From an uncultured Chroococcidiopsis sp. (GTDB lineage: Bacteria; Cyanobacteriota; Cyanobacteriia; Cyanobacteriales; Chroococcidiopsidaceae): 64,000 nucleotides of DNA. This document shows positions 1 through 64,000 of this stretch, piece after piece (within the stretch, counting starts at the first letter, position 1; each line of letters begins with the position of its first letter). Under the pieces are notes generated by a model. It saw only the letters and a program-made list of their open reading frames with translations. It had not been told where the DNA came from and ran no database searches. Location: positions 32,001 to 96,000 of the forward strand of contig CAXTYC010000011.1 in assembly GCA_964248365.1 (NCBI GenBank), written 5' to 3'. The position numbers and the translations under genes are program-made.

Positions 1-134
1 GAAAAGCGATGCAGCCAAAGTGCCAAAGGAGGATTGGTTTCGCTAATCTGAGCCAGAACAGTCCGCACTGCCTGATATGTCAGGTAGCTAGAGAGCGTCT
101 TGGCTGTGTCTTTCGCAATTTGTTTTAGATCCAT
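1..134 (-). CDS. rbcX: RuBisCO assembly chaperone RbcX (N-terminal part; runs off window)
   Basis: Manual translation from ATG at 134: MDLKQIAKDTAKTLSSYLTYQAVRTVLAQISETNPPLALWLHRF; lies directly downstream of rbcL. Confidence 0.95.
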   Translation of the reverse strand, partial: MDLKQIAKDTAKTLSSYLTYQAVRTVLAQISETNPPLALWLHRF

Positions 135-219
135 GCCCCAGCCCCAGCCTTTTGAAGGATGAAGGATGAAGGATGAAGTAATTCTAATTCAGCCTTCAGC
201 CTTCTCACTTCAGCCTTTA

Positions 220-1650
220 TTAGACGGTATCCATTGCCTCGAACTCGAACTTGATTTCCTTCCACAGTTCGCAAGCGGCTGCTAGTTCAGGACTCCACTT
301 GCAAGCTTCACGGATCACGTCGTTACCTTCACGGGCGAGGCTGCGACCTTCGTTACGAGCTTGGATACAAGCTTCCAAAGCCACACGGTTAGCGGTTGCA
401 CCAGGCGCGTTACCCCAAGGGTGTCCAAGTGTACCACCACCGAATTGTAGTACGGAGTCATCACCAAAGATTTCTACCAGTGCTGGCATATGCCATACGT
501 GGATACCACCGGAAGCAACTGCCATTACACCTGGCATAGAAGCCCAATCTTGGGTGAAGTAGATACCGCGAGACTTGTCTTGCTCAACGTAGTTTTCACG
601 CAATAGGTCAACGAAACCCATTGTAATACCACGCTCACCTTCGAGCTTACCTACAACGGTTCCGGTGTGGATGTGATCGCCACCAGACATCCGCAGAGTC
701 TTAGCCAAAACACGGAAGTGAATACCGTGATTCTTTTGACGGTCGATTACGGCGTGCATAGCACGGTGGATGTGCAGCAACAAACCGTTGGCGCGACACC
801 AGTGAGCCAAGGTTGTGTTGGCTGTGAAACCTGCTGTTAGGTAGTCGTGCATAATGATGGGCATTTTGAGTTCTTTAGCGAACTCAGCCCGCTGCAACAT
901 TTGTTCGCAGGTGGGGGCGGTGACGTTGAGGTAGTGTCCTTTGATTTCACCTGTTTCTGCTTGTGCCTTGTGGATCGCGTCAGCTACAAACAGGAAGCGA
1001 TCGCGCCATCTTTGGAATGGTGCTGAGTTGATGTTTTCGTCGTCTTTGGTGAAGTCCAAACCACCGCGCAGACACTCATATACAGCGCGTCCGTAGTTCT
1101 TAGCAGACAAACCTAGTTTGGGTTTGATCGTGCAACCGAGTAAGGGACGACCGTATTTATTTAACTTGTCGCGCTCAACTTGGATACCGTGAGGAGGACC
1201 TTGGAATGTCTTCAGGTAAGCTACAGGAATCCGCAAGTCTTCTAGACGCAGAGCGCGTAGAGCTTTGAAACCAAATACGTTACCTACAATCGAGGTCAAC
1301 ATATTGGTAACGGAGCCTTCTTCAAACAGATCCAGGGGATAGGCAACGTAGCAAATAAACTGGTTGTCGTCGCCAGGAACTGGTTCAATATCGTAACAAC
1401 GACCTTTGTAGCGATCTAGGTCGGTCAGCAAGTCAGTCCATACGGTTGTCCAAGTACCAGTAGACGATTCTGCTGCTACTGCTGCTCCAGCTTCTTCGGG
1501 GGGAACTCCTGGCTGAGGAGTGACGCGGAATGCCGCCAAGATATCTGTATCTTTTGGTGTGTAATCTGGGGTGTAGTAAGTTAGTCTGTAATCCTTAACC
1601 CCTGCCTGATACCCAGTTTTGGTCTGAGTCCTTGTTTGAGCGTAAGACAT
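220..1650 (-). CDS. rbcL: RuBisCO large subunit, form IB
   Basis: [21 protein letters not shown]..., [14 protein letters not shown] active-site motif; likely ATG at 1650 (476 aa). Confidence 0.99.
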
Positions 1651-2091
1651 AATTCCCTTCCAAGAAGTCACTCTCTTCCACTTGCTAAAATCGCAAGTTT
1701 TTCTTGCTTACTAGCAAGTTCTTCACAATAATATCAAGATTCAGATAAGTTATTCTTCGATAGTTTTTAATTTACCTATAAGTTTTATTTATTTTATGTT
1801 AAATATCGTTAAAATCAGTTATAGTTATTTAAATAAATTAACAATAAAAGAGTTAAAATTGTGTATGAGCAGCCTGTAATGACTAAATGTTCGTTGTAAT
1901 GTTACAAACGCTTAAAATAATTTAACTTATACTTACATATTGCAGCAAAAGAAGTTTATTGCAAATCTCGCCTTTGAACTTCCTTTCAAAGAACCAAAGC
2001 TCAAGTTCATTAAAATAAACGAGAAAGGCATTCCAAAGCTACTGGTTCCTTGGGTTTAAACTCCTGGCGGGTGCGACTAAATAAAACTGAT

Positions 2092-2865
2092 ATGGCAGTT
2101 ACAACCTGGCAATTGATGCAATTGAAACAACAAGGTCGCCCAATTGTGGCTTTGACAGCTTGGGACTATGCCACAGGTCGATTATTGGATGCAGCTGGAG
2201 TAGATTTAATTTTGGTGGGGGATACTTTGGCAGTGATGCTGGGGTATGAAACGACGCTACCAGTAACACTGGAGGAAATAATTCACCATGCTTCATCTGT
2301 GCGTCGAGGTGTGAAACGAGCTTTATTAGTGGTAGATTTGCCGTTTTTGACTTATCAGGAAAGCAGTGGGCAAGCAATGCATTCGGCTGGTAGGGTGTTG
2401 AAAGAAACAGGCGCGCAAGCGGTGAAGTTGGAAGGGGGATACCCTGCGATCGCTCACACTGTGGAGCAATTAGTACAAGCTGGTATTCCCGTGATGGGGC
2501 ATATTGGTTTGACTCCCCAATCTATACATCAGATGGGGTTACGACAGCAGGGAAAGACACCACTAGCAGAAAAGAGGATTTTAGAACAAGCGATCGCCCT
2601 CGAACAAGCGGGAGCTTTTAGCATAGTATTAGAACATATGCCAGCCGAGTTAGCTTCCCAGATTAGTCAAAAGTTGACAATTCCTACTATTGGTATTGGT
2701 GCAGGACCCTACTGCGATGGTCAGGTATTAGTTACTTCTGATTTGCTAGGTTTGTCTGAACGGCAACCACCGTTTGCTAAAGTATATGTAAATTTAAGTG
2801 AAGCAATTACTCAGGCTGTACAAAGTTATGCTGTTGAGGTGCGAGAGCATAAGTTTCCAAAATAG
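2092..2865 (+). CDS. panB: 3-methyl-2-oxobutanoate hydroxymethyltransferase
   Basis: [39 protein letters not shown] motifs; start taken at ATG 2092. Confidence 0.95.
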
Positions 2866-2947
2866 TGGCTAGTGGAATCGGTGAATTTTGGATTTCGGAG
2901 CCTTGGATTAAAATTTCTCCCTTGCCCCTGAAGCTCCCTTACTCCCT

Positions 2948-3010
2948 TACGGGCGGGTTGATCAGACATACTTGTGAACAAACAGATAACTTGTTTAAAC
3001 CCGCTTCTAC
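2948..3010. repeat. ~63-bp hairpin REP-like element (GTAGGGGCGGG...CCCGCCCCTAC family)
   Basis: Reverse complement of the copy at 34859-34922; its GTAG supplies the TAG stop of the NRPS at 3007. Confidence 0.75.
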
Positions 3011-6000
3011 CTAGTCCCTGCTAAATACTTGTGCAACTGTTGAGCAAGTACCTGAACATGGGGCTTTCTGAGCATAGTCAGGTGATTACCAGGAATGAAG
3101 TGAACTTGTACACCGGACGACGTTGCTAGTTGGCTCCAGCCTAAAGTTGAATCATCAGATTTCTTTTGTGCAAGACTTGTTCTAAATAGAGCGATCGCAT
3201 TTGGGTAAGGTTGAGGTACGTACTTCAAGGTAGCTTCGCTATTGGCATAAAAAATCCTCATTAACCGATGAATAGTTAGCTCGTCCATCATTCGTAAAAG
3301 TGTTTCCTGGGGAATGAGATGGTTAATGGTTGCTCGTTCTAAGGAGGATAGCCATGTGTGAGGAGTAATAATTTTCTTGCTAATTAGTGACCAGTAATCC
3401 AGCAAGAACGGATAAATAGAGCGGGTTACTGTAGTTAGGAGAAACTTTAAACCATCGCACAACGAAAGTTGATTGCTGGCGACAGGAGCTAGGGTATCTA
3501 ATATTGCCAGCATCACTTGCTCTCCTGCTCGGTGTAACTGTTGCGCCATCTCATATGCCACTAAACCGCCAAAAGACCAGCCACCTAGTTGATAAGGTCC
3601 TTGCGGCTGCACCATCCGCAATGCTTTGATGTAGTGACTAGCCATATCCTCAATGCTAGTTAATGGTGAATGCAAACCGTCTATACCGTAGGGTTGCAGT
3701 GCGTAGAATGGCTGATCGGTTCCTAAATGATACGCGATCTCGTAGTAGGGTAAAACAACGCCAAAGATGGGATGGACGCAGAAAAATGGTGGTTTGTCAC
3801 CCGCGCTCTGGAGCGCTACTAAGGGAGACCACGTTAGGGGATCTTGGTTAGGATTTTCATGCTTGTCAATCAGAGGGGCAAATTGCTCAATGGTAGGTTT
3901 AGCAAATAGGTCAGATAAGGGCAAGTTTTGCTCAAATTGTTGATTTATCTGCTCTAATAAGTGGATTGCTTGTAGGGAATCTCCACCCAATTCAAAAAAA
4001 TTATCCTGTATTCCCACTTGCTCAAGCTTAAGGATCTTTGCCCAAAGCGAGGTCAAAGATGCTTCATTTGCAGTTCGAGGAGCAATCAAGGAACGATCTA
4101 TGTTACCAATAATCGGTTTTTTTAAGGCACTTCGATCTACTTTGCCACTAGGAGTCAGTGGTAGGCACGACAGTACTACAAAAGCTGAAGGAATCATGTA
4201 ATCTGGTAATTTTTCCTTCAGAAAGCTCCTCAGCTGGGCGGTTGTCAGTGTTAAATCTGAATTGAAGACCAGATAGGCTACTAGTTGTTTATTGCCATCA
4301 TCTTCACAGGCTATAATGTGGGCTTCTCGTACTGCTGGATTTTGGCATAATAGGCTTTCAATTTCTCCCAATTCAATACGGTAGCCGCGAATTTTAACTT
4401 GATAATCCAGCCGACCTAAAAATTCAAGATTGCCGTCGGGAAGGTAGCGGACTAGATCTCCGGTTTTATACAAGCGGGTAGGAGAAGGAGGGGGAGATGA
4501 GGGGATAAGGGGATGGGGAGACATTTCTACTCTCCCACTCTCCCCCTCTCCCACTCTCCCACTCTCCCACTCTCCCAAGAAGGGATTGGGAATAAATCGT
4601 TGTGCTGTTAAGTCTGGCTGATTGAGGTAGCCTCGTGCTAAACCTACTCCACCAATGTATAATTCACCTGGAATACCGATCGCAACAGGTTGGAGATGAG
4701 CATCAAGAACGTAGATTTGAGTGTTGGCGATCGCTCTCCCAATTGAGGATTTGTTGCTACTATCAGTTACACAAGCAACGGTAGACCAAACAGTTGTTTC
4801 CGTTAGTCCGTAGGCATTGAACAAGCGCCTCCCACCTGCCCAATGAGCCATGTCTGGTGAATAAGCCTCCCCCGCAGAAATCAAAGTTTGCAGTTGGGGC
4901 AATTGTGTCGGTGGTAAAGTCTTTAGTACGGCAGGCGGAAGGGTAGCATGGGTAATGGCGTGATGCCGTAGATAGGAAATCAATGCAGATCCTAAACGTG
5001 CTTCTTCTGGTATTAGGTAGAGTGTTGCACCTACGCCCCATGCCATGAGAATCTCAAAGATGGAGGCATCAAAGCCCAGTGAGGCAAATTGTAGAATACG
5101 GTGTTCTGGTTTGGTATCGAAGGTTTGTATCTGTGCTTGAGCTACATTGCACAGTCCAAGATGTTCGACCAAAACTCCTTTGGGTTGTCCGGTTGAGCCA
5201 GAAGTGTAAATTACATAGGCGAGATTTGTGGATGTTACGCCACTGATCGGATTTTCCCCGCTTTGTTGTGCGATGATTGGACGAGCGCGATCAAGGCAAA
5301 TTAATTGACAATTTTTACAATAGAGGTTATAATCTGCGGCTGATTCGTTAGAATCGTAATCCGCCCAGAAATTAATTTCCGAGCTAATAGCACAAGTGGG
5401 TTCAAACCTACTAGAACACGGATCGTTTGTTGGTTTTAATTGAAGGAAGCTATGAGACAGGGAATTTATTCCTTGTCTTTCATGGAAGGGGAATAGGGGG
5501 GCTAAGGATTGTTGCGTTAGCAGGATAGATACTTGGGAATCCTCTAACATGAACTTCAGGCGTTGGGGTGGATAGGTAGGATCTAAGGGTACGTAGGCTC
5601 CTCCAGCTTTGAGAATTCCTAAAATGCCCACTATCATCTCTATGGAACGCTCGATACAAATGCCGACTTTAACCTCTGGCGCTACTCCAAGTTTTTGCAA
5701 ATAGTCTGCTAGTTGGTTACTGCGACGATTCAATTCAAGATAGGTTAGTTGCTCATCTTGATAAACAGCTGCGATCGCGTTGGGGGTATTATTTACCTGT
5801 TCCTCAAATAATTGATGGATACACTGGGGGAGGCAGTAGGGAGTAGGGAGTAGCTCGAAAAACGAGATGTGGTTTCCTCTGCTCGGAACTTCGTAAGAGA
5901 GGGAGTAGGGATTTTCTTGACTATTGGCTCCCCGCTGATTCGTGTTGTTCCACTCAACTAGCAACTGATGGCGTTCGGTTGCTGTCAAGATTGGTAAACT

Positions 6001-7326
6001 TGCCAGTCTTTGATCGGGATTAATCACAATTCCTTCTAGCAGGGTTTGGAAATGTCCCAGCATTCGGGTGATGGTGCTGTGATCAAAAAGATCGGTACTA
6101 TAAATTACTTGCCCTTTCAACCCATTTGGGCTTCGCCACAGATGAAACTCTAGATCTAACCTGCTAGTACCGTTGTCAAACTCAAACTGACTCAAAGCTA
6201 GTCCAGGTAGCTCTAAAGCGGTAATCGGTGTGTTTTGCAAAGCGATCGCCACACAGAACAAAGGATGTCTGCTTGTTTCCCGCAGGGGGTGGAGTTCCTG
6301 CACTAACTTCTCGAAAGGCAAATCCTGATGAGCGATCGCTCCTAGTGTCACCTCGCGCACTCGTTTCAACAGTTCCCTAAACGTAGGGTTGCCAGATAAA
6401 TCTGTCCGTAGCACTAAACTATTGACAAAAAAACCGATTAATGGTTCTATCTCAGCACGATTGCGGTTGGCTATGGGTGATCCAACAGCAATATCTTCTT
6501 GCCCTGTGTAACGATATAACAACGTTTGAAATGCTGCCAGCAGGATCATGAACAGAGTCACGCCCTCTTGACTTAGTTCCTCCAGGGTTGCCGTTAGGCT
6601 AGTTGACAACTCAAAATTTTGGGTTGCGCCTCGGTAGCTAGGCTGGGCAGGTCGAGAATGGTCAGTGGGGAGATTTAAAATTGGAAGATCGGCTAGTTGC
6701 GATCGCCAGTAGGATAGTTGTGACTCTAGTACTTCCCCTTGCAACAATGAGCGTTGCCAGTGGGCGAAGTCAGCATATTGGATAGGCAGAAGAGGCAAAG
6801 GGGAAGGTTTGCCTGCATTGAAGGCAGCGTAAAGAGTGCCAATTTCTCGCACCAGAATGCCAATTGACCAACCATCGGCAATGATGTGGTGTAGATTCAA
6901 CAGCAGGATATAGTCAAATGCATCTATTTGGAATAATGTCAACCGTAGCAGAAGGTCTGCGCCCAGATTGAAGCTATGTTGTGAAGAGGCGATCGCTTGT
7001 TGTCTTGCTGCTGCTTCGCGCTCACTTGCGGGTAAATAACGTAAGTCTACAATCGGCAGAGATACACTTGCTTCCTCCACAATCACTTGATTGAGTTGTC
7101 CCTGGGTCATTTCAAAGGTTGTCCGTAAAACTTCGTGACGGCGCACAATTTCGTTAAATGTTTGCTCTAGGGCAGTAATATTGAGGTGTCCAGTTAGGCG
7201 AATAGCCGCGGATATGTTGTAAAAGGGATTTCCAGGCGCTAAGGAGTTAAGAAACCAAAGTCGCTGCTGAGCGAACGATGCAGGAAACACGAATTCATTG
7301 TTCAAGACAGAGCTGTTAGAAGTCAT
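3007..7326 (-). CDS. Monomodular NRPS, C-A-T-TE (terminal module)
   Basis: HHIIADGWS (C), YTSGSTGQPKG (A3), YKTGD (A7), GGDSL (T), GWSFGG (TE); hand-aligned specificity code DAFTIAAVWK (Phe/aromatic-like); start taken at MTSNSS. Confidence 0.93.
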   Translation of the reverse strand: MTSNSSVLNNEFVFPASFAQQRLWFLNSLAPGNPFYNISAAIRLTGHLNITALEQTFNEIVRRHEVLRTTFEMTQGQLNQVIVEEASVSLPIVDLRYLPASEREAAARQQAIASSQHSFNLGADLLLRLTLFQIDAFDYILLLNLHHIIADGWSIGILVREIGTLYAAFNAGKPSPLPLLPIQYADFAHWQRSLLQGEVLESQLSYWRSQLADLPILNLPTDHSRPAQPSYRGATQNFELSTSLTATLEELSQEGVTLFMILLAAFQTLLYRYTGQEDIAVGSPIANRNRAEIEPLIGFFVNSLVLRTDLSGNPTFRELLKRVREVTLGAIAHQDLPFEKLVQELHPLRETSRHPLFCVAIALQNTPITALELPGLALSQFEFDNGTSRLDLEFHLWRSPNGLKGQVIYSTDLFDHSTITRMLGHFQTLLEGIVINPDQRLASLPILTATERHQLLVEWNNTNQRGANSQENPYSLSYEVPSRGNHISFFELLPTPYCLPQCIHQLFEEQVNNTPNAIAAVYQDEQLTYLELNRRSNQLADYLQKLGVAPEVKVGICIERSIEMIVGILGILKAGGAYVPLDPTYPPQRLKFMLEDSQVSILLTQQSLAPLFPFHERQGINSLSHSFLQLKPTNDPCSSRFEPTCAISSEINFWADYDSNESAADYNLYCKNCQLICLDRARPIIAQQSGENPISGVTSTNLAYVIYTSGSTGQPKGVLVEHLGLCNVAQAQIQTFDTKPEHRILQFASLGFDASIFEILMAWGVGATLYLIPEEARLGSALISYLRHHAITHATLPPAVLKTLPPTQLPQLQTLISAGEAYSPDMAHWAGGRRLFNAYGLTETTVWSTVACVTDSSNKSSIGRAIANTQIYVLDAHLQPVAIGIPGELYIGGVGLARGYLNQPDLTAQRFIPNPFLGEWESGRVGEGESGRVEMSPHPLIPSSPPPSPTRLYKTGDLVRYLPDGNLEFLGRLDYQVKIRGYRIELGEIESLLCQNPAVREAHIIACEDDGNKQLVAYLVFNSDLTLTTAQLRSFLKEKLPDYMIPSAFVVLSCLPLTPSGKVDRSALKKPIIGNIDRSLIAPRTANEASLTSLWAKILKLEQVGIQDNFFELGGDSLQAIHLLEQINQQFEQNLPLSDLFAKPTIEQFAPLIDKHENPNQDPLTWSPLVALQSAGDKPPFFCVHPIFGVVLPYYEIAYHLGTDQPFYALQPYGIDGLHSPLTSIEDMASHYIKALRMVQPQGPYQLGGWSFGGLVAYEMAQQLHRAGEQVMLAILDTLAPVASNQLSLCDGLKFLLTTVTRSIYPFLLDYWSLISKKIITPHTWLSSLERATINHLIPQETLLRMMDELTIHRLMRIFYANSEATLKYVPQPYPNAIALFRTSLAQKKSDDSTLGWSQLATSSGVQVHFIPGNHLTMLRKPHVQVLAQQLHKYLAGTR

Positions 7327-7401
7327 AGTAATTCGTAATTCGTAATTCGTAATTGTCCCCTTGTCCCCTTGTCCCCACAGCGAACCCTCTCCCACTCTCC
7401 C

Positions 7402-10400
7402 CTACTCCCTCTTTGGGTTGAGTGAAGAGCGTAGGCGGCGATGAGCATCACGAGAAAGAGGAACAATCCCTGGATCTTGTTGTTTTACCTGCACAGTTTG
7501 TAATTCTTCAATAACTTTGGCAAGTGGGGCGATCGCTTTTTCTTCAAACACACTGCGTAAAGGTAACTCTACACCGAAGGCATCGCGGATACGGGAGATG
7601 AGCAAAGTTGCTAGTAGTGAATGTCCCCCAAGATCAAAGAAGTTGTCATGAATCCCCACGCGCTTGATTCCTAGTAGATCAGCCCAAATACTTGCCAATT
7701 TCTGCTCAATGGGCGATCGCGGTGCAGCAACATCCCCCCAATCTCTTTTCACCAAGAAGGGTGCACTTAGCGCACGACGGTTAACTTTGCCGTTGGCACT
7801 CAGAGGTAGTGCGTCCAACACCACAAAGGCAGAAGGAACCATATATTCAGGTATATTTTGCTCTAAGTAACTTTGTAGTTGGGACGGAAGGTGACGAGCG
7901 AACTGTGCCTGTAAAGGATTATTTGCATAAGTTTCCCAAGCACGAGCTGACACCTGCTCTTGTAATTGCCCTAACACAATCCTTTTTGTTACAGATTGGG
8001 GAAGAAAAATTACATCATAAGAACCTGTGGTATCTGCATTTGACCAACTCACGTCAACTGTATAAGGTAGTTCGGCGGCTAGGTTCCACCAATCTTGTGG
8101 ATCAATGGCTGATTGTGCAAGCGGATGTAGCGCATCGCGCATTTGACCTGCGGTTTTAGGTGCTTCCGTTTCTGTCAACAACCATTCTGCCGTTTTGACT
8201 GCTGCAATGACACGGGCATTCGGAATTCCTGTGATCTTAAGTACAGATGGTTGAGTTTCAACTAGATGCTGACGCACCTTTACCATGCTCAAATTGTCCC
8301 CAGTCCAATTTAGTTGATCCCCCCTTTCCCCTTTGCCTTTTCCCTGCTCCCCTGGAGCTTCAATATGCAAAATCACGTTATAGCGAAACTGAGTCAATTC
8401 ATTGTGATATCGACCTGGTGTAAGCAGAACTTGAACATGACTAATTCTTTTCAAGCGCTGTTTTAAGGCGTGAAAGAAAGCCGGATCGATTACTAGTTCC
8501 GTTTCCTGAAATATCGCCCCTCTAAGTTGCTGCTGCAACTGCTCTCGACTAACAGTACTGTCTGCTTGATGTAATGCAACCGCAGCATGGAAAGCTGACA
8601 GCAGGGGTAGACTTCGCACATCTCCAATAAAGACAAAGCCACCAGGTCTGGCAGTATCAATTGCACACTCAAGTACTTGCAGTAGATAATCCAGGCTAGG
8701 AAAGTACTGCACAACCGAATTGAGAACGATCGCATCAAAGGTGTTTGCTTCTATACCTTCAAAGTCAGTCGCCATTTTCTCAAGCAACTTTACCCCAGGA
8801 ATTGCCCTGGTTGCTAATTGCTGCTCAAGGTATTGGATGGACACTGGTGAAAAGTCAGTTGCCCAGTACTGAGCGCAGTGTGGTGCAATTTGAAACAGCA
8901 GTAAACCTGTACCGCAACCAATTTCTAATACTCGCAGGGGCTGCAAAGCCAAAATCTGCTCTACGCGATCGCTCACCCATTGTCGCATTTCCAGGGCTGG
9001 TATGGGTTGACCTGTATAGCTACTATTCCAGCCTACAATATTGAAAGTAGAATCGCGCTCGATATCGGACTGGCGATAAGTCTGATCGTAGAGATTTTGC
9101 CAAGTCCTAATCTGCTCATTAGACAATAATTCTCGTTCCTGAGTGTAGTCCTGATTTGGTACAATGTAAGCGATGATGCGCTGATCTGATTGGTTCTCGT
9201 GGGAGCGAGCGATCGCCACCGCTTCTCGTACTGTCGGATGTTGACGCAATAATGCTTCAATCTCGCCTAACTCAATCCGAAAGCCCCGAATCTTCACCTG
9301 ATCGTCAATGCGACCAACAAATTCAATATTTCCATCGGGAAGATAGCGGGCGAGATCTCCGGTTTTGTAAAGACGCTCGAAAGGATGAAGTGTAAAGGAT
9401 GAAGAAGGAAGTGAATTTTCTGTTTCATCCTTCATACTTCCTTCTTCAGCCTGTGTGAAGGGATTGGGAATAAATCGCTCGTGGGTTAATTCAGGACGGT
9501 TCAAATATCCTCGCGCCAGTCCATCACCACCAATGTACACCTCACCAACTACGCCAATCGGCACAGGTTGAAGGTGAGCATCTAGCAGGTAAATTTGAGT
9601 ATTAGCGACAGGACGACCAATGGAGGGCTTGTCATAATTGTTACCGGAAGCCGCGCTAATTGGGGCAACGGTTGCCCAAATTGTTGCTTCTGTTGGTCCA
9701 TAGGCGTTGAAAAAGCGACGATTTACAGCCCATTGCTTCACAATCTCGTTAGAACAAGCTTCACCGCCAGAAATGACCGTTTGCAGAGTTGGCAATTGTG
9801 CTGCTGGTAAAACTGCCAAAACCGCAGGGGGGAGTATAGTAGTGTCGATCGCCTTTGATTGCAAGAAATGAACTAATTCAGATCCAGGTAAACGGGCTGA
9901 TTTGGGAGGAATATGAAGGCTAGCACCAACTCCAAACGCCAACCACATCTCGAATATGGATGCATCAAAACCCAATGAGCTAAATTGCAGAATGCGATTT
10001 TGTGGTTGCATTTTGAAGGCACGAATTTGAGCTTCGATTACATTACAAAGCCCTCGATGCTCTACTAAAACGCCTTTTGGTTTTCCAGTTGACCCAGAAG
10101 TATAAATGACGTAAGCTAGGTTATTTGCTGTTACACGGATATTTAGAGTTTGCTCGCTGTAGGTGGCGATGGTTTCCCAATCAGTATCTAGGCAAATCAA
10201 TTTTAGATTTACGAATTGGGGTTTCCCCTCAAAAAGCGAAGCTAGCGATCGCTGTGTCAGGATAATTTTTACCCCAGTATCTTCTAGCATAAATGCGAGG
10301 CGATCGCTGGGATAATTTGGCTCAAGAGGTACATAAGCTCCCCCAGCCTTCAAAATCCCCAGTATACCTACTACCATATTGAGCGAAGGCGAGATACAAA

Positions 10401-12180
10401 TTCCTACTAAAACTTCCGGCGCAACGCCAAGTTTTTGCAAGTAGTGCGCTACTTTGTTTGCGCGTCGATCCAATTCCTGATAAGTTAATTGCTCATCTTC
10501 AAAAGTAACGGCAATAGCATCGGGCGTTCGTGCTGCTAAGTCCTCAAATAGTTCGTGACACAAGCGCTTTGGATAATTGCACTGTGTCTGATTCCATTCC
10601 ACCAGTAGCTGATGGCGTTCGGCTGCACTGGGTAGAGGTAAATCTGCAATTCGGGCATCGGGATTAGTAACAATGCCTTCTAACAGCGTTTGGAAGTGAG
10701 TAATAAATCGGGCGATCGTTGCAGCATCAAACAAATCTGTGTTGTATGCAACAAACCCACTCAGTCCTTCTGATGGTTCCTCCCACAACCCACTCAACCC
10801 GTGTCCACACTCCCACAAATGCAACTCTAGATCGAAGCGGGTAGTAGTGACATCAAACTTCAGTGGGTTCAGTGTCAAGTTGGGTAACTCCAGTTTTTGC
10901 ATCGGGGCATTCTGGAGAGCAAAGACGACTTGAAACAATGGGTTACGGCTGGGTTCTCGCAGGGGGTGCAACTCCTCCACCAACTTCTCAAAAGGTAAAT
11001 CCTGATGGTCGTAAGCTGCCAGTGTACGCGATCGCACTCGTGCCAAAAGTTCCCGAAATGTGGGATTATCGGATAAATCCACACGTAACACCAAGCTATT
11101 GACAAAAAAGCCGATTAATGCTTCTAGCTCACTGCGATTGCGGTTGGCAATGGGGATTCCGACTGCAATATCGGTTTGTCCGGTGTAGCGATATAACAAA
11201 GTTTGAAATGCTGCTAGCAGGATCATGAACAGAGTCACGCCTTCCTGACTTAGAGCTTCAAGGGAAGCAGTTAGGCTTTTTGACAACTCTATATATTGTG
11301 TTGCGCCTCGGTAGGTTGGATGTGCAGGGCGAGGTCGGTCAGTAGGAAGATTGAGGATCGGAAGATCGGCTAGTTGCGATCGCCAGTAGGACAGTTGCGA
11401 CTCTAGTATTTCCCCTTGCAACCATTGTCGTTGCCAGTGGGCAAAATCAGCATATTGGATGGGCAAAAGAGGTAAGGGAGACGGTTGATTTGCAGCAAAA
11501 GCCGTGTAGAGTGCTACTAGTTCTCGAATCAGCACACCCAGCGACCAACCATCAGATACAATGTGATGCAGATTTAACAACAGGACATATTCAGATTCGT
11601 CTAATTGCAACAACTTCACTCGCAGCAGCGGATCAGCAGCCAGATTAAATGGACGCGATGCTTCTTCTGTGGCAATTTGCTGGGCGGCTAATTGTCGCTC
11701 TAGGGCAGGTATATGCCGCAAATCGACAATAGGTAGAGATACATTGACGTTGGCAGAAATAATTTGAGCAGGTTGTCCGTCTACCTTGACAAAATTGGTA
11801 CGTAAGGCTTCATGACGACTGACGATCGCATTAAACGCAAGCGATAAAGCTTTTTCGTCAAGCTTTCCTTTGAGGCGAATCGAGAAAGGTACATTGTAGA
11901 AAGGATTTTCAGGTACTAACTGATCTAAAAACCACAATCGTTGTTGAGCGAATGACAGAGGTAATACGCGATCGCGTGACACGGGTACAAGCTGCACTCT
12001 TTTGAACTGAGAATTTGTCTGATGCAGCAGAGCGATCAAATCGGATTTGCGCTTGGCGATTTCGGCACGTAACTGAGGGGTTAACACTCCTTGGGGAGCA
12101 TTGCAGCGCAAGCTTTCATTTTCCAGGTAAACCTGAATATCTAGATCGCGTAGGTGAGCTAGAAATTCAACAGTGGTCAA
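7402..12180 (-). CDS. Monomodular NRPS, N-terminal docking domain-C-A-(N-methyltransferase)-T
   Basis: TubC-type N-terminal domain, HHIVSDGWS, YTSGSTGKPKG, VLEIGCGTGLLL and LNSVVQYFPS (N-MT), GGHSLL; TTG start overlaps upstream stop; hand-aligned code DAFIIGAIWK. Confidence 0.93.
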   Translation of the reverse strand: MTTVEFLAHLRDLDIQVYLENESLRCNAPQGVLTPQLRAEIAKRKSDLIALLHQTNSQFKRVQLVPVSRDRVLPLSFAQQRLWFLDQLVPENPFYNVPFSIRLKGKLDEKALSLAFNAIVSRHEALRTNFVKVDGQPAQIISANVNVSLPIVDLRHIPALERQLAAQQIATEEASRPFNLAADPLLRVKLLQLDESEYVLLLNLHHIVSDGWSLGVLIRELVALYTAFAANQPSPLPLLPIQYADFAHWQRQWLQGEILESQLSYWRSQLADLPILNLPTDRPRPAHPTYRGATQYIELSKSLTASLEALSQEGVTLFMILLAAFQTLLYRYTGQTDIAVGIPIANRNRSELEALIGFFVNSLVLRVDLSDNPTFRELLARVRSRTLAAYDHQDLPFEKLVEELHPLREPSRNPLFQVVFALQNAPMQKLELPNLTLNPLKFDVTTTRFDLELHLWECGHGLSGLWEEPSEGLSGFVAYNTDLFDAATIARFITHFQTLLEGIVTNPDARIADLPLPSAAERHQLLVEWNQTQCNYPKRLCHELFEDLAARTPDAIAVTFEDEQLTYQELDRRANKVAHYLQKLGVAPEVLVGICISPSLNMVVGILGILKAGGAYVPLEPNYPSDRLAFMLEDTGVKIILTQRSLASLFEGKPQFVNLKLICLDTDWETIATYSEQTLNIRVTANNLAYVIYTSGSTGKPKGVLVEHRGLCNVIEAQIRAFKMQPQNRILQFSSLGFDASIFEMWLAFGVGASLHIPPKSARLPGSELVHFLQSKAIDTTILPPAVLAVLPAAQLPTLQTVISGGEACSNEIVKQWAVNRRFFNAYGPTEATIWATVAPISAASGNNYDKPSIGRPVANTQIYLLDAHLQPVPIGVVGEVYIGGDGLARGYLNRPELTHERFIPNPFTQAEEGSMKDETENSLPSSSFTLHPFERLYKTGDLARYLPDGNIEFVGRIDDQVKIRGFRIELGEIEALLRQHPTVREAVAIARSHENQSDQRIIAYIVPNQDYTQERELLSNEQIRTWQNLYDQTYRQSDIERDSTFNIVGWNSSYTGQPIPALEMRQWVSDRVEQILALQPLRVLEIGCGTGLLLFQIAPHCAQYWATDFSPVSIQYLEQQLATRAIPGVKLLEKMATDFEGIEANTFDAIVLNSVVQYFPSLDYLLQVLECAIDTARPGGFVFIGDVRSLPLLSAFHAAVALHQADSTVSREQLQQQLRGAIFQETELVIDPAFFHALKQRLKRISHVQVLLTPGRYHNELTQFRYNVILHIEAPGEQGKGKGERGDQLNWTGDNLSMVKVRQHLVETQPSVLKITGIPNARVIAAVKTAEWLLTETEAPKTAGQMRDALHPLAQSAIDPQDWWNLAAELPYTVDVSWSNADTTGSYDVIFLPQSVTKRIVLGQLQEQVSARAWETYANNPLQAQFARHLPSQLQSYLEQNIPEYMVPSAFVVLDALPLSANGKVNRRALSAPFLVKRDWGDVAAPRSPIEQKLASIWADLLGIKRVGIHDNFFDLGGHSLLATLLISRIRDAFGVELPLRSVFEEKAIAPLAKVIEELQTVQVKQQDPGIVPLSRDAHRRLRSSLNPKRE

Positions 12181-15100
12181 AATTCCACCTCCTCACGATT
12201 TGGACTGGCAATTGTCTCGGTATCAGCCTGTAATTTCTTATTTGCCCCACTCATTGCTTCAATATACTGTGCCAACGCTGCGATCGTAGGTGTCTCAAAT
12301 ATATTACGCAGTGGCATTTGTACCCCAAAGCGATCGCGGATTCTTGAAACTAGCTGCGTGGCTAAAAGTGAATGTCCACCCAACTCGAAGAAATTATCGC
12401 TGATGCCTACTTGTTGTCCTAAAATTTCCGTCCATATCTGCACTAACTGGGCTTCAACTGAAGTTCGCGGGAAAGATTTAATTTCTGGCAATCCAACTGT
12501 AGTAAAATCCGGTGGGGGGAGTTTTTGACGATCTACTTTACCATTGGGTGTTAGCGGCAACGACTCTAAGACTACAAAGGCAGCAGGTAGCATAGAACTT
12601 GGCAGCTTGGTCTTGAGGAAACTTTGTAGCTCGCTGGCTATTAGGTTTTGCTCCTGATTAGCAACTATGTAAGCAACTAAACGGCGATCGCCGGAGATAT
12701 CCTCCCTTACTACGACAACAGCTTCTTGCACTGCCGGATGCTGGTTTAAGACGGTTGAAATCTCGCCCAACTCAATCCGAAAACCTCGGATCTTCACCTG
12801 ATCATCGCTACGCCCAATAAATTCAAGATTGCCATCAGGAAGATAACGGGCGAGATCTCCGGTTTTGTAAAGTAGGGGCGGGCTTTTCAAGATTGTTTGT
12901 TTTCCAATAGGTATCTCTATTGAACCCGCCCCTACTAATGCGTTCTTTCCACAAAAAGGATTAGAGATAAACCGTTCATTCGTCAAATCAGGACGATTTA
13001 GATAGCCTCGCGCCAATCCATCACCACCTATATATATTTCTCCTATAACACCAATGGGGACTGGTTTTAGGTGGGGATCTAGTAGATAGATTTGGGTATT
13101 GGCGATCGCCCGTCCAATTGGAATTGATCGATCTGGTACATCTTGCACTTCATACCAGCAAGTAAATGTAGTATTTTCAGTAGGTCCATATACGTGTAGC
13201 AAATGTTCAGGCGCACCTTTGTGAACTTCTTTCACCCACCTCACGTCAACCGCTTCACCACCAAAAAGTAAGTAGCGCAATGAACTAAAAGCCGATGGAA
13301 CTTCCCGCGCCAAAGAGTTAAATAAGGCTGTTGTCAAAAACAGGACGCTGATTTGTTGCTGTCGAATCTCTTGGGCAAAGTCTTGGGGGGAAAGTATAAC
13401 GTCTCGATTGATACCAATTAATTGCGCTCCATTTAGAAGTGCGCCCCAAATCTCAAAGGTTGCTGCATCAAATGAAATGTTGGAGCATTGAGCGACTTTA
13501 TCTTCAGGTTCCCATGTGATGTAGTTAGTGTTGCACACTAATCGATTCACGGCTCGATGAGGTACTGCCACGCCTTTTGGTGTTCCCGTTGAGCCAGAGG
13601 TGTAAACTACATAGGCGAGGTTATCTGCGGTTGTCTGGTTACTTAGGTTTTCCTCGCTATAGTGCGCGATCGCTTCCCAATCCCTCTCTAGGCAAACAAC
13701 TTTTAGATTTTGGATTTTAGCTCCCCCCTTGATCCCCCTCCCGTCCCCCTTTTTAAGGGGGAAGCCAGAGGAAGCTACGCTATTAAGTTCACGGGGGGCT
13801 GGGGGGATCTGATTTTGGATTGATTTAGTCTGCTCTTTTAGAGAATTGATTTGTGAATCTTCACCAGTAGTCCCCAATTCAAAATCTTGCTGTGTTAGCA
13901 ATATAGATACCCCAGCATCTTCGAGCATAAACTGCAATCGCTCTGAAGGATAGGTTGGATCTAGAGGAATATAGGCTCCTCCAGCTTTCAGGATACCTAG
14001 CAAACAAGCTACCATTACAGGGGAAGGCTCCATACAGACACCTACCAACGTTTCACAACCTACACCCATTTTTCGCAAATAATGCCCCAGTTGGTTACTA
14101 CCGTTGTTTAATTCCTGGTAGGTAAATTGTCGATCTGCATAGCGCACTGCGATCGCATTTGGTTTTTGTGCTGCGATCGCTTCAAACAATTGGTGAATAC
14201 ATAGATTATTTGGATAATCACGCTCGGTTTGATTCCACTCAACTAAAAGCTGATGCTCTTGTGCGTAGCTCAAAAGAGGAAGATCTGCTAAATGGGTATC
14301 GGGATTAGCAACAGATCCAGTTAATAGCGTTTGAAAATGCCCTGCCATGCGAGCGATCGTATCCGCTTCAAATAAATCAGTGCTGTATACTAAAACACCC
14401 CGCAATCCCTCCGACTGCTGCCAAGAGTCCCCCCACAGGTTTCTAAAGTTTGAGCCACACTCCCACAGATAAAGCTCTAAATCAAACCGAGTGGTTGTCG
14501 TCTCAACCTGATAAGGCGAGAGCGTTAGCCCAGGTAGCTCTAATTGCTCCATTGGTGCGTTCTGAAGTGCAAACACCACTTGAAATAATGGATTACGGCT
14601 AAGGCTGCGTTCTGGGTGCAATTCCTCTACCAGCTTCTCGAAGGGTAAATCTTGATGAGCATAGGCTTCTACTGCAATCTTTCGCACTCGTAAGAGCAAT
14701 TCTCGAAAGGTAGGATTGCCTGATAGATCGGTTCGCAGAACTAAACTGTTGGCAAAAAAACCGATCAAGTTCTCCAACTGTTGCCGATTGCGGTTGGCGA
14801 TGGGCGATCCTACGGCTATGTCTGTCTGTGCGGTGTAGCGATACAGCAGTGTTTGAAAAGCTGCCAGTAACGTCATAAACAGCGTTACGCCTTCTTGCTG
14901 ACTCAGTGCCAAGAGTGCTTGGGATAAATCCTTGGGCAATTCTAGCAACTGGGTAGCTCCTCGGTAGCTTTGGGCTTGAGGGCGGGGGCGATCGCTTTGG
15001 ATCTCCAGTAAGGACAGATTCTTGAGCTGCGATCGCCAGTAGGACAGTTGCGACTCTAGCACTTCTCCTTGCAACCACGAGCGTTGCCAATGGGCAAAGT

Positions 15101-15662
15101 CTGCATATTGAATCGGCATTACTGGCGACGGTAAAGGTTTTTGGGCATATTCGGCAGTGTAGAACAATCCCAGTTCTCGAATCAGTAAGGCGATCGACCA
15201 CTCATCAAAGACAATATGGTGCAGATTGATAATTAGCACATACTCTGTTTTGTCTAGTTGCAGCAGTGTTACTCTTAGCAAAGGTCCAGTAGCTAGGTTA
15301 AAAGGCTGCCCGATCTCCTGTGTAATTAACCGTTGTGCTGCTGCATCTCGATCGCAAACACATTGCTGCTGTAAATCAATCAGCGACAGCGGTATTCTCT
15401 GGTGAGGCGCAATTATCTGTACAGGTTGCCCCTCCAAGGTTCCAAAGGTAGTACGTAATACTTCGTGGCGCTGCACAATCTGATTAAAGCTTTCTTCTAG
15501 CGCCACCAGGTTCAGATCACCTGTAAGGCGTATTACAGTTGGCACATTGTAGAACGAAGTGCCAGGAAATAACTGATCGAGAAACCAAAGCCGCTGTTGT
15601 GCAAATGATGCAGGAAAGACAAAAACTTCTTCAGAGTTGGGGGCTGCTCCTGCTTGGGTCAT
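12177..15662 (-). CDS. Monomodular NRPS, C-A-T (first gene of operon)
   Basis: HHIVFDEWS (C), YTSGSTGTPKG, GGHSLL; hand-aligned code DAFFLGVTFK (Ile-type); C-terminal REEVEF motif. Confidence 0.93.
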   Translation of the reverse strand: MTQAGAAPNSEEVFVFPASFAQQRLWFLDQLFPGTSFYNVPTVIRLTGDLNLVALEESFNQIVQRHEVLRTTFGTLEGQPVQIIAPHQRIPLSLIDLQQQCVCDRDAAAQRLITQEIGQPFNLATGPLLRVTLLQLDKTEYVLIINLHHIVFDEWSIALLIRELGLFYTAEYAQKPLPSPVMPIQYADFAHWQRSWLQGEVLESQLSYWRSQLKNLSLLEIQSDRPRPQAQSYRGATQLLELPKDLSQALLALSQQEGVTLFMTLLAAFQTLLYRYTAQTDIAVGSPIANRNRQQLENLIGFFANSLVLRTDLSGNPTFRELLLRVRKIAVEAYAHQDLPFEKLVEELHPERSLSRNPLFQVVFALQNAPMEQLELPGLTLSPYQVETTTTRFDLELYLWECGSNFRNLWGDSWQQSEGLRGVLVYSTDLFEADTIARMAGHFQTLLTGSVANPDTHLADLPLLSYAQEHQLLVEWNQTERDYPNNLCIHQLFEAIAAQKPNAIAVRYADRQFTYQELNNGSNQLGHYLRKMGVGCETLVGVCMEPSPVMVACLLGILKAGGAYIPLDPTYPSERLQFMLEDAGVSILLTQQDFELGTTGEDSQINSLKEQTKSIQNQIPPAPRELNSVASSGFPLKKGDGRGIKGGAKIQNLKVVCLERDWEAIAHYSEENLSNQTTADNLAYVVYTSGSTGTPKGVAVPHRAVNRLVCNTNYITWEPEDKVAQCSNISFDAATFEIWGALLNGAQLIGINRDVILSPQDFAQEIRQQQISVLFLTTALFNSLAREVPSAFSSLRYLLFGGEAVDVRWVKEVHKGAPEHLLHVYGPTENTTFTCWYEVQDVPDRSIPIGRAIANTQIYLLDPHLKPVPIGVIGEIYIGGDGLARGYLNRPDLTNERFISNPFCGKNALVGAGSIEIPIGKQTILKSPPLLYKTGDLARYLPDGNLEFIGRSDDQVKIRGFRIELGEISTVLNQHPAVQEAVVVVREDISGDRRLVAYIVANQEQNLIASELQSFLKTKLPSSMLPAAFVVLESLPLTPNGKVDRQKLPPPDFTTVGLPEIKSFPRTSVEAQLVQIWTEILGQQVGISDNFFELGGHSLLATQLVSRIRDRFGVQMPLRNIFETPTIAALAQYIEAMSGANKKLQADTETIASPNREEVEF

Positions 15663-16006
15663 CAAGGAATCTACCTGTGATCGCTTACTCTTTTTAACGG
15701 AGGTGAAGTATAAAATTGATCTACATTTAGATAGATTATCAGTTACCTGTTAGCTGTTAGCGGTTAGCTGTTGGCTGTTAGCTGTTATCAACTGCCAACT
15801 ACTAGTTACCTGTTATTTTTGTTGTATTATTAAATACAAAGATCATAGTAATTCTATTTAAGATTGATAAATATATAATTCTTACCTTAGATAGTTTAGA
15901 CTTATGCCATTTGGTTTAATTGCTGCAACAAATCTAAGAGCTAAAACTCTCTCCCACTCAGCCTTTCCTAATCCAAAATCTAAAATCTAAGATCTAAAAT
16001 CATATT

Positions 16007-17125
16007 ATGCTATTTACGCCCCTTAATTTCCTGCTTCAGTGGCTGACTGGACTCTTATCTATTGCACTACTGGGAGGAGGAATTTACATTGTCCATCAAT
16101 GGTATGAGCGAGAACTGATCGATCGCGCCTGGTTGATATTGGGATTAGCAATGTCTACCTGGTCGTTGGTGGGATTTCTTCCGGTTTCCTTGCTGCTGCG
16201 TCGTCCTGGTGCTGATGAACCAAAAGCAATGCGTAGCGGGATTGTACAACGAATAGCCCGACCAGACGGTAGCGAAATTCAAGTCGAGTTTTACGGTTCA
16301 CCCGATGCTCAACCAATTATCATGACTCACGGTTGGGGACCAAATAGCACTGTCTGGTACTACGCAAAGCGACAACTGGCTAACCATTTTCGCTTGATTG
16401 TATGGGACTTGCCAGGGTTGGGAAAATCTAGTAAGCCAAAAAACAAGGATTACTCAATAGAAAAATATGCTCGTGACTTGGAAGCAGTTATATCTCTGGC
16501 AGGTGACAAGCCTGTGATCTTGCTAGGACATAGCATGGGTGGTATGATTATACTCACATTCTGTCGCCTGTTTCCACAGTATCTAAATCGTCAGGTTGCA
16601 GGTTTAATTTTAGTAGACACTACCTATACCAATCCGGTCAAAACTTCCATCTTCAGCAAATTTCTACAAGCTATACAAAAGCCTTTGATAGAGCCTTTGC
16701 TGTATGTGGCGATCGCTCTGTCGCCTCTACTATGGTTAATCAGTGGCTTAAGCTATCTCAATGGTTCGATGCACATCACGACCGAAATATCTGGCTTCAC
16801 AGGCAAAGAAACACGAGGTCAACTCAACTTTTCAACCCTATTAGGTCTACGCGGCTCACCTGGCATACTAGCAAGAGGGATGCTGGCAATGTTGAAATTC
16901 AATGAAACGGCAACTTTGCCAACTATTAATATTCCAGCTTTGGTAATTGTAGGAAAAACAGACATCGCAACCGTTCCCGCAGCCAGCAAACATATGAGCA
17001 TTGACTTACCTCTGGCTGAACTTGCAATCCTACAACCTGCTGGACATATGGGATTAATGGAGCGAAACGAACAATTTGCCTCGCTAGTTCGTTCGTTTAG
17101 CACAGGCTGTTTAAGCTCCAAATGA
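16007..17125 (+). CDS. Membrane-anchored alpha/beta hydrolase
   Basis: Two N-terminal hydrophobic helices, HGWG, DLPGLGKS, GHSMGG nucleophile elbow, AGH catalytic His. Confidence 0.88.
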   Translation: MLFTPLNFLLQWLTGLLSIALLGGGIYIVHQWYERELIDRAWLILGLAMSTWSLVGFLPVSLLLRRPGADEPKAMRSGIVQRIARPDGSEIQVEFYGSPDAQPIIMTHGWGPNSTVWYYAKRQLANHFRLIVWDLPGLGKSSKPKNKDYSIEKYARDLEAVISLAGDKPVILLGHSMGGMIILTFCRLFPQYLNRQVAGLILVDTTYTNPVKTSIFSKFLQAIQKPLIEPLLYVAIALSPLLWLISGLSYLNGSMHITTEISGFTGKETRGQLNFSTLLGLRGSPGILARGMLAMLKFNETATLPTINIPALVIVGKTDIATVPAASKHMSIDLPLAELAILQPAGHMGLMERNEQFASLVRSFSTGCLSSK

Positions 17126-17180
17126 TAAGTCATAAAATGGAAAAAGCCCCCGTGTAGGGATTTCTTGAAGGCGAATTCAA

Positions 17181-17744
17181 ATGGTACAGACATCATCTAA
17201 ACCCTTGACGTTGGAAGAGTTTCTAAAGCTACCAGAAACGAAACCAGCCAGTGAGTACATTGACGGTCAAATCATTCAAAAGCCAATACCCCAAGGAAAG
17301 CACAGTGTAATTCAAGGTGAGTCACTATCTGCGATTAACGCCGTTGTGAAATCTCGGCGCATTGCACGAGCTTTCCCTGAATTACGGTGTACGTTTGGTG
17401 GACGGTCAATAGTGCCTGATGTGTCCGTGTTTGTTTGGGGTAGAATTCCCCGTGACGAGAATGGCGAAATTGCCAACGTTTTCCGATTGGCTCCTGATTG
17501 GACGATTGAAATCCTGTCGCCTGACCAAAGCCAAACTAAAGTCACAAAAAATATTCTCCACTGCCTCAAGTACGAGACTCAAATGGGCTGGCTGATCGAT
17601 CCAGATGAACAATCTGTGTTTGTTTATACACCTAAGCAACAGCCAGAAGTGTTTGAGTCACCAGAGGCAATACTTGCTGTACCATCTTTTGCAAATGGAC
17701 TACAGCTCACTATAAAAGACGTATTTGGTTGGTTGCAGGAGTAA
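17181..17744 (+). CDS. Uma2 family putative endonuclease
   Basis: LTLEEFLKLPETKPASEYIDGQI, VPDV, PDWTIEILSP motifs. Confidence 0.92.
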   Translation: MVQTSSKPLTLEEFLKLPETKPASEYIDGQIIQKPIPQGKHSVIQGESLSAINAVVKSRRIARAFPELRCTFGGRSIVPDVSVFVWGRIPRDENGEIANVFRLAPDWTIEILSPDQSQTKVTKNILHCLKYETQMGWLIDPDEQSVFVYTPKQQPEVFESPEAILAVPSFANGLQLTIKDVFGWLQE

Positions 17745-17824
17745 ACCATTACAGTTACCAGTTACCAGTTATTAATTACTAGTCACTAGCAGAGGTTGAT
17801 TAGTTACTGATTACTGGGAGATCT

Positions 17825-18463
17825 TCACTGTTGTTGAATGTTGAGGCGATTGACTACTGGTTCCACTTTGCTTTGTGTTGAACTGGGCAAACTGCGAACA
17901 AACTCCAGAAAGCCTGCTTCATCATCAGGTGGATAGTCTGCCATCATTCCATTCAAAGAAACAATCCAACGATTCCCTTCAATCGGATAAAGCACACCAC
18001 CCCTCGTGCGAAAAGGTGGTGAGGTTTGGATGTATACTGCTTTCCAATCAGCCTGAAATCCAGATGGAATCTCGTAAATGCGACTAGCATAGCCTGGAGA
18101 TGCATCTACAGCGGTCTCCGGTGAAGGCATATATCCCAATGCTTTTAGCCATTGAGGAGCTTTGGAACCTCGCCCACTCGCATCAACTACCAAATCGGCA
18201 AATAATTCCTCTTGCCCCGATTTGGCTGATGCATTGTGGAAAACTGATACACCCGTTACACTCGTACCGTCAGATGACAGCAATCGAGTTACCTTGCACT
18301 CCTTTGCGTGGTACTGGTTTTTCAGGAAAGCGATCGCTTTCTATAATCGTCACTTGTTCAAAGTGGTCAGCCAACACCTACCTGCTAATAGTCCCGCCAT
18401 ACTACCACCGATGACAATAGCATGATTAGTATAAGTAGATGGGCGATCTTTTATAAATGACAT
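17825..18463 (-). pseudogene. Degraded FAD-dependent oxidoreductase/monooxygenase
   Basis: SD AAGGAGGT then ATG 18463 MSFIKDRPSTYTNHAIVIGGSMAGLLAGR; frameshift to VLADHFEQVTIIESDRFPEKPVPRKGV; second break to ...ADLVVDASGRGS...; C-terminal part missing. Confidence 0.85.
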
Positions 18464-18539
18464 GACCGCACCTCCTTTGAGGAGTGAATTTTAAAGCTGT
18501 TTGTAGTCTATCTAGTTCCTCTAATTTATATATATACAA

Positions 18540-18593
18540 GTAGGGTGGGCATTGCCCACCAAATCTGAGAATGGTGGGCAATGCCCACCCTAC
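18540..18593. repeat. GTAG-type REP doublet (GTAGGGTGGGCATTGCCCACC...GGTGGGCAATGCCCACCCTAC)
   Basis: Inverted pair; further copies at 20550-20574 and 57992-58012, partial copies near 58775 and 58976. Confidence 0.8.
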
Positions 18594-18614
18594 TAAATAT
18601 ATACAAGTTGTGAT

Positions 18615-19565
18615 TTACCAATTACGGTAGAGTTTTTCTGCATAAAACATAATTTCTTCGTTTGGTAGTCTAATTTTTGGTTTTTGTCTGGGATACAAAC
18701 TTTCAACCGCTGTTGTATCTTGCTCAATAACTGTACCTGCTGCTTGTAGAAATGAGTTCTTCAGCAGCTTCCCAAAAGGATTTTTGAACTTGGCATAAAA
18801 CAGAATAAAAGTCTTAGTTCTGTTTTGAGTTTCAGGGTAGAGAATATGAGTTTGAGCAACACTGGCGATCGCTACGTTGCCAAAGAAAACAGTGGTTGAA
18901 GGAAAAGCATATTCAAGTGTGTTATTCATAACTTTAGGCATAATGCCCAAAGCTGGATTTTTGATAATTTCCCCCAATGTGTTGTCAGATCTTATAATCT
19001 CTTGATGTACTTTCGAGTAGTATCCATTTTCCTCAAACGAACTAACATTACAGGTTGTAATTTTAAACATTTCCTTGTGAGTACCATTTTGGTGGTTATA
19101 GTCATAGTTAACCATCAAGTTACTCACGAAATCACCTTGAATACTTTTTTCTCCAGTGACACCTACAAATTCGTATTCATCTACAATTTTTTGATGCAAT
19201 TCTGGAATCGGTAATCTTGGTTCAAATCCGGCATAAGTCCAAATACAATCATTAACAATAATTAGCTCTAATGGTTTGGTAATTGGTTGAACATCCTGTT
19301 TACCTTCTTGGTAGAGTCTACCTTTTGGGTCAAATTCCAGTGCATGAAAAGGACAAGTAATAGTATCTCTTTCTTTACAAACCCAGCCATCTGATAAAGG
19401 TGCTTGCAAATGTGGACAGATATTATCTAATCCAAACACTTCTCCTTTTTGGTTTTGCCAAATCACATAATCATTCCCGTTTAGGGTGATTTTGTTGGGT
19501 TTATTTATTCCCAACATCGATTTGTGAGCAATTAGCCAAGGCGCACCTGGTAAAATCGGTTCCAT
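18615..19565 (-). CDS. Rieske [2Fe-2S] non-heme iron oxygenase
   Basis: CPH...CPFH Rieske ligands; DYNHQNGTH mononuclear iron motif; start taken at MEPILPGAPW. Confidence 0.88.
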   Translation of the reverse strand: MEPILPGAPWLIAHKSMLGINKPNKITLNGNDYVIWQNQKGEVFGLDNICPHLQAPLSDGWVCKERDTITCPFHALEFDPKGRLYQEGKQDVQPITKPLELIIVNDCIWTYAGFEPRLPIPELHQKIVDEYEFVGVTGEKSIQGDFVSNLMVNYDYNHQNGTHKEMFKITTCNVSSFEENGYYSKVHQEIIRSDNTLGEIIKNPALGIMPKVMNNTLEYAFPSTTVFFGNVAIASVAQTHILYPETQNRTKTFILFYAKFKNPFGKLLKNSFLQAAGTVIEQDTTAVESLYPRQKPKIRLPNEEIMFYAEKLYRNW

Positions 19566-19705
19566 TGTTTTTCTCTTGTAGACATGAATTTTTTTAGTTT
19601 GGTGCGTTACACCCTTTGTTAACACATCCTACTGCTGCTAATCTCACAAGTCAGCACAAGTCAAAAATGGGCAAGGCTGGGTTGACGTGTGCAACAGCAG
19701 GTATT

Positions 19706-19774
19706 TAACTAATTTTTTAGTTAGTATATAACTGCTAAATTTTCTTTGTCAACTACTAACCAATTTTTTAGTTA
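19706..19774. promoter_or_regulatory. Two palindromic operators TAAC(T/C)AA-TTTT-TTAGTTA, probable TetR sites
   Basis: Copies at 19706-19723 and 19757-19774 in the divergent Rieske/TetR intergenic region. Confidence 0.7.
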
Positions 19775-19803
19775 AAATATGTTCGTCAATAGAATGGAGA
19801 ACC

Positions 19804-20460
19804 GTGAGTCGTTCAACGCAGTCAAAGCCTTCATCTAACAAGCCTCGGCAAGTACGCTCCAGCGAGGCGACGCAAAAGCAGATTCTGGATGCAGCGATGG
19901 CGGAATTTGCCAAGCATGGTTTGAGTGGGGCGAGGACAGAAGCGATCGCCAAAGGTGCTAGTGTAACAACGGCGATGATTTACTACTACTTCGAGAGTAA
20001 GGAAGGATTATATCAAGCAGTTTTGCAAAGACTTGCTTGTGATATCAATGACTGGATACCGCAGCTTGATTTAGATTCGTTACCCCCAGACTCAGCCTTA
20101 AAACAGCTAATGCAAGGATACATTGCCTATGAAGCTACGAATCCTTACTTTGGTAAGATTTTGTGGCAAGAAGCGCTCCAAAATCAAGGCAAGTATTACA
20201 AACAGACAAACTGGCAAGAAGGTTTCAAGTACCCAATTAGTGTTCTAGAACGTGGCGTGGCAGAAGGTTACTTTCGTCAACTTGACCCGTTTATGACTGC
20301 GATTCATATATGTGGGGTCTGCTCATTTTACTTTGATGCCTACGAAAACCTCAAATACCTAGTCCCAGATTTAGATTTACTCAGCCCAGAAATGATAGAA
20401 AAGCACACCCAGGAAGCGATTAATCTAATTTTAGCAGGTGTACGAGTTCAAAACAAGTAG
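19804..20460 (+). CDS. TetR/AcrR family transcriptional regulator
   Basis: ILDAAMAEFAKHGLSGARTEAIAKGASVTTAMIYYYFESKEGLY helix-turn-helix. Confidence 0.93.
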   Translation: MSRSTQSKPSSNKPRQVRSSEATQKQILDAAMAEFAKHGLSGARTEAIAKGASVTTAMIYYYFESKEGLYQAVLQRLACDINDWIPQLDLDSLPPDSALKQLMQGYIAYEATNPYFGKILWQEALQNQGKYYKQTNWQEGFKYPISVLERGVAEGYFRQLDPFMTAIHICGVCSFYFDAYENLKYLVPDLDLLSPEMIEKHTQEAINLILAGVRVQNK

Positions 20461-20580
20461 AATAAATAACACCCCGTGCAGAATTCCTAAAAACTCTCTC
20501 TTTCCTCCGCGTTCTTTGCGTCCTCTGCGGTTCGTTTAAAGTTAAAAAAGTAGGGTGGGCAATGCCCACCGTACAAAATC

Positions 20581-23364
20581 TTAACCCACAAGCATTGCTA
20601 CAGGAAAGTATTTCAGCGCTTCACCGATTTGCACAGTACCATCAGCTTGAATCATTTGCTCAGTGATTGCATCATGCCAAGTTGAGGAAGCTTGTGAAGG
20701 TAAATGAAGGCAAGTATCATGCCATTGTTTTCCTAGCGGGTACTCTTCAGGCTGAATCAAACGGGTGAGAAAACGGGGAACAATGGTAATAATCGTCGTA
20801 TTACCGTCGCTTCTAGCAAAGGCAACAATATGATCTTTAAACTTACCGCTCACCTCCAAAGGTAGGTAATTTCCTTTCTGGAAAACTGCCAAATTCTGTT
20901 TTCGGGCAAGCAGCGCTTTGTAAGTTAGAAATAACTTAATTCTACCATCTTCCGAACTTGAAAACAACTCATCAATCAGCTTTAAAATATCTGTTTGTGC
21001 TTTTTCTTTAATGTCCTTTAAAAACGAAATCAAACGCGAGTAATCAACCGGACGACGGTTATCAGGATCTACCATACTCAAATTCCATAATTCGGTTCCT
21101 TGATAGGTATCAGGTACACCTGGAGAGGTAATTTTCAGCAAAGTCTGTGCTAGAGAATTATAAATACCATAGCTAGCTACTCGCTTTTGAAAAGGTAGAA
21201 ACTTTTGCATGAAAGAATTTGATTTACTTGGCTCTAAAACCTTCTCTACAAAGTTAAGAAATCCCTCTTCATAAGCAGTATCGGGGCGTAACCAAGCTGT
21301 TTGAACTTTAGCTTCTCTTACTGCCTTGAGCATATAATCTTTAATCCTTTTAACAAATTCAACATTCTCACTTTCATTAAAAGGATAAGTACCAACCAAG
21401 GTTTGATAAAAGAAGTATTCATCATTTGCAGCAGGAACCGCTTTTCCTCTAACGTTGCTTTTGTGAGAGCGATTTATTTCACTCCAAGTTTTTACTTGGA
21501 GTTCCCATTCTTTCGGTATTTCTGAAAGCACATTTAATCTTGCTCTGACATCCTCACCTCTTTTGGTATCATGAGTTGCCGTAGCATTCATTTTATGAGT
21601 CCAAGTGATATTTTGTTTTTGATTGAATTCGTGAAAGTCGGCAATTGTAATGCCAAATTTTTCAGGATTACCGCCTACTTCGTTCAAGGATAATAGTCGG
21701 TTATACACATAAAATAATGTGTCTTCAATTCCTTTTGCCATTAAAGGTCCAGTTAGCTGCTGCAACCTCATTACGAAATGAAGCCGTTGAAATTCTTCTG
21801 GGGTGAGTGGCTTTTCAAATTCACGCAAAAGCAAGTTTTCAATAAAGTTAACTTCATTCAAAAGCAGCCCAATTCGATTTCTTGCTTCTTCGATAACTTG
21901 CTTAATGTAGGAGCGATCCTCTTCCCTAAATCCATCTCCATTTACGTAGGTGCGATAAACTGGAAAAAGGGCAAGCACTTCTGCAAGAGTTCTTTTTAAA
22001 CCATTTAAGGTAAAATCGCTAGAGCGCCTAGATTGTCCCGCTATTCTTTTGAGAATTTGAGCTAGGTTGTCTACATCTCCCGCCAAATTCTTATCAACTA
22101 TAATTTGTTTTTTTTCAATAAACAACTGCTCATAAGACCTATTAGAGCCAGTAAATTTAACATAAATATCGTTAAAATGTTTTTCATTCTCACAGCAACA
22201 AAAAATACTATTGACGCGGTTTAAAAAATCATAACCACTTGTTCCTTGAATATTCCAAATCTCAGGTAAGTTCTCTTTAAACTCCAAAATCTTTTCAACA
22301 GTTATATAAACATCTCCGGTGATTTCCCTAAGTCGCTTCAGATATTCCGTAGGATCGTAAAGTCCATCAATATGGTCTATTCTTAATCCGGTTATTGTTC
22401 CTTTTTCAACTAAATGGCTTATCAAGGCGTGAGTTTTGTAGAGAACTTTTAGTTCTTGTACTCTTAAAGAAATTAGTTCATTAACATTAAAAAATCTTCT
22501 ATAATTTATTTGTTCTGCACCTACTTTCCAAAAAGATAGACGGTAAAACTGTTCGTTTAGCAAACTATCCAAATTATTGAAAGTATCGGATTTTTCCGGT
22601 TCTCCATTAAAAAATTCTACATTTTTCTCAATAAATTTTTTGATTTTAGGATTTTGTGTATATAGCTCCCACAAAATTCCTTTAACAAAAGCTATTTGGT
22701 CATATCGTTCTTGACCTTTGGTTTCGCTAGGGACGCTTTTTATTACGTAAAGCATACCCAGTAACTTGACAAAATCTGGATGTTGCCTGCCCAATGTTCT
22801 TGCTAAATATGCTAAATTATGATTAAGAAACTGAGCATAAGATTCTATGCGAACAGGTAATTTTAAACTATAGTAATTGACGCTTAAACCACTCTCATCA
22901 TACTTAAGCTGAATTTCCCCATTTTCTAAACATTCTCCGTAAAAATTCCCTAGCATCGGGGTAAGTACTCGCCCGCGAATATCTTCGTTAGGATGATCCC
23001 ATTCAATATCGAAATAGTCCGAACGTTCAGAATCAGAACCGTTTTCTAGAACGTCCATTAGCCACTGGTTTTCACTATCATAAGCCATGTGGTTAGGAAC
23101 AATATCTTGCACCCATCCCATGTCATGCTGCTTAATTTCATCTGTCAGTGCTTCAAAATCTTCTAATGTCCCCAGTTCGGGATTTAGTAATGTCGGGTCA
23201 ACTACATCATAACCGTGTGTGCTTCCTTTTCTAGCTTTAAAAATTGGTGAAGCGTAGATGTCTGAAATTCCTAATTCTGCTAGGTAAGCAATTATATTTT
23301 TTGCTGCTGGGAAATTAAACTGTGAATTAAATTGAATTCGGTAAGTAGCTGTGGGAATTCGCAT
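20581..23364 (-). CDS. treY: Malto-oligosyltrehalose synthase
   Basis: PTATYRIQF, GSTHGYDV, DIVPNHM, LRIDHIDGL, ATHDTKRGED, SMVDPDNRRPVDY. Confidence 0.96.
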   Translation of the reverse strand: MRIPTATYRIQFNSQFNFPAAKNIIAYLAELGISDIYASPIFKARKGSTHGYDVVDPTLLNPELGTLEDFEALTDEIKQHDMGWVQDIVPNHMAYDSENQWLMDVLENGSDSERSDYFDIEWDHPNEDIRGRVLTPMLGNFYGECLENGEIQLKYDESGLSVNYYSLKLPVRIESYAQFLNHNLAYLARTLGRQHPDFVKLLGMLYVIKSVPSETKGQERYDQIAFVKGILWELYTQNPKIKKFIEKNVEFFNGEPEKSDTFNNLDSLLNEQFYRLSFWKVGAEQINYRRFFNVNELISLRVQELKVLYKTHALISHLVEKGTITGLRIDHIDGLYDPTEYLKRLREITGDVYITVEKILEFKENLPEIWNIQGTSGYDFLNRVNSIFCCCENEKHFNDIYVKFTGSNRSYEQLFIEKKQIIVDKNLAGDVDNLAQILKRIAGQSRRSSDFTLNGLKRTLAEVLALFPVYRTYVNGDGFREEDRSYIKQVIEEARNRIGLLLNEVNFIENLLLREFEKPLTPEEFQRLHFVMRLQQLTGPLMAKGIEDTLFYVYNRLLSLNEVGGNPEKFGITIADFHEFNQKQNITWTHKMNATATHDTKRGEDVRARLNVLSEIPKEWELQVKTWSEINRSHKSNVRGKAVPAANDEYFFYQTLVGTYPFNESENVEFVKRIKDYMLKAVREAKVQTAWLRPDTAYEEGFLNFVEKVLEPSKSNSFMQKFLPFQKRVASYGIYNSLAQTLLKITSPGVPDTYQGTELWNLSMVDPDNRRPVDYSRLISFLKDIKEKAQTDILKLIDELFSSSEDGRIKLFLTYKALLARKQNLAVFQKGNYLPLEVSGKFKDHIVAFARSDGNTTIITIVPRFLTRLIQPEEYPLGKQWHDTCLHLPSQASSTWHDAITEQMIQADGTVQIGEALKYFPVAMLVG

Positions 23365-23437
23365 ATATTTGGATTTTTAAGCTAGGTTTAAGGAAAGGGC
23401 TAATGGATAATTGAAAAACTAACCACCAATTACCAAT

Positions 23438-23544
23438 TAAGTAGGTCGTCTGAAATAAACAGCGAACCGTGTGTTGGCGGATCTGATCGGCAGCAAGGGT
23501 TATCTATGTTGACGGTTCGCTGTTTATTTATGACTTTGTACTTA
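23438..23544. mobile_element. MITE-like palindromic element with TAAGTAGG-type ends
   Basis: Perfect 18-bp inverted repeat AAATAAACAGCGAACCGT (23453-23470 / 23512-23529) inside imperfect termini TAAGTA...TACTTA. Confidence 0.6.
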
Positions 23545-23583
23545 CCAAAATTTCTTAAATGTATATAACAGTTAATTTTTAGA

Positions 23584-25407
23584 TTAGAATTGAGATGTTT
23601 CATATAGGGCGAAAGTTTGCGATCGCACTGTTAAATCTTTCCCTTTGGACAGGTTTTCTGGTAAAATTGAACCAGAGCCTAACCACTTTTTATCGGCAGA
23701 ATCTAAAATTTTTCGACTGTTATCACCTGAAAATGTCGAGCCGAAAGTAATATCACAGGAATTGAAATTCATCAGGCAAACTATTTGGTTATTTTCATTC
23801 CATCTGCGCCACTCCAAAATTTTTTTATTTTCGCTGGCGACAACTTCTAAATTTTTGTTACCTGGGTTGAATAAAGCTGGGATTGTGTTACGAAGTTGAA
23901 TTAGGTGTTGATAAAATGACCAGAGAATTTTGTGTTTTCCTTCTTTGCGTTTTTCCCAATTCAATTTGCACTTGATAAATGTTTCAGCTGCTTCTGGATC
24001 GAGTGGTTCTCCTTGCGAGTGAAAGGCAGCAAATTCTTTTTTTCGTCCTTCCCTAACTGCTTTAATTAGATTCTGATCGCCGTGACTGATAAAGTAGGTA
24101 AAAGGTGCTAATTCACCATATTCTTCACCCATAAACAACAAGGGAATATAAGGTGAAAGTATGACTGCACCTGCTGCCAATTTTAGAGCCTCAAATGATA
24201 CGAGTTGGGTTAACCGTTCTCCTAGCATTCGGTTGCCGATTTGATCGTGATTTTGAATGCAAACGACGAATTGAGATGGAGAACAATCAGAGGCAGAATT
24301 GCCATGAAATCGTTGGCGATGGGTTGAATATCGCCAGTCATATACAAAGCTTTCTCGGTAAGCTTTTGCCAGATGTTCGCACTTGCCAAAATCTTGGTAG
24401 TAGCCAATGCGATCGCCAGTCAATAACGTATATAGTGAGTGATGAAAATCATCGCTCCACTGGGCATCAATTCCATATCCCCCTAACTCGGATGGACGAA
24501 TGATTTTAGCATCATTTAAATCACTTTCGGCAATCAGATAAAATTTTCTACCCTGTTGTTCAGAAAGAGCAGCAACATTTTCAGCTAGTTCTGCTAAAAA
24601 GTGTTTAGCGCCTAAATCGTAGATGGCATGAATAGCATCTAGACGTAGCCCATCGATATGATACTCTCGTAGCCAGTAAAGCGCATTTTGAATGAAAAAG
24701 TTACGCACATAGGGGCTGTGGGCATCGTCAAAGTTAACGGCACTACCCCAAGGAGTACGATAAGTTTGGGTAAAATATGGTGCAAAGCGACTGGTGTAAT
24801 TTCCCTCTGGTCCAAAGTGGTTATAAACTACATCCAGAATTACGGCAATTGAGTGCTGGTGACAAGCATCCACGAGTCGCTTCAAACCGTCACAACCGCC
24901 ATAGGAGTTTTGCACAGCAAACGGATAAACACCATCATAGCCCCAGTTGCGGTCGCCTGGAAATTGAGCCACTGGCATCAATTCAATTGCATTGACTCCC
25001 AGTTCCCGTAAATCTTTTAGGCGAGGAATAATTGCCTCAAAGGTTCCTTCTGGTGTGAAAGTCCCTACGTGTAACTCATAAATGATCATTGCCTCCAAAG
25101 GCACACCCGACCAATTACTGTCATTCCAGGCAAAGCTATGGTCGATTACCTGGGACGCTTCGTGTACACCCTGCGGCTGGAAGTTCGAGGCAGGATCAGG
25201 TCTAGCTTCATTGCCATTTAATTGGTAGAAGTATAGCGTACCTGGATAAATGTCGGTTGCGGTTACTTGCCAATAGCCCTCTAACTGCTGCATAGGTAGC
25301 AAACGTGACTGGGGCGAAACGATTTGTACTGCTACGGCTTCTGCGTTGGCAGCCCAAACAGTAAATTTGCAATTACCATCACCTAAATAATCAGCGCCTA
25401 TTCTCAT
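23584..25407 (-). CDS. treZ: Malto-oligosyltrehalose trehalohydrolase
   Basis: IYELHVGTF, NWGYDG, DVVYNHFGPEGNY, LRLDAIH, QNHDQIGNR; true start MRIGADY (ORF-track extension is repeat-derived). Confidence 0.95.
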   Translation of the reverse strand: MRIGADYLGDGNCKFTVWAANAEAVAVQIVSPQSRLLPMQQLEGYWQVTATDIYPGTLYFYQLNGNEARPDPASNFQPQGVHEASQVIDHSFAWNDSNWSGVPLEAMIIYELHVGTFTPEGTFEAIIPRLKDLRELGVNAIELMPVAQFPGDRNWGYDGVYPFAVQNSYGGCDGLKRLVDACHQHSIAVILDVVYNHFGPEGNYTSRFAPYFTQTYRTPWGSAVNFDDAHSPYVRNFFIQNALYWLREYHIDGLRLDAIHAIYDLGAKHFLAELAENVAALSEQQGRKFYLIAESDLNDAKIIRPSELGGYGIDAQWSDDFHHSLYTLLTGDRIGYYQDFGKCEHLAKAYRESFVYDWRYSTHRQRFHGNSASDCSPSQFVVCIQNHDQIGNRMLGERLTQLVSFEALKLAAGAVILSPYIPLLFMGEEYGELAPFTYFISHGDQNLIKAVREGRKKEFAAFHSQGEPLDPEAAETFIKCKLNWEKRKEGKHKILWSFYQHLIQLRNTIPALFNPGNKNLEVVASENKKILEWRRWNENNQIVCLMNFNSCDITFGSTFSGDNSRKILDSADKKWLGSGSILPENLSKGKDLTVRSQTFALYETSQF

Positions 25408-25427
25408 ATTAAGTTCTGAGTGAGGGG

Positions 25428-25552
<125 letters not shown>

Positions 25553-25566
25553 TCACAATTCACACT

Positions 25567-27735
25567 TCATCCTTTCTTTGTCCTCGGCTTGCGCTGCTTC
25601 TTTTGCTTAACTATACGACGTAGTATCACTAGCGATCGCCCTGTCACTGGTACTGTTTTATTACCTGTGAATAAAATCTCTTCGGTAATAAAGCAAGGTT
25701 CTTTGGTGTTAATTACAGCAGCCCATGTTTGATCGTTCAACTGTGCTGGTAAGGTAAACTCAATCAAGTCCCAATGGGCGTTAAAGAAGATCAGAAAACT
25801 ATCATCCCTTACCCGTTCGCCTTGGGGACTAGGATCGGGAATTTCATCGCCATTCAAGAAAACTCCAATCGCCTTAGCATAACCAACTTGCCACTGCTGG
25901 TCAGTCATTTGTGCGCCGTCGGGATTGAACCAAGCGATATCACTTACGCCCGAACCGTGAATTGCTTGACCTTGAAACCACTTGCGCCGCCGGAATACTG
26001 GATGCTTGTGGCGAAAGTCGATCAACTCGCGGGTAAAGTTTAATAGATCAGCATTGTCGTTTTGCAAGTCCCAATCTAACCAAGAAATTTCATTATCTTG
26101 GCAGTAGGCGTTATTGTTGCCTTTCTGAGTCCGCCCCATTTCATCGCCCATTACCAACATTGGGATACCTTGGGACAACATCAAGGTTGTCAAGAAGTTT
26201 CGCCGCTGCTGTTCTCGTAGCTGTCGTACTTGTGGGTTATCGGTTTCACCTTCAGCGCCACAATTCCACGATCTATTGTGACTTTCACCGTCTCGGTTAT
26301 CTTCGTGGTTGGCAAAATTGTGTTTCTCGTTGTAGCTAACTAAATCGTTGAGGGTAAAGCCGTCGTGGGCGGTGATAAAGTTGATACTTGCATGAGGTTG
26401 CCGCCCATTTACCTGATAATATAAGTCAGGGCTACCTGTGAAACGGTAAGCAAATTCGCCCAATTTACCATCCATCCCGCGCCAGAAATCGCGCATTTCA
26501 TCCCGATATCTACCATTCCACTCTGACCAGAGAACTGGGAAGTTACCAACTTGATAACCGCCATCTCCCAAATCCCAAGGTTCGGCAATTAATTTCACAT
26601 CTGCAAGTATGGGATCTTGGTGAATGATATCAAAGAAAGCTGCTAGATTATCTACGGCATAGAGTTCTCGCGCCAAAGCTGAGGCTAGATCGAAGCGGAA
26701 ACCATCAACGTGCATTTCTGTTACCCAATAGCGCAGGCTATCCATGATTAACTTCAGAACTTGGGAATGGCGCACGTTGAGAGAATTACCGCAGCCTGTA
26801 AAATCGAAATAGTAACGGCATTCGTCTTCTACTAGACGATAGTAAGAGGCATTATCGATGCCGCGCAAAGACAAGGTTGGACCTAGATGATTGCCTTCTC
26901 CTGTGTGGTTGTAGACAACATCTAGAATTACCTCAATTCCGGCTTGATGCAAAGCCTTGACCATCTGCTTGAATTCTTTGACTTCCCCCCCTGGAGTTTT
27001 ATTTGCACTATAGCCTTTGTGGGGGGCAAAGTAATTGATCGAATCGTAGCCCCAGTAGTTGCTTAATCCTTTGTCTTCGAGATACCCTGGATCAGAGAAG
27101 AATTGATGAATGGGCATTAGCTCAACTGCTGTAACGCCAAGGGATTTGAGATGTGCGATCGCGGCGGGATGAGCCATTCCTGCATAAGTACCGCGCAGTT
27201 GGGGGGGAATATCTGGGTGTAGCTGGGTAAAGCCCTTGACATGAGTTTCATATATAACGGTTTCGTGCCAAGGTGTGCGTAGCAGTTGGTCATCACCCCA
27301 GTCAAAGGACTGATCGACAACAACACACTTCGGCATCTGACGGGCGCTATCTAATTCGGAAAAGGATAAATCTTTTTCAGGAGAGTCCCAACGATAGCCA
27401 AAGATTTCTGGACCATTGACAATTTCGCCTGCGATCGCTTTAGCATAGGGGTCAATTAAAAGTTTATTGGGATTGAAGCGATGCCCTTCACCTGGCGACC
27501 AAGCGCCATGCACTCTATACCCGTACCTTTGTCCTGGTTTCACTCCTGGGACATAACCATGCCAGATAAAGTTGTTAACCTCGGTTAGAGGTAGGCGAAT
27601 TTCTTTATCGTCTTTATCAAATAAACACAACTCGACACTCGTTGCGTGTTCAGAGAATAAAGAGAAGTTTGTGCCTTTACCATCCCAGGTTGCACCTAAA
27701 GGATATACTTTACCTGGCCAGAGTGCTACTTTCAT
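25567..27735 (-). CDS. glgX: Glycogen debranching enzyme (GlgX/TreX)
   Basis: YPLGATWDGKGTNFS, NYWGY, DGFRFDLAS, AEPWD, NFITAHDGFTLNDLVSY. Confidence 0.96.
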   Translation of the reverse strand: MKVALWPGKVYPLGATWDGKGTNFSLFSEHATSVELCLFDKDDKEIRLPLTEVNNFIWHGYVPGVKPGQRYGYRVHGAWSPGEGHRFNPNKLLIDPYAKAIAGEIVNGPEIFGYRWDSPEKDLSFSELDSARQMPKCVVVDQSFDWGDDQLLRTPWHETVIYETHVKGFTQLHPDIPPQLRGTYAGMAHPAAIAHLKSLGVTAVELMPIHQFFSDPGYLEDKGLSNYWGYDSINYFAPHKGYSANKTPGGEVKEFKQMVKALHQAGIEVILDVVYNHTGEGNHLGPTLSLRGIDNASYYRLVEDECRYYFDFTGCGNSLNVRHSQVLKLIMDSLRYWVTEMHVDGFRFDLASALARELYAVDNLAAFFDIIHQDPILADVKLIAEPWDLGDGGYQVGNFPVLWSEWNGRYRDEMRDFWRGMDGKLGEFAYRFTGSPDLYYQVNGRQPHASINFITAHDGFTLNDLVSYNEKHNFANHEDNRDGESHNRSWNCGAEGETDNPQVRQLREQQRRNFLTTLMLSQGIPMLVMGDEMGRTQKGNNNAYCQDNEISWLDWDLQNDNADLLNFTRELIDFRHKHPVFRRRKWFQGQAIHGSGVSDIAWFNPDGAQMTDQQWQVGYAKAIGVFLNGDEIPDPSPQGERVRDDSFLIFFNAHWDLIEFTLPAQLNDQTWAAVINTKEPCFITEEILFTGNKTVPVTGRSLVILRRIVKQKKQRKPRTKKG

Positions 27736-28260
27736 AGGTGAAATCTCAATTTAAAATTATTTGGTAAAGAACAATTTGTTAATTATTAACCCAAAAGCAG
27801 GAACTTTCTTGCGGCATGGCAACGATTAAACTATTGCCATACCATTGTTATAATGTTTGGCATTAAACGCCTGCTTCCAGGCTGCAAGGCATATTCCAAT
27901 TTCGTTAATACGTTAAGCTATATCTGTTTTTTACAGATTCAATAGCTTAGTGAACTTTAGTTTAACTTGAGCTTAATATTTGTTATTCCATCCTAAGAAA
28001 GAAGCTTTGGCTATACCTTTAGATGATTTTTGCTCAATCTAATGGTATGCTTGAGTAAGAGAATCTACCTCTTGCACTCGTTTTTTATCTGCACAAGGAG
28101 CTAGCTGTCAAAAAAGCATAGAGAGGGAATATATCGCGTTTCTACTTAGTCAAATTTTTACCACTTAATATCCGATATAAGTGTTATATAATACTCCAAA
28201 ATGTAATATTTGCCTCTTTCTATAGGCAGATGGTTGATAGTCATAATTATTGAATCCTTA

Positions 28261-28314
28261 GATGATGAAACAGCTAGTTTCATCATCTATATAGAGACGC
28301 GCTTAGGCGCGTCT
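28261..28314. terminator. Two hairpins downstream of malQ
   Basis: GATGATGAAAC/GTTTCATCATC and AGACGCGC/GCGCGTCT stems. Confidence 0.45.
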
Positions 28315-28430
28315 TTTTCCTAGCTAGAATGTTATAAAAATACATTCAATTAGCGATTAGCGAGTAACTTTTAGCTGTAACTGGTAGTTGGTAACTGTTA
28401 ACTGGTAACTGGTAACTGGTAACTGGTAAT

Positions 28431-29942
28431 TTATCGGCTGTAAAGTTGAGTAAGATCTAAAAGGCGATCGCGCAATTCTTGAGTCAGAATATCATTACTG
28501 TTGTAGCGCCAGCGCCAGTTACCAGCAACTTTACTCGGATCGTTCATTCTCCCACTATCATCCAAACCTAAAATATCTTGTAGGGGTAGGATAGCTAAAT
28601 TAGCCACACTTGCTAAAGCCATGCGGATCAAAATCCAATTAATTTCCTTAATTTCTTGTGGTGATTGATAACCGAGATATTTAGCAAGTAGCTGCTTTTC
28701 TTCGCTACTTGCTTTCATCCACCACCCCCTTGTTGTATCATTATCATGAGTGCCAGTGTAGACCACACAATTATTTATATAATGGTGTGGTAAATAAGCA
28801 TTATCCGAACCTTCACTAAAGGCAAATAATAAGATTCGCATCCCAGGAAATCCGAAGCGATCGCGCAATTCTTCCACTTCTGGCGTGATAATGCCCAAAT
28901 CCTCTGCCATAATTGGTAGATTACCTAAAGCAGTAGAGAGAGTTTCAAAGAACTCTACCCCTGGTGCTTTGATCCACTCACCATTGATAGCAGTTTCTTC
29001 CCCTGCTGGTACTTGCCAATACGCTTCAAATCCGCGAAAATGATCAACACGAACTATGTCTACATATTCTAGTGTTGCCTGAAAGCGCTTAATCCACCAG
29101 GCAAAGTTAGTTTTCTGCAATTGATCCCAGTTATAAACTGGATTACCCCAAAGTTGTCCAGTTGCACTAAAGTAGTCAGGGGGAACACCCGCTATATATG
29201 CAGGTGCAAATGTTTTTGGATCTAGCTTAAAGATTTCTGGATTTCCCCAAACTTCAGCGCTATTGTGGCAAACATAAATTGAAACATCGCCAATAATTTG
29301 AATATTTTTGCTATTGGTATAAGCACGTAGCTTTTTCCATTGCTCAAAAAACTTAAACTGTAAGAATTTGTGGTATAATATATATTCGTGCAAAGCTTGG
29401 GCGGCAGCTTTCAAGGCAGCAGGTTCACGACGAGCGATCGCGCTTTCCCATTCATTCCAATCCTTGCCCTCATTCGCTTCTAGTAACGCCATAAATAGAA
29501 CATAGTCATCGAGCCAGTAAGATTGCTCTTGACAAAACTGTTCAAAATCAGAGTTTTGTTTGTTTGCCAAAGATTGCCTGAAGCGCTCAAAAGCAAGGAT
29601 GAGAAATTTAGTCTTATGGGGGATGACGAGATCAAAATTAACTCGGTTGGGATCTATGTCTGCATTGAGTGGTGTCAGCTCATCTTTGTTTAATAAGCCT
29701 TCCTCTGCCAAGATATCGAGACTGATAAGTAGAGGATTCCCAGCAAAGGCACTAAAGTTCATGGTATAGGGGGAATGTTCGTAGCCAGTAGGTCCCAAGG
29801 GCAGAACTTGCCACAATTTTTGACCACTGCTGGCTAAAAAATCCACAAACTCATAAGCCGATTTACCTAAATCACCAATTCCAAATCGGCTTGGTAGACA
29901 CGTTGGGTGCAGTAAGATGCCACTTGCCCGTTGAAAAGTCAT
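28431..29942 (-). CDS. malQ: 4-alpha-glucanotransferase (amylomaltase)
   Basis: RASGILLHPTCLP, GVPPDYFSATGQLWGNP, RVDHFRGF, AEDLG, YTGTHDNDT. Confidence 0.96.
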   Translation of the reverse strand: MTFQRASGILLHPTCLPSRFGIGDLGKSAYEFVDFLASSGQKLWQVLPLGPTGYEHSPYTMNFSAFAGNPLLISLDILAEEGLLNKDELTPLNADIDPNRVNFDLVIPHKTKFLILAFERFRQSLANKQNSDFEQFCQEQSYWLDDYVLFMALLEANEGKDWNEWESAIARREPAALKAAAQALHEYILYHKFLQFKFFEQWKKLRAYTNSKNIQIIGDVSIYVCHNSAEVWGNPEIFKLDPKTFAPAYIAGVPPDYFSATGQLWGNPVYNWDQLQKTNFAWWIKRFQATLEYVDIVRVDHFRGFEAYWQVPAGEETAINGEWIKAPGVEFFETLSTALGNLPIMAEDLGIITPEVEELRDRFGFPGMRILLFAFSEGSDNAYLPHHYINNCVVYTGTHDNDTTRGWWMKASSEEKQLLAKYLGYQSPQEIKEINWILIRMALASVANLAILPLQDILGLDDSGRMNDPSKVAGNWRWRYNSNDILTQELRDRLLDLTQLYSR

Positions 29943-30161
29943 ATAGATGCTTGCAAGCTTACCAAAAATCAACAATAACGCTTAACTCCAACGATCTTCA
30001 TGATGCTGTGGATAGAATACCCGTAGGAAGACTTGGGGAAGCGATCGCACTAACCCCAGAAAATTGCAATCCATTTAACTTTCAGCTTATAGGCATTGGC
30101 AAAATTGGGATAGACTCAATAACTTTGTACAGTGGCTTAACCCAATTGGACTGGAAAGAAA

Positions 30162-33100
30162 ATGCAGCGCTCAACATTCAACGAAGATCCCCTCTGGTTT
30201 AAAGATGCAATTATTTACGAAGTGCCTGTTCGCGCGTTTGCTGATAGTAATGGTGATGGTATTGGTGACTTTCGCGGGCTGACAGAAAAACTGGATTATT
30301 TACAAGATTTAGGAGTAACCGCACTTTGGTTGTTGCCGTTCTTTCCCTCCCCGCTCAAAGATGATGGCTATGATATTGCAGACTACACCCAAGTCAACCC
30401 GATATATGGCACGTTAGAAGATTTTAAGGAATTCTTGGCAGCTGCCCATCAGCGGGGAATCCGAGTGATTATTGAGTTAATTGTCAACCATACTTCCGAT
30501 CAGCATCCTTGGTTTCAAAGGGCGCGTCTTGCGCCCAAGGGTAGTTCTGAGCGAGATTTTTACGTTTGGAGTGATACCCCAGAAAAATACCAAGAGGCGC
30601 GGATTATCTTTCAAGATTTTGAGACATCTAACTGGGCTTGGGACTCGGTAGCTAAAGCTTATTATTGGCATCGCTTCTACTCCCATCAGCCGGATATAAA
30701 CTATGACAACCCAGCAGTGCGTCAGGCTGTCTTAGATGTTTTAGATTTTTGGTTAGAAATGGGGGTAGATGGGTTACGCATGGATGCAGTGCCTTATTTG
30801 TATGAGCGAGAAGGGACTAACTGCGAGAACCTCGATCTAACTCATGCTTTTCTGAAGCAGATGCGATCGCACGTAGACGAAAAATTCCCCAACCGAATGC
30901 TGCTAGCCGAGGCGAATCAATGGCCTGAAGATGCGGCACAATACTACGGCAATGGGGATGAGTGTCATATGAACTTCCATTTTCCCCTCATGCCTCGCCT
31001 ATTTATGGCGTTGCGGATGGAAGATAGCTTCCCGATTGCTGATATTCTCCAGCAGACTCCTACCATTCCCGATAACTGTCAGTGGGCGTTGTTTTTGCGT
31101 AACCATGATGAACTGACTTTGGAAATGGTGACGGATGAAGACCGAGACTATATGTATCAAGTTTATGCGCGTGATCCCCAGATGCGGCTTAACTTGGGCA
31201 TCCGTCGCCGCTTGGCTCCCCTATTGGGAAATGACCGCCGCCAAATCGAGTTGCTCAATAGTCTGCTGTTGTCTTTGCCTGGAACCCCTGTGCTTTACTA
31301 TGGGGATGAAATTGGTATGGGCGATAACGTTTATGTGGGGGATCGCAATGGTGTGCGTACACCAATGCAGTGGAGTAGCGATCGCAATGCAGGATTTAGT
31401 CGCGCCAACTCGCAAAGGTTGTATTTACCCGTGATTGTTGACTCAGAATATCACTATGCCGCAGTCAACGTCGAGGCACAACGGGCTAACCCCAACTCTC
31501 TTTGGTATTGGATGAAACGCCTACTTGCTACCCGTAAGCGTTTCCAAGCATTTGGTCGAGGCAGCTTTGAGTTGCTACACCCCGATAACCGCAAAGTTCT
31601 TGCCTTCACCCGTACCTACCAGGAAGAACACATCTTGGTAGTTGCGAATTTGTCCCGCTTTGTGCAAACGGTTGAATTAGATTTATCAGCCTGCAAGGGA
31701 ATGGAGCCAGTAGAGATTTTCGGTTACACCGAGTTTCCACCGATTGGAGAGTCACCCTACTTTCTCAGCCTTAGTCCTTATGCATTTTACTGGTTTACGC
31801 TCAAGCCTCAAGTTAGTATCACTCAACCGCCTAAACTCCAAGCACAACTGCCAATGCTGGCTGTCAGTGATAAATGGCAGAATGTTTTTGCAGTTCCACA
31901 GTTGAAAGTCGCTCTGGAATCGATTCTGTCGGATTACGTGTATACCTGTAGCTGGTTTGCTTGTACGAGGACAATTCAATCGAGTCAAATCACTGAAGCG
32001 ATCGCGTTGCCCTACAAAGACAGCGAGGCGATAATGATTTGGTTGCAAGTAGATTATATCCAGGGATCGGAAACTTATTTGCTGCTACTATCTTATGCCC
32101 AGGGTGAGCAAGCAATGCACCTTTTGGCAGAAAATAGTCAAGTTGTGCTAGCTCGTCTTCAGGTGCAAAAGAGAGCTGAGGGAGCTGGGGGAGAAAAGCC
32201 ACTGGCTACTGATTCTGAGGGGGTTTTATTTGATGCTATTGCAGATAAGAATGTTTTGATCTCGTTGCTAGATGCGATAGCGAGTAATCGCTCTTTTCAG
32301 GGAATGGCAGGAGAATTGGTTGCTACGTCAACTAATTTATTGTCCCATCTAGGTGGAGTATTAGCTGAGCTTTCTCCGACTCTCCTGAAGGAGGAACAAA
32401 CCAGCCATGAACCGCATAACACAAGTGTGGTTTATGGCGATGTCACTATGGGTGGATCTGCACCGCAAAATCGTTTGATTTTGAAATTATTTCATAAACT
32501 AGAAGAGGGAATTAACCCAGATCTGGAAATTCGGCGTTTTCTGAGCAATGATGCGATCGCACGCAAATTACCTGCAACGCGACACATTGCTAACCTTGCT
32601 GGGGCTATGGAGTACCGCACTCTGGGGGCGGAACCCATGACTTTAGGAATATTGCAAGAATATATCCAAGATACCCGCAGTGGCTGGGACTATACTCTTG
32701 ATAGTCTGCGCGACTATTTCGATCATGCGATGGTTCGCCGTGCGGAAATAACCGATGTGCCAGTTCCAACAGGATCGCTGTTAGATTTGCAGGCGCAAGA
32801 AATTCCTGAATTAGCTACCCAAGCGATCGGTTCTTACCTGGCTATAGCTCAACTGTTAGGTCAGTGTACCGCTGAACTTCATATTGCTTTGGCATCCGAT
32901 CCTGGTAATCCTGACTTTGCTCCCGAACCGTTTTCATCGCTTTACCAGCGTTCTATCTACCAATATGCCCGCAACCTGACAGGGCAAGTATTCCTGTTAT
33001 TGAAGGAGCGACTAGACTATTTGCCCAGCGCCACTCAAGACTTAGCGAGGACTGTTCACAAACACCAAGCGGAAATCTTAGCACGTTTCCGATTGGTTTT

Positions 33101-33593
33101 AGACCACAAAATCACAGCTTCGCGCACTCGTTGTCATGGAGATTACCATTTAGCGCAAGTGCTTTATACCGGAAAGGACTTCACAATCATTGACTTTGAG
33201 GGAGAACCGGATCGCAGTTTGGGTGAACGACGGATCAAGCGATCGCCCCTACGAGATGTAGCTTCAATGCTGCTATCTTTCAACTACGCTACCAGCCAAG
33301 CACTGCGCCATGAAATAGAGATTGGAATGCTCCGCCCTGAGAATCTCCCCATCATGGAAGCTTGGAGTAGATTTTGGTATAGCTGGGTAAGTGCTGCTTT
33401 CCTAAATGCCTATCTAGAATCTGCAAGCAAAGACTCTTTTTTACCAAAGACAAGAACAGAGCTGCAAGTACTGCTAGATGCCTATCTGATGGAAAAAGTT
33501 ATCTACGCCCTTGGCTACGAACTCAACAACCGCCCAGACTGGATAGAACTTTCACTCCAGCGAATTCTACAGCTTTTGGATGGTTCAAATTGA
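30162..33593 (+). CDS. treS: Trehalose synthase fused to maltokinase-like domain
   Basis: DPLWFKDAIIYE, RMDAVPY, FLRNHDELTLEMV; C-terminal kinase-like HGDYHLAQVL/IIDFEGEP. Confidence 0.95.
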   Translation: MQRSTFNEDPLWFKDAIIYEVPVRAFADSNGDGIGDFRGLTEKLDYLQDLGVTALWLLPFFPSPLKDDGYDIADYTQVNPIYGTLEDFKEFLAAAHQRGIRVIIELIVNHTSDQHPWFQRARLAPKGSSERDFYVWSDTPEKYQEARIIFQDFETSNWAWDSVAKAYYWHRFYSHQPDINYDNPAVRQAVLDVLDFWLEMGVDGLRMDAVPYLYEREGTNCENLDLTHAFLKQMRSHVDEKFPNRMLLAEANQWPEDAAQYYGNGDECHMNFHFPLMPRLFMALRMEDSFPIADILQQTPTIPDNCQWALFLRNHDELTLEMVTDEDRDYMYQVYARDPQMRLNLGIRRRLAPLLGNDRRQIELLNSLLLSLPGTPVLYYGDEIGMGDNVYVGDRNGVRTPMQWSSDRNAGFSRANSQRLYLPVIVDSEYHYAAVNVEAQRANPNSLWYWMKRLLATRKRFQAFGRGSFELLHPDNRKVLAFTRTYQEEHILVVANLSRFVQTVELDLSACKGMEPVEIFGYTEFPPIGESPYFLSLSPYAFYWFTLKPQVSITQPPKLQAQLPMLAVSDKWQNVFAVPQLKVALESILSDYVYTCSWFACTRTIQSSQITEAIALPYKDSEAIMIWLQVDYIQGSETYLLLLSYAQGEQAMHLLAENSQVVLARLQVQKRAEGAGGEKPLATDSEGVLFDAIADKNVLISLLDAIASNRSFQGMAGELVATSTNLLSHLGGVLAELSPTLLKEEQTSHEPHNTSVVYGDVTMGGSAPQNRLILKLFHKLEEGINPDLEIRRFLSNDAIARKLPATRHIANLAGAMEYRTLGAEPMTLGILQEYIQDTRSGWDYTLDSLRDYFDHAMVRRAEITDVPVPTGSLLDLQAQEIPELATQAIGSYLAIAQLLGQCTAELHIALASDPGNPDFAPEPFSSLYQRSIYQYARNLTGQVFLLLKERLDYLPSATQDLARTVHKHQAEILARFRLVLDHKITASRTRCHGDYHLAQVLYTGKDFTIIDFEGEPDRSLGERRIKRSPLRDVASMLLSFNYATSQALRHEIEIGMLRPENLPIMEAWSRFWYSWVSAAFLNAYLESASKDSFLPKTRTELQVLLDAYLMEKVIYALGYELNNRPDWIELSLQRILQLLDGSN

Positions 33594-33738
33594 GGGGCTA
33601 GAGGCTAGGGGCTAGGGGCTAGAAGAAGTGGGGACAAGGTGACCGAGTGACAAGGCTCGTGTTTATGCCGTGTTCTTTCCCCTTATCCCCTTGTCTGGTT
33701 GTCCCCAAGTCCTCTTCCTAGCCCCCAGCCTCCAGCCC

Positions 33739-34836
33739 CTAGCCCCTAGCTCCCACCATTTCCCACCTTAGTAGGGCATCCCCCGACTGAACATCAAACC
33801 AGTGGATGTTCTGGGGGGGCAGAGCCAATGTGATTTCTTTATTAGCCCAATTTTGGTCTGGAGGTAATAAAGCACGTACTGTGAGCGTTTCTGAGTGGGA
33901 ATGAACATTCACACTGACTAAATTGTGCATCCCTAAGTTTTCCACCAAAAACACTCGTCCTCTAATCGTCTGCGTATCGCCAGTAGAGGCGACGCGGACG
34001 TGTTCTGGACGAATACCTAATACAATTTGTGGCGGAACGGTTGGTATTTGAGGCAGAGGTATTTGGAAGTCACCCAAGATTGCATACCTTCCTTGACAGG
34101 GTAGGGTGAGCAAATTCATCTGGGGACTGCCCACAAATCCAGCTACAAATAGATTAGCAGGATGGTTGTAAATGCGATCAGGCGGGTCAAGTTGCTGAAG
34201 ATAACCGTTGTTGAGCAAAGCCACTTTAGTAGAAAGCGTCATTGCTTCGGTTTGGTCGTGGGTGACATAAACTACTGGAGCTTTTTCGGCGGCGAATAGT
34301 TGCTTGATATCTGCCCGCACTCGTTCGCGCAGCAGTGCATCTAAGTTACTCAGCGGTTCATCTAACAAATACACTTCGGCGCGACGCACCAAAGCACGAC
34401 CAACAGCAACCCGCTGTCGTTGTCCTCCAGACATTTGACCTGGTTTGCGACTCATTAACTCTTCTAATCCCAAAAGTCGCGCCACTTCTGCCACTCGCTG
34501 TTTGATTTCTGCCGTTGGGACTTTTTTAAGTCTGAGTCCAGAAGCAAGGTTTTCGTACACAGTCATATGGGGATAAAGCGCGTAGCTTTGAAACACCATC
34601 GCCATGTTGCGATCGCGTGGTTGCTTAAACGTGATATCCTCACCTGCAAGATAGATTCGACCGTGTGTAGGTGACTCCAAACCCGCTATCATCCTTAAAA
34701 CTGTGGACTTGCCACACCCTGAAGGACCAAGTAAGGTGAGAAACTCATTGTTATCTACAGTTAAACTCACGTCTTTAACTGGGACAACTTTGGGCGTATA
34801 GGTTTTATTTAAATTTCTAAGTTCAAGTTTAGCCAT
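33739..34836 (-). CDS. Sugar ABC transporter ATP-binding protein (MalK-like)
   Basis: GPSGCGKS, MSGGQRQR, LLDEPLSNLD. Confidence 0.93.
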   Translation of the reverse strand: MAKLELRNLNKTYTPKVVPVKDVSLTVDNNEFLTLLGPSGCGKSTVLRMIAGLESPTHGRIYLAGEDITFKQPRDRNMAMVFQSYALYPHMTVYENLASGLRLKKVPTAEIKQRVAEVARLLGLEELMSRKPGQMSGGQRQRVAVGRALVRRAEVYLLDEPLSNLDALLRERVRADIKQLFAAEKAPVVYVTHDQTEAMTLSTKVALLNNGYLQQLDPPDRIYNHPANLFVAGFVGSPQMNLLTLPCQGRYAILGDFQIPLPQIPTVPPQIVLGIRPEHVRVASTGDTQTIRGRVFLVENLGMHNLVSVNVHSHSETLTVRALLPPDQNWANKEITLALPPQNIHWFDVQSGDALLRWEMVGARG

Positions 34837-34858
34837 TTTAGCAGGGAGTAGGGAGTAG

Positions 34859-34922
34859 GTAGGGGCGGGTTTAAACGAGTTATCTGTTTGTTCACAAATA
34901 TCTCTGGTAAACCCACCCGTAC
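34859..34922. repeat. Hairpin REP-like element
   Basis: GTAGGGGCGGGTTTAAAC...GGTAAACCCACCCGTAC, followed by STRR arrays (GGGGCTA, AAAAGGAGGC x3). Confidence 0.75.
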
Positions 34923-35113
34923 GGGAGTAGAAGGGACTAGGGGCTAGGGGCTAGAAGAGGGCAAAAGGAGGCAAAAGGAGGCAAAAGGAGGCAAAAGGGA
35001 GAAAGTGCATTCAAATTTCTTGACTTTAAAGCAAGGGTATGGTAAAAACCACCCCCTCAGCTCCCTCAGCTCCCCCAGCTTTCTTCTAGCCCCTAGCCCC
35101 TAGCCTCTAGCCT

Positions 35114-35977
35114 CTAGCCTTTAACAGCCCCAGCGGTCAGACCTTGGACAATCTTGCGCTGGAAGAATAAAACGAGTAAGACCAGGGGTAATGTTCCCAA
35201 AACAGTCGCGGCGGCGATAGGTCCATAAGGAATTTCAAAGACTGAAGCACCGCTTAGCTGTGCAGTTGCGACGGGGATGGTTTTCAAAGATTCACGGGAT
35301 ATAAATGTGAGAGCAAAAATAAATTCATTCCAAGCAGAAATAAAGGTGAGAATTCCCGTTGTCACCAATGCCGGAACGGTCATGGGTAGCAAAATCTGGA
35401 TTAGCATTTGATAGGTGTTGTAGCCATCAACCCTGGCTGAATCTTCTAAATCTTTGGGCAGTTGTTGGAAGAAACTTCGCATCACCAAAATTGTCAGGGG
35501 CAAATTAATGGCAGTATAAGGAATAATCAGCGACAAAAAGTTATTGGCTAAGTTGGTAGCTTGGACAACTTCTAATAGTCCCAAAAATAGCAGCACGGCG
35601 GGAAACAGCGTCACAATTAAGATACTGGCAAGAATGATTTTCCTGCCCACCAGTCGTATTCGTGCCAAGGCATAAGCAGCGGGTGTGCCTAATGCCAAAC
35701 ATAGTAATGTGGAAGTGATGGAAACAATGGCACTATTTAAAATATATTGGGCAAATGGACGGCGAACGAATAGAGACAAATAATGCTCTAGGGTGATTTG
35801 TCTGGGGATGTAGACTGTGGGAACCGCAGAAATATCTCGATTTAGTTTGAATGAGGTTAACACCTGCCACAAAATTGGTCCCATGAAAAAAACTACAACT
35901 GCGATCGCTGCAATGGGTAAAATAATTTTTCGTAGGTTGAAAGTTGATGCTTGTGTTGGTTGTTGTGCAATAGCCAT
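35114..35977 (-). CDS. Carbohydrate ABC transporter permease (MalG-like)
   Basis: EAA-like loop LEDSARVDG; six hydrophobic segments; ends GLTAGAVKG. Confidence 0.92.
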   Translation of the reverse strand: MAIAQQPTQASTFNLRKIILPIAAIAVVVFFMGPILWQVLTSFKLNRDISAVPTVYIPRQITLEHYLSLFVRRPFAQYILNSAIVSITSTLLCLALGTPAAYALARIRLVGRKIILASILIVTLFPAVLLFLGLLEVVQATNLANNFLSLIIPYTAINLPLTILVMRSFFQQLPKDLEDSARVDGYNTYQMLIQILLPMTVPALVTTGILTFISAWNEFIFALTFISRESLKTIPVATAQLSGASVFEIPYGPIAAATVLGTLPLVLLVLFFQRKIVQGLTAGAVKG

Positions 35978-35980
35978 AAT

Positions 35981-36952
35981 TTATCGTACTCCTGTGTTGA
36001 AAAGTTCGCCGTCGATTGGGGGAACCCCAGTCGTAAAATCACGGCGACTTTCCGCTGCTGCCTTGGCGCGAGTTCTGGACAAGAAAAAACTGGCGATCGC
36101 TACAGCTGCTACTAAAATCAAAAATGTCACAACTATCAGTGCCGAACCATAGCCAAAATCCAAATAACGCATGACTGTGCTGTAAATATAGATCGAAACC
36201 GTTTCTGTTGCTCCAGCCGGACCACCGCCAGTCATCACTTGAATTAAATCGAAAATGGCAAAAGCCTGGGCAAACCGAAACAACAAAGCAATTACAATTT
36301 GTGGCATCAATTGGGGAACTGTAATACTCCAAAAGCTTTGCCAAGGAGTAGCACCGTCAAGCGAATGGGCTTCATAGAGTTCATTAGAAATTGACTGCAA
36401 TCCTGCCAGTAATAACAGAGCGATAAATGGTGTAGTCTTCCAGACATCCGCTAAAATCACGGCAATCATTGCCAAAGTTGGATCACCCAGCCAGCTGATG
36501 CCTGTGTCAATCAGTCCCAAGCGTCGTAAAATATCGTTAACTACGCCGTACTGGTCGTTAAAAATCCACGCCCAAGCAATTCCCATTATGGCAGTTGGCA
36601 AAGCCCAAGGTATGAGGGTAATTGTCCGCACAATACTGCGCCCTCTAAACGCTTGATTTAGTACCAGTGCAACACCAATTCCTAAAATTAATTCCAACAG
36701 TACAGAGGCGGTAGTAAAGATTGCGGTATTCCACAAACTCTGCCAAAAGCGCCCATCACCTGCCATCCGCTGATAATTGCTCAACCCAGAGAAAACCCGT
36801 TGTAGCTCTGTCCCTAGGTTTTGAGTATATACACTTAACCAAAAAGCCCGCAAAATTGGGTAAGCATACACTAGCAACAGCATAATTAATGCTGGTAATA
36901 TCAACGTCCATCCGGTTCGCTGTTCTCGTCGCTGTATAGTGTCTAATTTCAT
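35981..36952 (-). CDS. Carbohydrate ABC transporter permease (MalF-like)
   Basis: DVWKTTPF, LYEAHSLDGA, MTGGGPAGATET. Confidence 0.92.
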   Translation of the reverse strand: MKLDTIQRREQRTGWTLILPALIMLLLVYAYPILRAFWLSVYTQNLGTELQRVFSGLSNYQRMAGDGRFWQSLWNTAIFTTASVLLELILGIGVALVLNQAFRGRSIVRTITLIPWALPTAIMGIAWAWIFNDQYGVVNDILRRLGLIDTGISWLGDPTLAMIAVILADVWKTTPFIALLLLAGLQSISNELYEAHSLDGATPWQSFWSITVPQLMPQIVIALLFRFAQAFAIFDLIQVMTGGGPAGATETVSIYIYSTVMRYLDFGYGSALIVVTFLILVAAVAIASFFLSRTRAKAAAESRRDFTTGVPPIDGELFNTGVR

Positions 36953-37064
36953 TTGTCATTGGTAATTGGTAATTGGTAGTTGGTAATTCCTCGCTGAGCC
37001 TCGTACCCCTCGTTCCCAGGCTCAGCGAGGAACAACATCACAAGGCTCAGCCTTGTCACAAGAA

Positions 37065-38402
37065 TTACGAATTGCGAATTTTAACTTGTCCTAGTAGGGT
37101 GCGAGTTTCACTAGCTGCCCCTTTCATTGCTTGTTGGGCAGTCATTCTTCCGGTAAAAGCTGCACTCAGATACCGTTGCAAGATATCCGAAGTTTGGGCA
37201 TATTGAGCGATAGGAGGACGTAAAGCAGGGCGTTGCACAACCTCTAGCAATTGTGGGTAGTGGGGATATTTAGCAACAATTTCTGGGTCTGTAAACAGTG
37301 ATTTGTAACTGGGAATTAACCCCGTTGACAAAATAAATTTGCGTTGCGTCTGTTCACTTGTGAGGTACTCAATCAGCCGCCATGCTTCTTCTTTGTGACT
37401 TGAAGTTTTAGAAATTCCCCAACCCCATCCACCTAAGCAGGAACCACCAATGTTTCCAGCCGAGTGCAGCATTGGCTTAATTGCAATCTTACCCTGGACT
37501 TTGGAACCTTCTTGATTTGCCAGCCGCCAAACATAGGGCCAGTTGCGTAAGAAAACTGATCCGCCGCTTTGAAATAGGAAGCGGGTTTCTTCTTCCCCGT
37601 ATGTCGTAACGCCAGGCGGAGAAATGCCGTTATTAATTGTACTACGTAGAAACTCAACTGCTTTTATCGCCTGTGGCTGGTCAAGTCCTACATCTAAGGT
37701 TTGAGGATTAACCCAAAAGCCCCCAAATCCTTCGAGTACCTCAACAAACATGGCAGATACACCCTCGTATTGCCTACCTTGCCACAGATAACCCCAAGGA
37801 GCTTTCCCCTGTTTGTGCAACTGCTGGGAAATTTTTACCATCTGCTCAAAGGTTTCGGGCGGTTGAACGTGGGCTTCTTTCAACAAGTCTGTGCGGTAGT
37901 AAAGTACCCCAGCATCAGAGGCATGGGGTATGCGATACAGTCTGCCTTGGTAGCGTCCACCCTCAACGTTTCCAGAAACCCATTTTGAGATTTGTTCTTT
38001 GCTTACTCGGTCAGTAAGGTCTATTACCCACCCAGCAGCGGCAAACTTAGGAACCCAGACAATATCCATATTGATGACATCGTAGGGTGACTGTCCTAGC
38101 AAAAAGGCAGAGGTGTAAAGATTTTCAATTAAATTGGTATCAAATGGTCCTTCGATAAATTGAACGCGGATGCCTGGGTTTTTGGTTTCAAATTCTCTGA
38201 CAAATGGTGTCCAATTAGCAATGTCTTGACCCTGCATCAACATGGTAAGAACGACTGGCTGCTGAGCTAGCACTCTCCAGCCAATCAAAATGATGCTCAA
38301 GCTAAGTGCAAGAAAAATACTAAAACGGCGCAAAGTTCCAAGTTTTTGTAGGAATTGCAGCTTATTTAGTGTGCGGTAAAACATTCTCAAAGGGGTAATC
38401 AT
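37065..38402 (-). CDS. Sugar ABC transporter substrate-binding protein (trehalose/maltose-type)
   Basis: MDIVWVPKFAAAGW, LYYRTDLL, WQGRQYEG, FLRNWPY; exact start uncertain. Confidence 0.88.
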   Translation of the reverse strand: MITPLRMFYRTLNKLQFLQKLGTLRRFSIFLALSLSIILIGWRVLAQQPVVLTMLMQGQDIANWTPFVREFETKNPGIRVQFIEGPFDTNLIENLYTSAFLLGQSPYDVINMDIVWVPKFAAAGWVIDLTDRVSKEQISKWVSGNVEGGRYQGRLYRIPHASDAGVLYYRTDLLKEAHVQPPETFEQMVKISQQLHKQGKAPWGYLWQGRQYEGVSAMFVEVLEGFGGFWVNPQTLDVGLDQPQAIKAVEFLRSTINNGISPPGVTTYGEEETRFLFQSGGSVFLRNWPYVWRLANQEGSKVQGKIAIKPMLHSAGNIGGSCLGGWGWGISKTSSHKEEAWRLIEYLTSEQTQRKFILSTGLIPSYKSLFTDPEIVAKYPHYPQLLEVVQRPALRPPIAQYAQTSDILQRYLSAAFTGRMTAQQAMKGAASETRTLLGQVKIRNS

Positions 38403-38725
38403 AAGTGGTAATATAACTGCTAATTGGTAATTGGTAGTTGGTAGAGACTTAGCACTGCTACCTTAGTACAGGTAATTGGTAGTTGAGAAAATAAAGTTAT
38501 TTAAAAAAAAGTTTCAATTTGTTAACTTTGAACTTGAATAAGTTGATCCCCGTTAATTTTACTTATACTACACTAGCTTAAACTGGATTTATCTTGAGTT
38601 TTGCTAAAGTTAAAATTGTTTATTTACCTAGCTAACAAATACTGTTATTTAAGGTACAATTTCAAGGAAAATAAAGTAATTAATTGTCGCTAAAGGTACA
38701 ATAAATAACACTAAGAGTAGTAGAA

Positions 38726-38876
38726 TAGACGTATTGCATAAGGAGTCCCGCCCTCCTTTTTGCGTCCGAACGATCGCGGCTTTGCGCGGACACTTTACGT
38801 GGGGTCGGGAAACCAGCGCTCGTTTGTGTCCAAGTCTATTGCGAGAAACGAAAAAAAGAGTTTTGCAAGAGGTCTA
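38726..38876. mobile_element. MITE-like element with TAGAC(C/G)T(C/A)TTGCA terminal inverted repeats
   Basis: TAGACGTATTGCATAA ... TTTTGCAAGAGGTCTA; GC-rich interior in AT-rich intergenic DNA. Confidence 0.6.
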
Positions 38877-39294
38877 ATTAGGAGGAGAAAAAGTTAAGTT
38901 TAATTAAATTAAAGATAAGAAAGTAAGTAAAACTTTGATTGAATCAGTAGTTATTATTGCTCAAGTGGTAAGGGTGTGCGCTGAGCTACTAACAAGCGAT
39001 CGCACTTGGTAGGTAAACCGATTAGCTCGTAGATTGGTAGCATTATAAGTGCGATCGCCCCGCCCAACTTCTTGTATTCTAGTTATAAAGCTAGTGTGCC
39101 ACTATTTAAGATTGTCTGAAAATTCCCTCCAGTCTTAGACAATCATAAAAACAATTGTAAGTAGTGTAGTATTTCTAGAGGTATTTATTATCTATTTCTG
39201 TATTTGACCTAGAAGCAGCTTGGAGAGAAAAAATAATTACGAATTACGTAGGGCGAAGCCCTTCTCGTGCGAGTATTACGAATTACGAATTATT

Positions 39295-40815
39295 ATGACT
39301 TACTTTATCGGCGTTGATATTGGCACTACCAGTACCAAAGCAATTGTATTTTCATCCTCCGGTGCAATCAAAGGTATGGGCAATCGGGGATATAATATTC
39401 TCGTACCTCAGCCAACGTGGGCAGAGCAAGATCCAAAAGCGATATTTGCGGCTATGATTTGCGCCATCCGTGATGCAGTTGATGCGGCTGGTGTATCAAA
39501 GGATATTGCAGCGGTTGGTTTTAGTACAGCCATGCACACCTTAATTGTAATGGATGCCCACAACCATCCCATTACAAACAGCATCATCTGGGCTGATCAG
39601 CGTAGTGTTAGCTCGTCTGAAAAACTCAAACAGGATGGAACTGGGAATGCTATATACCAACGCACAGGAACACCAATTCACCCGATGTCGCCGCTGTGCA
39701 AGCTAATCTGGATGCGGGAATCACAACCCGATACTTTTCGCCAAGCTGCCAAATTCGTATCGATTAAAGAGTATATTTTATACCAATTGTTTGAGCGTTA
39801 TGTAGTTGACTACTCGATCGCTTCTGCTACAGGTTTATTTAATCTACAGCAGCTTAACTGGGATAAAGAAGCATTAACACTAGCAGGAATTACGCCCTCG
39901 CAATTAAGTGAACTTGTACCAACTACCTATATTTTGCAAGGAATGAAGGCGCAACACGCCGCAGCAATGGGGTTAGCGACTGATACACCGACTGTGATTG
40001 GAGCGAATGACGGTGTGTTGGCGAATTTGGGAGTGGGTGCAATTACACCAGACTCTTTTGCGATCACGATTGGAACTAGTGGAGCAGTGCGCCGTGTTAC
40101 CCAGCAGCCAATTACTGATCCGCAAGAGAGAACATTTTGTTATTACTTAGCTGATAATCTCTGGGTAATTGGGGGAGCAATCAATAGCGGTGGAATTATT
40201 TTTCGGTGGTTGCGTGATGAATTTTGTGCTGAGGAAGTCGAAGCCGCAAAGCAACTTGGGGTAAATGCATATGATGTGATGATTCAAGAAGCTGTTAAAG
40301 TACCAGCAGGTGCTTCTGGGTTAATTTGTTTACCGTTTTTAGCAGGTGAGCGATCGCCTTACCCGAATGCTAAGGCGCGGGGTGTGTTTTTTGGTGTTGG
40401 GTTACATCATACACGGGCGCACTTTATTCGGGCTGTCTTAGAAGGAATTTTGTTTGCTGTTTACAGCGTAAATGTGGCTGTGCAAGATTTAACCGGAGCA
40501 GCGGTCGAACTTCGTGTATCTGGTGGTTTTGCCCGTTCTGAGCTATGGTTGCAGATGATGGCTGAAGTATTTGGGCAAGAGGTAAGTACGCCCGAAGTTT
40601 ACGAAGCTAGTGGTTTTGGGGCTGCTTTGCTAGCAATGTATGCTGTAGGTGCGATCGCCCATTTGTCCGATGTGCATCAACTTATCCGCATCTCAAAACG
40701 TTATCAGCCACAGATCCAATCGAGTATCTACAAAGATCTTTTCTCCCTCTACCAACGTATCTATCAAAATCTGATAGAGGAATTTAACTCGATAGCCGAT
40801 TATCAGCGCCAATAA
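39295..40815 (+). CDS. gntK: Gluconokinase (FGGY carbohydrate kinase family)
   Basis: IGVDIGTTSTKA, TGTPIHPMSP, DYSIASATG, PFLAGERSP; start taken at MTYFIG. Confidence 0.85.
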   Translation: MTYFIGVDIGTTSTKAIVFSSSGAIKGMGNRGYNILVPQPTWAEQDPKAIFAAMICAIRDAVDAAGVSKDIAAVGFSTAMHTLIVMDAHNHPITNSIIWADQRSVSSSEKLKQDGTGNAIYQRTGTPIHPMSPLCKLIWMRESQPDTFRQAAKFVSIKEYILYQLFERYVVDYSIASATGLFNLQQLNWDKEALTLAGITPSQLSELVPTTYILQGMKAQHAAAMGLATDTPTVIGANDGVLANLGVGAITPDSFAITIGTSGAVRRVTQQPITDPQERTFCYYLADNLWVIGGAINSGGIIFRWLRDEFCAEEVEAAKQLGVNAYDVMIQEAVKVPAGASGLICLPFLAGERSPYPNAKARGVFFGVGLHHTRAHFIRAVLEGILFAVYSVNVAVQDLTGAAVELRVSGGFARSELWLQMMAEVFGQEVSTPEVYEASGFGAALLAMYAVGAIAHLSDVHQLIRISKRYQPQIQSSIYKDLFSLYQRIYQNLIEEFNSIADYQRQ

Positions 40816-40953
40816 TTTCTAAATTTACACACCAGGAGTCAGGAGACAGGAGTCAGGAGAAACCAGGGGAGGTTATCTATGGCTATCTTTCGTGAGTAAT
40901 TAACTATTCTATATCCAGGCTCCAGGCTCCTGACGTGGGTCTTCTGTCTCCTT

Positions 40954-41280
40954 TCATACACATCTAACTGCTGTACCACTCACAGCAACCATCAACATAC
41001 TTCCACCGCCACTGGTAGTGATAGTTTCGTAATCAATATCGATACCAATCACAGCATTAGCACCCAAAGACTGCGCTTGTTGAACCATTTCGCGCATGGC
41101 GGTATCTTTTGCTTGTCGTAGGGATTTTTCATATCCTGCCGATCGCCCACCTACAATATCGCGTATACCTGCAAAGAAATCCTTGAAAATATTTGCTCCC
41201 AGTATAGCTTCACCACTAACAATACCCAGATGATCGACGATCTGCTTGTCTCCCACGTTACCTGTTGTTGTCAAAAGCAT
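40954..41280 (-). CDS. YbjQ/UPF0145 family protein
   Basis: [44 protein letters not shown]. Confidence 0.93.
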
Positions 41281-41510
41281 GGTTTTTTATTTTCATTGGG
41301 TCGTAACTTTAATCATGAATGATAAATTACTTTTTCATCTGTCTTGGAAAGTTCAAAGGAGAGTTGGGGAACCCCAACTCTATTTTTACCCCGACTTTCC
41401 GCTGAATATTTCTAATTGTGTAACACCAAAAAATTATGCTGACACATTTGGAATTGCTAAAATTCCCACTCATTAGATATGCTTCGCGTCAAAGCGTCTC
41501 TACAATCCTT

Positions 41511-41674
41511 AGATCTTGCACCTATACCATAGTCCGCCTGCTAATTAATTAGCAGGCTAATAGCCAAAGTCTTCTTAAGAAGACTAACATTGGGTTGCAG
41601 TCCATTTCAATGGACTTGAGCTATTAGCCCAAAAAAGGAGTAAGGGGCTGTTATTGAAACTGGTGCAATATGTG
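41511..41674. repeat. Multi-hairpin dispersed repeat with terminal inverted repeats
   Basis: AGATCTTGCACC...GGTGCAATATGT termini; internal hairpins GCCTGCTAATTAATTAGCAGGC, AGTCTTCTTAAGAAGACT, AGTCCATTTCAATGGACT. Confidence 0.7.
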
Positions 41675-41738
41675 AACAATCCAAACTTGAAATTCTCAAA
41701 GCTAAAATATCAATAATAAGCAATCTGCCTTTGTACTC

Positions 41739-42470
41739 TTAGGTAGTTTTTTGAGTTAATAGTGATGTTTTGGTACGTGCGGCATTTACAAAAGCTTGAA
41801 AAATACGTTGCTGTAATGGATCATTAATAGATAATTCTGGATGCCATTGTAGCGCGATCGCCCAAGCATGGTGTTTGTGTTCCAAAGCCTCAATCACACC
41901 ATCAGCCGCCCATGCTGTAACATTCCACTCTGACGGTACAATACTAGCCGCTTGATGATGCCAAGACACTACCTTTACCTCTGTTGTACCAACAATCGCC
42001 GCCAAGCGGCTATCTGAGGTAATATAAACACCATGCTCAACCGAGTGCAATTGATCTGCTCGATGAACTACAACTTCACCAAATTCATCCGGTAAGTGGG
42101 GTACAAGACTACCACCAGTAGCTACCACTAGCACTTCTAAACCACGACAAATCCCTAAAACTGGGATATTTGTAGCCAAAACCAACTGTGCGAGGGATAT
42201 TTCAGAGCGATCGCGCTCTCGATCTACATTATAAATTGTTGGATGCACTACCTGATTATAGATAGCTGGGTCAATATCACCCCCACCAGAAAAAATCAAA
42301 CCATCCAACCGTAACAAAATAGTAGATAAATCAGGTTCTCCTGCTGGAATCAGGATAGGTACACCACCTGCCAAGCGCACCGCCTCTACATACAATCTAG
42401 ACAGACAAAAACTGCCTTGAAGCATCTGACTTGAAGTAGTAATACCAATTAGTGGCGACTGGAATCCCAT
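41739..42470 (-). CDS. Gamma-glutamyl-gamma-aminobutyrate hydrolase family protein (peptidase C26)
   Basis: SGGGDIDP, LGICRG, SWHHQA, QWHPE class I amidotransferase motifs. Confidence 0.9.
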   Translation of the reverse strand: MGFQSPLIGITTSSQMLQGSFCLSRLYVEAVRLAGGVPILIPAGEPDLSTILLRLDGLIFSGGGDIDPAIYNQVVHPTIYNVDRERDRSEISLAQLVLATNIPVLGICRGLEVLVVATGGSLVPHLPDEFGEVVVHRADQLHSVEHGVYITSDSRLAAIVGTTEVKVVSWHHQAASIVPSEWNVTAWAADGVIEALEHKHHAWAIALQWHPELSINDPLQQRIFQAFVNAARTKTSLLTQKTT

Positions 42471-42668
42471 GTTTGGTGTTGAATAATCTTTAATTGTTTC
42501 CTATTTTCTTTCACCTAACTCATAATAGCTATGAGATGCAACTGGGTATTAACATTAATATCCCATTTTAGACTTTACTTTTCTATCAATTATAATGCAA
42601 TTGCAGAGCGTGATCTAGGGAACGTTTAAGATATTGTGTTGGAACAAATATGACAAAAAAGCATATAT

Positions 42669-42839
42669 GAGGTTGAGTCGAGATTTGTGTAAAAAGGTGC
42701 ATTCTGGGTCTGAGTCGGCTTGATTTTTCTTAGGTAATGATGATTGAAAACAACCATTAGTAGCAACTTTTCAATTTTTTACACAGGAAGATTTTTTCAC
42801 CCTAATTGCACGATTTTACAGTTATTTCGGCTCAACCCC
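42669..42839. mobile_element. Tn3-like MITE, copy 1
   Basis: Ends GAGGTTGAGTCGAGAT / ATTTCGGCTCAACCCC; right IR read inward is GGGGTTGAGCCGAAATAACTGTAAAATCGTGCAATTAGG; homologous to 43963-44130. Confidence 0.7.
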
Positions 42840-43045
42840 TCTTTGTTTCAATATAGAGCCGGAGAACGAGTTTTAAGGGCTTTGCTGCTCGCGCTATGAA
42901 GTAGCTTCGACTGTACTTATAAAAGATGCGCGCTACTTGTCTTAAAGATCTCAGCTATTGCCTACTTAGAGCAGATCTTAGGCTGATAAGTAGGTCTGAC
43001 AGATAATTTGCCAAGTGGTCAAATAATTTGGCAAGCGACACCTAA

Positions 43046-43771
43046 CTAGGCAATTAGCTCAATCGCTCCAGTATCGAGGTTGTAGTAAGCGCCTACGACC
43101 TTCAAATTACCTTTTTTGACGCGCGGGGCTAGGATAGGCTGAGACTCTTTTAATTCATTAGTAACATACTTAATGTTGGCGCGTACAGCATTATCAACAG
43201 CATCACCTGGTTGATTTTTTACTGACTCAATACCAGGGTCAATCGCTTGAGTAAATTTGCTCAGGTAACTGGGTAAAGGCTTGCCCGTGCGGATAGAATC
43301 AACCACAGCCGTCACGGCTCCACAGCGACGATGCCCTAGTACTACCACAAGTGGAGAACCCAAGTTTTCTACAGCGTAGTCAATGCTCTCTAGCCCACCA
43401 GTTTCTACAAAGTTACCAGCAACACGAATTGTAAACAAATCCCCTAGTCCCTGATCGAACACGACCTCTGGTGGTACGCGAGAATCAGAGCATCCTAGGA
43501 TAACTGCGAAGGGGTGTTGGTTTTTGGCTAGTTCGTGTATACGAAGACGACTGCGGTCAGGGTTAAGATCTTTACCTGCGACAAAGCGCTTGTTACCATC
43601 CAGCAGCCGCTGTAGCGCTTTGTCAGGACTGATGCTCAGCCCTGACTCCTTCGCCACAACTAACTGTGGAGAGAGTAACTTAGGAGCCACGCTTGCTACC
43701 AAAGCTCCTGCTCCAACAAACATAAGCATACTTCGCCGAGAGATTCCTTCAGTTCTTTGAATTTCTGTCAT
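43046..43771 (-). CDS. Beta-class carbonic anhydrase with twin-arginine signal peptide
   Basis: SRRSMLMFVG Tat-like motif; CSDSRV and GHRRCGAV zinc ligands; RVAGN. Confidence 0.92.
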   Translation of the reverse strand: MTEIQRTEGISRRSMLMFVGAGALVASVAPKLLSPQLVVAKESGLSISPDKALQRLLDGNKRFVAGKDLNPDRSRLRIHELAKNQHPFAVILGCSDSRVPPEVVFDQGLGDLFTIRVAGNFVETGGLESIDYAVENLGSPLVVVLGHRRCGAVTAVVDSIRTGKPLPSYLSKFTQAIDPGIESVKNQPGDAVDNAVRANIKYVTNELKESQPILAPRVKKGNLKVVGAYYNLDTGAIELIA

Positions 43772-43826
43772 TAGTACAACTTTTTTTACGTAGCAGTGTA
43801 GACCGCTTCTAATAATACATGAACTC

Positions 43827-43962
43827 TAAGGAGGTGGATTAAATAAGATTCAGAATTATGATATTTGTGGCTTAGCAGTATAATTCCTTTGCGGCAAATA
43901 ATCATCAAACAAAATTTCTATCGCTTGCTTGAAATTCTCTGTAATACAGTGCGACTCGTTTT
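43827..43962 (-). pseudogene. 3'-terminal fragment of an IS transposase (ISAzo13-like) with IR remnant
   Basis: Translates ...FKQAIEILFDDYLPQRNYTAKPQIS*, followed by a degenerate TAAG(T)AGGTGG..AAATAA end; family assigned from memory. Confidence 0.5.
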
Positions 43963-44130
43963 GGGGTTGAGCCGATATCCGTGTAAAAAGGTACAAGATA
44001 GTCTGACTTGGCTTGATTTTCTTTGTAATGATGATTGAAGACAACCATTAGTAGTAACTTTTCAATTCTTTACACAGTAATATTTTTCAATCCTAATTGC
44101 ACGGTTTTACAGTTGTCTCGGTTTAACCCC
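43963..44130. mobile_element. Tn3-like MITE, copy 2
   Basis: GGGGTTGAGCCGATAT ... GTCTCGGTTTAACCCC; same orientation as copy 1, shared interior GTAATGATGATTGAA.ACAACCATTAGTAG.AACTTTTCAATT. Confidence 0.75.
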
Positions 44131-44248
44131 TATATTATCTAAATATATACAGAAAACTTCCGTTTATCCCTTCTAAAGCAGGGTAATATACGAAAAAATT
44201 ATCTAGTGATGTAATCTAATCAAAGTGTAGTGATAACTTCGAGTGATT

Positions 44249-44965
44249 ATGCTTAGAAAAATTGACAGAAATATCTGGGTTGCCGAACAACCATTTAGGT
44301 ATTTTGGACTGAGTGTTGGCACAAGAATGACGGTTATTCGTCTCACAAATAACGAGTTAGTTGTTATCTCTCCGATTCAAGTTGATCAAGAAACGATCCA
44401 TCAACTTAATGAAATTGGAGATGTTAGCCATATCATTGCGCCAAATCTTTATCACTATCTGTTCACGTCTAACTTTAAAGCTCTTTACCCAAAAGCAATC
44501 CTCTGGGCTGCACCTGGTTTAGAGTCCAAAAGACCTGAACTTCCTATCGATCGCATAATACAAGATGGAAGTTTTTTGGATGAAGTTGAATATTTATTGT
44601 TTGATGGGTTCAGAACCTTTGGCTTAAGTGGAGCTTCACCATTCAATGAATGTGTTTTCTTCCACCCTGAAAGTCACACCTTGGTATTAACAGATACAGC
44701 TTACCATTTCGATGAAAGCTTTCCACTGCTCACTCAATTAGTAGCTAGAGCAATTGGGGGGTACAAAAACCTAAGCCCATCATTGCTAGAGCGGAAGGCT
44801 ACACAAGAAACAGACAAGGTAAAACAAGCAGTTCAAAAAGTACTTGCTTGGAACTTTGAGCGCGTCATCATGGCGCACGGTAGCATCATAGAGAACAATG
44901 CAAAGCAAAGGTTTAGAGAGGGTTATGAGTGGTTTTTAGGTACATCCCTGAACACCGCAGCCTAA
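44249..44965 (+). CDS. DUF4336 family protein (metallo-beta-lactamase-like)
   Basis: GTRMTVIRL, IIAPNLYH, FFHPESHTLVLTD, VIMAHG. Confidence 0.82.
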   Translation: MLRKIDRNIWVAEQPFRYFGLSVGTRMTVIRLTNNELVVISPIQVDQETIHQLNEIGDVSHIIAPNLYHYLFTSNFKALYPKAILWAAPGLESKRPELPIDRIIQDGSFLDEVEYLLFDGFRTFGLSGASPFNECVFFHPESHTLVLTDTAYHFDESFPLLTQLVARAIGGYKNLSPSLLERKATQETDKVKQAVQKVLAWNFERVIMAHGSIIENNAKQRFREGYEWFLGTSLNTAA

Positions 44966-45037
44966 CACTTGATTGGAGTGGATAGACGATCGCTCGCACG
45001 AGCTAAAATGTAAAGATATCTGTGATTTCCTTGCCTA

Positions 45038-45502
45038 ATGGAAACTACCATGCTTCCTCTAAAAAGCGATCGCCCTTCTCTATACGATACAGATTACCTG
45101 CAATGGATTAAGACGACTGTGGAGAAATTGCACAGTCGAGACTATGGGAATGTGGACTGGGATAATCTGATCGAGGAAATTGAGGACATGGGGAGGAGTG
45201 AGCAAAGAAGTTTAGAAAGTAACTTGATTGTACTTCTACTTCACTTGCTTAAATGGCAATACCAACCTGAACGCAGAAGTGGCAGTTGGGAAAGCAGTAT
45301 TATCGAACATCGTAGGCGAATAAAGAAAGCTCTCAAAGAGTCTCCTAGCCTAAAACCCTATCTTGAAAGTATATTCTCTGAGTCTTACATAGAAGCAGTT
45401 AAACAAGCAAAAGCTGAAACAGGGCTGCCATTAGAAACCTTTCCTCTAGAGTGTCCGTATGAGTTAGCAGCCCTGTGGGATGATGAGTTTTTACCTCAGT
45501 GA
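45038..45502 (+). CDS. DUF29 family protein
   Basis: LYDTDYLQW, DWDNLIEEIEDMGRSE, LLHLLKWQYQP, FPLECPY. Confidence 0.92.
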   Translation: METTMLPLKSDRPSLYDTDYLQWIKTTVEKLHSRDYGNVDWDNLIEEIEDMGRSEQRSLESNLIVLLLHLLKWQYQPERRSGSWESSIIEHRRRIKKALKESPSLKPYLESIFSESYIEAVKQAKAETGLPLETFPLECPYELAALWDDEFLPQ

Positions 45503-45548
45503 GTTGAACTATTGCGGTTTGCGCTCTGGTAATTTCTTGATTGCTTCT

Positions 45549-46745
45549 CTAGCCCAAACGCCCCTCTAGTAACCAAGCCCTACGGTTTCGTCTTAGCCAC
45601 AGTCCTAATAGTAGACCCAGCACAACTATGCCTGTAAAGTAAGTCAAGGCAATTAACCGAATTCCTAGAGGCGGAGCCACTGGTGCAACTTCTATTTCTT
45701 GTGCCACTTGGAAGGGCTGAAATTGGCGTGCAGCATTTGGTTGGGGAGAAACCTGTATTACTATCTTATGGGGTGCGCCATCAAAAAATTGCTGTTGCCA
45801 TTTGAGTTTACCACTGTTATCTGGCTGGCTTTGATAGGCAAATGACACCCAGTTATCTTCTAGCTGAGTAGTTGTGACATTCAACAACACATCTGTTATG
45901 GGCTGACCTGTTTTTGTATCAATCACAGAAACAGCGCCATTTAGAGGTTGTCCTACTGTAGCGTGGGTATCTGCCGATAAATGCAGTTTTAGACCCTCAG
46001 ACTCACGAATTGCTGGAACTGCTATTGGGGACTGATGATGAGCGTGAGTATGGTTATCAGCCGAGGCAAATTCAGCATTGAAGTTAACTACAAGTAGGGT
46101 AGCGATCGCTAATATTGTTACCCCACTTAATAACACTCGCACCCGCACTGGGGCAATCTCTCCTGGTTGTGTTTGCTGCTTACCGCCTATCACTAAACCA
46201 CCCCCTAACCCAACAACTAGTAAAATGGCTGCCAAAATGCCAAAGTAGCGGTATTTGAGTGGATTTTCAGATACAGGTAGTGTAAGAGTTTGCTTGATGG
46301 GAGTGAAAGCATCCGCCACTAACGGCGTGACATTTACAACAAGTTGATATTTACCTCGAATAGGTAGTATCTGCTGGACTTGTAATTTACCTTCGGGAGC
46401 GCGAGCCTCCACATTTAGTAGTTCAGTTCCCTCCACGATTGGAAAATCAGTGTGAAGCAAGGGATTTGGGGGAGGCGTGAGAATTTGTAAGTTAAATTTG
46501 GCATTCTCTAACGGCTTACCACCAGCATCAACCGCAGACAGCATCAAACGTACTGGAGATTGAGGGTGATTAGAACCTAGCGGCGTAGCGGCTTCAGCTT
46601 CAAAGGGCAATATTTGGCTAATATTTGGCTCAGTAGTCAACTGCACTGTTGATTGTGGCGACTGGGAAAATCCTACCCACCCATGTAAAACTATACCCAC
46701 CAAGCAAATAGCGCCGATGAGCGCAGACAACTTGAATTTTGACAT
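45549..46745 (-). CDS. Uncharacterised membrane protein with two beta-rich soluble domains and a His-rich linker
   Basis: About four hydrophobic segments; DNHTHAHHQ; 30 bp downstream of cbtB; start taken at MSKFKLS. Confidence 0.8.
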   Translation of the reverse strand: MSKFKLSALIGAICLVGIVLHGWVGFSQSPQSTVQLTTEPNISQILPFEAEAATPLGSNHPQSPVRLMLSAVDAGGKPLENAKFNLQILTPPPNPLLHTDFPIVEGTELLNVEARAPEGKLQVQQILPIRGKYQLVVNVTPLVADAFTPIKQTLTLPVSENPLKYRYFGILAAILLVVGLGGGLVIGGKQQTQPGEIAPVRVRVLLSGVTILAIATLLVVNFNAEFASADNHTHAHHQSPIAVPAIRESEGLKLHLSADTHATVGQPLNGAVSVIDTKTGQPITDVLLNVTTTQLEDNWVSFAYQSQPDNSGKLKWQQQFFDGAPHKIVIQVSPQPNAARQFQPFQVAQEIEVAPVAPPLGIRLIALTYFTGIVVLGLLLGLWLRRNRRAWLLEGRLG

Positions 46746-46775
46746 TTCTGGACTCCTGCTACTGCACAAGGACGA

Positions 46776-46964
46776 CTAATGACAACTAACCGTTAAGGTG
46801 TGATGACGTAGAGAGTGCATCGAATCGTGAACAGCAGGATAGGTAGTGAAGAAAATAGTCCAGAGAATCAACGCACATAAAGATATGTAAAGCGTTGCTT
46901 GCACAGGAAGGGATAAAGTAAAACGTACCGTCCGTTGCCAGATTGAAATAGAATGAGCTGTCAT
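46776..46964 (-). CDS. cbtB: CbtB-like small cobalt transporter subunit
   Basis: Single TM helix then VHDSMHSLRHHTLTVSCH (H-D-x-x-H-x-x-R-H...CH); downstream of B12 riboswitch. Confidence 0.85.
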   Translation of the reverse strand: MTAHSISIWQRTVRFTLSLPVQATLYISLCALILWTIFFTTYPAVHDSMHSLRHHTLTVSCH

Positions 46965-46997
46965 CTGTACCTCGCAGATCTATTCTTGAATACTCTC

Positions 46998-47350
46998 AAA
47001 GTCGGTGGGCATTCTGGCTCACTCAATTTTGGGTTTTAGATTTGCAATGGTAGTTGGTTAAAGGTGAAACGGGAAAGGTTAAAGGTGAAACGGGAAAGGT
47101 AAGGTGATTAAAGGGTGGACGCGCTTGTTTTGAATGAAACTATGAAGCTACAAACGAGAGCGCGACTATTCTATGCTTATCACCCTTGCCCCTTTTCCCT
47201 TCTTTATTTACCAATTACCAATTACCCATTACCTATTCTCCACTCGCAAATCTAAAATCTAAAATCGAATCACAGTTGCGGGACAGCGTAGGACTTTCAC
47301 CTAACTTTCCCCGTTTCCTCTAGCGGCTGTTCCCCACTAGAGGCGACTTT
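46998..47350 (-). ncRNA. Cobalamin riboswitch with large internal insertion
   Basis: Minus strand: CTAGTGG/CCGCTAG stem, AAACGGGGAAAG, TAGG-TGAAAGT-CCTA hairpin, CTGTCCCGCAACTGTG, then B12-box GAGCCAGAATGCCCACC; closing pair AAAGTCG/CGACTTT. Confidence 0.85.
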
Positions 47351-47395
47351 ACACAAGGAGATTATCTTATCACTGTTTTTACCCTGGCAAATGAA

Positions 47396-49147
47396 CTATT
47401 GCAGGATTTCTTCTAACTGATGCTGGTTCCATAGCTTTTGGTAAAGTCCTGGTTGTTGCACAAGGAAGGCATGAGTGCCAGATTGAACAATTTGACCTCT
47501 ATCCATGACAAAAATTCTGTCAGCTGTGGCAGCAGCGGACAACTGGTGGGAAATAAAAATCACGGTTTTGCGTTGAGTGCCTGAAGAAAGATTTTTCAGA
47601 ATATCTGTAGCTGTTTGATTATCTACGCTGGAGAGAGCATCATCTAAGATCAGCACGGGAGCATCAACTAACAAAGCCCTAGCCAAAGCTGTACGCTGCC
47701 TTTGACCACCTGAGAGGGTGATACCACGTTCACCGACAATGGTTTCGTATTGCAGCGGAAAATTGAGAATTTCTGCATGAATTTGAGCTTGCTTGGCGCA
47801 GTATTCTACTTCTGATTGTTCACTTAAAGGATCGCCATAACGGATATTGTTTTTGATCGTGGTGCTGAAAAGGAAACTGTCTTGAGGGACATAGGCGATC
47901 GCACTGCGTAAATCTCGTAATTTAATCTGAGTAATATCATATCCATCCAAAAATAGTTGTCCTGGCTCAATATCTAATAGACGCGGCAAAGCATTCGCTA
48001 AAGTTGATTTTCCCGAACCAATTGGACCGACAATCGCCACTGTCTCCCCTGGCGAAATTTCAAGGTTGACATTTTGCAGCGTTTGTGTATTGGTCTCTGG
48101 ATAGGTGTAACTGAGATTTCGCGCTATGATTTGCCCCTTGACTTGTTCGAGGGGCAGACTGATGGCATTATCTGTATCTTTAATTTTGGGTGTAACCGTG
48201 AGAATTGACTCGATGCGGTCAATACTGACTTCACCTCGTTGGTAGGTAGTAATTGTGAAGCCTAATAAGGCAGTGGGGAAAACCAGCCGTTCTACATATA
48301 GAATCAGAGCTAAAAAATTACCAACGCTTAAGGTTCCCTGGGCGATTCGCCCTGCTCCTAGCCACAGCAGTAGCAGTAAGCTAATATAAGCGAGTCCTCC
48401 TATGAGAGGAAACAGTGTATTTCGAGTTTTTGCTAGCCCTAAATTTGCCTTCAATAGCTGCTGATTATTTTGACCAAAGGCGCGACGCTCATTTTCTTCT
48501 TGGGCGTAAATTTTGATCAGAGCCATGCCGCTCATATCTTCTTGGATCAATTCGCTGATTTGCGACAGTTCTTCCTGTACCGCCATCTGTTGGTTACGCA
48601 AGCGATCGCTAAATAACTGTACCAAAATCAGCATGAAGGGGTAGACTGCGATCGAGGCTAAAGTTAATGGCACGTTGATCGCTAACATTACAGGCAGTGT
48701 GAGGACGTAGGCAAAGAAGGTATTCGCCAAAGAAAGGACACCAAATCCCACCAGGCGGCGGATATTTTCTACATCACTGGTTGCCCGATTAATTAAGTCC
48801 CCAGTTGCGTTGACATTAAAATAACCTGCTTCCAATTGCAGCAGGTGTTGAAAAATCTTTTGTTTCAAATCAAATTCTACCTGCCGCCCTGCACCAAATA
48901 GGGCAATGCGCGATACCATGCGGATCACCCACATCGCCGAGCTAAGTGCGACAATCAGCACTACATACCACCAAATTAGACTGAAGCTGAACTTAACCTG
49001 AAGTTTGTCAATGATATTGCGAATTAGCAATGGAATGTAGACACCCACAGCATTAACAATCAACAGAGCTAAGATGCCGACTGTAACCTGTCGCCAATGG
49101 GGACGTAGGTAGGAAAGGAGTTTAGAGAATCGGGAACTTTGAGCCAT
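47396..49147 (-). CDS. ABC exporter, fused permease/ATPase (MdlA-like)
   Basis: N-terminal TM domain; GPIGSGKS, LSGGQRQR, ILDDALS. Confidence 0.92.
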   Translation of the reverse strand: MAQSSRFSKLLSYLRPHWRQVTVGILALLIVNAVGVYIPLLIRNIIDKLQVKFSFSLIWWYVVLIVALSSAMWVIRMVSRIALFGAGRQVEFDLKQKIFQHLLQLEAGYFNVNATGDLINRATSDVENIRRLVGFGVLSLANTFFAYVLTLPVMLAINVPLTLASIAVYPFMLILVQLFSDRLRNQQMAVQEELSQISELIQEDMSGMALIKIYAQEENERRAFGQNNQQLLKANLGLAKTRNTLFPLIGGLAYISLLLLLWLGAGRIAQGTLSVGNFLALILYVERLVFPTALLGFTITTYQRGEVSIDRIESILTVTPKIKDTDNAISLPLEQVKGQIIARNLSYTYPETNTQTLQNVNLEISPGETVAIVGPIGSGKSTLANALPRLLDIEPGQLFLDGYDITQIKLRDLRSAIAYVPQDSFLFSTTIKNNIRYGDPLSEQSEVEYCAKQAQIHAEILNFPLQYETIVGERGITLSGGQRQRTALARALLVDAPVLILDDALSSVDNQTATDILKNLSSGTQRKTVIFISHQLSAAATADRIFVMDRGQIVQSGTHAFLVQQPGLYQKLWNQHQLEEILQ

Positions 49148-49506
49148 GAAGCGCGAACAAGCGACTTTCTGATCTTAGAGCGATCGCAGCAATGTCTGTC
49201 TTCTAGCCCAGGAGTGGGAAGTAGGGTAATTTAAGAGGCTAGAGGAACCAGAGGCTAGAGGCACGAGGCAAGAGGAAAAACATCTACTGATAACATAAAT
49301 CACCGAAACAAACGAAAAATCTAGCCTCTCGCCTCGGGCAACGTGCAACGGGCAAGGGGCAACGAGCCTCTAGCCCCTTGCCCCTTGCCTTTTGGTGAGA
49401 GCCTAATATCAATTTGTTTGAGAGGTGGGGCAATTGATCATCTCATACTCCACTACCCTAACCATCAGTTAAATTAAAAAAGTTGTCAAACCACAAGGAA
49501 AAGAGA

Positions 49507-50505
49507 ATGTCGCCTCTAAAACCAACCGTTTTAGTTACTGGCGGAGCAGGATATATTGGCTCCCACGCTGTACTTGCCTTGAAACGCGCTGGCTACGGCG
49601 TGATTGTTCTCGATAACCTGGTGTATGGACATCGGGATTTGGTGGAAAAAGTTTTACAGGTAGAGCTAATTGTCGGTGATACAAATGACCGCGCACTGTT
49701 GGATGAGTTGTTTACCAAACATAATATTGCCGCCGTCATGCACTTTTCTGCCTATGCTTATGTAGGCGAATCAGTTACTGACCCTGATAAGTATTACCGT
49801 AATAACGTTGTTGGCACTCTAACTTTACTAGAAGCAATGCTGACAGCGTCGGTCAAGTATTTTGTCTTTTCTTCTACTTGTGCCACCTACGGAGTACCCA
49901 AGACAGTTCCAATTCCTGAAGATCATCCCCAAAATCCGATTAATCCCTATGGAGCCACTAAATTAATGGTCGAGCGGATTTTAGCAGATTTTGATGCCGC
50001 TTATGGGTTCAAGTCTGTATGTTTTCGCTACTTCAACGCCGCTGGTGCTGATCCGACTGGCTTATTAGGGGAGGATCATAACCCAGAAACCCATTTAATT
50101 CCCCTAGTTCTGATGGCGGCTATGGGTAAACGTGAATCTGTTTCAATTTTCGGCACTGATTACCCCACTCCAGACGGTACTTGTGTCCGAGATTATATTC
50201 ATGTTAGCGACTTGGCAGATGCTCACATCTTGGGTGTGGAATATCTTCTTAAGGGTGGCGATACCACAGTCTTTAACTTAGGCAATGGAAATGGCTTTTC
50301 AGTTAAACAAGTAATCGACACAGCTAGAAGTGTAACAGGTCGGGATATCAAAGTGGTAGAGGGCGATCGCCGTCCTGGAGATCCTCCAGCACTCGTTGGT
50401 AGCAGCGACAAAGCCAGAAAAATTTTGGGCTGGAACCCTCAGTATCCAGCCCTAGAAGAAATTCTTAATCATGCTTGGCAGTGGCATCAACGCCGCCATG
50501 AATAA
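49507..50505 (+). CDS. galE: UDP-glucose 4-epimerase
   Basis: TGGAGYIGSH, YGATK, RYFNAAGA, DGTCVRDYIHV. Confidence 0.93.
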   Translation: MSPLKPTVLVTGGAGYIGSHAVLALKRAGYGVIVLDNLVYGHRDLVEKVLQVELIVGDTNDRALLDELFTKHNIAAVMHFSAYAYVGESVTDPDKYYRNNVVGTLTLLEAMLTASVKYFVFSSTCATYGVPKTVPIPEDHPQNPINPYGATKLMVERILADFDAAYGFKSVCFRYFNAAGADPTGLLGEDHNPETHLIPLVLMAAMGKRESVSIFGTDYPTPDGTCVRDYIHVSDLADAHILGVEYLLKGGDTTVFNLGNGNGFSVKQVIDTARSVTGRDIKVVEGDRRPGDPPALVGSSDKARKILGWNPQYPALEEILNHAWQWHQRRHE

Positions 50506-50659
50506 AAGCGCGGAGCGGTTAGCCATTAGCTTTTAGCTGTTAGCGAGTAGCAACACTCATTGACACCCTCTCGTATTAAAGATCTAAAAAGGCTAGCTCC
50601 AAAGAAGATCTACTAACAGTGTTCTCACAACAGCTAACCGCTAATAGCTAATAGCTTTC

Positions 50660-51340
50660 TTAACAAGCCCCATGTTTGGCAACAATCACGTAAATCGTTT
50701 TAGCTATTATGTATAAGTCGTACAAGGGATGCCAACGCTTTTGATAGCGCAAATCGAGATTAACAATTTCCTCAAAGTCTTTGACGCTAGAACGACCATT
50801 TACTTGCCATTCACCCGTCAAACCTGGCTTGACATTTAATCTTTGCCAGTGACGCTCGTTGTATTGAGCAACTTCGTCAGCTGTTGGTGGGCGAGTTCCG
50901 ACTAAACTCATTTCGCCTACCAGCACGTTCCAAAACTGGGGTAGTTCGTCCAAGCTTGAGCTTCTCAGAAAACGACCTACTCTTGTTACTCGCGGATCTT
51001 TTTTATTCTTAAAAATTAGTCCTGACGCTTCGTTAGTCACTTGCGCCTTTAAAACATCAGCATTGTCAACCATTGAGCGAAATTTCCGCAAGCGGAAGAC
51101 TTTTCCCTGTAGTCCATAACGCTCTTGACTATAAAATATAGCTCCTGGGCTATCGAGCTTGATAGCGATCGCCACTGGCACGAATACTATAGCTAGGATT
51201 AGCAGCCCCACCAAACTGCCAATGATGTCCAAGCATCGCTTGAATAACGAGTAAGCTGATGGGTGGACGGATTGCGGCTCCGAGGATTTGTGTTCGGGAG
51301 CCTTGAGAATTGTAGGGAACGGTGCTTGGTACATCGTCAC
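50660..51340 (-). CDS. Bacterial sugar transferase (priming glycosyltransferase family)
   Basis: KRCLDI, KFRSM, DPRVTRVGRFLR, LDELPQFWNVL, KPGLTGEWQV. Confidence 0.92.
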   Translation of the reverse strand: MTMYQAPFPTILKAPEHKSSEPQSVHPSAYSLFKRCLDIIGSLVGLLILAIVFVPVAIAIKLDSPGAIFYSQERYGLQGKVFRLRKFRSMVDNADVLKAQVTNEASGLIFKNKKDPRVTRVGRFLRSSSLDELPQFWNVLVGEMSLVGTRPPTADEVAQYNERHWQRLNVKPGLTGEWQVNGRSSVKDFEEIVNLDLRYQKRWHPLYDLYIIAKTIYVIVAKHGAC

Positions 51341-51596
51341 GATTGAACCTACGACTGAAAAACCGTAATTTTACTTATACTGTATCCCGAATATAAACTT
51401 ACTCTTGACTAAAATAACAGTGTTTTTGCTTACAATTTGTCGAATCTTTATTAAGATCAACTGCCTACTTAGCCTTTGTAAAGTTTACGTAAAGATGCAC
51501 TGTTCAGGGTTTATACGTAGAAAAGTGAGAATCGCCCACTCAAATATACTTATCAAATAGCACAGTTAACTTCACCCATGATTTTTCCATAATCTT

Positions 51597-52136
51597 ATGA
51601 CACTGCCTAACTGGGTCACATTCTCCCGCCTATTGGCATTACCGTTGCTGCTATTTTATTTACAAAATCCTTCCTCGGAAAATCGTTGGTTTAGTTTAGG
51701 CATCTTTCTAGTTGCCGCATTGACCGATTGGTTGGACGGTTACTTAGCTCGAAGATTTAACTGTATAACAGAACTTGGAAAATTTCTAGATCCCTTGGTA
51801 GATAAGCTATTAATATTAGCGCCGATGTTGGCACTGATTGAACAGAGGCAGCTTCCTGCTTGGGGAGTATTTTTAATTTTGGCGCGGGAATTGACGATCG
51901 CAGCTTGGCGCGTCACTCCCAGTTTGACTGGGAGCAAAGCAATTGTAGGAGCTAACAAGTGGGGCAAACTCAAAACTGTGAGTCAAATCGTAGCCCTCTC
52001 CCTACTAATTGCTCCCTTACCAACCACCTGGCATATTCCTTCCTTGATTGCTTTCTGGATTTGTGTCGCCCTGACGTTAATCTCAGGGGCGATTTATTTA
52101 TTGCCGCCTGAAAGAGAGCTAGGGGCTAGGGGCTAG
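51597..52136 (+). CDS. pgsA: CDP-diacylglycerol--glycerol-3-phosphate 3-phosphatidyltransferase
   Basis: TLPNWVTFSR, TDWLDGYLAR, GKFLDPLVDK, GKLKTVSQ. Confidence 0.92.
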   Translation: MTLPNWVTFSRLLALPLLLFYLQNPSSENRWFSLGIFLVAALTDWLDGYLARRFNCITELGKFLDPLVDKLLILAPMLALIEQRQLPAWGVFLILARELTIAAWRVTPSLTGSKAIVGANKWGKLKTVSQIVALSLLIAPLPTTWHIPSLIAFWICVALTLISGAIYLLPPERELGARG

Positions 52137-52226
52137 GGGCTAAGGGCTTGGGAGAGGGGGAGAGTGGGAGAGTGGGAGAGGGGGAAGATGGGCAAATAAA
52201 TTTCTAGTTCCTCCAGCCTCTAGCCC

Positions 52227-53171
52227 CTAGCCCCTAGCCCCTGATTTGAGAATCTCGTCATCCATTGAAAAATCGACTTCAGCTTTGTCTCGGCTCTTGG
52301 CAAGGTAGTCGTTTTGGAAGGAGTCTTTTAGACCTGAGATTAAGTCAAATTCGGGCTGCCAATTTAGATCAGTCATCGCCTTATGCACACAAGCAAAGAA
52401 ATGCTGTACTCGCAGCGGAAATGCCTTGCGCTTGCCAAAATCAAACTTTTTGGGGTCATAGTGGGCAATTTGTAAATCGGCAGCAGATTTACCCACAGCT
52501 TCAGCACAAGCACGGGCTAAACCATCAAAAGTAACGTAGCGATCGCCTGAAACATTATAAATTTGCCCAACCGCTTGCCCATTGCCTAAAACCTTACACA
52601 TTGCCTGTGCCAAATCTTGCACATGACCCATTTGAGTGATATGTAACCCATTGCCTGGAATGGGAATGGGGCGATCGCGTACAATTCTATCAAAAAACCA
52701 GCTTTCCAAGTCGTTATAGTTACCAGCACCGTAAATATACGTAGGGCGAATTGAGGTAAACGGCAATCCTAACAGAGTTAGAAAAGCTTCGGTTTCATGT
52801 TTACCTCGGTGGCGACTTTTTGGATCTATAGGATCGCCCTCAACATGGGGCAAATAGTCAGAGCGCATATACACACCAGCCGAACTCATGTAAACAAAGT
52901 GCTGCACAGAATCTTTAAAGAGATCGGCTAGCGGTTGGGTGTCACTTACTTCTCTGCCATTGTTGTCAAATATTGCATCAAAATGTTCTTGGGATAACTT
53001 TTCCTTTAACGATTCAGGGTTGGTGCGATCGCCCCTTATCTGTAACACTCCCTCACAGGGAGCCGTCCGATTACCACGATTAAACAACACCACCTCATGA
53101 CCTTGTTCCATCAGCATTTTAGTCAGATGGACACCAATGAAGCGCGTGCCACCCATAATTAAAATTCGCAT
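52227..53171 (-). CDS. NAD-dependent epimerase/dehydratase family, CSP41b-like RNA-binding protein
   Basis: MGGTRFIG, FDNNGRE, SSAGVY, WFFDRI, FDFGKRKAFP. Confidence 0.88.
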   Translation of the reverse strand: MRILIMGGTRFIGVHLTKMLMEQGHEVVLFNRGNRTAPCEGVLQIRGDRTNPESLKEKLSQEHFDAIFDNNGREVSDTQPLADLFKDSVQHFVYMSSAGVYMRSDYLPHVEGDPIDPKSRHRGKHETEAFLTLLGLPFTSIRPTYIYGAGNYNDLESWFFDRIVRDRPIPIPGNGLHITQMGHVQDLAQAMCKVLGNGQAVGQIYNVSGDRYVTFDGLARACAEAVGKSAADLQIAHYDPKKFDFGKRKAFPLRVQHFFACVHKAMTDLNWQPEFDLISGLKDSFQNDYLAKSRDKAEVDFSMDDEILKSGARG

Positions 53172-53443
53172 AATTTCCCCCCTCTTGCTTATCCTCAAAC
53201 TTTTTCTTAACCAGCTTGGCTAATTTGAGGGTATCAGGTTACGTCATCAAACACCGAACCAATCCTCAGTTAATAACGTCTTTATTGATGAGCCAGTAAA
53301 AACCAGCCTTTATGACTTAATAACTACCTGTCTGTTCCACCAGAGCTGTGTATCATCCACAATCACAATTGGAAATTTCTTGCCAGATATGGTCTTAATA
53401 ATAAATACTTTCAACATACTTTTAATATCAACTTAAGTGAGCC

Positions 53444-54577
53444 GTGCCTTTGAAGTATGCACTTGTCCATGAGTGGTTAACGCCCCTCGCTAGGGGTGGT
53501 TCAGAACTGGTAGTGCAGGAAATTCTCAAGTTAATTGATGCCGATGTGTATGCCCTGATTGACTTTGAATCTACCAACCCCCAGAGTTATCTGTTCGGGC
53601 GGGAGATTGGCACAACGTTTATGCAACACTTCCCGCAATCCCGCCAAGGTGTACAGAAGTATCTGCCTTTTTTACCCCTAGCAATTGAACAGTTGGATTT
53701 ACGGGCATATGATGTGATTGTTTCCTCTTCTCACACTGTTGCCAAAGGAGTCCTTACCAGCCCCCAGCAGTTGCACATCTGCTACTGTCATGCGCCGATG
53801 CGTTTTGCTTGGGATATGACATTTGATTACCTGGATAGTAGCAAGATGGGTCACGGTTTGCCTGGGATTTTGACTAGGTATTTACTCCATCAATTGCGGC
53901 AATGGGACACAATAACAGCAAATCGAGTCGATCATTTTATTGCCAACTCCCAACATACTGCTCGTCGCATCTGGCGTTGCTACCGTCGAGAAGCAACGGT
54001 GATTTATCCGCCAGTTAACATTGAGCGATTTCCCTTTCTCACCTCAAAACAAGATTTTTATGTAACAGTTTCGCGCTTAGTTAGCTATAAACAAGTATCT
54101 CTAATTGTCCGTGCTTTTAATCAACTCAAAAAGCCTTTGGTAGTAATTGGCACAGGACCAGAACTACCCATGATTCGCAAATTGGCGCAACAGCATATAC
54201 AGGTGCTGGGGGCGCAACCAAATGATGTGGTGGAGAAGTATATGGCTGGGGCGAGAGCATTTGTTTATGCAGCGATGGAAGATTTTGGTATTGCCATAGT
54301 CGAGGCTCAAGCCTGTGGTACACCAGTAATTGCCTATAGTGCTGGAGGAGCTTTAGAAACAGTGCGAGATTTGCGCCAATACCCAGAGTGTGGTACAGGT
54401 ATATTTTTTCCGACACAAACTGTAGAGGCTTTAGTTAGAGCTGTGGAGCAGTTTGAAGAGAAGCTAGCAGGTTTTAATCCTGAGTCTGCGCGATCCCAGG
54501 CTGCTCGATTTGCCCCTACAATTTTTGAAGAACGTTTTATGGCTTTTTTAGAACGTTCGTGCCAAAAGTTACCTTGA
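53444..54577 (+). CDS. Family 4 glycosyltransferase
   Basis: ALVHEWL, EDFGIAIVEAQACGTPVIAY. Confidence 0.92.
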   Translation: MPLKYALVHEWLTPLARGGSELVVQEILKLIDADVYALIDFESTNPQSYLFGREIGTTFMQHFPQSRQGVQKYLPFLPLAIEQLDLRAYDVIVSSSHTVAKGVLTSPQQLHICYCHAPMRFAWDMTFDYLDSSKMGHGLPGILTRYLLHQLRQWDTITANRVDHFIANSQHTARRIWRCYRREATVIYPPVNIERFPFLTSKQDFYVTVSRLVSYKQVSLIVRAFNQLKKPLVVIGTGPELPMIRKLAQQHIQVLGAQPNDVVEKYMAGARAFVYAAMEDFGIAIVEAQACGTPVIAYSAGGALETVRDLRQYPECGTGIFFPTQTVEALVRAVEQFEEKLAGFNPESARSQAARFAPTIFEERFMAFLERSCQKLP

Positions 54578-54698
54578 CTACCTGTTAGCTTTTGATTCAA
54601 GCGTTGGTTTTGCCACTTTTGGAATCAAATTTGCCTCCTTTTGGTGTCTTCTGGCTTTAAGATTGGGACTATGTGTGTGGTGTGGATTGTTAAGGAGT

Positions 54699-55430
54699 AT
54701 GATGACTGCCCAAAGCTCGCTCCTCTCTAGCAAGCGATCGCAGACTTTCGTAAAACGTGGTCAAGATCCCTTTAGAACCAGAGGCAAACCCAATGGTTTG
54801 TCGGCTCTTCTTGACAGAGAGTTTGTTAAACGACTGTTCGACATTGTATTTTCGCTTTTGGTTTTGATTTTGTTTTCCCCAGTTTACTTGCTATTAGGCT
54901 TACTAATTGCTTCCAGTTCGCCAGGTCCAATTTTCTATATCCAGAAACGAGTTGGTAAAAATTACAAGCCTTTTAATTGTATTAAATTCAGAACAATGGT
55001 AGTCAATGCCGACGAAATGTTGTTGGAATTGATCGCCCAATCACCTGGATTAAAGCAGGAATTCGAGGATAACTTCAAGTTGAAAAAAGACCCTCGAATC
55101 ACTAAGATTGGATATTTTTTACGCTTAACCAGTCTGGATGAATTTCCCCAATTCTGGAACGTTTTGAAAGGTGACATGAGTGTTGTGGGTCCCCGACCTC
55201 TAGTGGCTGAAGAATTACCCAGGTACGGTCGCCATATTGACAAAGTATTGACCATCAAGCCAGGAATCACTGGGTTATGGCAAGTTTCTGGGCGCAATGA
55301 TATTCCTTACCCTCGGAGGGTGCAAATAGACCTTTACTATGCCAATTCTCACAATATATGGTTGGATTTGTGGGTAATTTTTAAAACATTTGGTGTAGTG
55401 ATTATACCTAAAAATAAAGGGGCTTATTGA
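54699..55430 (+). CDS. Bacterial sugar transferase (priming glycosyltransferase family)
   Basis: SD AAGGAG before ATG; KRLFDI, KFRTM, DPRITKIG, SLDEFPQFWNV, KPGITGLWQVSGR. Confidence 0.92.
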   Translation: MMTAQSSLLSSKRSQTFVKRGQDPFRTRGKPNGLSALLDREFVKRLFDIVFSLLVLILFSPVYLLLGLLIASSSPGPIFYIQKRVGKNYKPFNCIKFRTMVVNADEMLLELIAQSPGLKQEFEDNFKLKKDPRITKIGYFLRLTSLDEFPQFWNVLKGDMSVVGPRPLVAEELPRYGRHIDKVLTIKPGITGLWQVSGRNDIPYPRRVQIDLYYANSHNIWLDLWVIFKTFGVVIIPKNKGAY

Positions 55431-55435
55431 CAAAA

Positions 55436-55460
55436 AAAGCAAGAAAAATTTTCTTGCTTT
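55436..55460 (+). terminator. Hairpin after sugar transferase
   Basis: AAAGCAAGAAAA/TTTTCTTGCTTT inverted repeat just after the stop codon. Confidence 0.5.
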
Positions 55461-55930
55461 CTTCTGGGGGTAGTCATGCCCCCTTTTTGCTAAATAAGCT
55501 GTTAGCGGTTAGCTATTAGCTTTTAGCAACTATTGACGCTTGGTTACAAAGATAACCATTGCTAGAAACTGTGGAGGAGCGTGCCAGCACAGAGGCTAAC
55601 GGCTAACAGCTTTTTTAGTCACCCAACAATATTTTTACTAATACCTTTCCATTTGAATAGGATTAGTACAGATATTTAAATGCCGCTGAAATTAAATTAA
55701 TACGAATTCCATCAAATCTTTGCAAAGACTCAACAATTACTTAATAATTTCCCAGAGGTTTTCAGTTAACCTTAATTTAACTTTGTCAATTTTAAGCCAA
55801 TAAAGTTGCCGCAAAAGCTAAAAACGGAAAAAAATTAAGTAATTTCTACGTAGGCAAATTAGTGGTTGATTGCTTAAGTTGTAGCAGTTGTTCTGAGAAA
55901 TTTTTCAGATAGTTTAGGAATAGGTAATAT

Positions 55931-57007
55931 ATGACACAAAAAAAGCGAGCTTTAATTACTGGGATTACAGGACAAGACGGCTCTTACCTAAGTGAGTTCT
56001 TGCTGTCTCAAGGCTATGAGGTACATGGTATCATCCGGCGGACTTCAACATTTAACACAGATCGGATCGATCATATTTACGAAGATCCACACAAACAAGG
56101 AGTGCGGTTATTTCTGCACTATGGTGACTTGACCGATGGTACTACTTTGCGCCGGATTTTAGAAGAAGTAAAGCCAACAGAAATTTACAACCTAGGTTCT
56201 CAATCCCACGTCCGAGTGAGCTTTGACTCACCAGAATACACTGTAGATTCAGTTGGGATGGGAACACTGCGCCTATTGGAAGCAATTCGAGACTACCAGC
56301 AACGGACTGGAATTGAAGTGCGATTCTACCAAGCTGGTTCTTCTGAGATGTATGGTCTAGTTCAGGAAGTACCACAAAAGGAGACAACGCCATTTTATCC
56401 GCGTAGTCCTTATGCTTGTGCAAAAGTTTACGCTCATTGGCAGACAGTAAATTATAGAGAATCCTATGATTTATTTGCGTGTAATGGAATACTTTTTAAC
56501 CACGAAAGCCCGCGTCGGGGAGAAACTTTCGTAACCCGCAAAATTACACGAGCAGTCGCCCGCATCGTTGCTGGTAAGCAGAAAAATCTTTACATGGGTA
56601 ATCTAGATGCCAAGCGGGACTGGGGGTATGCCAAGGATTACGTCAAAGCCATGTGGATGATGTTACAGCAAGACAAGCCAGATGATTATGTGATTGCTAC
56701 TGGCGAAACCCACTCAGTTAAAGAGTTTCTCGATTTAGCTTTTGGTTATGTCAATCTTGATTGGCAGAATTACGTAGAGTTTGACGATCGCTACCTCAGA
56801 CCTGCTGAAGTAGAATTATTAATCGGCGATCCTACCAAGGCACAGCAAAAATTAGGCTGGAAACCTTCAGTCACATTCAAAGAACTAGTAGCCTTAATGG
56901 TAGAAGCAGACTTGAATGCGCTAGGTCATACTTCACCCAATGGCGACGGTCATCAAAATGAAGATATAGCTACAATTCGCCAAGCGTTGGTTGGTTTCTT
57001 ATCCTAA
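55931..57007 (+). CDS. gmd: GDP-mannose 4,6-dehydratase
   Basis: [36 protein letters not shown]. Confidence 0.97.
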
Positions 57008-57026
57008 TACACCTGCTTTTGATGTT

Positions 57027-57971
57027 ATGACCGCCTTAGATTTCAAAAACAAACGCATACTTGTGACTGGCGGCGCTGGGTTTCTTGGTCGTCAAGTAAT
57101 CGACCAGCTGTGTAAAGCTGGTGCTGACCAGCACAAGATTACCACAGTGCGATCGCGCGATCTTGATTTACGTGTCCTAGAAAATTGCCACCGCGCAGTT
57201 GACCAACAGGATATAGTAATTCACCTAGCAGCTCACGTTGGTGGTATTGGCTTAAATCAGGTAAAACCAGCAGAGCTATTCTACGACAACCTGATGATGG
57301 GCGCTCAACTAATTCACGCCGCCTACCAAGCCCAAGTAGAAAAATTTGTCTGTGTTGGCACTATCTGCGCTTATCCCAAGTTCACGCCAGTACCATTCAA
57401 AGAGGATGATATTTGGAATGGCTACCCAGAGGAAACCAATGCTCCTTATGGTATCGCCAAAAAAGCTCTGTTAGTCCAACTACAAGCTTATCGGCAGCAG
57501 TACGGCTTCAACGGCATTTACCTTTTGCCAGTAAACTTATATGGACCAGAAGACAACTTTGATCCTAAAAGTTCTCACGTCATCCCAGCTTTAATTCGTA
57601 AAGTACACGAAGCCCAAGTACGGGGAGAAAAGCAACTACCCGTTTGGGGCGACGGTAGCCCCACCCGCGAATTCCTCTACTCAGAAGATGCCGCACGGGG
57701 TATAGTCATGGGTACTCAATTCTACAACGAATCTGAACCAGTTAACCTGGGTACGGGTTACGAAATTACTATCCGCGACTTAATTACCCTCATCTGCGAA
57801 TTGATGGAGTTTGACGGGGAAATTGTCTGGGAAACCGACAAACCGAATGGACAACCCCGCCGCTGTTTGGATACCGAACGGGCAAAACAAGCCTTTGGTT
57901 TTGTCACCCAAGTGGACTTTCGGCAAGGGTTGAAAAATACCATCGACTGGTATCGCCAACACGCTAGCTAA
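57027..57971 (+). CDS. fcl: GDP-L-fucose synthase
   Basis: [43 protein letters not shown]; follows gmd. Confidence 0.93.
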
Positions 57972-58035
57972 GTTCAAACCATACATCTATCGTAGGGTGG
58001 GCAATGCCCACCTTATTTATTTTTTGGCGCTAAAT

Positions 58036-58743
58036 CTACTCAAAAGACAAATTAACACTAATGCCATAGTGGTCACTCACAGGTTTACCATTAGCTTTGT
58101 AAGCTTGCCATTTGTTGACATTGCTCACTCTTTTTGCCCATTCTACACTCAGACAAATATGATCGATGTTATAGCCAATTTCATCGTTAGCGGTTACACA
58201 AATTAAGTTGTTTTGCTCTAGTGCATTGTTGAGCATTTCCCTTCCCTTGGCTGTTCCGTAACACAAAGGTTGACTTAGCGCTTCATTAAAGTCACCCGCA
58301 ACACAAAAGGGCAAGCAGGAGTTTAATTTCGCCCAATCTTTACTATGCAGTTCTATTGATTGATAGTGCCGTTCCCATACTTTTGCCTCTCCATCGCTTA
58401 CACTATCATGCGCCCAAGTGATAATGGTTCCATAAACTAGGAAGTTTCCTGATGGTGATTCAATTTCAACACAAATAGCAAGCGTTGGATCGTAAGTTTG
58501 CGATCGCTTAATCGGAAACCGAGACCAAATAGTAGTGTAATTAAAGCCATGCCATTCTGGTTGAGAATAACTGGCAGCTTTAGAATATTCCTTACCTAGA
58601 TTTATAACATCATTAGTTTCAGTCAAGATCCAGATATCAGCATTAATTTCTTGAATTTGCTTGAGAATAACAGGATTTTTACTCCAACCATTGGGTTTGG
58701 GTTTTTCAAGATTCCAAGTAGCAATTTTGAGTGAATTCGACAT
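58036..58743 (-). CDS. Endonuclease/exonuclease/phosphatase (EEP) family protein
   Basis: IATWN, ILTET, AGDFN, IDHI, SDH motifs. Confidence 0.85.
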   Translation of the reverse strand: MSNSLKIATWNLEKPKPNGWSKNPVILKQIQEINADIWILTETNDVINLGKEYSKAASYSQPEWHGFNYTTIWSRFPIKRSQTYDPTLAICVEIESPSGNFLVYGTIITWAHDSVSDGEAKVWERHYQSIELHSKDWAKLNSCLPFCVAGDFNEALSQPLCYGTAKGREMLNNALEQNNLICVTANDEIGYNIDHICLSVEWAKRVSNVNKWQAYKANGKPVSDHYGISVNLSFE

Positions 58744-59032
58744 AGTTAGGTGGGATATGAGGCTATATGTTAGGATGCCCACCTTCATTAGCTCGTCTTG
58801 TCACATAGACAACGATTGTAGACTTGGCACAAAACCAGCAATTTGTCAAGCGGTAGTATTAGATTGTAGGCTGCACAGCATAACTGCCTGTTTAGTGTTG
58901 GTATTGCGTTAGCGAAGCGTGAGCGTAGTTATCGCTCCACAAACAACCACGAAGCTAGCTAATCATCAGGTAGACAATGCCCACCTTCTTTGTAAATACA
59001 ACAGAACTAACTACTCTACTTTTACTTATGTA

Positions 59033-59545
59033 TTATGTGGGCGATCGCTGCTCTTGGATCTTATTTTTATGTCGTTTCTTAAACAGCTTGGATAAAAAGC
59101 TTTTAAAGATATGTGGGAGGTGCGCGGGACTTGGTACAAAGACAATACCCAACTGTTGCATTAAACCTAGCGCATCGCCTTGCCCCCAATGCTCCACAAT
59201 TTTGCCGTCCTCAACGCGATCAATGTGCATGATTGATAACTTGATTTGCTTACCTGTAGGGGGAAGACCTTGAAAGTCACCAAGATGTGTAGCTGTAAAC
59301 GTTCCACAAGTGACAACTTTATCGCCTTCAACAATCACTTCGTCAAATGTGTGTTGACCATTGGTAAAGGCTAAATAGAATGCCATGCCGAACTGCTTGA
59401 AATCATTACAGTCAAGGGGTTCAGATTCGCCAGCCATGTGAGCAACAAAATTAGTGGCAAGAAGTGCTAATGCTTGGTCAATATTCCGATTGTCGAAAGC
59501 TTTGTAGAACTGGAGAACGATGGCTTTATTTTGTTCTGTTGACAT
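59033..59545 (-). CDS. SnoaL-like ester cyclase (NTF2 fold)
   Basis: MSTEQNKAIV, EGDKVV, THLGDFQGLPPTGK, DGKIVEHW, LGLMQQLG. Confidence 0.9.
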   Translation of the reverse strand: MSTEQNKAIVLQFYKAFDNRNIDQALALLATNFVAHMAGESEPLDCNDFKQFGMAFYLAFTNGQHTFDEVIVEGDKVVTCGTFTATHLGDFQGLPPTGKQIKLSIMHIDRVEDGKIVEHWGQGDALGLMQQLGIVFVPSPAHLPHIFKSFLSKLFKKRHKNKIQEQRSPT

Positions 59546-60039
59546 TCGATGCTTCTTTTTTAGCTAAGATTGTAACTTATCAACAGTGGTAGGAATTGAA
59601 TGCGACGCGCCGATAACGCCTCATTAACAACTCACACAGAACAATAAGCACTAGCAGATAACCCTTAAAAATGCGCCCCACCAATAACCTAGCCGCATAA
59701 CTCGTAATTAAATGGATTTTCGTATAGTAGTTTAATCAAAGGAAAAAAGATGGAATTTTTCGCTATATATCTCAGCAAAATATAGAATTTTTCTGTGTAC
59801 TATCTAGCACAGTCCAAAAAGTTGAAATCCGTATATCATTTTATGGAACTACGTCGGAAGAAGCTGCTTGGCTCCTTGTGCAAAGCTATCTGATTCAAGT
59901 ATCATTGCTCTGTTTTAGAACCAGAAACGATAACTACGACGAGCGCAACGCTTACGCATCTCTTACCCTAGATCCTAAAGATGTAGAATATCAGGCTGAA
60001 GTTGCCGCTGGGGATGGAATGGATGCCGAAGGATTTTAA

Positions 60040-60612
60040 ATGGAAAAAGCAGAATTACGCCGAGTTCTGATCAAAACTCGCCTATCCATGACTCAAGAAG
60101 AATGGCAAGAAAAGAGCGATCGCATTTGTTTTCACCTCGAATCTTCACCCCTGTTTACCCAAGCCAAAACCATCCTGGCTTATTTCAGTTTTCGCTTTGA
60201 ACCTAACCTTAATTCCCTATTTACCAACAACCATTACCGCTGGGGAGTACCTCGCTGTGTGGGGACTCACTTAATTTGGCATCTGTGGCAACTCGGTGAT
60301 ACTCTTCAAACTGGGGCTTATGGGATTTTAGAACCCTTACCAAACGCCCCCACCTTGCAACCAGATGAGGTAGATTTAATTCTTGTGCCTGCTGTTGCCT
60401 GCGACTATCTTGGGTATCGCTTGGGTTATGGTGGCGGTTATTATGATCGCTTGCTCAGCTTACCCCAATGGGCATCAAAGCCTACTATAGGCATTGTATT
60501 TGACTTTGCCTACCTCCCCCAGTTGCCTACTAATTCCTGGGATATCCAAATGCATGGTGTATGTACACAAACAGGCTTGAGAGTTATTCGTAATTCAAGT
60601 ATACTTTCCTAA
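60040..60612 (+). CDS. ygfA: 5-formyltetrahydrofolate cyclo-ligase
   Basis: KAELR, YGILEP, DLILVPAVACD, RLGYGGGYYDR. Confidence 0.93.
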   Translation: MEKAELRRVLIKTRLSMTQEEWQEKSDRICFHLESSPLFTQAKTILAYFSFRFEPNLNSLFTNNHYRWGVPRCVGTHLIWHLWQLGDTLQTGAYGILEPLPNAPTLQPDEVDLILVPAVACDYLGYRLGYGGGYYDRLLSLPQWASKPTIGIVFDFAYLPQLPTNSWDIQMHGVCTQTGLRVIRNSSILS

Positions 60613-60704
60613 ATTCTTATTACGGGAATAATTACTACTATTTTGTTGCTCTGCCTTTTATGAGTTAAAACTTTTAGTTACTGCTTCTTAAACTTTTGGA
60701 ACCC

Positions 60705-60730
60705 GCGCAGAGGACTATTGTCCTCTGCGC
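60705..60730. terminator. GC-rich hairpin after ygfA
   Basis: GCGCAGAGGAC-TATT-GTCCTCTGCGC. Confidence 0.5.
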
Positions 60731-60926
60731 TCCAACTAACTTACTTTTACAAGCATTTAGTTAGACAAATACAATTACTATAGTATGGGTAAATAATGAA
60801 TAAGTCAAGTCTTTTTTTCAAAACAAATAAAGTTTTTCTAAAAAAGATTGAAGTGGGTATTTAATGAGCGAGTGTTAAGGTATTTTGAGTTATTTGAAAG
60901 TTTAGATTTTCAAGATGAGAGGAGAA

Positions 60927-61772
60927 ATGATTAATTATAAACAGGGAATTGGGGTGCGGTGGAGAAATGTTTGGATGTATGGCTTGTTGGGAGTAGTGGC
61001 AATAGTAATGCTATTTCCTCTACTTTGGCTGCTAAGTACCGCCTTTAAATCTCCTACTGAAGATATATTCCAATTTCCTCCCCAGCTATTACCCAGCCAA
61101 CCGACATTTAATAATTTTGTGCGAGTTTGGCAAACCAATCCGTTTGGGCGTTATCTATTTAACAGTACGCTAATCGCCGTAATAACTGTTGGTTTAAATC
61201 TACTATTTTGTGCTTTAGCGGCTTACCCACTAGCACGGCTAGAGTTTCGGGGAAGAGAAATCATTTTCACGGCAATTGTCACCACAATTATGATTCCGTT
61301 TCAAATTGTGATGATTCCGCTGTATATTTTGACAGTGCAACTGGGGATGAAAAATAGTTATTTGGGAATTATATTTCCAGCGATCGCCTCAGCTTTTGGT
61401 ATATTTTTATTACGACAAGCATTTCAAGGCGTTCCCAAAGAACTAGAAGAAGCTGCCAGAATTGATGGTTGTTCTGAATTGGGTATATGGTGGAACGTGA
61501 TGATACCAGCAATTCGCCCAGCCCTCGTTACCTTAGCCATTTTTGTCTTTATCGGTTCGTGGAGTGATTTTCTTTGGCCTTTAATTGTGATTGACAGACC
61601 AGAATTTTACACTCTACCTTTAGGTGTGGCAATGTTAGCTGGTACATTCTCGCTTGACTGGCGATTGATTGCAGCTGGATCGGTAATTTCCATCGCACCA
61701 ATTTTAGTGTTATTCCTATTTCTCCAACGTTACATAGTACCAACTGATGCGGGAAGTGGGGTGAAAGGTTGA
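60927..61772 (+). CDS. Carbohydrate ABC transporter permease (stand-alone)
   Basis: ELEEAARIDG EAA loop, WSDFLWPL; start could be 60915 or 60927. Confidence 0.9.
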   Translation: MINYKQGIGVRWRNVWMYGLLGVVAIVMLFPLLWLLSTAFKSPTEDIFQFPPQLLPSQPTFNNFVRVWQTNPFGRYLFNSTLIAVITVGLNLLFCALAAYPLARLEFRGREIIFTAIVTTIMIPFQIVMIPLYILTVQLGMKNSYLGIIFPAIASAFGIFLLRQAFQGVPKELEEAARIDGCSELGIWWNVMIPAIRPALVTLAIFVFIGSWSDFLWPLIVIDRPEFYTLPLGVAMLAGTFSLDWRLIAAGSVISIAPILVLFLFLQRYIVPTDAGSGVKG

Positions 61773-61850
61773 AGTATGAAGTATGAAGTTTGAAGGGTGA
61801 AGGGTGAAGATTTAAATTTCAGCCTTTATCCTTTATCATGCCCGCCTTTT

Positions 61851-64000
61851 TTAGCCTAAGCGCCCTGGTTTAGGATAAGCAATGCGCTTATGGTGGAATT
61901 GTTGCCAAACTTCGACAAAAATATTGGCAATGGAATCGATTTGTTCCCGTGTCAAACCTGAATCTACTAACTGATTTTCTTGCCAACGCGATCGCAAAAT
62001 TTTATTTACCATAGCTAACGCTTCTTCACGGCTAGGTTCCTTAGACGTTGGCTTTCCTCCTGCTTGCAGTGTCCGCAGCGCTGCTTCACACGAATCGGCT
62101 AACATAACAATCGCAGTTTCGCGTGATTGGGGTATGGGTCCATCGTAACTAAAATCTGACTTTTGCACTACAATACTGGGATCTTGCTGCGCGATCGCCT
62201 GTGCCTGATGATAAAAATAGACAATCTGCATTGTTCCCTGATGTTCGGGGATAAACGCCCGAATAGCTGTCGGTAGGCGATACTTGTGCGCCATTACCAA
62301 CCCTTGTGTAACGTGCTTTTTGATGATGTCGGCACTTTGCCAGGGATCATTAATTTGATCGTGCTTGTTTACACCTCCCATTTGATTTTCAATAAAAGCT
62401 AAAGGATCGTGCAGCTTACCGATATCGTGATACAAAGTACCAGTACGCACTAGTTCGACATTACACCCTAGTTCTTTAGCGGCGGCTTCTGCTAGAGTGG
62501 CAACAAACAGGGTGTGCTGAAAGGTTCCTGGGGCTTGAGTTGCGAGTCGTTTTAACAGCGGACGATTAGGGTTGGCTAATTCTGCTAGACGAATTGGGGT
62601 GACTAAATCGAATAAATTTTCCAGATAAGGACTTAGCCCCAACGCTACAATACTCCATGCCAATCCTGAAAGACTGATAAAGGTAGCTCGAACTACAAAA
62701 AAATACCAACTCAACCCAAATGTGGCACTTAGAATGATACCACCCACTAGACAAAGCAATCCTTCGGTTAAGCCAACAGTTACACCAAGTAGGGAAAGTT
62801 CTTCACGCGATCGCATCCTTCCTGCCATGAAGCTAGCAAGCATTCCCCCCACTGCACTGGTTAATAGATGCTTCCAGCCGACATCCACACCAATAGGTAG
62901 CAGCAGTGATAGCATTCCCACTACCGCCCCAGCCAAAGGAAAACCGTAGAAGTTACCCAATAACAAACCAACTGCTGGTAGGTTGGTATAAGGCACACCC
63001 AATTCTATAAGTAGTGGTGTGCTGAGAGTCAATAGCAATATTAGTAAGCGATCGCCTTGCCTGAGTTTGGGTGTAAAGCGTCTTGCTGTAAGATCAAAAA
63101 TGCTCACAGCCCCAGTCACCATTATGCCCAACCCAAACAAGCCCCACCAATTAATTCGCCGACGACTTAAACCAAAATGATCGAGTAGTACAAAGTCGGT
63201 TTGACTGATACGTTCCCCTCCAAGGACAATTACTTCACCTTTTTTCACCCTTACGAATACTGGTTGTACCGCCGCCGCCGCTTGTTCTGACTGGCGTTCG
63301 GTTTGTGCCTCATCTACCTTCAAATTCGGTTTGAGGACAGTTAATAAAATATGGGTTGCTAAGGCAACGCTAGCTGGGGGTACGTGCGATCGCACTTGCA
63401 AATTCACAGCTTCTTGTAAAATCTGAGACGGCAAACCAGGCGCGATACCTTGGGCGAGAATAAGTTCAGCACTGGTGCGAATTCCTGTTTGTGTTTTCTC
63501 CCAATCTGTATTTGATAAATTTAATAAGGAAGATTTGTAAACAGTGGTCAATGTTGCTGTTTCAAGTTGAGAAAGAGTTAAGGCGTGGGCGTATCGCTGA
63601 CGGAATTGAGAAATAGTATCGATCAGGGTAGAAAATTTTTGCCCAGTTGCCTTGAAGCGGTATGCTGACAGTTGAGTTACGGCAGCTGCGATCGCATCAT
63701 TATTGATCGACTGGGGACTGCTTGAGGCTGTATTCTTGGCTTGAAAGGGGCTTTTATTATCATTTACTCTGGCTAATACTTGCTGCCATTCCCAGTCTGA
63801 ACAGCTACGTAGATAAACTTGGGTGGAAGTAGACAAGATTGAAGTTTCAGCCCAGGGAAAATCGCCTGCAATTTGTCGAAGTTCATTGCCCTGAAGGAGA
63901 GATTTTTGCAGGAGTTGCCCAATTTGACGATTAACTGCTAGATCGATCATCAGCACTGGCGTAGTGACTTTCCGGGCGGTTTGACGATTTGCAAGTGTAG
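61851..64000 (-). CDS. 7TM-HD (HDIG) phosphohydrolase, PgpH-like (5' end outside window)
   Basis: APGTFQH, YHDIGK, FIENQ, EHQGT, MLADSCEAA; frame stays open to the window edge. Confidence 0.9.
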   Translation of the reverse strand, partial: TLANRQTARKVTTPVLMIDLAVNRQIGQLLQKSLLQGNELRQIAGDFPWAETSILSTSTQVYLRSCSDWEWQQVLARVNDNKSPFQAKNTASSSPQSINNDAIAAAVTQLSAYRFKATGQKFSTLIDTISQFRQRYAHALTLSQLETATLTTVYKSSLLNLSNTDWEKTQTGIRTSAELILAQGIAPGLPSQILQEAVNLQVRSHVPPASVALATHILLTVLKPNLKVDEAQTERQSEQAAAAVQPVFVRVKKGEVIVLGGERISQTDFVLLDHFGLSRRRINWWGLFGLGIMVTGAVSIFDLTARRFTPKLRQGDRLLILLLTLSTPLLIELGVPYTNLPAVGLLLGNFYGFPLAGAVVGMLSLLLPIGVDVGWKHLLTSAVGGMLASFMAGRMRSREELSLLGVTVGLTEGLLCLVGGIILSATFGLSWYFFVVRATFISLSGLAWSIVALGLSPYLENLFDLVTPIRLAELANPNRPLLKRLATQAPGTFQHTLFVATLAEAAAKELGCNVELVRTGTLYHDIGKLHDPLAFIENQMGGVNKHDQINDPWQSADIIKKHVTQGLVMAHKYRLPTAIRAFIPEHQGTMQIVYFYHQAQAIAQQDPSIVVQKSDFSYDGPIPQSRETAIVMLADSCEAALRTLQAGGKPTSKEPSREEALAMVNKILRSRWQENQLVDSGLTREQIDSIANIFVEVWQQFHHKRIAYPKPGRLG

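Follow-up and report, generated by a model that had tools for sequence, protein, structure and literature searches.

A basic-tail/acidic-strand docking pair may loop a three-gene cyanobacterial peptide synthetase back onto its first module

Introduction

Why does the first protein of a short nonribosomal peptide synthetase (NRPS) line open with a condensation (C) domain, and from which donor would that domain take a chain? The question is raised by three NRPS genes of Chroococcidiopsis that lie in the window, by which we mean the whole 64,000-nucleotide stretch of DNA that was analyzed. A sequence-only reading of the locus had proposed that module 2 passes its chain either forward to module 3 or back to module 1, in a manner resembling rhabdopeptide assembly. 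Here we compare the locus with its relatives and with other docked synthetases.

Results

Three co-oriented genes with distinct termini

The genes encode C-A-T, TubC_N-C-A-MT-T, and C-A-T-TE proteins, the same domains that the sequence-only reading had assigned (Table 1), and their order at the locus is colinear (1-2-3). A domain search places TubC_N at residues 4–54 of gene 2 (E = 1.6e-19); this domain, the REEVEF terminus of gene 1, and the basic C-terminal end of gene 2, IVPLSRDAHRRLRSSLNPKRE, were all found again. Within the REEVEF codons of gene 1 lies the sequence GAGGAGG, a ribosome-binding site for gene 2, whose TTG start overlaps gene 1. For gene 3, the ATG at 7326 is more likely the true start than the GTG. 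As that reading had also noted, the flanking open reading frames scanned contain no PKS, acyl ligase, or exporter. A search for MbtH, noted earlier as missing from the adjacent genes, gave no match genome-wide, and an Sfp-like PPTase candidate is located on contig C15. Two features had been overlooked, namely the HHIVFDE variant of the C1 active site and a hydrolase gene on the opposite strand.

Table 1 Features of the NRPS locus, in positions of the window.
Feature	Position	Strand	Description
Gene 1	12177..15665	-	NRPS module C1-A1-T1, 1162 aa; start TTG at 15665 or ATG at 15662
Gene 2	7402..12180	-	TubC_N β-hairpin docking domain-C2-A2-N-methyltransferase-T2, 1592 aa
Gene 3	3007..7395	-	C3-A3-T3-TE, 1462 aa counted from GTG; leader NEFVFPA
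Acidic leader EEVFVFPA, gene 1	15609..15632	-	Directly before first core motif of C1; predicted β-strand
C1 condensation domain	14244..15617	-	LCL type, active-site variant HHIVFDE
REEVEF C-terminal short linear motif, gene 1	12177..12197	-	
Basic C-terminal tail of gene 2, IVPLSRDAHRRLRSS	7405..7470	-	Proposed docking donor to gene 3 and gene 1
α/β hydrolase, divergent	16007..17125	+	Ser176, His347, probable Asp319; hydrophobic N-terminus

The adenylation pocket codes DAFFLGVTFK (A1), DAFIIGAIWK (A2), and DAFTIAAVWK (A3) were reproduced exactly. By code tables, A1 would be specific for Ile and A3 for Phe. The A2 code suggests a hydrophobic substrate and is of the Leu type in most relatives; a PDB search with A2 returned nothing informative on specificity.

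A family cataloged in 2014

The cluster is very probably CF-39, as judged from the legend, text, and tables of the paper that describes this family and from a sequence comparison with a genome of one of its host species, Microcoleus vaginatus. In its passages on the family, Calteau 2014 (PMC4247773) presents CF-39 as an orphan, NRPS-only family of 4–6 genes and 11.5–22.5 kb with a conserved hydrolase and shuffled gene order, delimited by >52% identity among the clusters of eight listed strains and hosted by M. vaginatus FGP-2, Oscillatoria, Tolypothrix, Chroococcidiopsis thermalis PCC 7203, and others; those passages propose no mechanism, docking, or iteration. The Chroococcidiopsis locus likewise has three NRPS genes and a hydrolase, and orthologous loci include one in a M. 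vaginatus genome (L038) among others. The literature covered here, docking reviews included and MIBiG and most subscription journals outside its scope, gives no product for the family, in line with the sequence-only reading; the arrangement itself had already been listed as an orphan family in those passages.

The cluster is spread across terrestrial cyanobacteria, with shuffled orders that include 1-2-3, 3-1-x-hydrolase-2, and 1-x-hydrolase-2-3. Other neighbors considered as cluster members, a Nostoc glycosyltransferase (10 loci) and PepSY, EamA, and kinase genes of Microcoleus, are lineage-restricted and absent at the Chroococcidiopsis locus. A plasmid search returned generic NRPS labels only.

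A basic tail is followed by an acidic leader

Genes 1 and 3 had been said to begin with nearly the same leader. The quoted sequences are indeed present, but the SFAQQRLWFL part is shared with the internal C domain of gene 2 and with most C domains seen, so only E-x-F-V-F-P is informative. In 32 aligned rows, the E, V, F, and V of the gene 1 leader are at least 90% conserved, and its F and P are invariant. The leader is modeled at low confidence as a β-strand and may be no more than a structural element of the C fold.

Among 25 T-ended junctions in non-orthologous loci, a basic tail is present in six, and all six are followed by a leader (five by pattern and one, L069, by eye), compared with none of the 19 others; the tail and leader patterns behind these counts were set after the data had been seen, and several of the junctions come from related clusters. 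A tail profile gave 20 further matches, 14 of them free tails, and a gene with a leader-type C domain follows in 13 of the 14. The Chroococcidiopsis genome holds three C domains, two leaders, and one tail, its five other carrier domains being tail-less. Free-standing tail peptides were also considered as small regulators and set aside: L174, which was read over its whole length, lacks a start codon, and the others inspected are decayed copies of the 3′ end of gene 2 or a contig-end piece.

The basic tail differs from the acidic ends found before β-hairpin domains. It resembles an ordinary in-cis T-C linker and so could keep subunits together without chain transfer. The C-domain tree places C1 and the main C3 clade as sisters (support 90/89), so the C1 leader may be inherited rather than selected. 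The tail profile has no match in the PDB below E 0.26, a Pfam scan places no family on tail or leader, and the pair is undescribed in the body of literature defined above. Judged from these sequence patterns, the basic tail and acidic strand would together form an apparently undescribed docking element.

The first condensation domain is of LCL type with a variant active site

By its sequence, C1 is of the LCL type and not a starter domain. It is akin to the other two C domains, as had been claimed (66% identity to C2 and 60% to C3), and a C-domain phylogeny nests it with them. C1 scores 272 bits against TycC vs 68 bits against the starter domain 7C1H, and 355–257 bits against the PDB entries for C domains of Txo1, Txo2, DhbF, TycC, and fuscachelin synthetase.

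In 38 of 40 C1 domains, Asp (28) or Glu (10) stands in place of the Gly of HHxxxDG, a change seen in none of 44 C2 or 29 C3 domains. Both His residues and the Asp of the motif are invariant across 32 aligned rows, and C1 is as conserved (68.5%) as C2 (71.4%) and C3 (69.0%). It also carries an invariant FRxLWG insert of its own near residues 407–422. In two loci (L063 and L136), position 1 is occupied by an unrelated C-A with a canonical HHxxxDG, and a leader-like start is still present. An AlphaFold single-chain model of C1 built from 32 rows (pTM 0.59; TM near 0.4 against solved C domains) is too poor for conclusions on the active site, and only its local strand call for the leader was used, weakly. 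HHxxxDE is tolerated by activity in fuscachelin C3, where it disfavors Leu as acceptor in the single case tested (PMC8097023), and a non-catalytic X domain has HRxxxDD (PMC11546977).

Given this variant active site, the first C domain may be inactive. C1 would then be a non-elongating copy of C3 with a structural or gate-keeping role, stabilizing A1 and perhaps still binding the tail as a scaffold. A colinear line would make Ile-NMe-X-Phe, released as the acid or oligomerized and cyclized by the TE, and the two-gene forms described below would give either a diketopiperazine or a cyclo-oligomer assembled by the TE. In gramicidin S synthesis, oligomerization and cyclization take place on the TE. 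The Gly replacement, the sister relationship to C3, and the colinear gene order in this genome are all consistent with such a role, as are the inactive yet indispensable C1 domains of fungal iterative NRPSs (that of beauvericin synthetase is required for expression) and the first-module C domains of unclear role that are common in cyanobacterial orphan clusters (PMC4558948). We nevertheless consider a non-elongating C1 doubtful, since its His and Asp residues are invariant, its conservation equals that of working C domains, and a canonical C domain substitutes for it in one lineage.

C1 looks catalytically intact and might instead cap Ile with a group, acyl or otherwise, that primary metabolism supplies; this would be taken from acyl-ACP or acyl-CoA or delivered by the hydrolase as a transacylase, to yield a fixed acyl-tripeptide. 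Its specific active-site change and specific invariant insert would suit such a function. Of 38 orthologous loci, 23 also have a serine hydrolase next to the NRPS genes, and in a sample of the phylum an NRPS lies within 1.5 kb of 22 of 29 hydrolase loci; however, just one of 12 loci read from this family has the hydrolase adjoining the cluster, and the hydrolase is a frequent, not obligatory, cluster companion. Searches of the PDB, the Atlas, and homologs returned only generic esterase names for it, and a hydropathy scan (threshold 1.8) did not flag its N-terminus and so lends no support to a membrane anchor. As C1 scores as LCL far above starter and groups with the other C domains of the cluster, and as an acyl ligase is not a recurring neighbor, capping appears improbable.

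The tail persists where gene 3 is absent

In two-gene relatives, the TE is fused to module 2, gene 3 is absent, and the tail is retained within the T-TE linker. All five fused forms that were found without use of the motif keep it there; these proteins are 64–73% identical, and the remainder of the linker is unalignable. Over all fused forms, the tail occurs in 15 of 15 T-TE linkers (13 by strict pattern, with 10 of the 15 forms having come via the tail profile) next to a linker remainder of 15–69 aa, compared with 0 of 12 T-TE linkers of gene 3. The fused forms may descend from a single event. In the genomes of the five forms found without the motif, gene 1 bears the only leader among the 22 readable of 26 C-domain matches. 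Retention of the tail where gene 3 is absent argues against a non-elongating C1, and capping would leave it unexplained.

Clusters with a free tail that seemed to lack gene 3 were discarded as further examples, as gene 3-like genes are located elsewhere in G550, G404, and G597. In G550, gene 3 is about 1.1 Mb away from genes 1-2, and such distances between cluster genes would also allow C1 to take its donor from another synthetase elsewhere in the genome. The Chroococcidiopsis genome does encode an A-T-reductase, an A-T-hexapeptide-repeat protein, and a ligase-KR-T-TE protein, but none of the three ends in a free T domain with a tail. With marker genes putting the genome at 99.97% completeness, albeit over 102 contigs, and with two of those five fused-form genomes having no C domains except the cluster's two, we consider an external donor very improbable.

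Discussion

The best explanation for the locus, to which we give a probability of about 50%, is a looping line with two docking pairs and a tail-based return to C1. From the domains, motifs, conservation, and pairing observed, we would predict binding, C1 activity, substrates, and product as follows. Two distinct docking pairs would link the three proteins into a small assembly line: REEVEF of gene 1 would dock on the β-hairpin domain of gene 2, a pair of an established kind, and the basic tail of gene 2 would dock on the acidic strand that opens the C domain of either gene 3 or gene 1. A1 would put Ile on T1, and C2 would couple it to the N-methylated residue that T2 carries. T2 could then return to C1, where a fresh Ile-T1 would take the chain, or move to C3, where Phe would be added and the TE would free the product. 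Swinging of a chain between T1 and T2 has precedent (PMC5457498). The product would be a strictly alternating (Ile-NMe-X)n-Phe series, linear or cyclic, its length depending on how genes 1 and 3 compete for the single tail or, in two-gene relatives, on competition between gene 1 and the fused TE.

The return from module 2 to module 1 put forward earlier gains comparative support from the tail/leader pairing, the tail kept in TE-fused forms, and the lack of any other tail-bearing donor in the genome, and we put iteration by this route at roughly even odds. Whether the system amounts to a ring-closed, trans-acting NRPS seems to us an even bet. In such a synthetase, two orthogonal docking pairs would force strict alternation of modules 1 and 2, the tail/leader pair would supply both the way back and the exit, and competition for one tail would set the length of an N-methylated (Ile-NMe-X)n peptide that many soil and biocrust cyanobacteria would produce. 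The tail/leader pair, present in unrelated clusters too, would be a further general class of NRPS docking element.

If the line is iterative, its products should form a ladder rising by 240.184 Da (one Ile and one N-methyl-Leu, as in most relatives) or by 274.168 Da if the A2 residue here is N-methyl-Phe. Calculated [M+H]+ values would be 406.270, 646.454, and 886.638 (linear) or 628.443 and 868.627 (cyclic) for the Leu type, and 440.254, 714.422, and 988.591 for an N-methyl-Phe type. The standard colinear prediction is a tripeptide, and such a ladder would be missed; this provides a testable prediction for a widespread cyanobacterial family that has been an orphan since 2014. Iteration aside, unrelated NRPSs also show the tail/leader pair at their T-C junctions. 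A second kind of short docking pair, orthogonal to the β-hairpin one, would help to order scattered NRPS genes and could serve NRPS engineering.

In the COM helix-hand, PAX three-helix, and PaxA/B pairs (PMC9113145, PMC8251938), a C-terminal peptide binds the N-terminus of the next C domain, as predicted here. From the strand model and the E-C junctions, we infer that the leader takes the position of the first strand of the COM hand. COM pairs, however, are described at E-C junctions, with a helical donor peptide that binds a hand of three strands, whereas here the tail follows a T domain and there is no E domain; PaxA/B pairs an acidic C-terminal part with a basic helical N-terminal part, whereas here a basic tail would meet a short acidic strand.

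Rhabdopeptide-like assembly, as originally suggested, holds as an analogy but not as a mechanism. Like the rhabdopeptide/xenortide system Kj12ABC (10.1101/349555; PMC9113145), the locus has three single-module subunits, of which the first opens with a C domain and one carries an N-methyltransferase, together with a short-motif/β-hairpin junction and a proposed iteration. In Kj12ABC, each of the three subunits bears a β-hairpin domain, pairing is promiscuous, and the chain is released onto an amine by a terminal C domain; synthetases of this type also have a short motif on each non-terminal subunit and yield a library of products that differ in length. Here TubC_N is found on gene 2 only, gene 3 ends in a TE, and strict alternation would be expected, the second junction being of another kind. 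The beauvericin and bassianolide synthetases (Yu et al. 2017, PMC5457498) share the C-A-T-C-A-MT-T core and show what is proposed here, the T1/T2 swing, two alternating C domains, and the alternation of plain and N-methyl residues. These are single fungal proteins with an inactive C1, a twin T2, a terminal C3 that performs return and cyclization, and a hydroxy acid instead of Ile, whereas the Chroococcidiopsis system consists of three proteins with a single T2 and a TE, and its return step would be carried out by C1 in trans. By this comparison, the proposed loop would resemble the alternating transfer of beauvericin synthetase, here divided among separate subunits, more than it would rhabdopeptide assembly.

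The cluster and its relatives

The three NRPS genes with docking termini described by the sequence-only reading are real, and their orientation, domains and pocket codes were reproduced. With pocket positions anchored on GrsA numbering, the codes of modules 1, 2 and 3 are DAFFLGVTFK, DAFIIGAIWK and DAFTIAAVWK, which we take, by code tables rather than a prediction tool, to read as Ile, a hydrophobic residue and Phe, respectively. The stop of gene 1 overlaps the TTG start of gene 2. The window's genome contains three C domains and eight carrier domains, and no match to MbtH was found in it. The rbcL gene marks the window as cyanobacterial, and its closest named relatives are Chroococcidiopsidaceae. 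The cluster is flanked by rbcL and panB (220–2865) on one side and by a block of trehalose and glycogen genes (treY, treZ, glgX and malQ; 20581–29975) on the other; some Nostoc copies are also flanked by glgX. Elsewhere in this genome (G000) are a stand-alone A-T-reductase between two histidine kinases (contig C15, L001:7763-10873), an A-T-hexapeptide-repeat synthetase (contig C58, L002:6352-10347) and a 1748-aa AMP-binding-KR-T-TE protein (contig C23, L003:9806-15049), whose gene lies within a glycosyltransferase/polysaccharide export cluster, adjoining prephenate dehydrogenase.

Features of the NRPS cluster and its surroundings in the window
Feature	Position	Strand	Basis
Gene 1, NRPS C-A-T	12177-15665	minus	domain scan
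Gene 2, NRPS TubC_N-C-A-MT-T	7402-12180	minus	domain scan
Gene 3, NRPS C-A-T-TE	3007-7395	minus	domain scan
Codons of the REEVEF docking motif, also the ribosome-binding site (GAGGAGG, just upstream) of overlapping gene 2	12177-12197		
Hydrolase gene	16007-17125		reference for relatives' hydrolases
rbcL	220-1671		

A scan with gene 1 returned 71 loci, 38 of which, chosen by domain content, form the orthologous set. Module 1 carries DAFFLGVTFK in 32 of 35 orthologous loci and module 3 carries DAFTIAA(V/I)WK in 17 of 18, while module 2 has either a Leu code, DAWFLGNVVK (25/32), or DAF(I/L)IGAIWK (7/32); its A domain varies from lineage to lineage. Gene orders are shuffled among relatives (1-2-3; 3-1-x-hydrolase-2; 1-x-hydrolase-2-3), and in one genome (G550) a gene-3-like gene lies ~1.1 Mb away, so it must be docking that sets the sequence in which the subunits act. 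A profile of the gene-2 tail, its basic C-terminus, matches 15 of 16 sampled genomes of the window's taxonomic family; the 12 family loci read comprise seven three-gene loci (one with a split gene 3, one with gene 1 beyond the fetched stretch), three fused, one with a distant gene 3 and one decayed. Four cluster copies (L004, L029, L232 and L246) are broken or decaying, with frameshifts or stops that are possibly assembly errors.

The three-gene cluster is very probably a member of a catalogued family, its features matching those of CF-39, for which the accessible text of Calteau et al. 2014 (PMC4247773) gives eight clusters of 4–6 genes, a conserved hydrolase and no assigned product; a literature search on CF-39 found no later paper. 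A hydrolase 64–68% identical to that of the window is present in 23 of the 38 orthologous loci. Across a phylum sample it occurs in 29 of 401 genomes, of which 22 have an NRPS no more than 1.5 kb away and 27 a gene-3-like TE. It lies beside the cluster in only one of the 12 family loci, and is therefore dispensable or mobile. In ten Nostocales loci (L016:10072-11598 and nine others) a GT-B glycosyltransferase sits between gene 1 and the hydrolase; the product of this lineage may therefore be glycosylated by it.

The gene-2/gene-3 junction of several relatives looks like an insertion hotspot. The last 60–140 bases of gene 2 are repeated 1–1.5 kb or more downstream in L174/L207 (G614), L202 (G427), L200 (G431), L201 (G441), L203 (G409) and L204 (G456), with varying cargo (toxin-antitoxin-like, glycoside hydrolase, restriction-type) between genes 2 and 3; the L174 copy starts near a GCGATCGC palindrome. 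No such repeat or cargo insertion is present in the window's genome.

A putative docking pair at the second junction

Genes 1 and 3 had been described as sharing a near-identical leader. Its acidic E-x-F-V-F-P motif is indeed distinctive, but it is the only special part; the remainder is the first core motif of the C domain, also found in gene 2. In sequence the tail is similar to an in-cis T-C linker of the ordinary kind, of which it has the first half plus a basic extension. Among 25 junctions in non-orthologous loci where the upstream gene ends in a T domain, eight end in an acidic short motif, 11 in other ends (mostly acidic helical) and six in a basic tail. The leader follows all six basic tails (five by pattern, L069 by eye) and 0 of the 19 other ends, with both patterns fixed after the junction rows had been viewed and some rows being kin. 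Twenty further tail-profile matches, picked by us from frames of a length atypical for gene 2, comprised 14 free C-terminal and six internal tails; the next gene is a leader-type C gene for 13 of the 14, three of these coming from a cluster already in the profile, and a non-NRPS gene for one.

These comparisons suggest that the tail and leader are a matched pair. For NRPSs, the available text of a docking review from 2021 (PMC9113145) distinguishes the COM, PAX and beta-hairpin classes, and the PaxA/B pair, as described in the portion seen of PMC8251938, has the opposite charge pattern. The tail profile has no match in the PDB below E 0.26, and no Pfam family covers tail or leader. The two form a recurring putative docking pair for which no description was found in the literature searched; sequence figures of docking papers and bioRxiv supplements, outside that search, may bear on its novelty.

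The first condensation domain

C1 scores 355–257 bits against the Txo1, Txo2, DhbF, TycC and fuscachelin domains and 68 bits against 7C1H in a sequence comparison with PDB entries, which makes it LCL rather than starter, given the subtype labels of these references (LCL; 7C1H, starter). Its clade (support 98/96) is sister to most C3 domains at 90/89 in a tree of 47 rows, and FastTree with 161 rows gave the same placement. An acyl cap added by C1 is improbable, and a C1 donor from elsewhere even more so; both fit less well than iteration, in which T2 hands its chain back to C1.

The main rival, which we consider unlikely but weightier than these, is an inert C1, with a fixed tripeptide or a TE-built oligomer as product. 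Its best precedent is the inactive C1 of the beauvericin and bassianolide synthetases (PMC5457498, text seen in part). The active-site His, His and Asp of C1 are invariant (32 rows), and mean identity over the 17 loci with all three domains is 68.5% for C1, 71.4% for C2 and 69.0% for C3. The Gly after the Asp is replaced in C1 by Asp (28/40) or Glu (10/40) and retained in C2 (44/44) and C3 (29/29), counts in which L029, at first listed with C3, is manually reassigned to C1. This replacement cuts both ways for activity: in the sections available of each source, fuscachelin C3 with HHxxxDE is active, preferring Gly to Leu (PMC8097023), whereas the motif of the non-catalytic X domain is HRxxxDD (PMC11546977).

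Two loci (L063 and L136) have at position 1 an unrelated C-A with a canonical C motif, a Leu code and a leader-like start; module 1 in these loci still ends in REEVEF. A C1 insert (14400–14447, gene 1 residues about 407–422) has F, R, G and R invariant in 27/27 orthologues; C2 has a related shorter insert and C3 none. A single-chain model of C1 was of poor quality. First-module C domains of unclear role have been noted before in cyanobacterial orphan clusters (PMC4558948, in the part seen).

Tail retention in TE-fused relatives

In some relatives gene 3 is gone and module 2 itself bears the TE as a fusion; a tail serving gene 3 only would be free to decay in them. In five fused proteins found independently of the motif (L005, L020, L028, G011 and G029; 64–73% mutual identity), the tail motif is kept between T and TE in 5/5, and the 15–51 residues after it are unalignable. 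With ten more from the tail profile, 13 of 15 fit a strict pattern, from which each of the remaining two departs at a single position; the motif occurs in 0 of 12 gene-3 T-TE linkers. Gene 1 retains its leader in these forms. A C-domain search of the five genomes gave 26 matches, with the leader only at gene 1 among 22 readable starts; in two of the genomes the only C domains were those of the cluster, negatives limited by completeness not being given for three of the five. In the window's genome a single tail therefore stands against two leaders.

On the simplest reading, T2 would dock on C1 as well as C3. The loop-back proposed from sequence thus gains from the tail kept without gene 3 and from the tail/leader pairing, and the pattern is new comparative support for iteration. 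Against it, the fusion may be a single event, the leader of gene 1 can be an inheritance from a C1/C3 ancestor, and binding of the tail to C1 need not imply chain transfer.

Comparison with known systems

We give iteration, the likeliest reading, about an even chance. In this scheme, Ile would be loaded on T1 and C2 would move the chain from T1 to T2, from which it would either return through C1 onto a fresh Ile-T1 or exit through C3, with addition of Phe and release by the TE, giving (Ile-NMe-X)n-Phe. As far as the available text of PMC5457498 goes, the beauvericin and bassianolide synthetases likewise swing the chain between T1 and T2, but with a C1 that, unlike the one proposed here, is inactive. 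The rhabdopeptide-like comparison of the sequence-only reading is no more than an analogy: in the text available of 10.1101/349555, all three subunits of that family have beta-hairpin domains and the last ends in an amine-condensing C domain, which places this cluster outside it.
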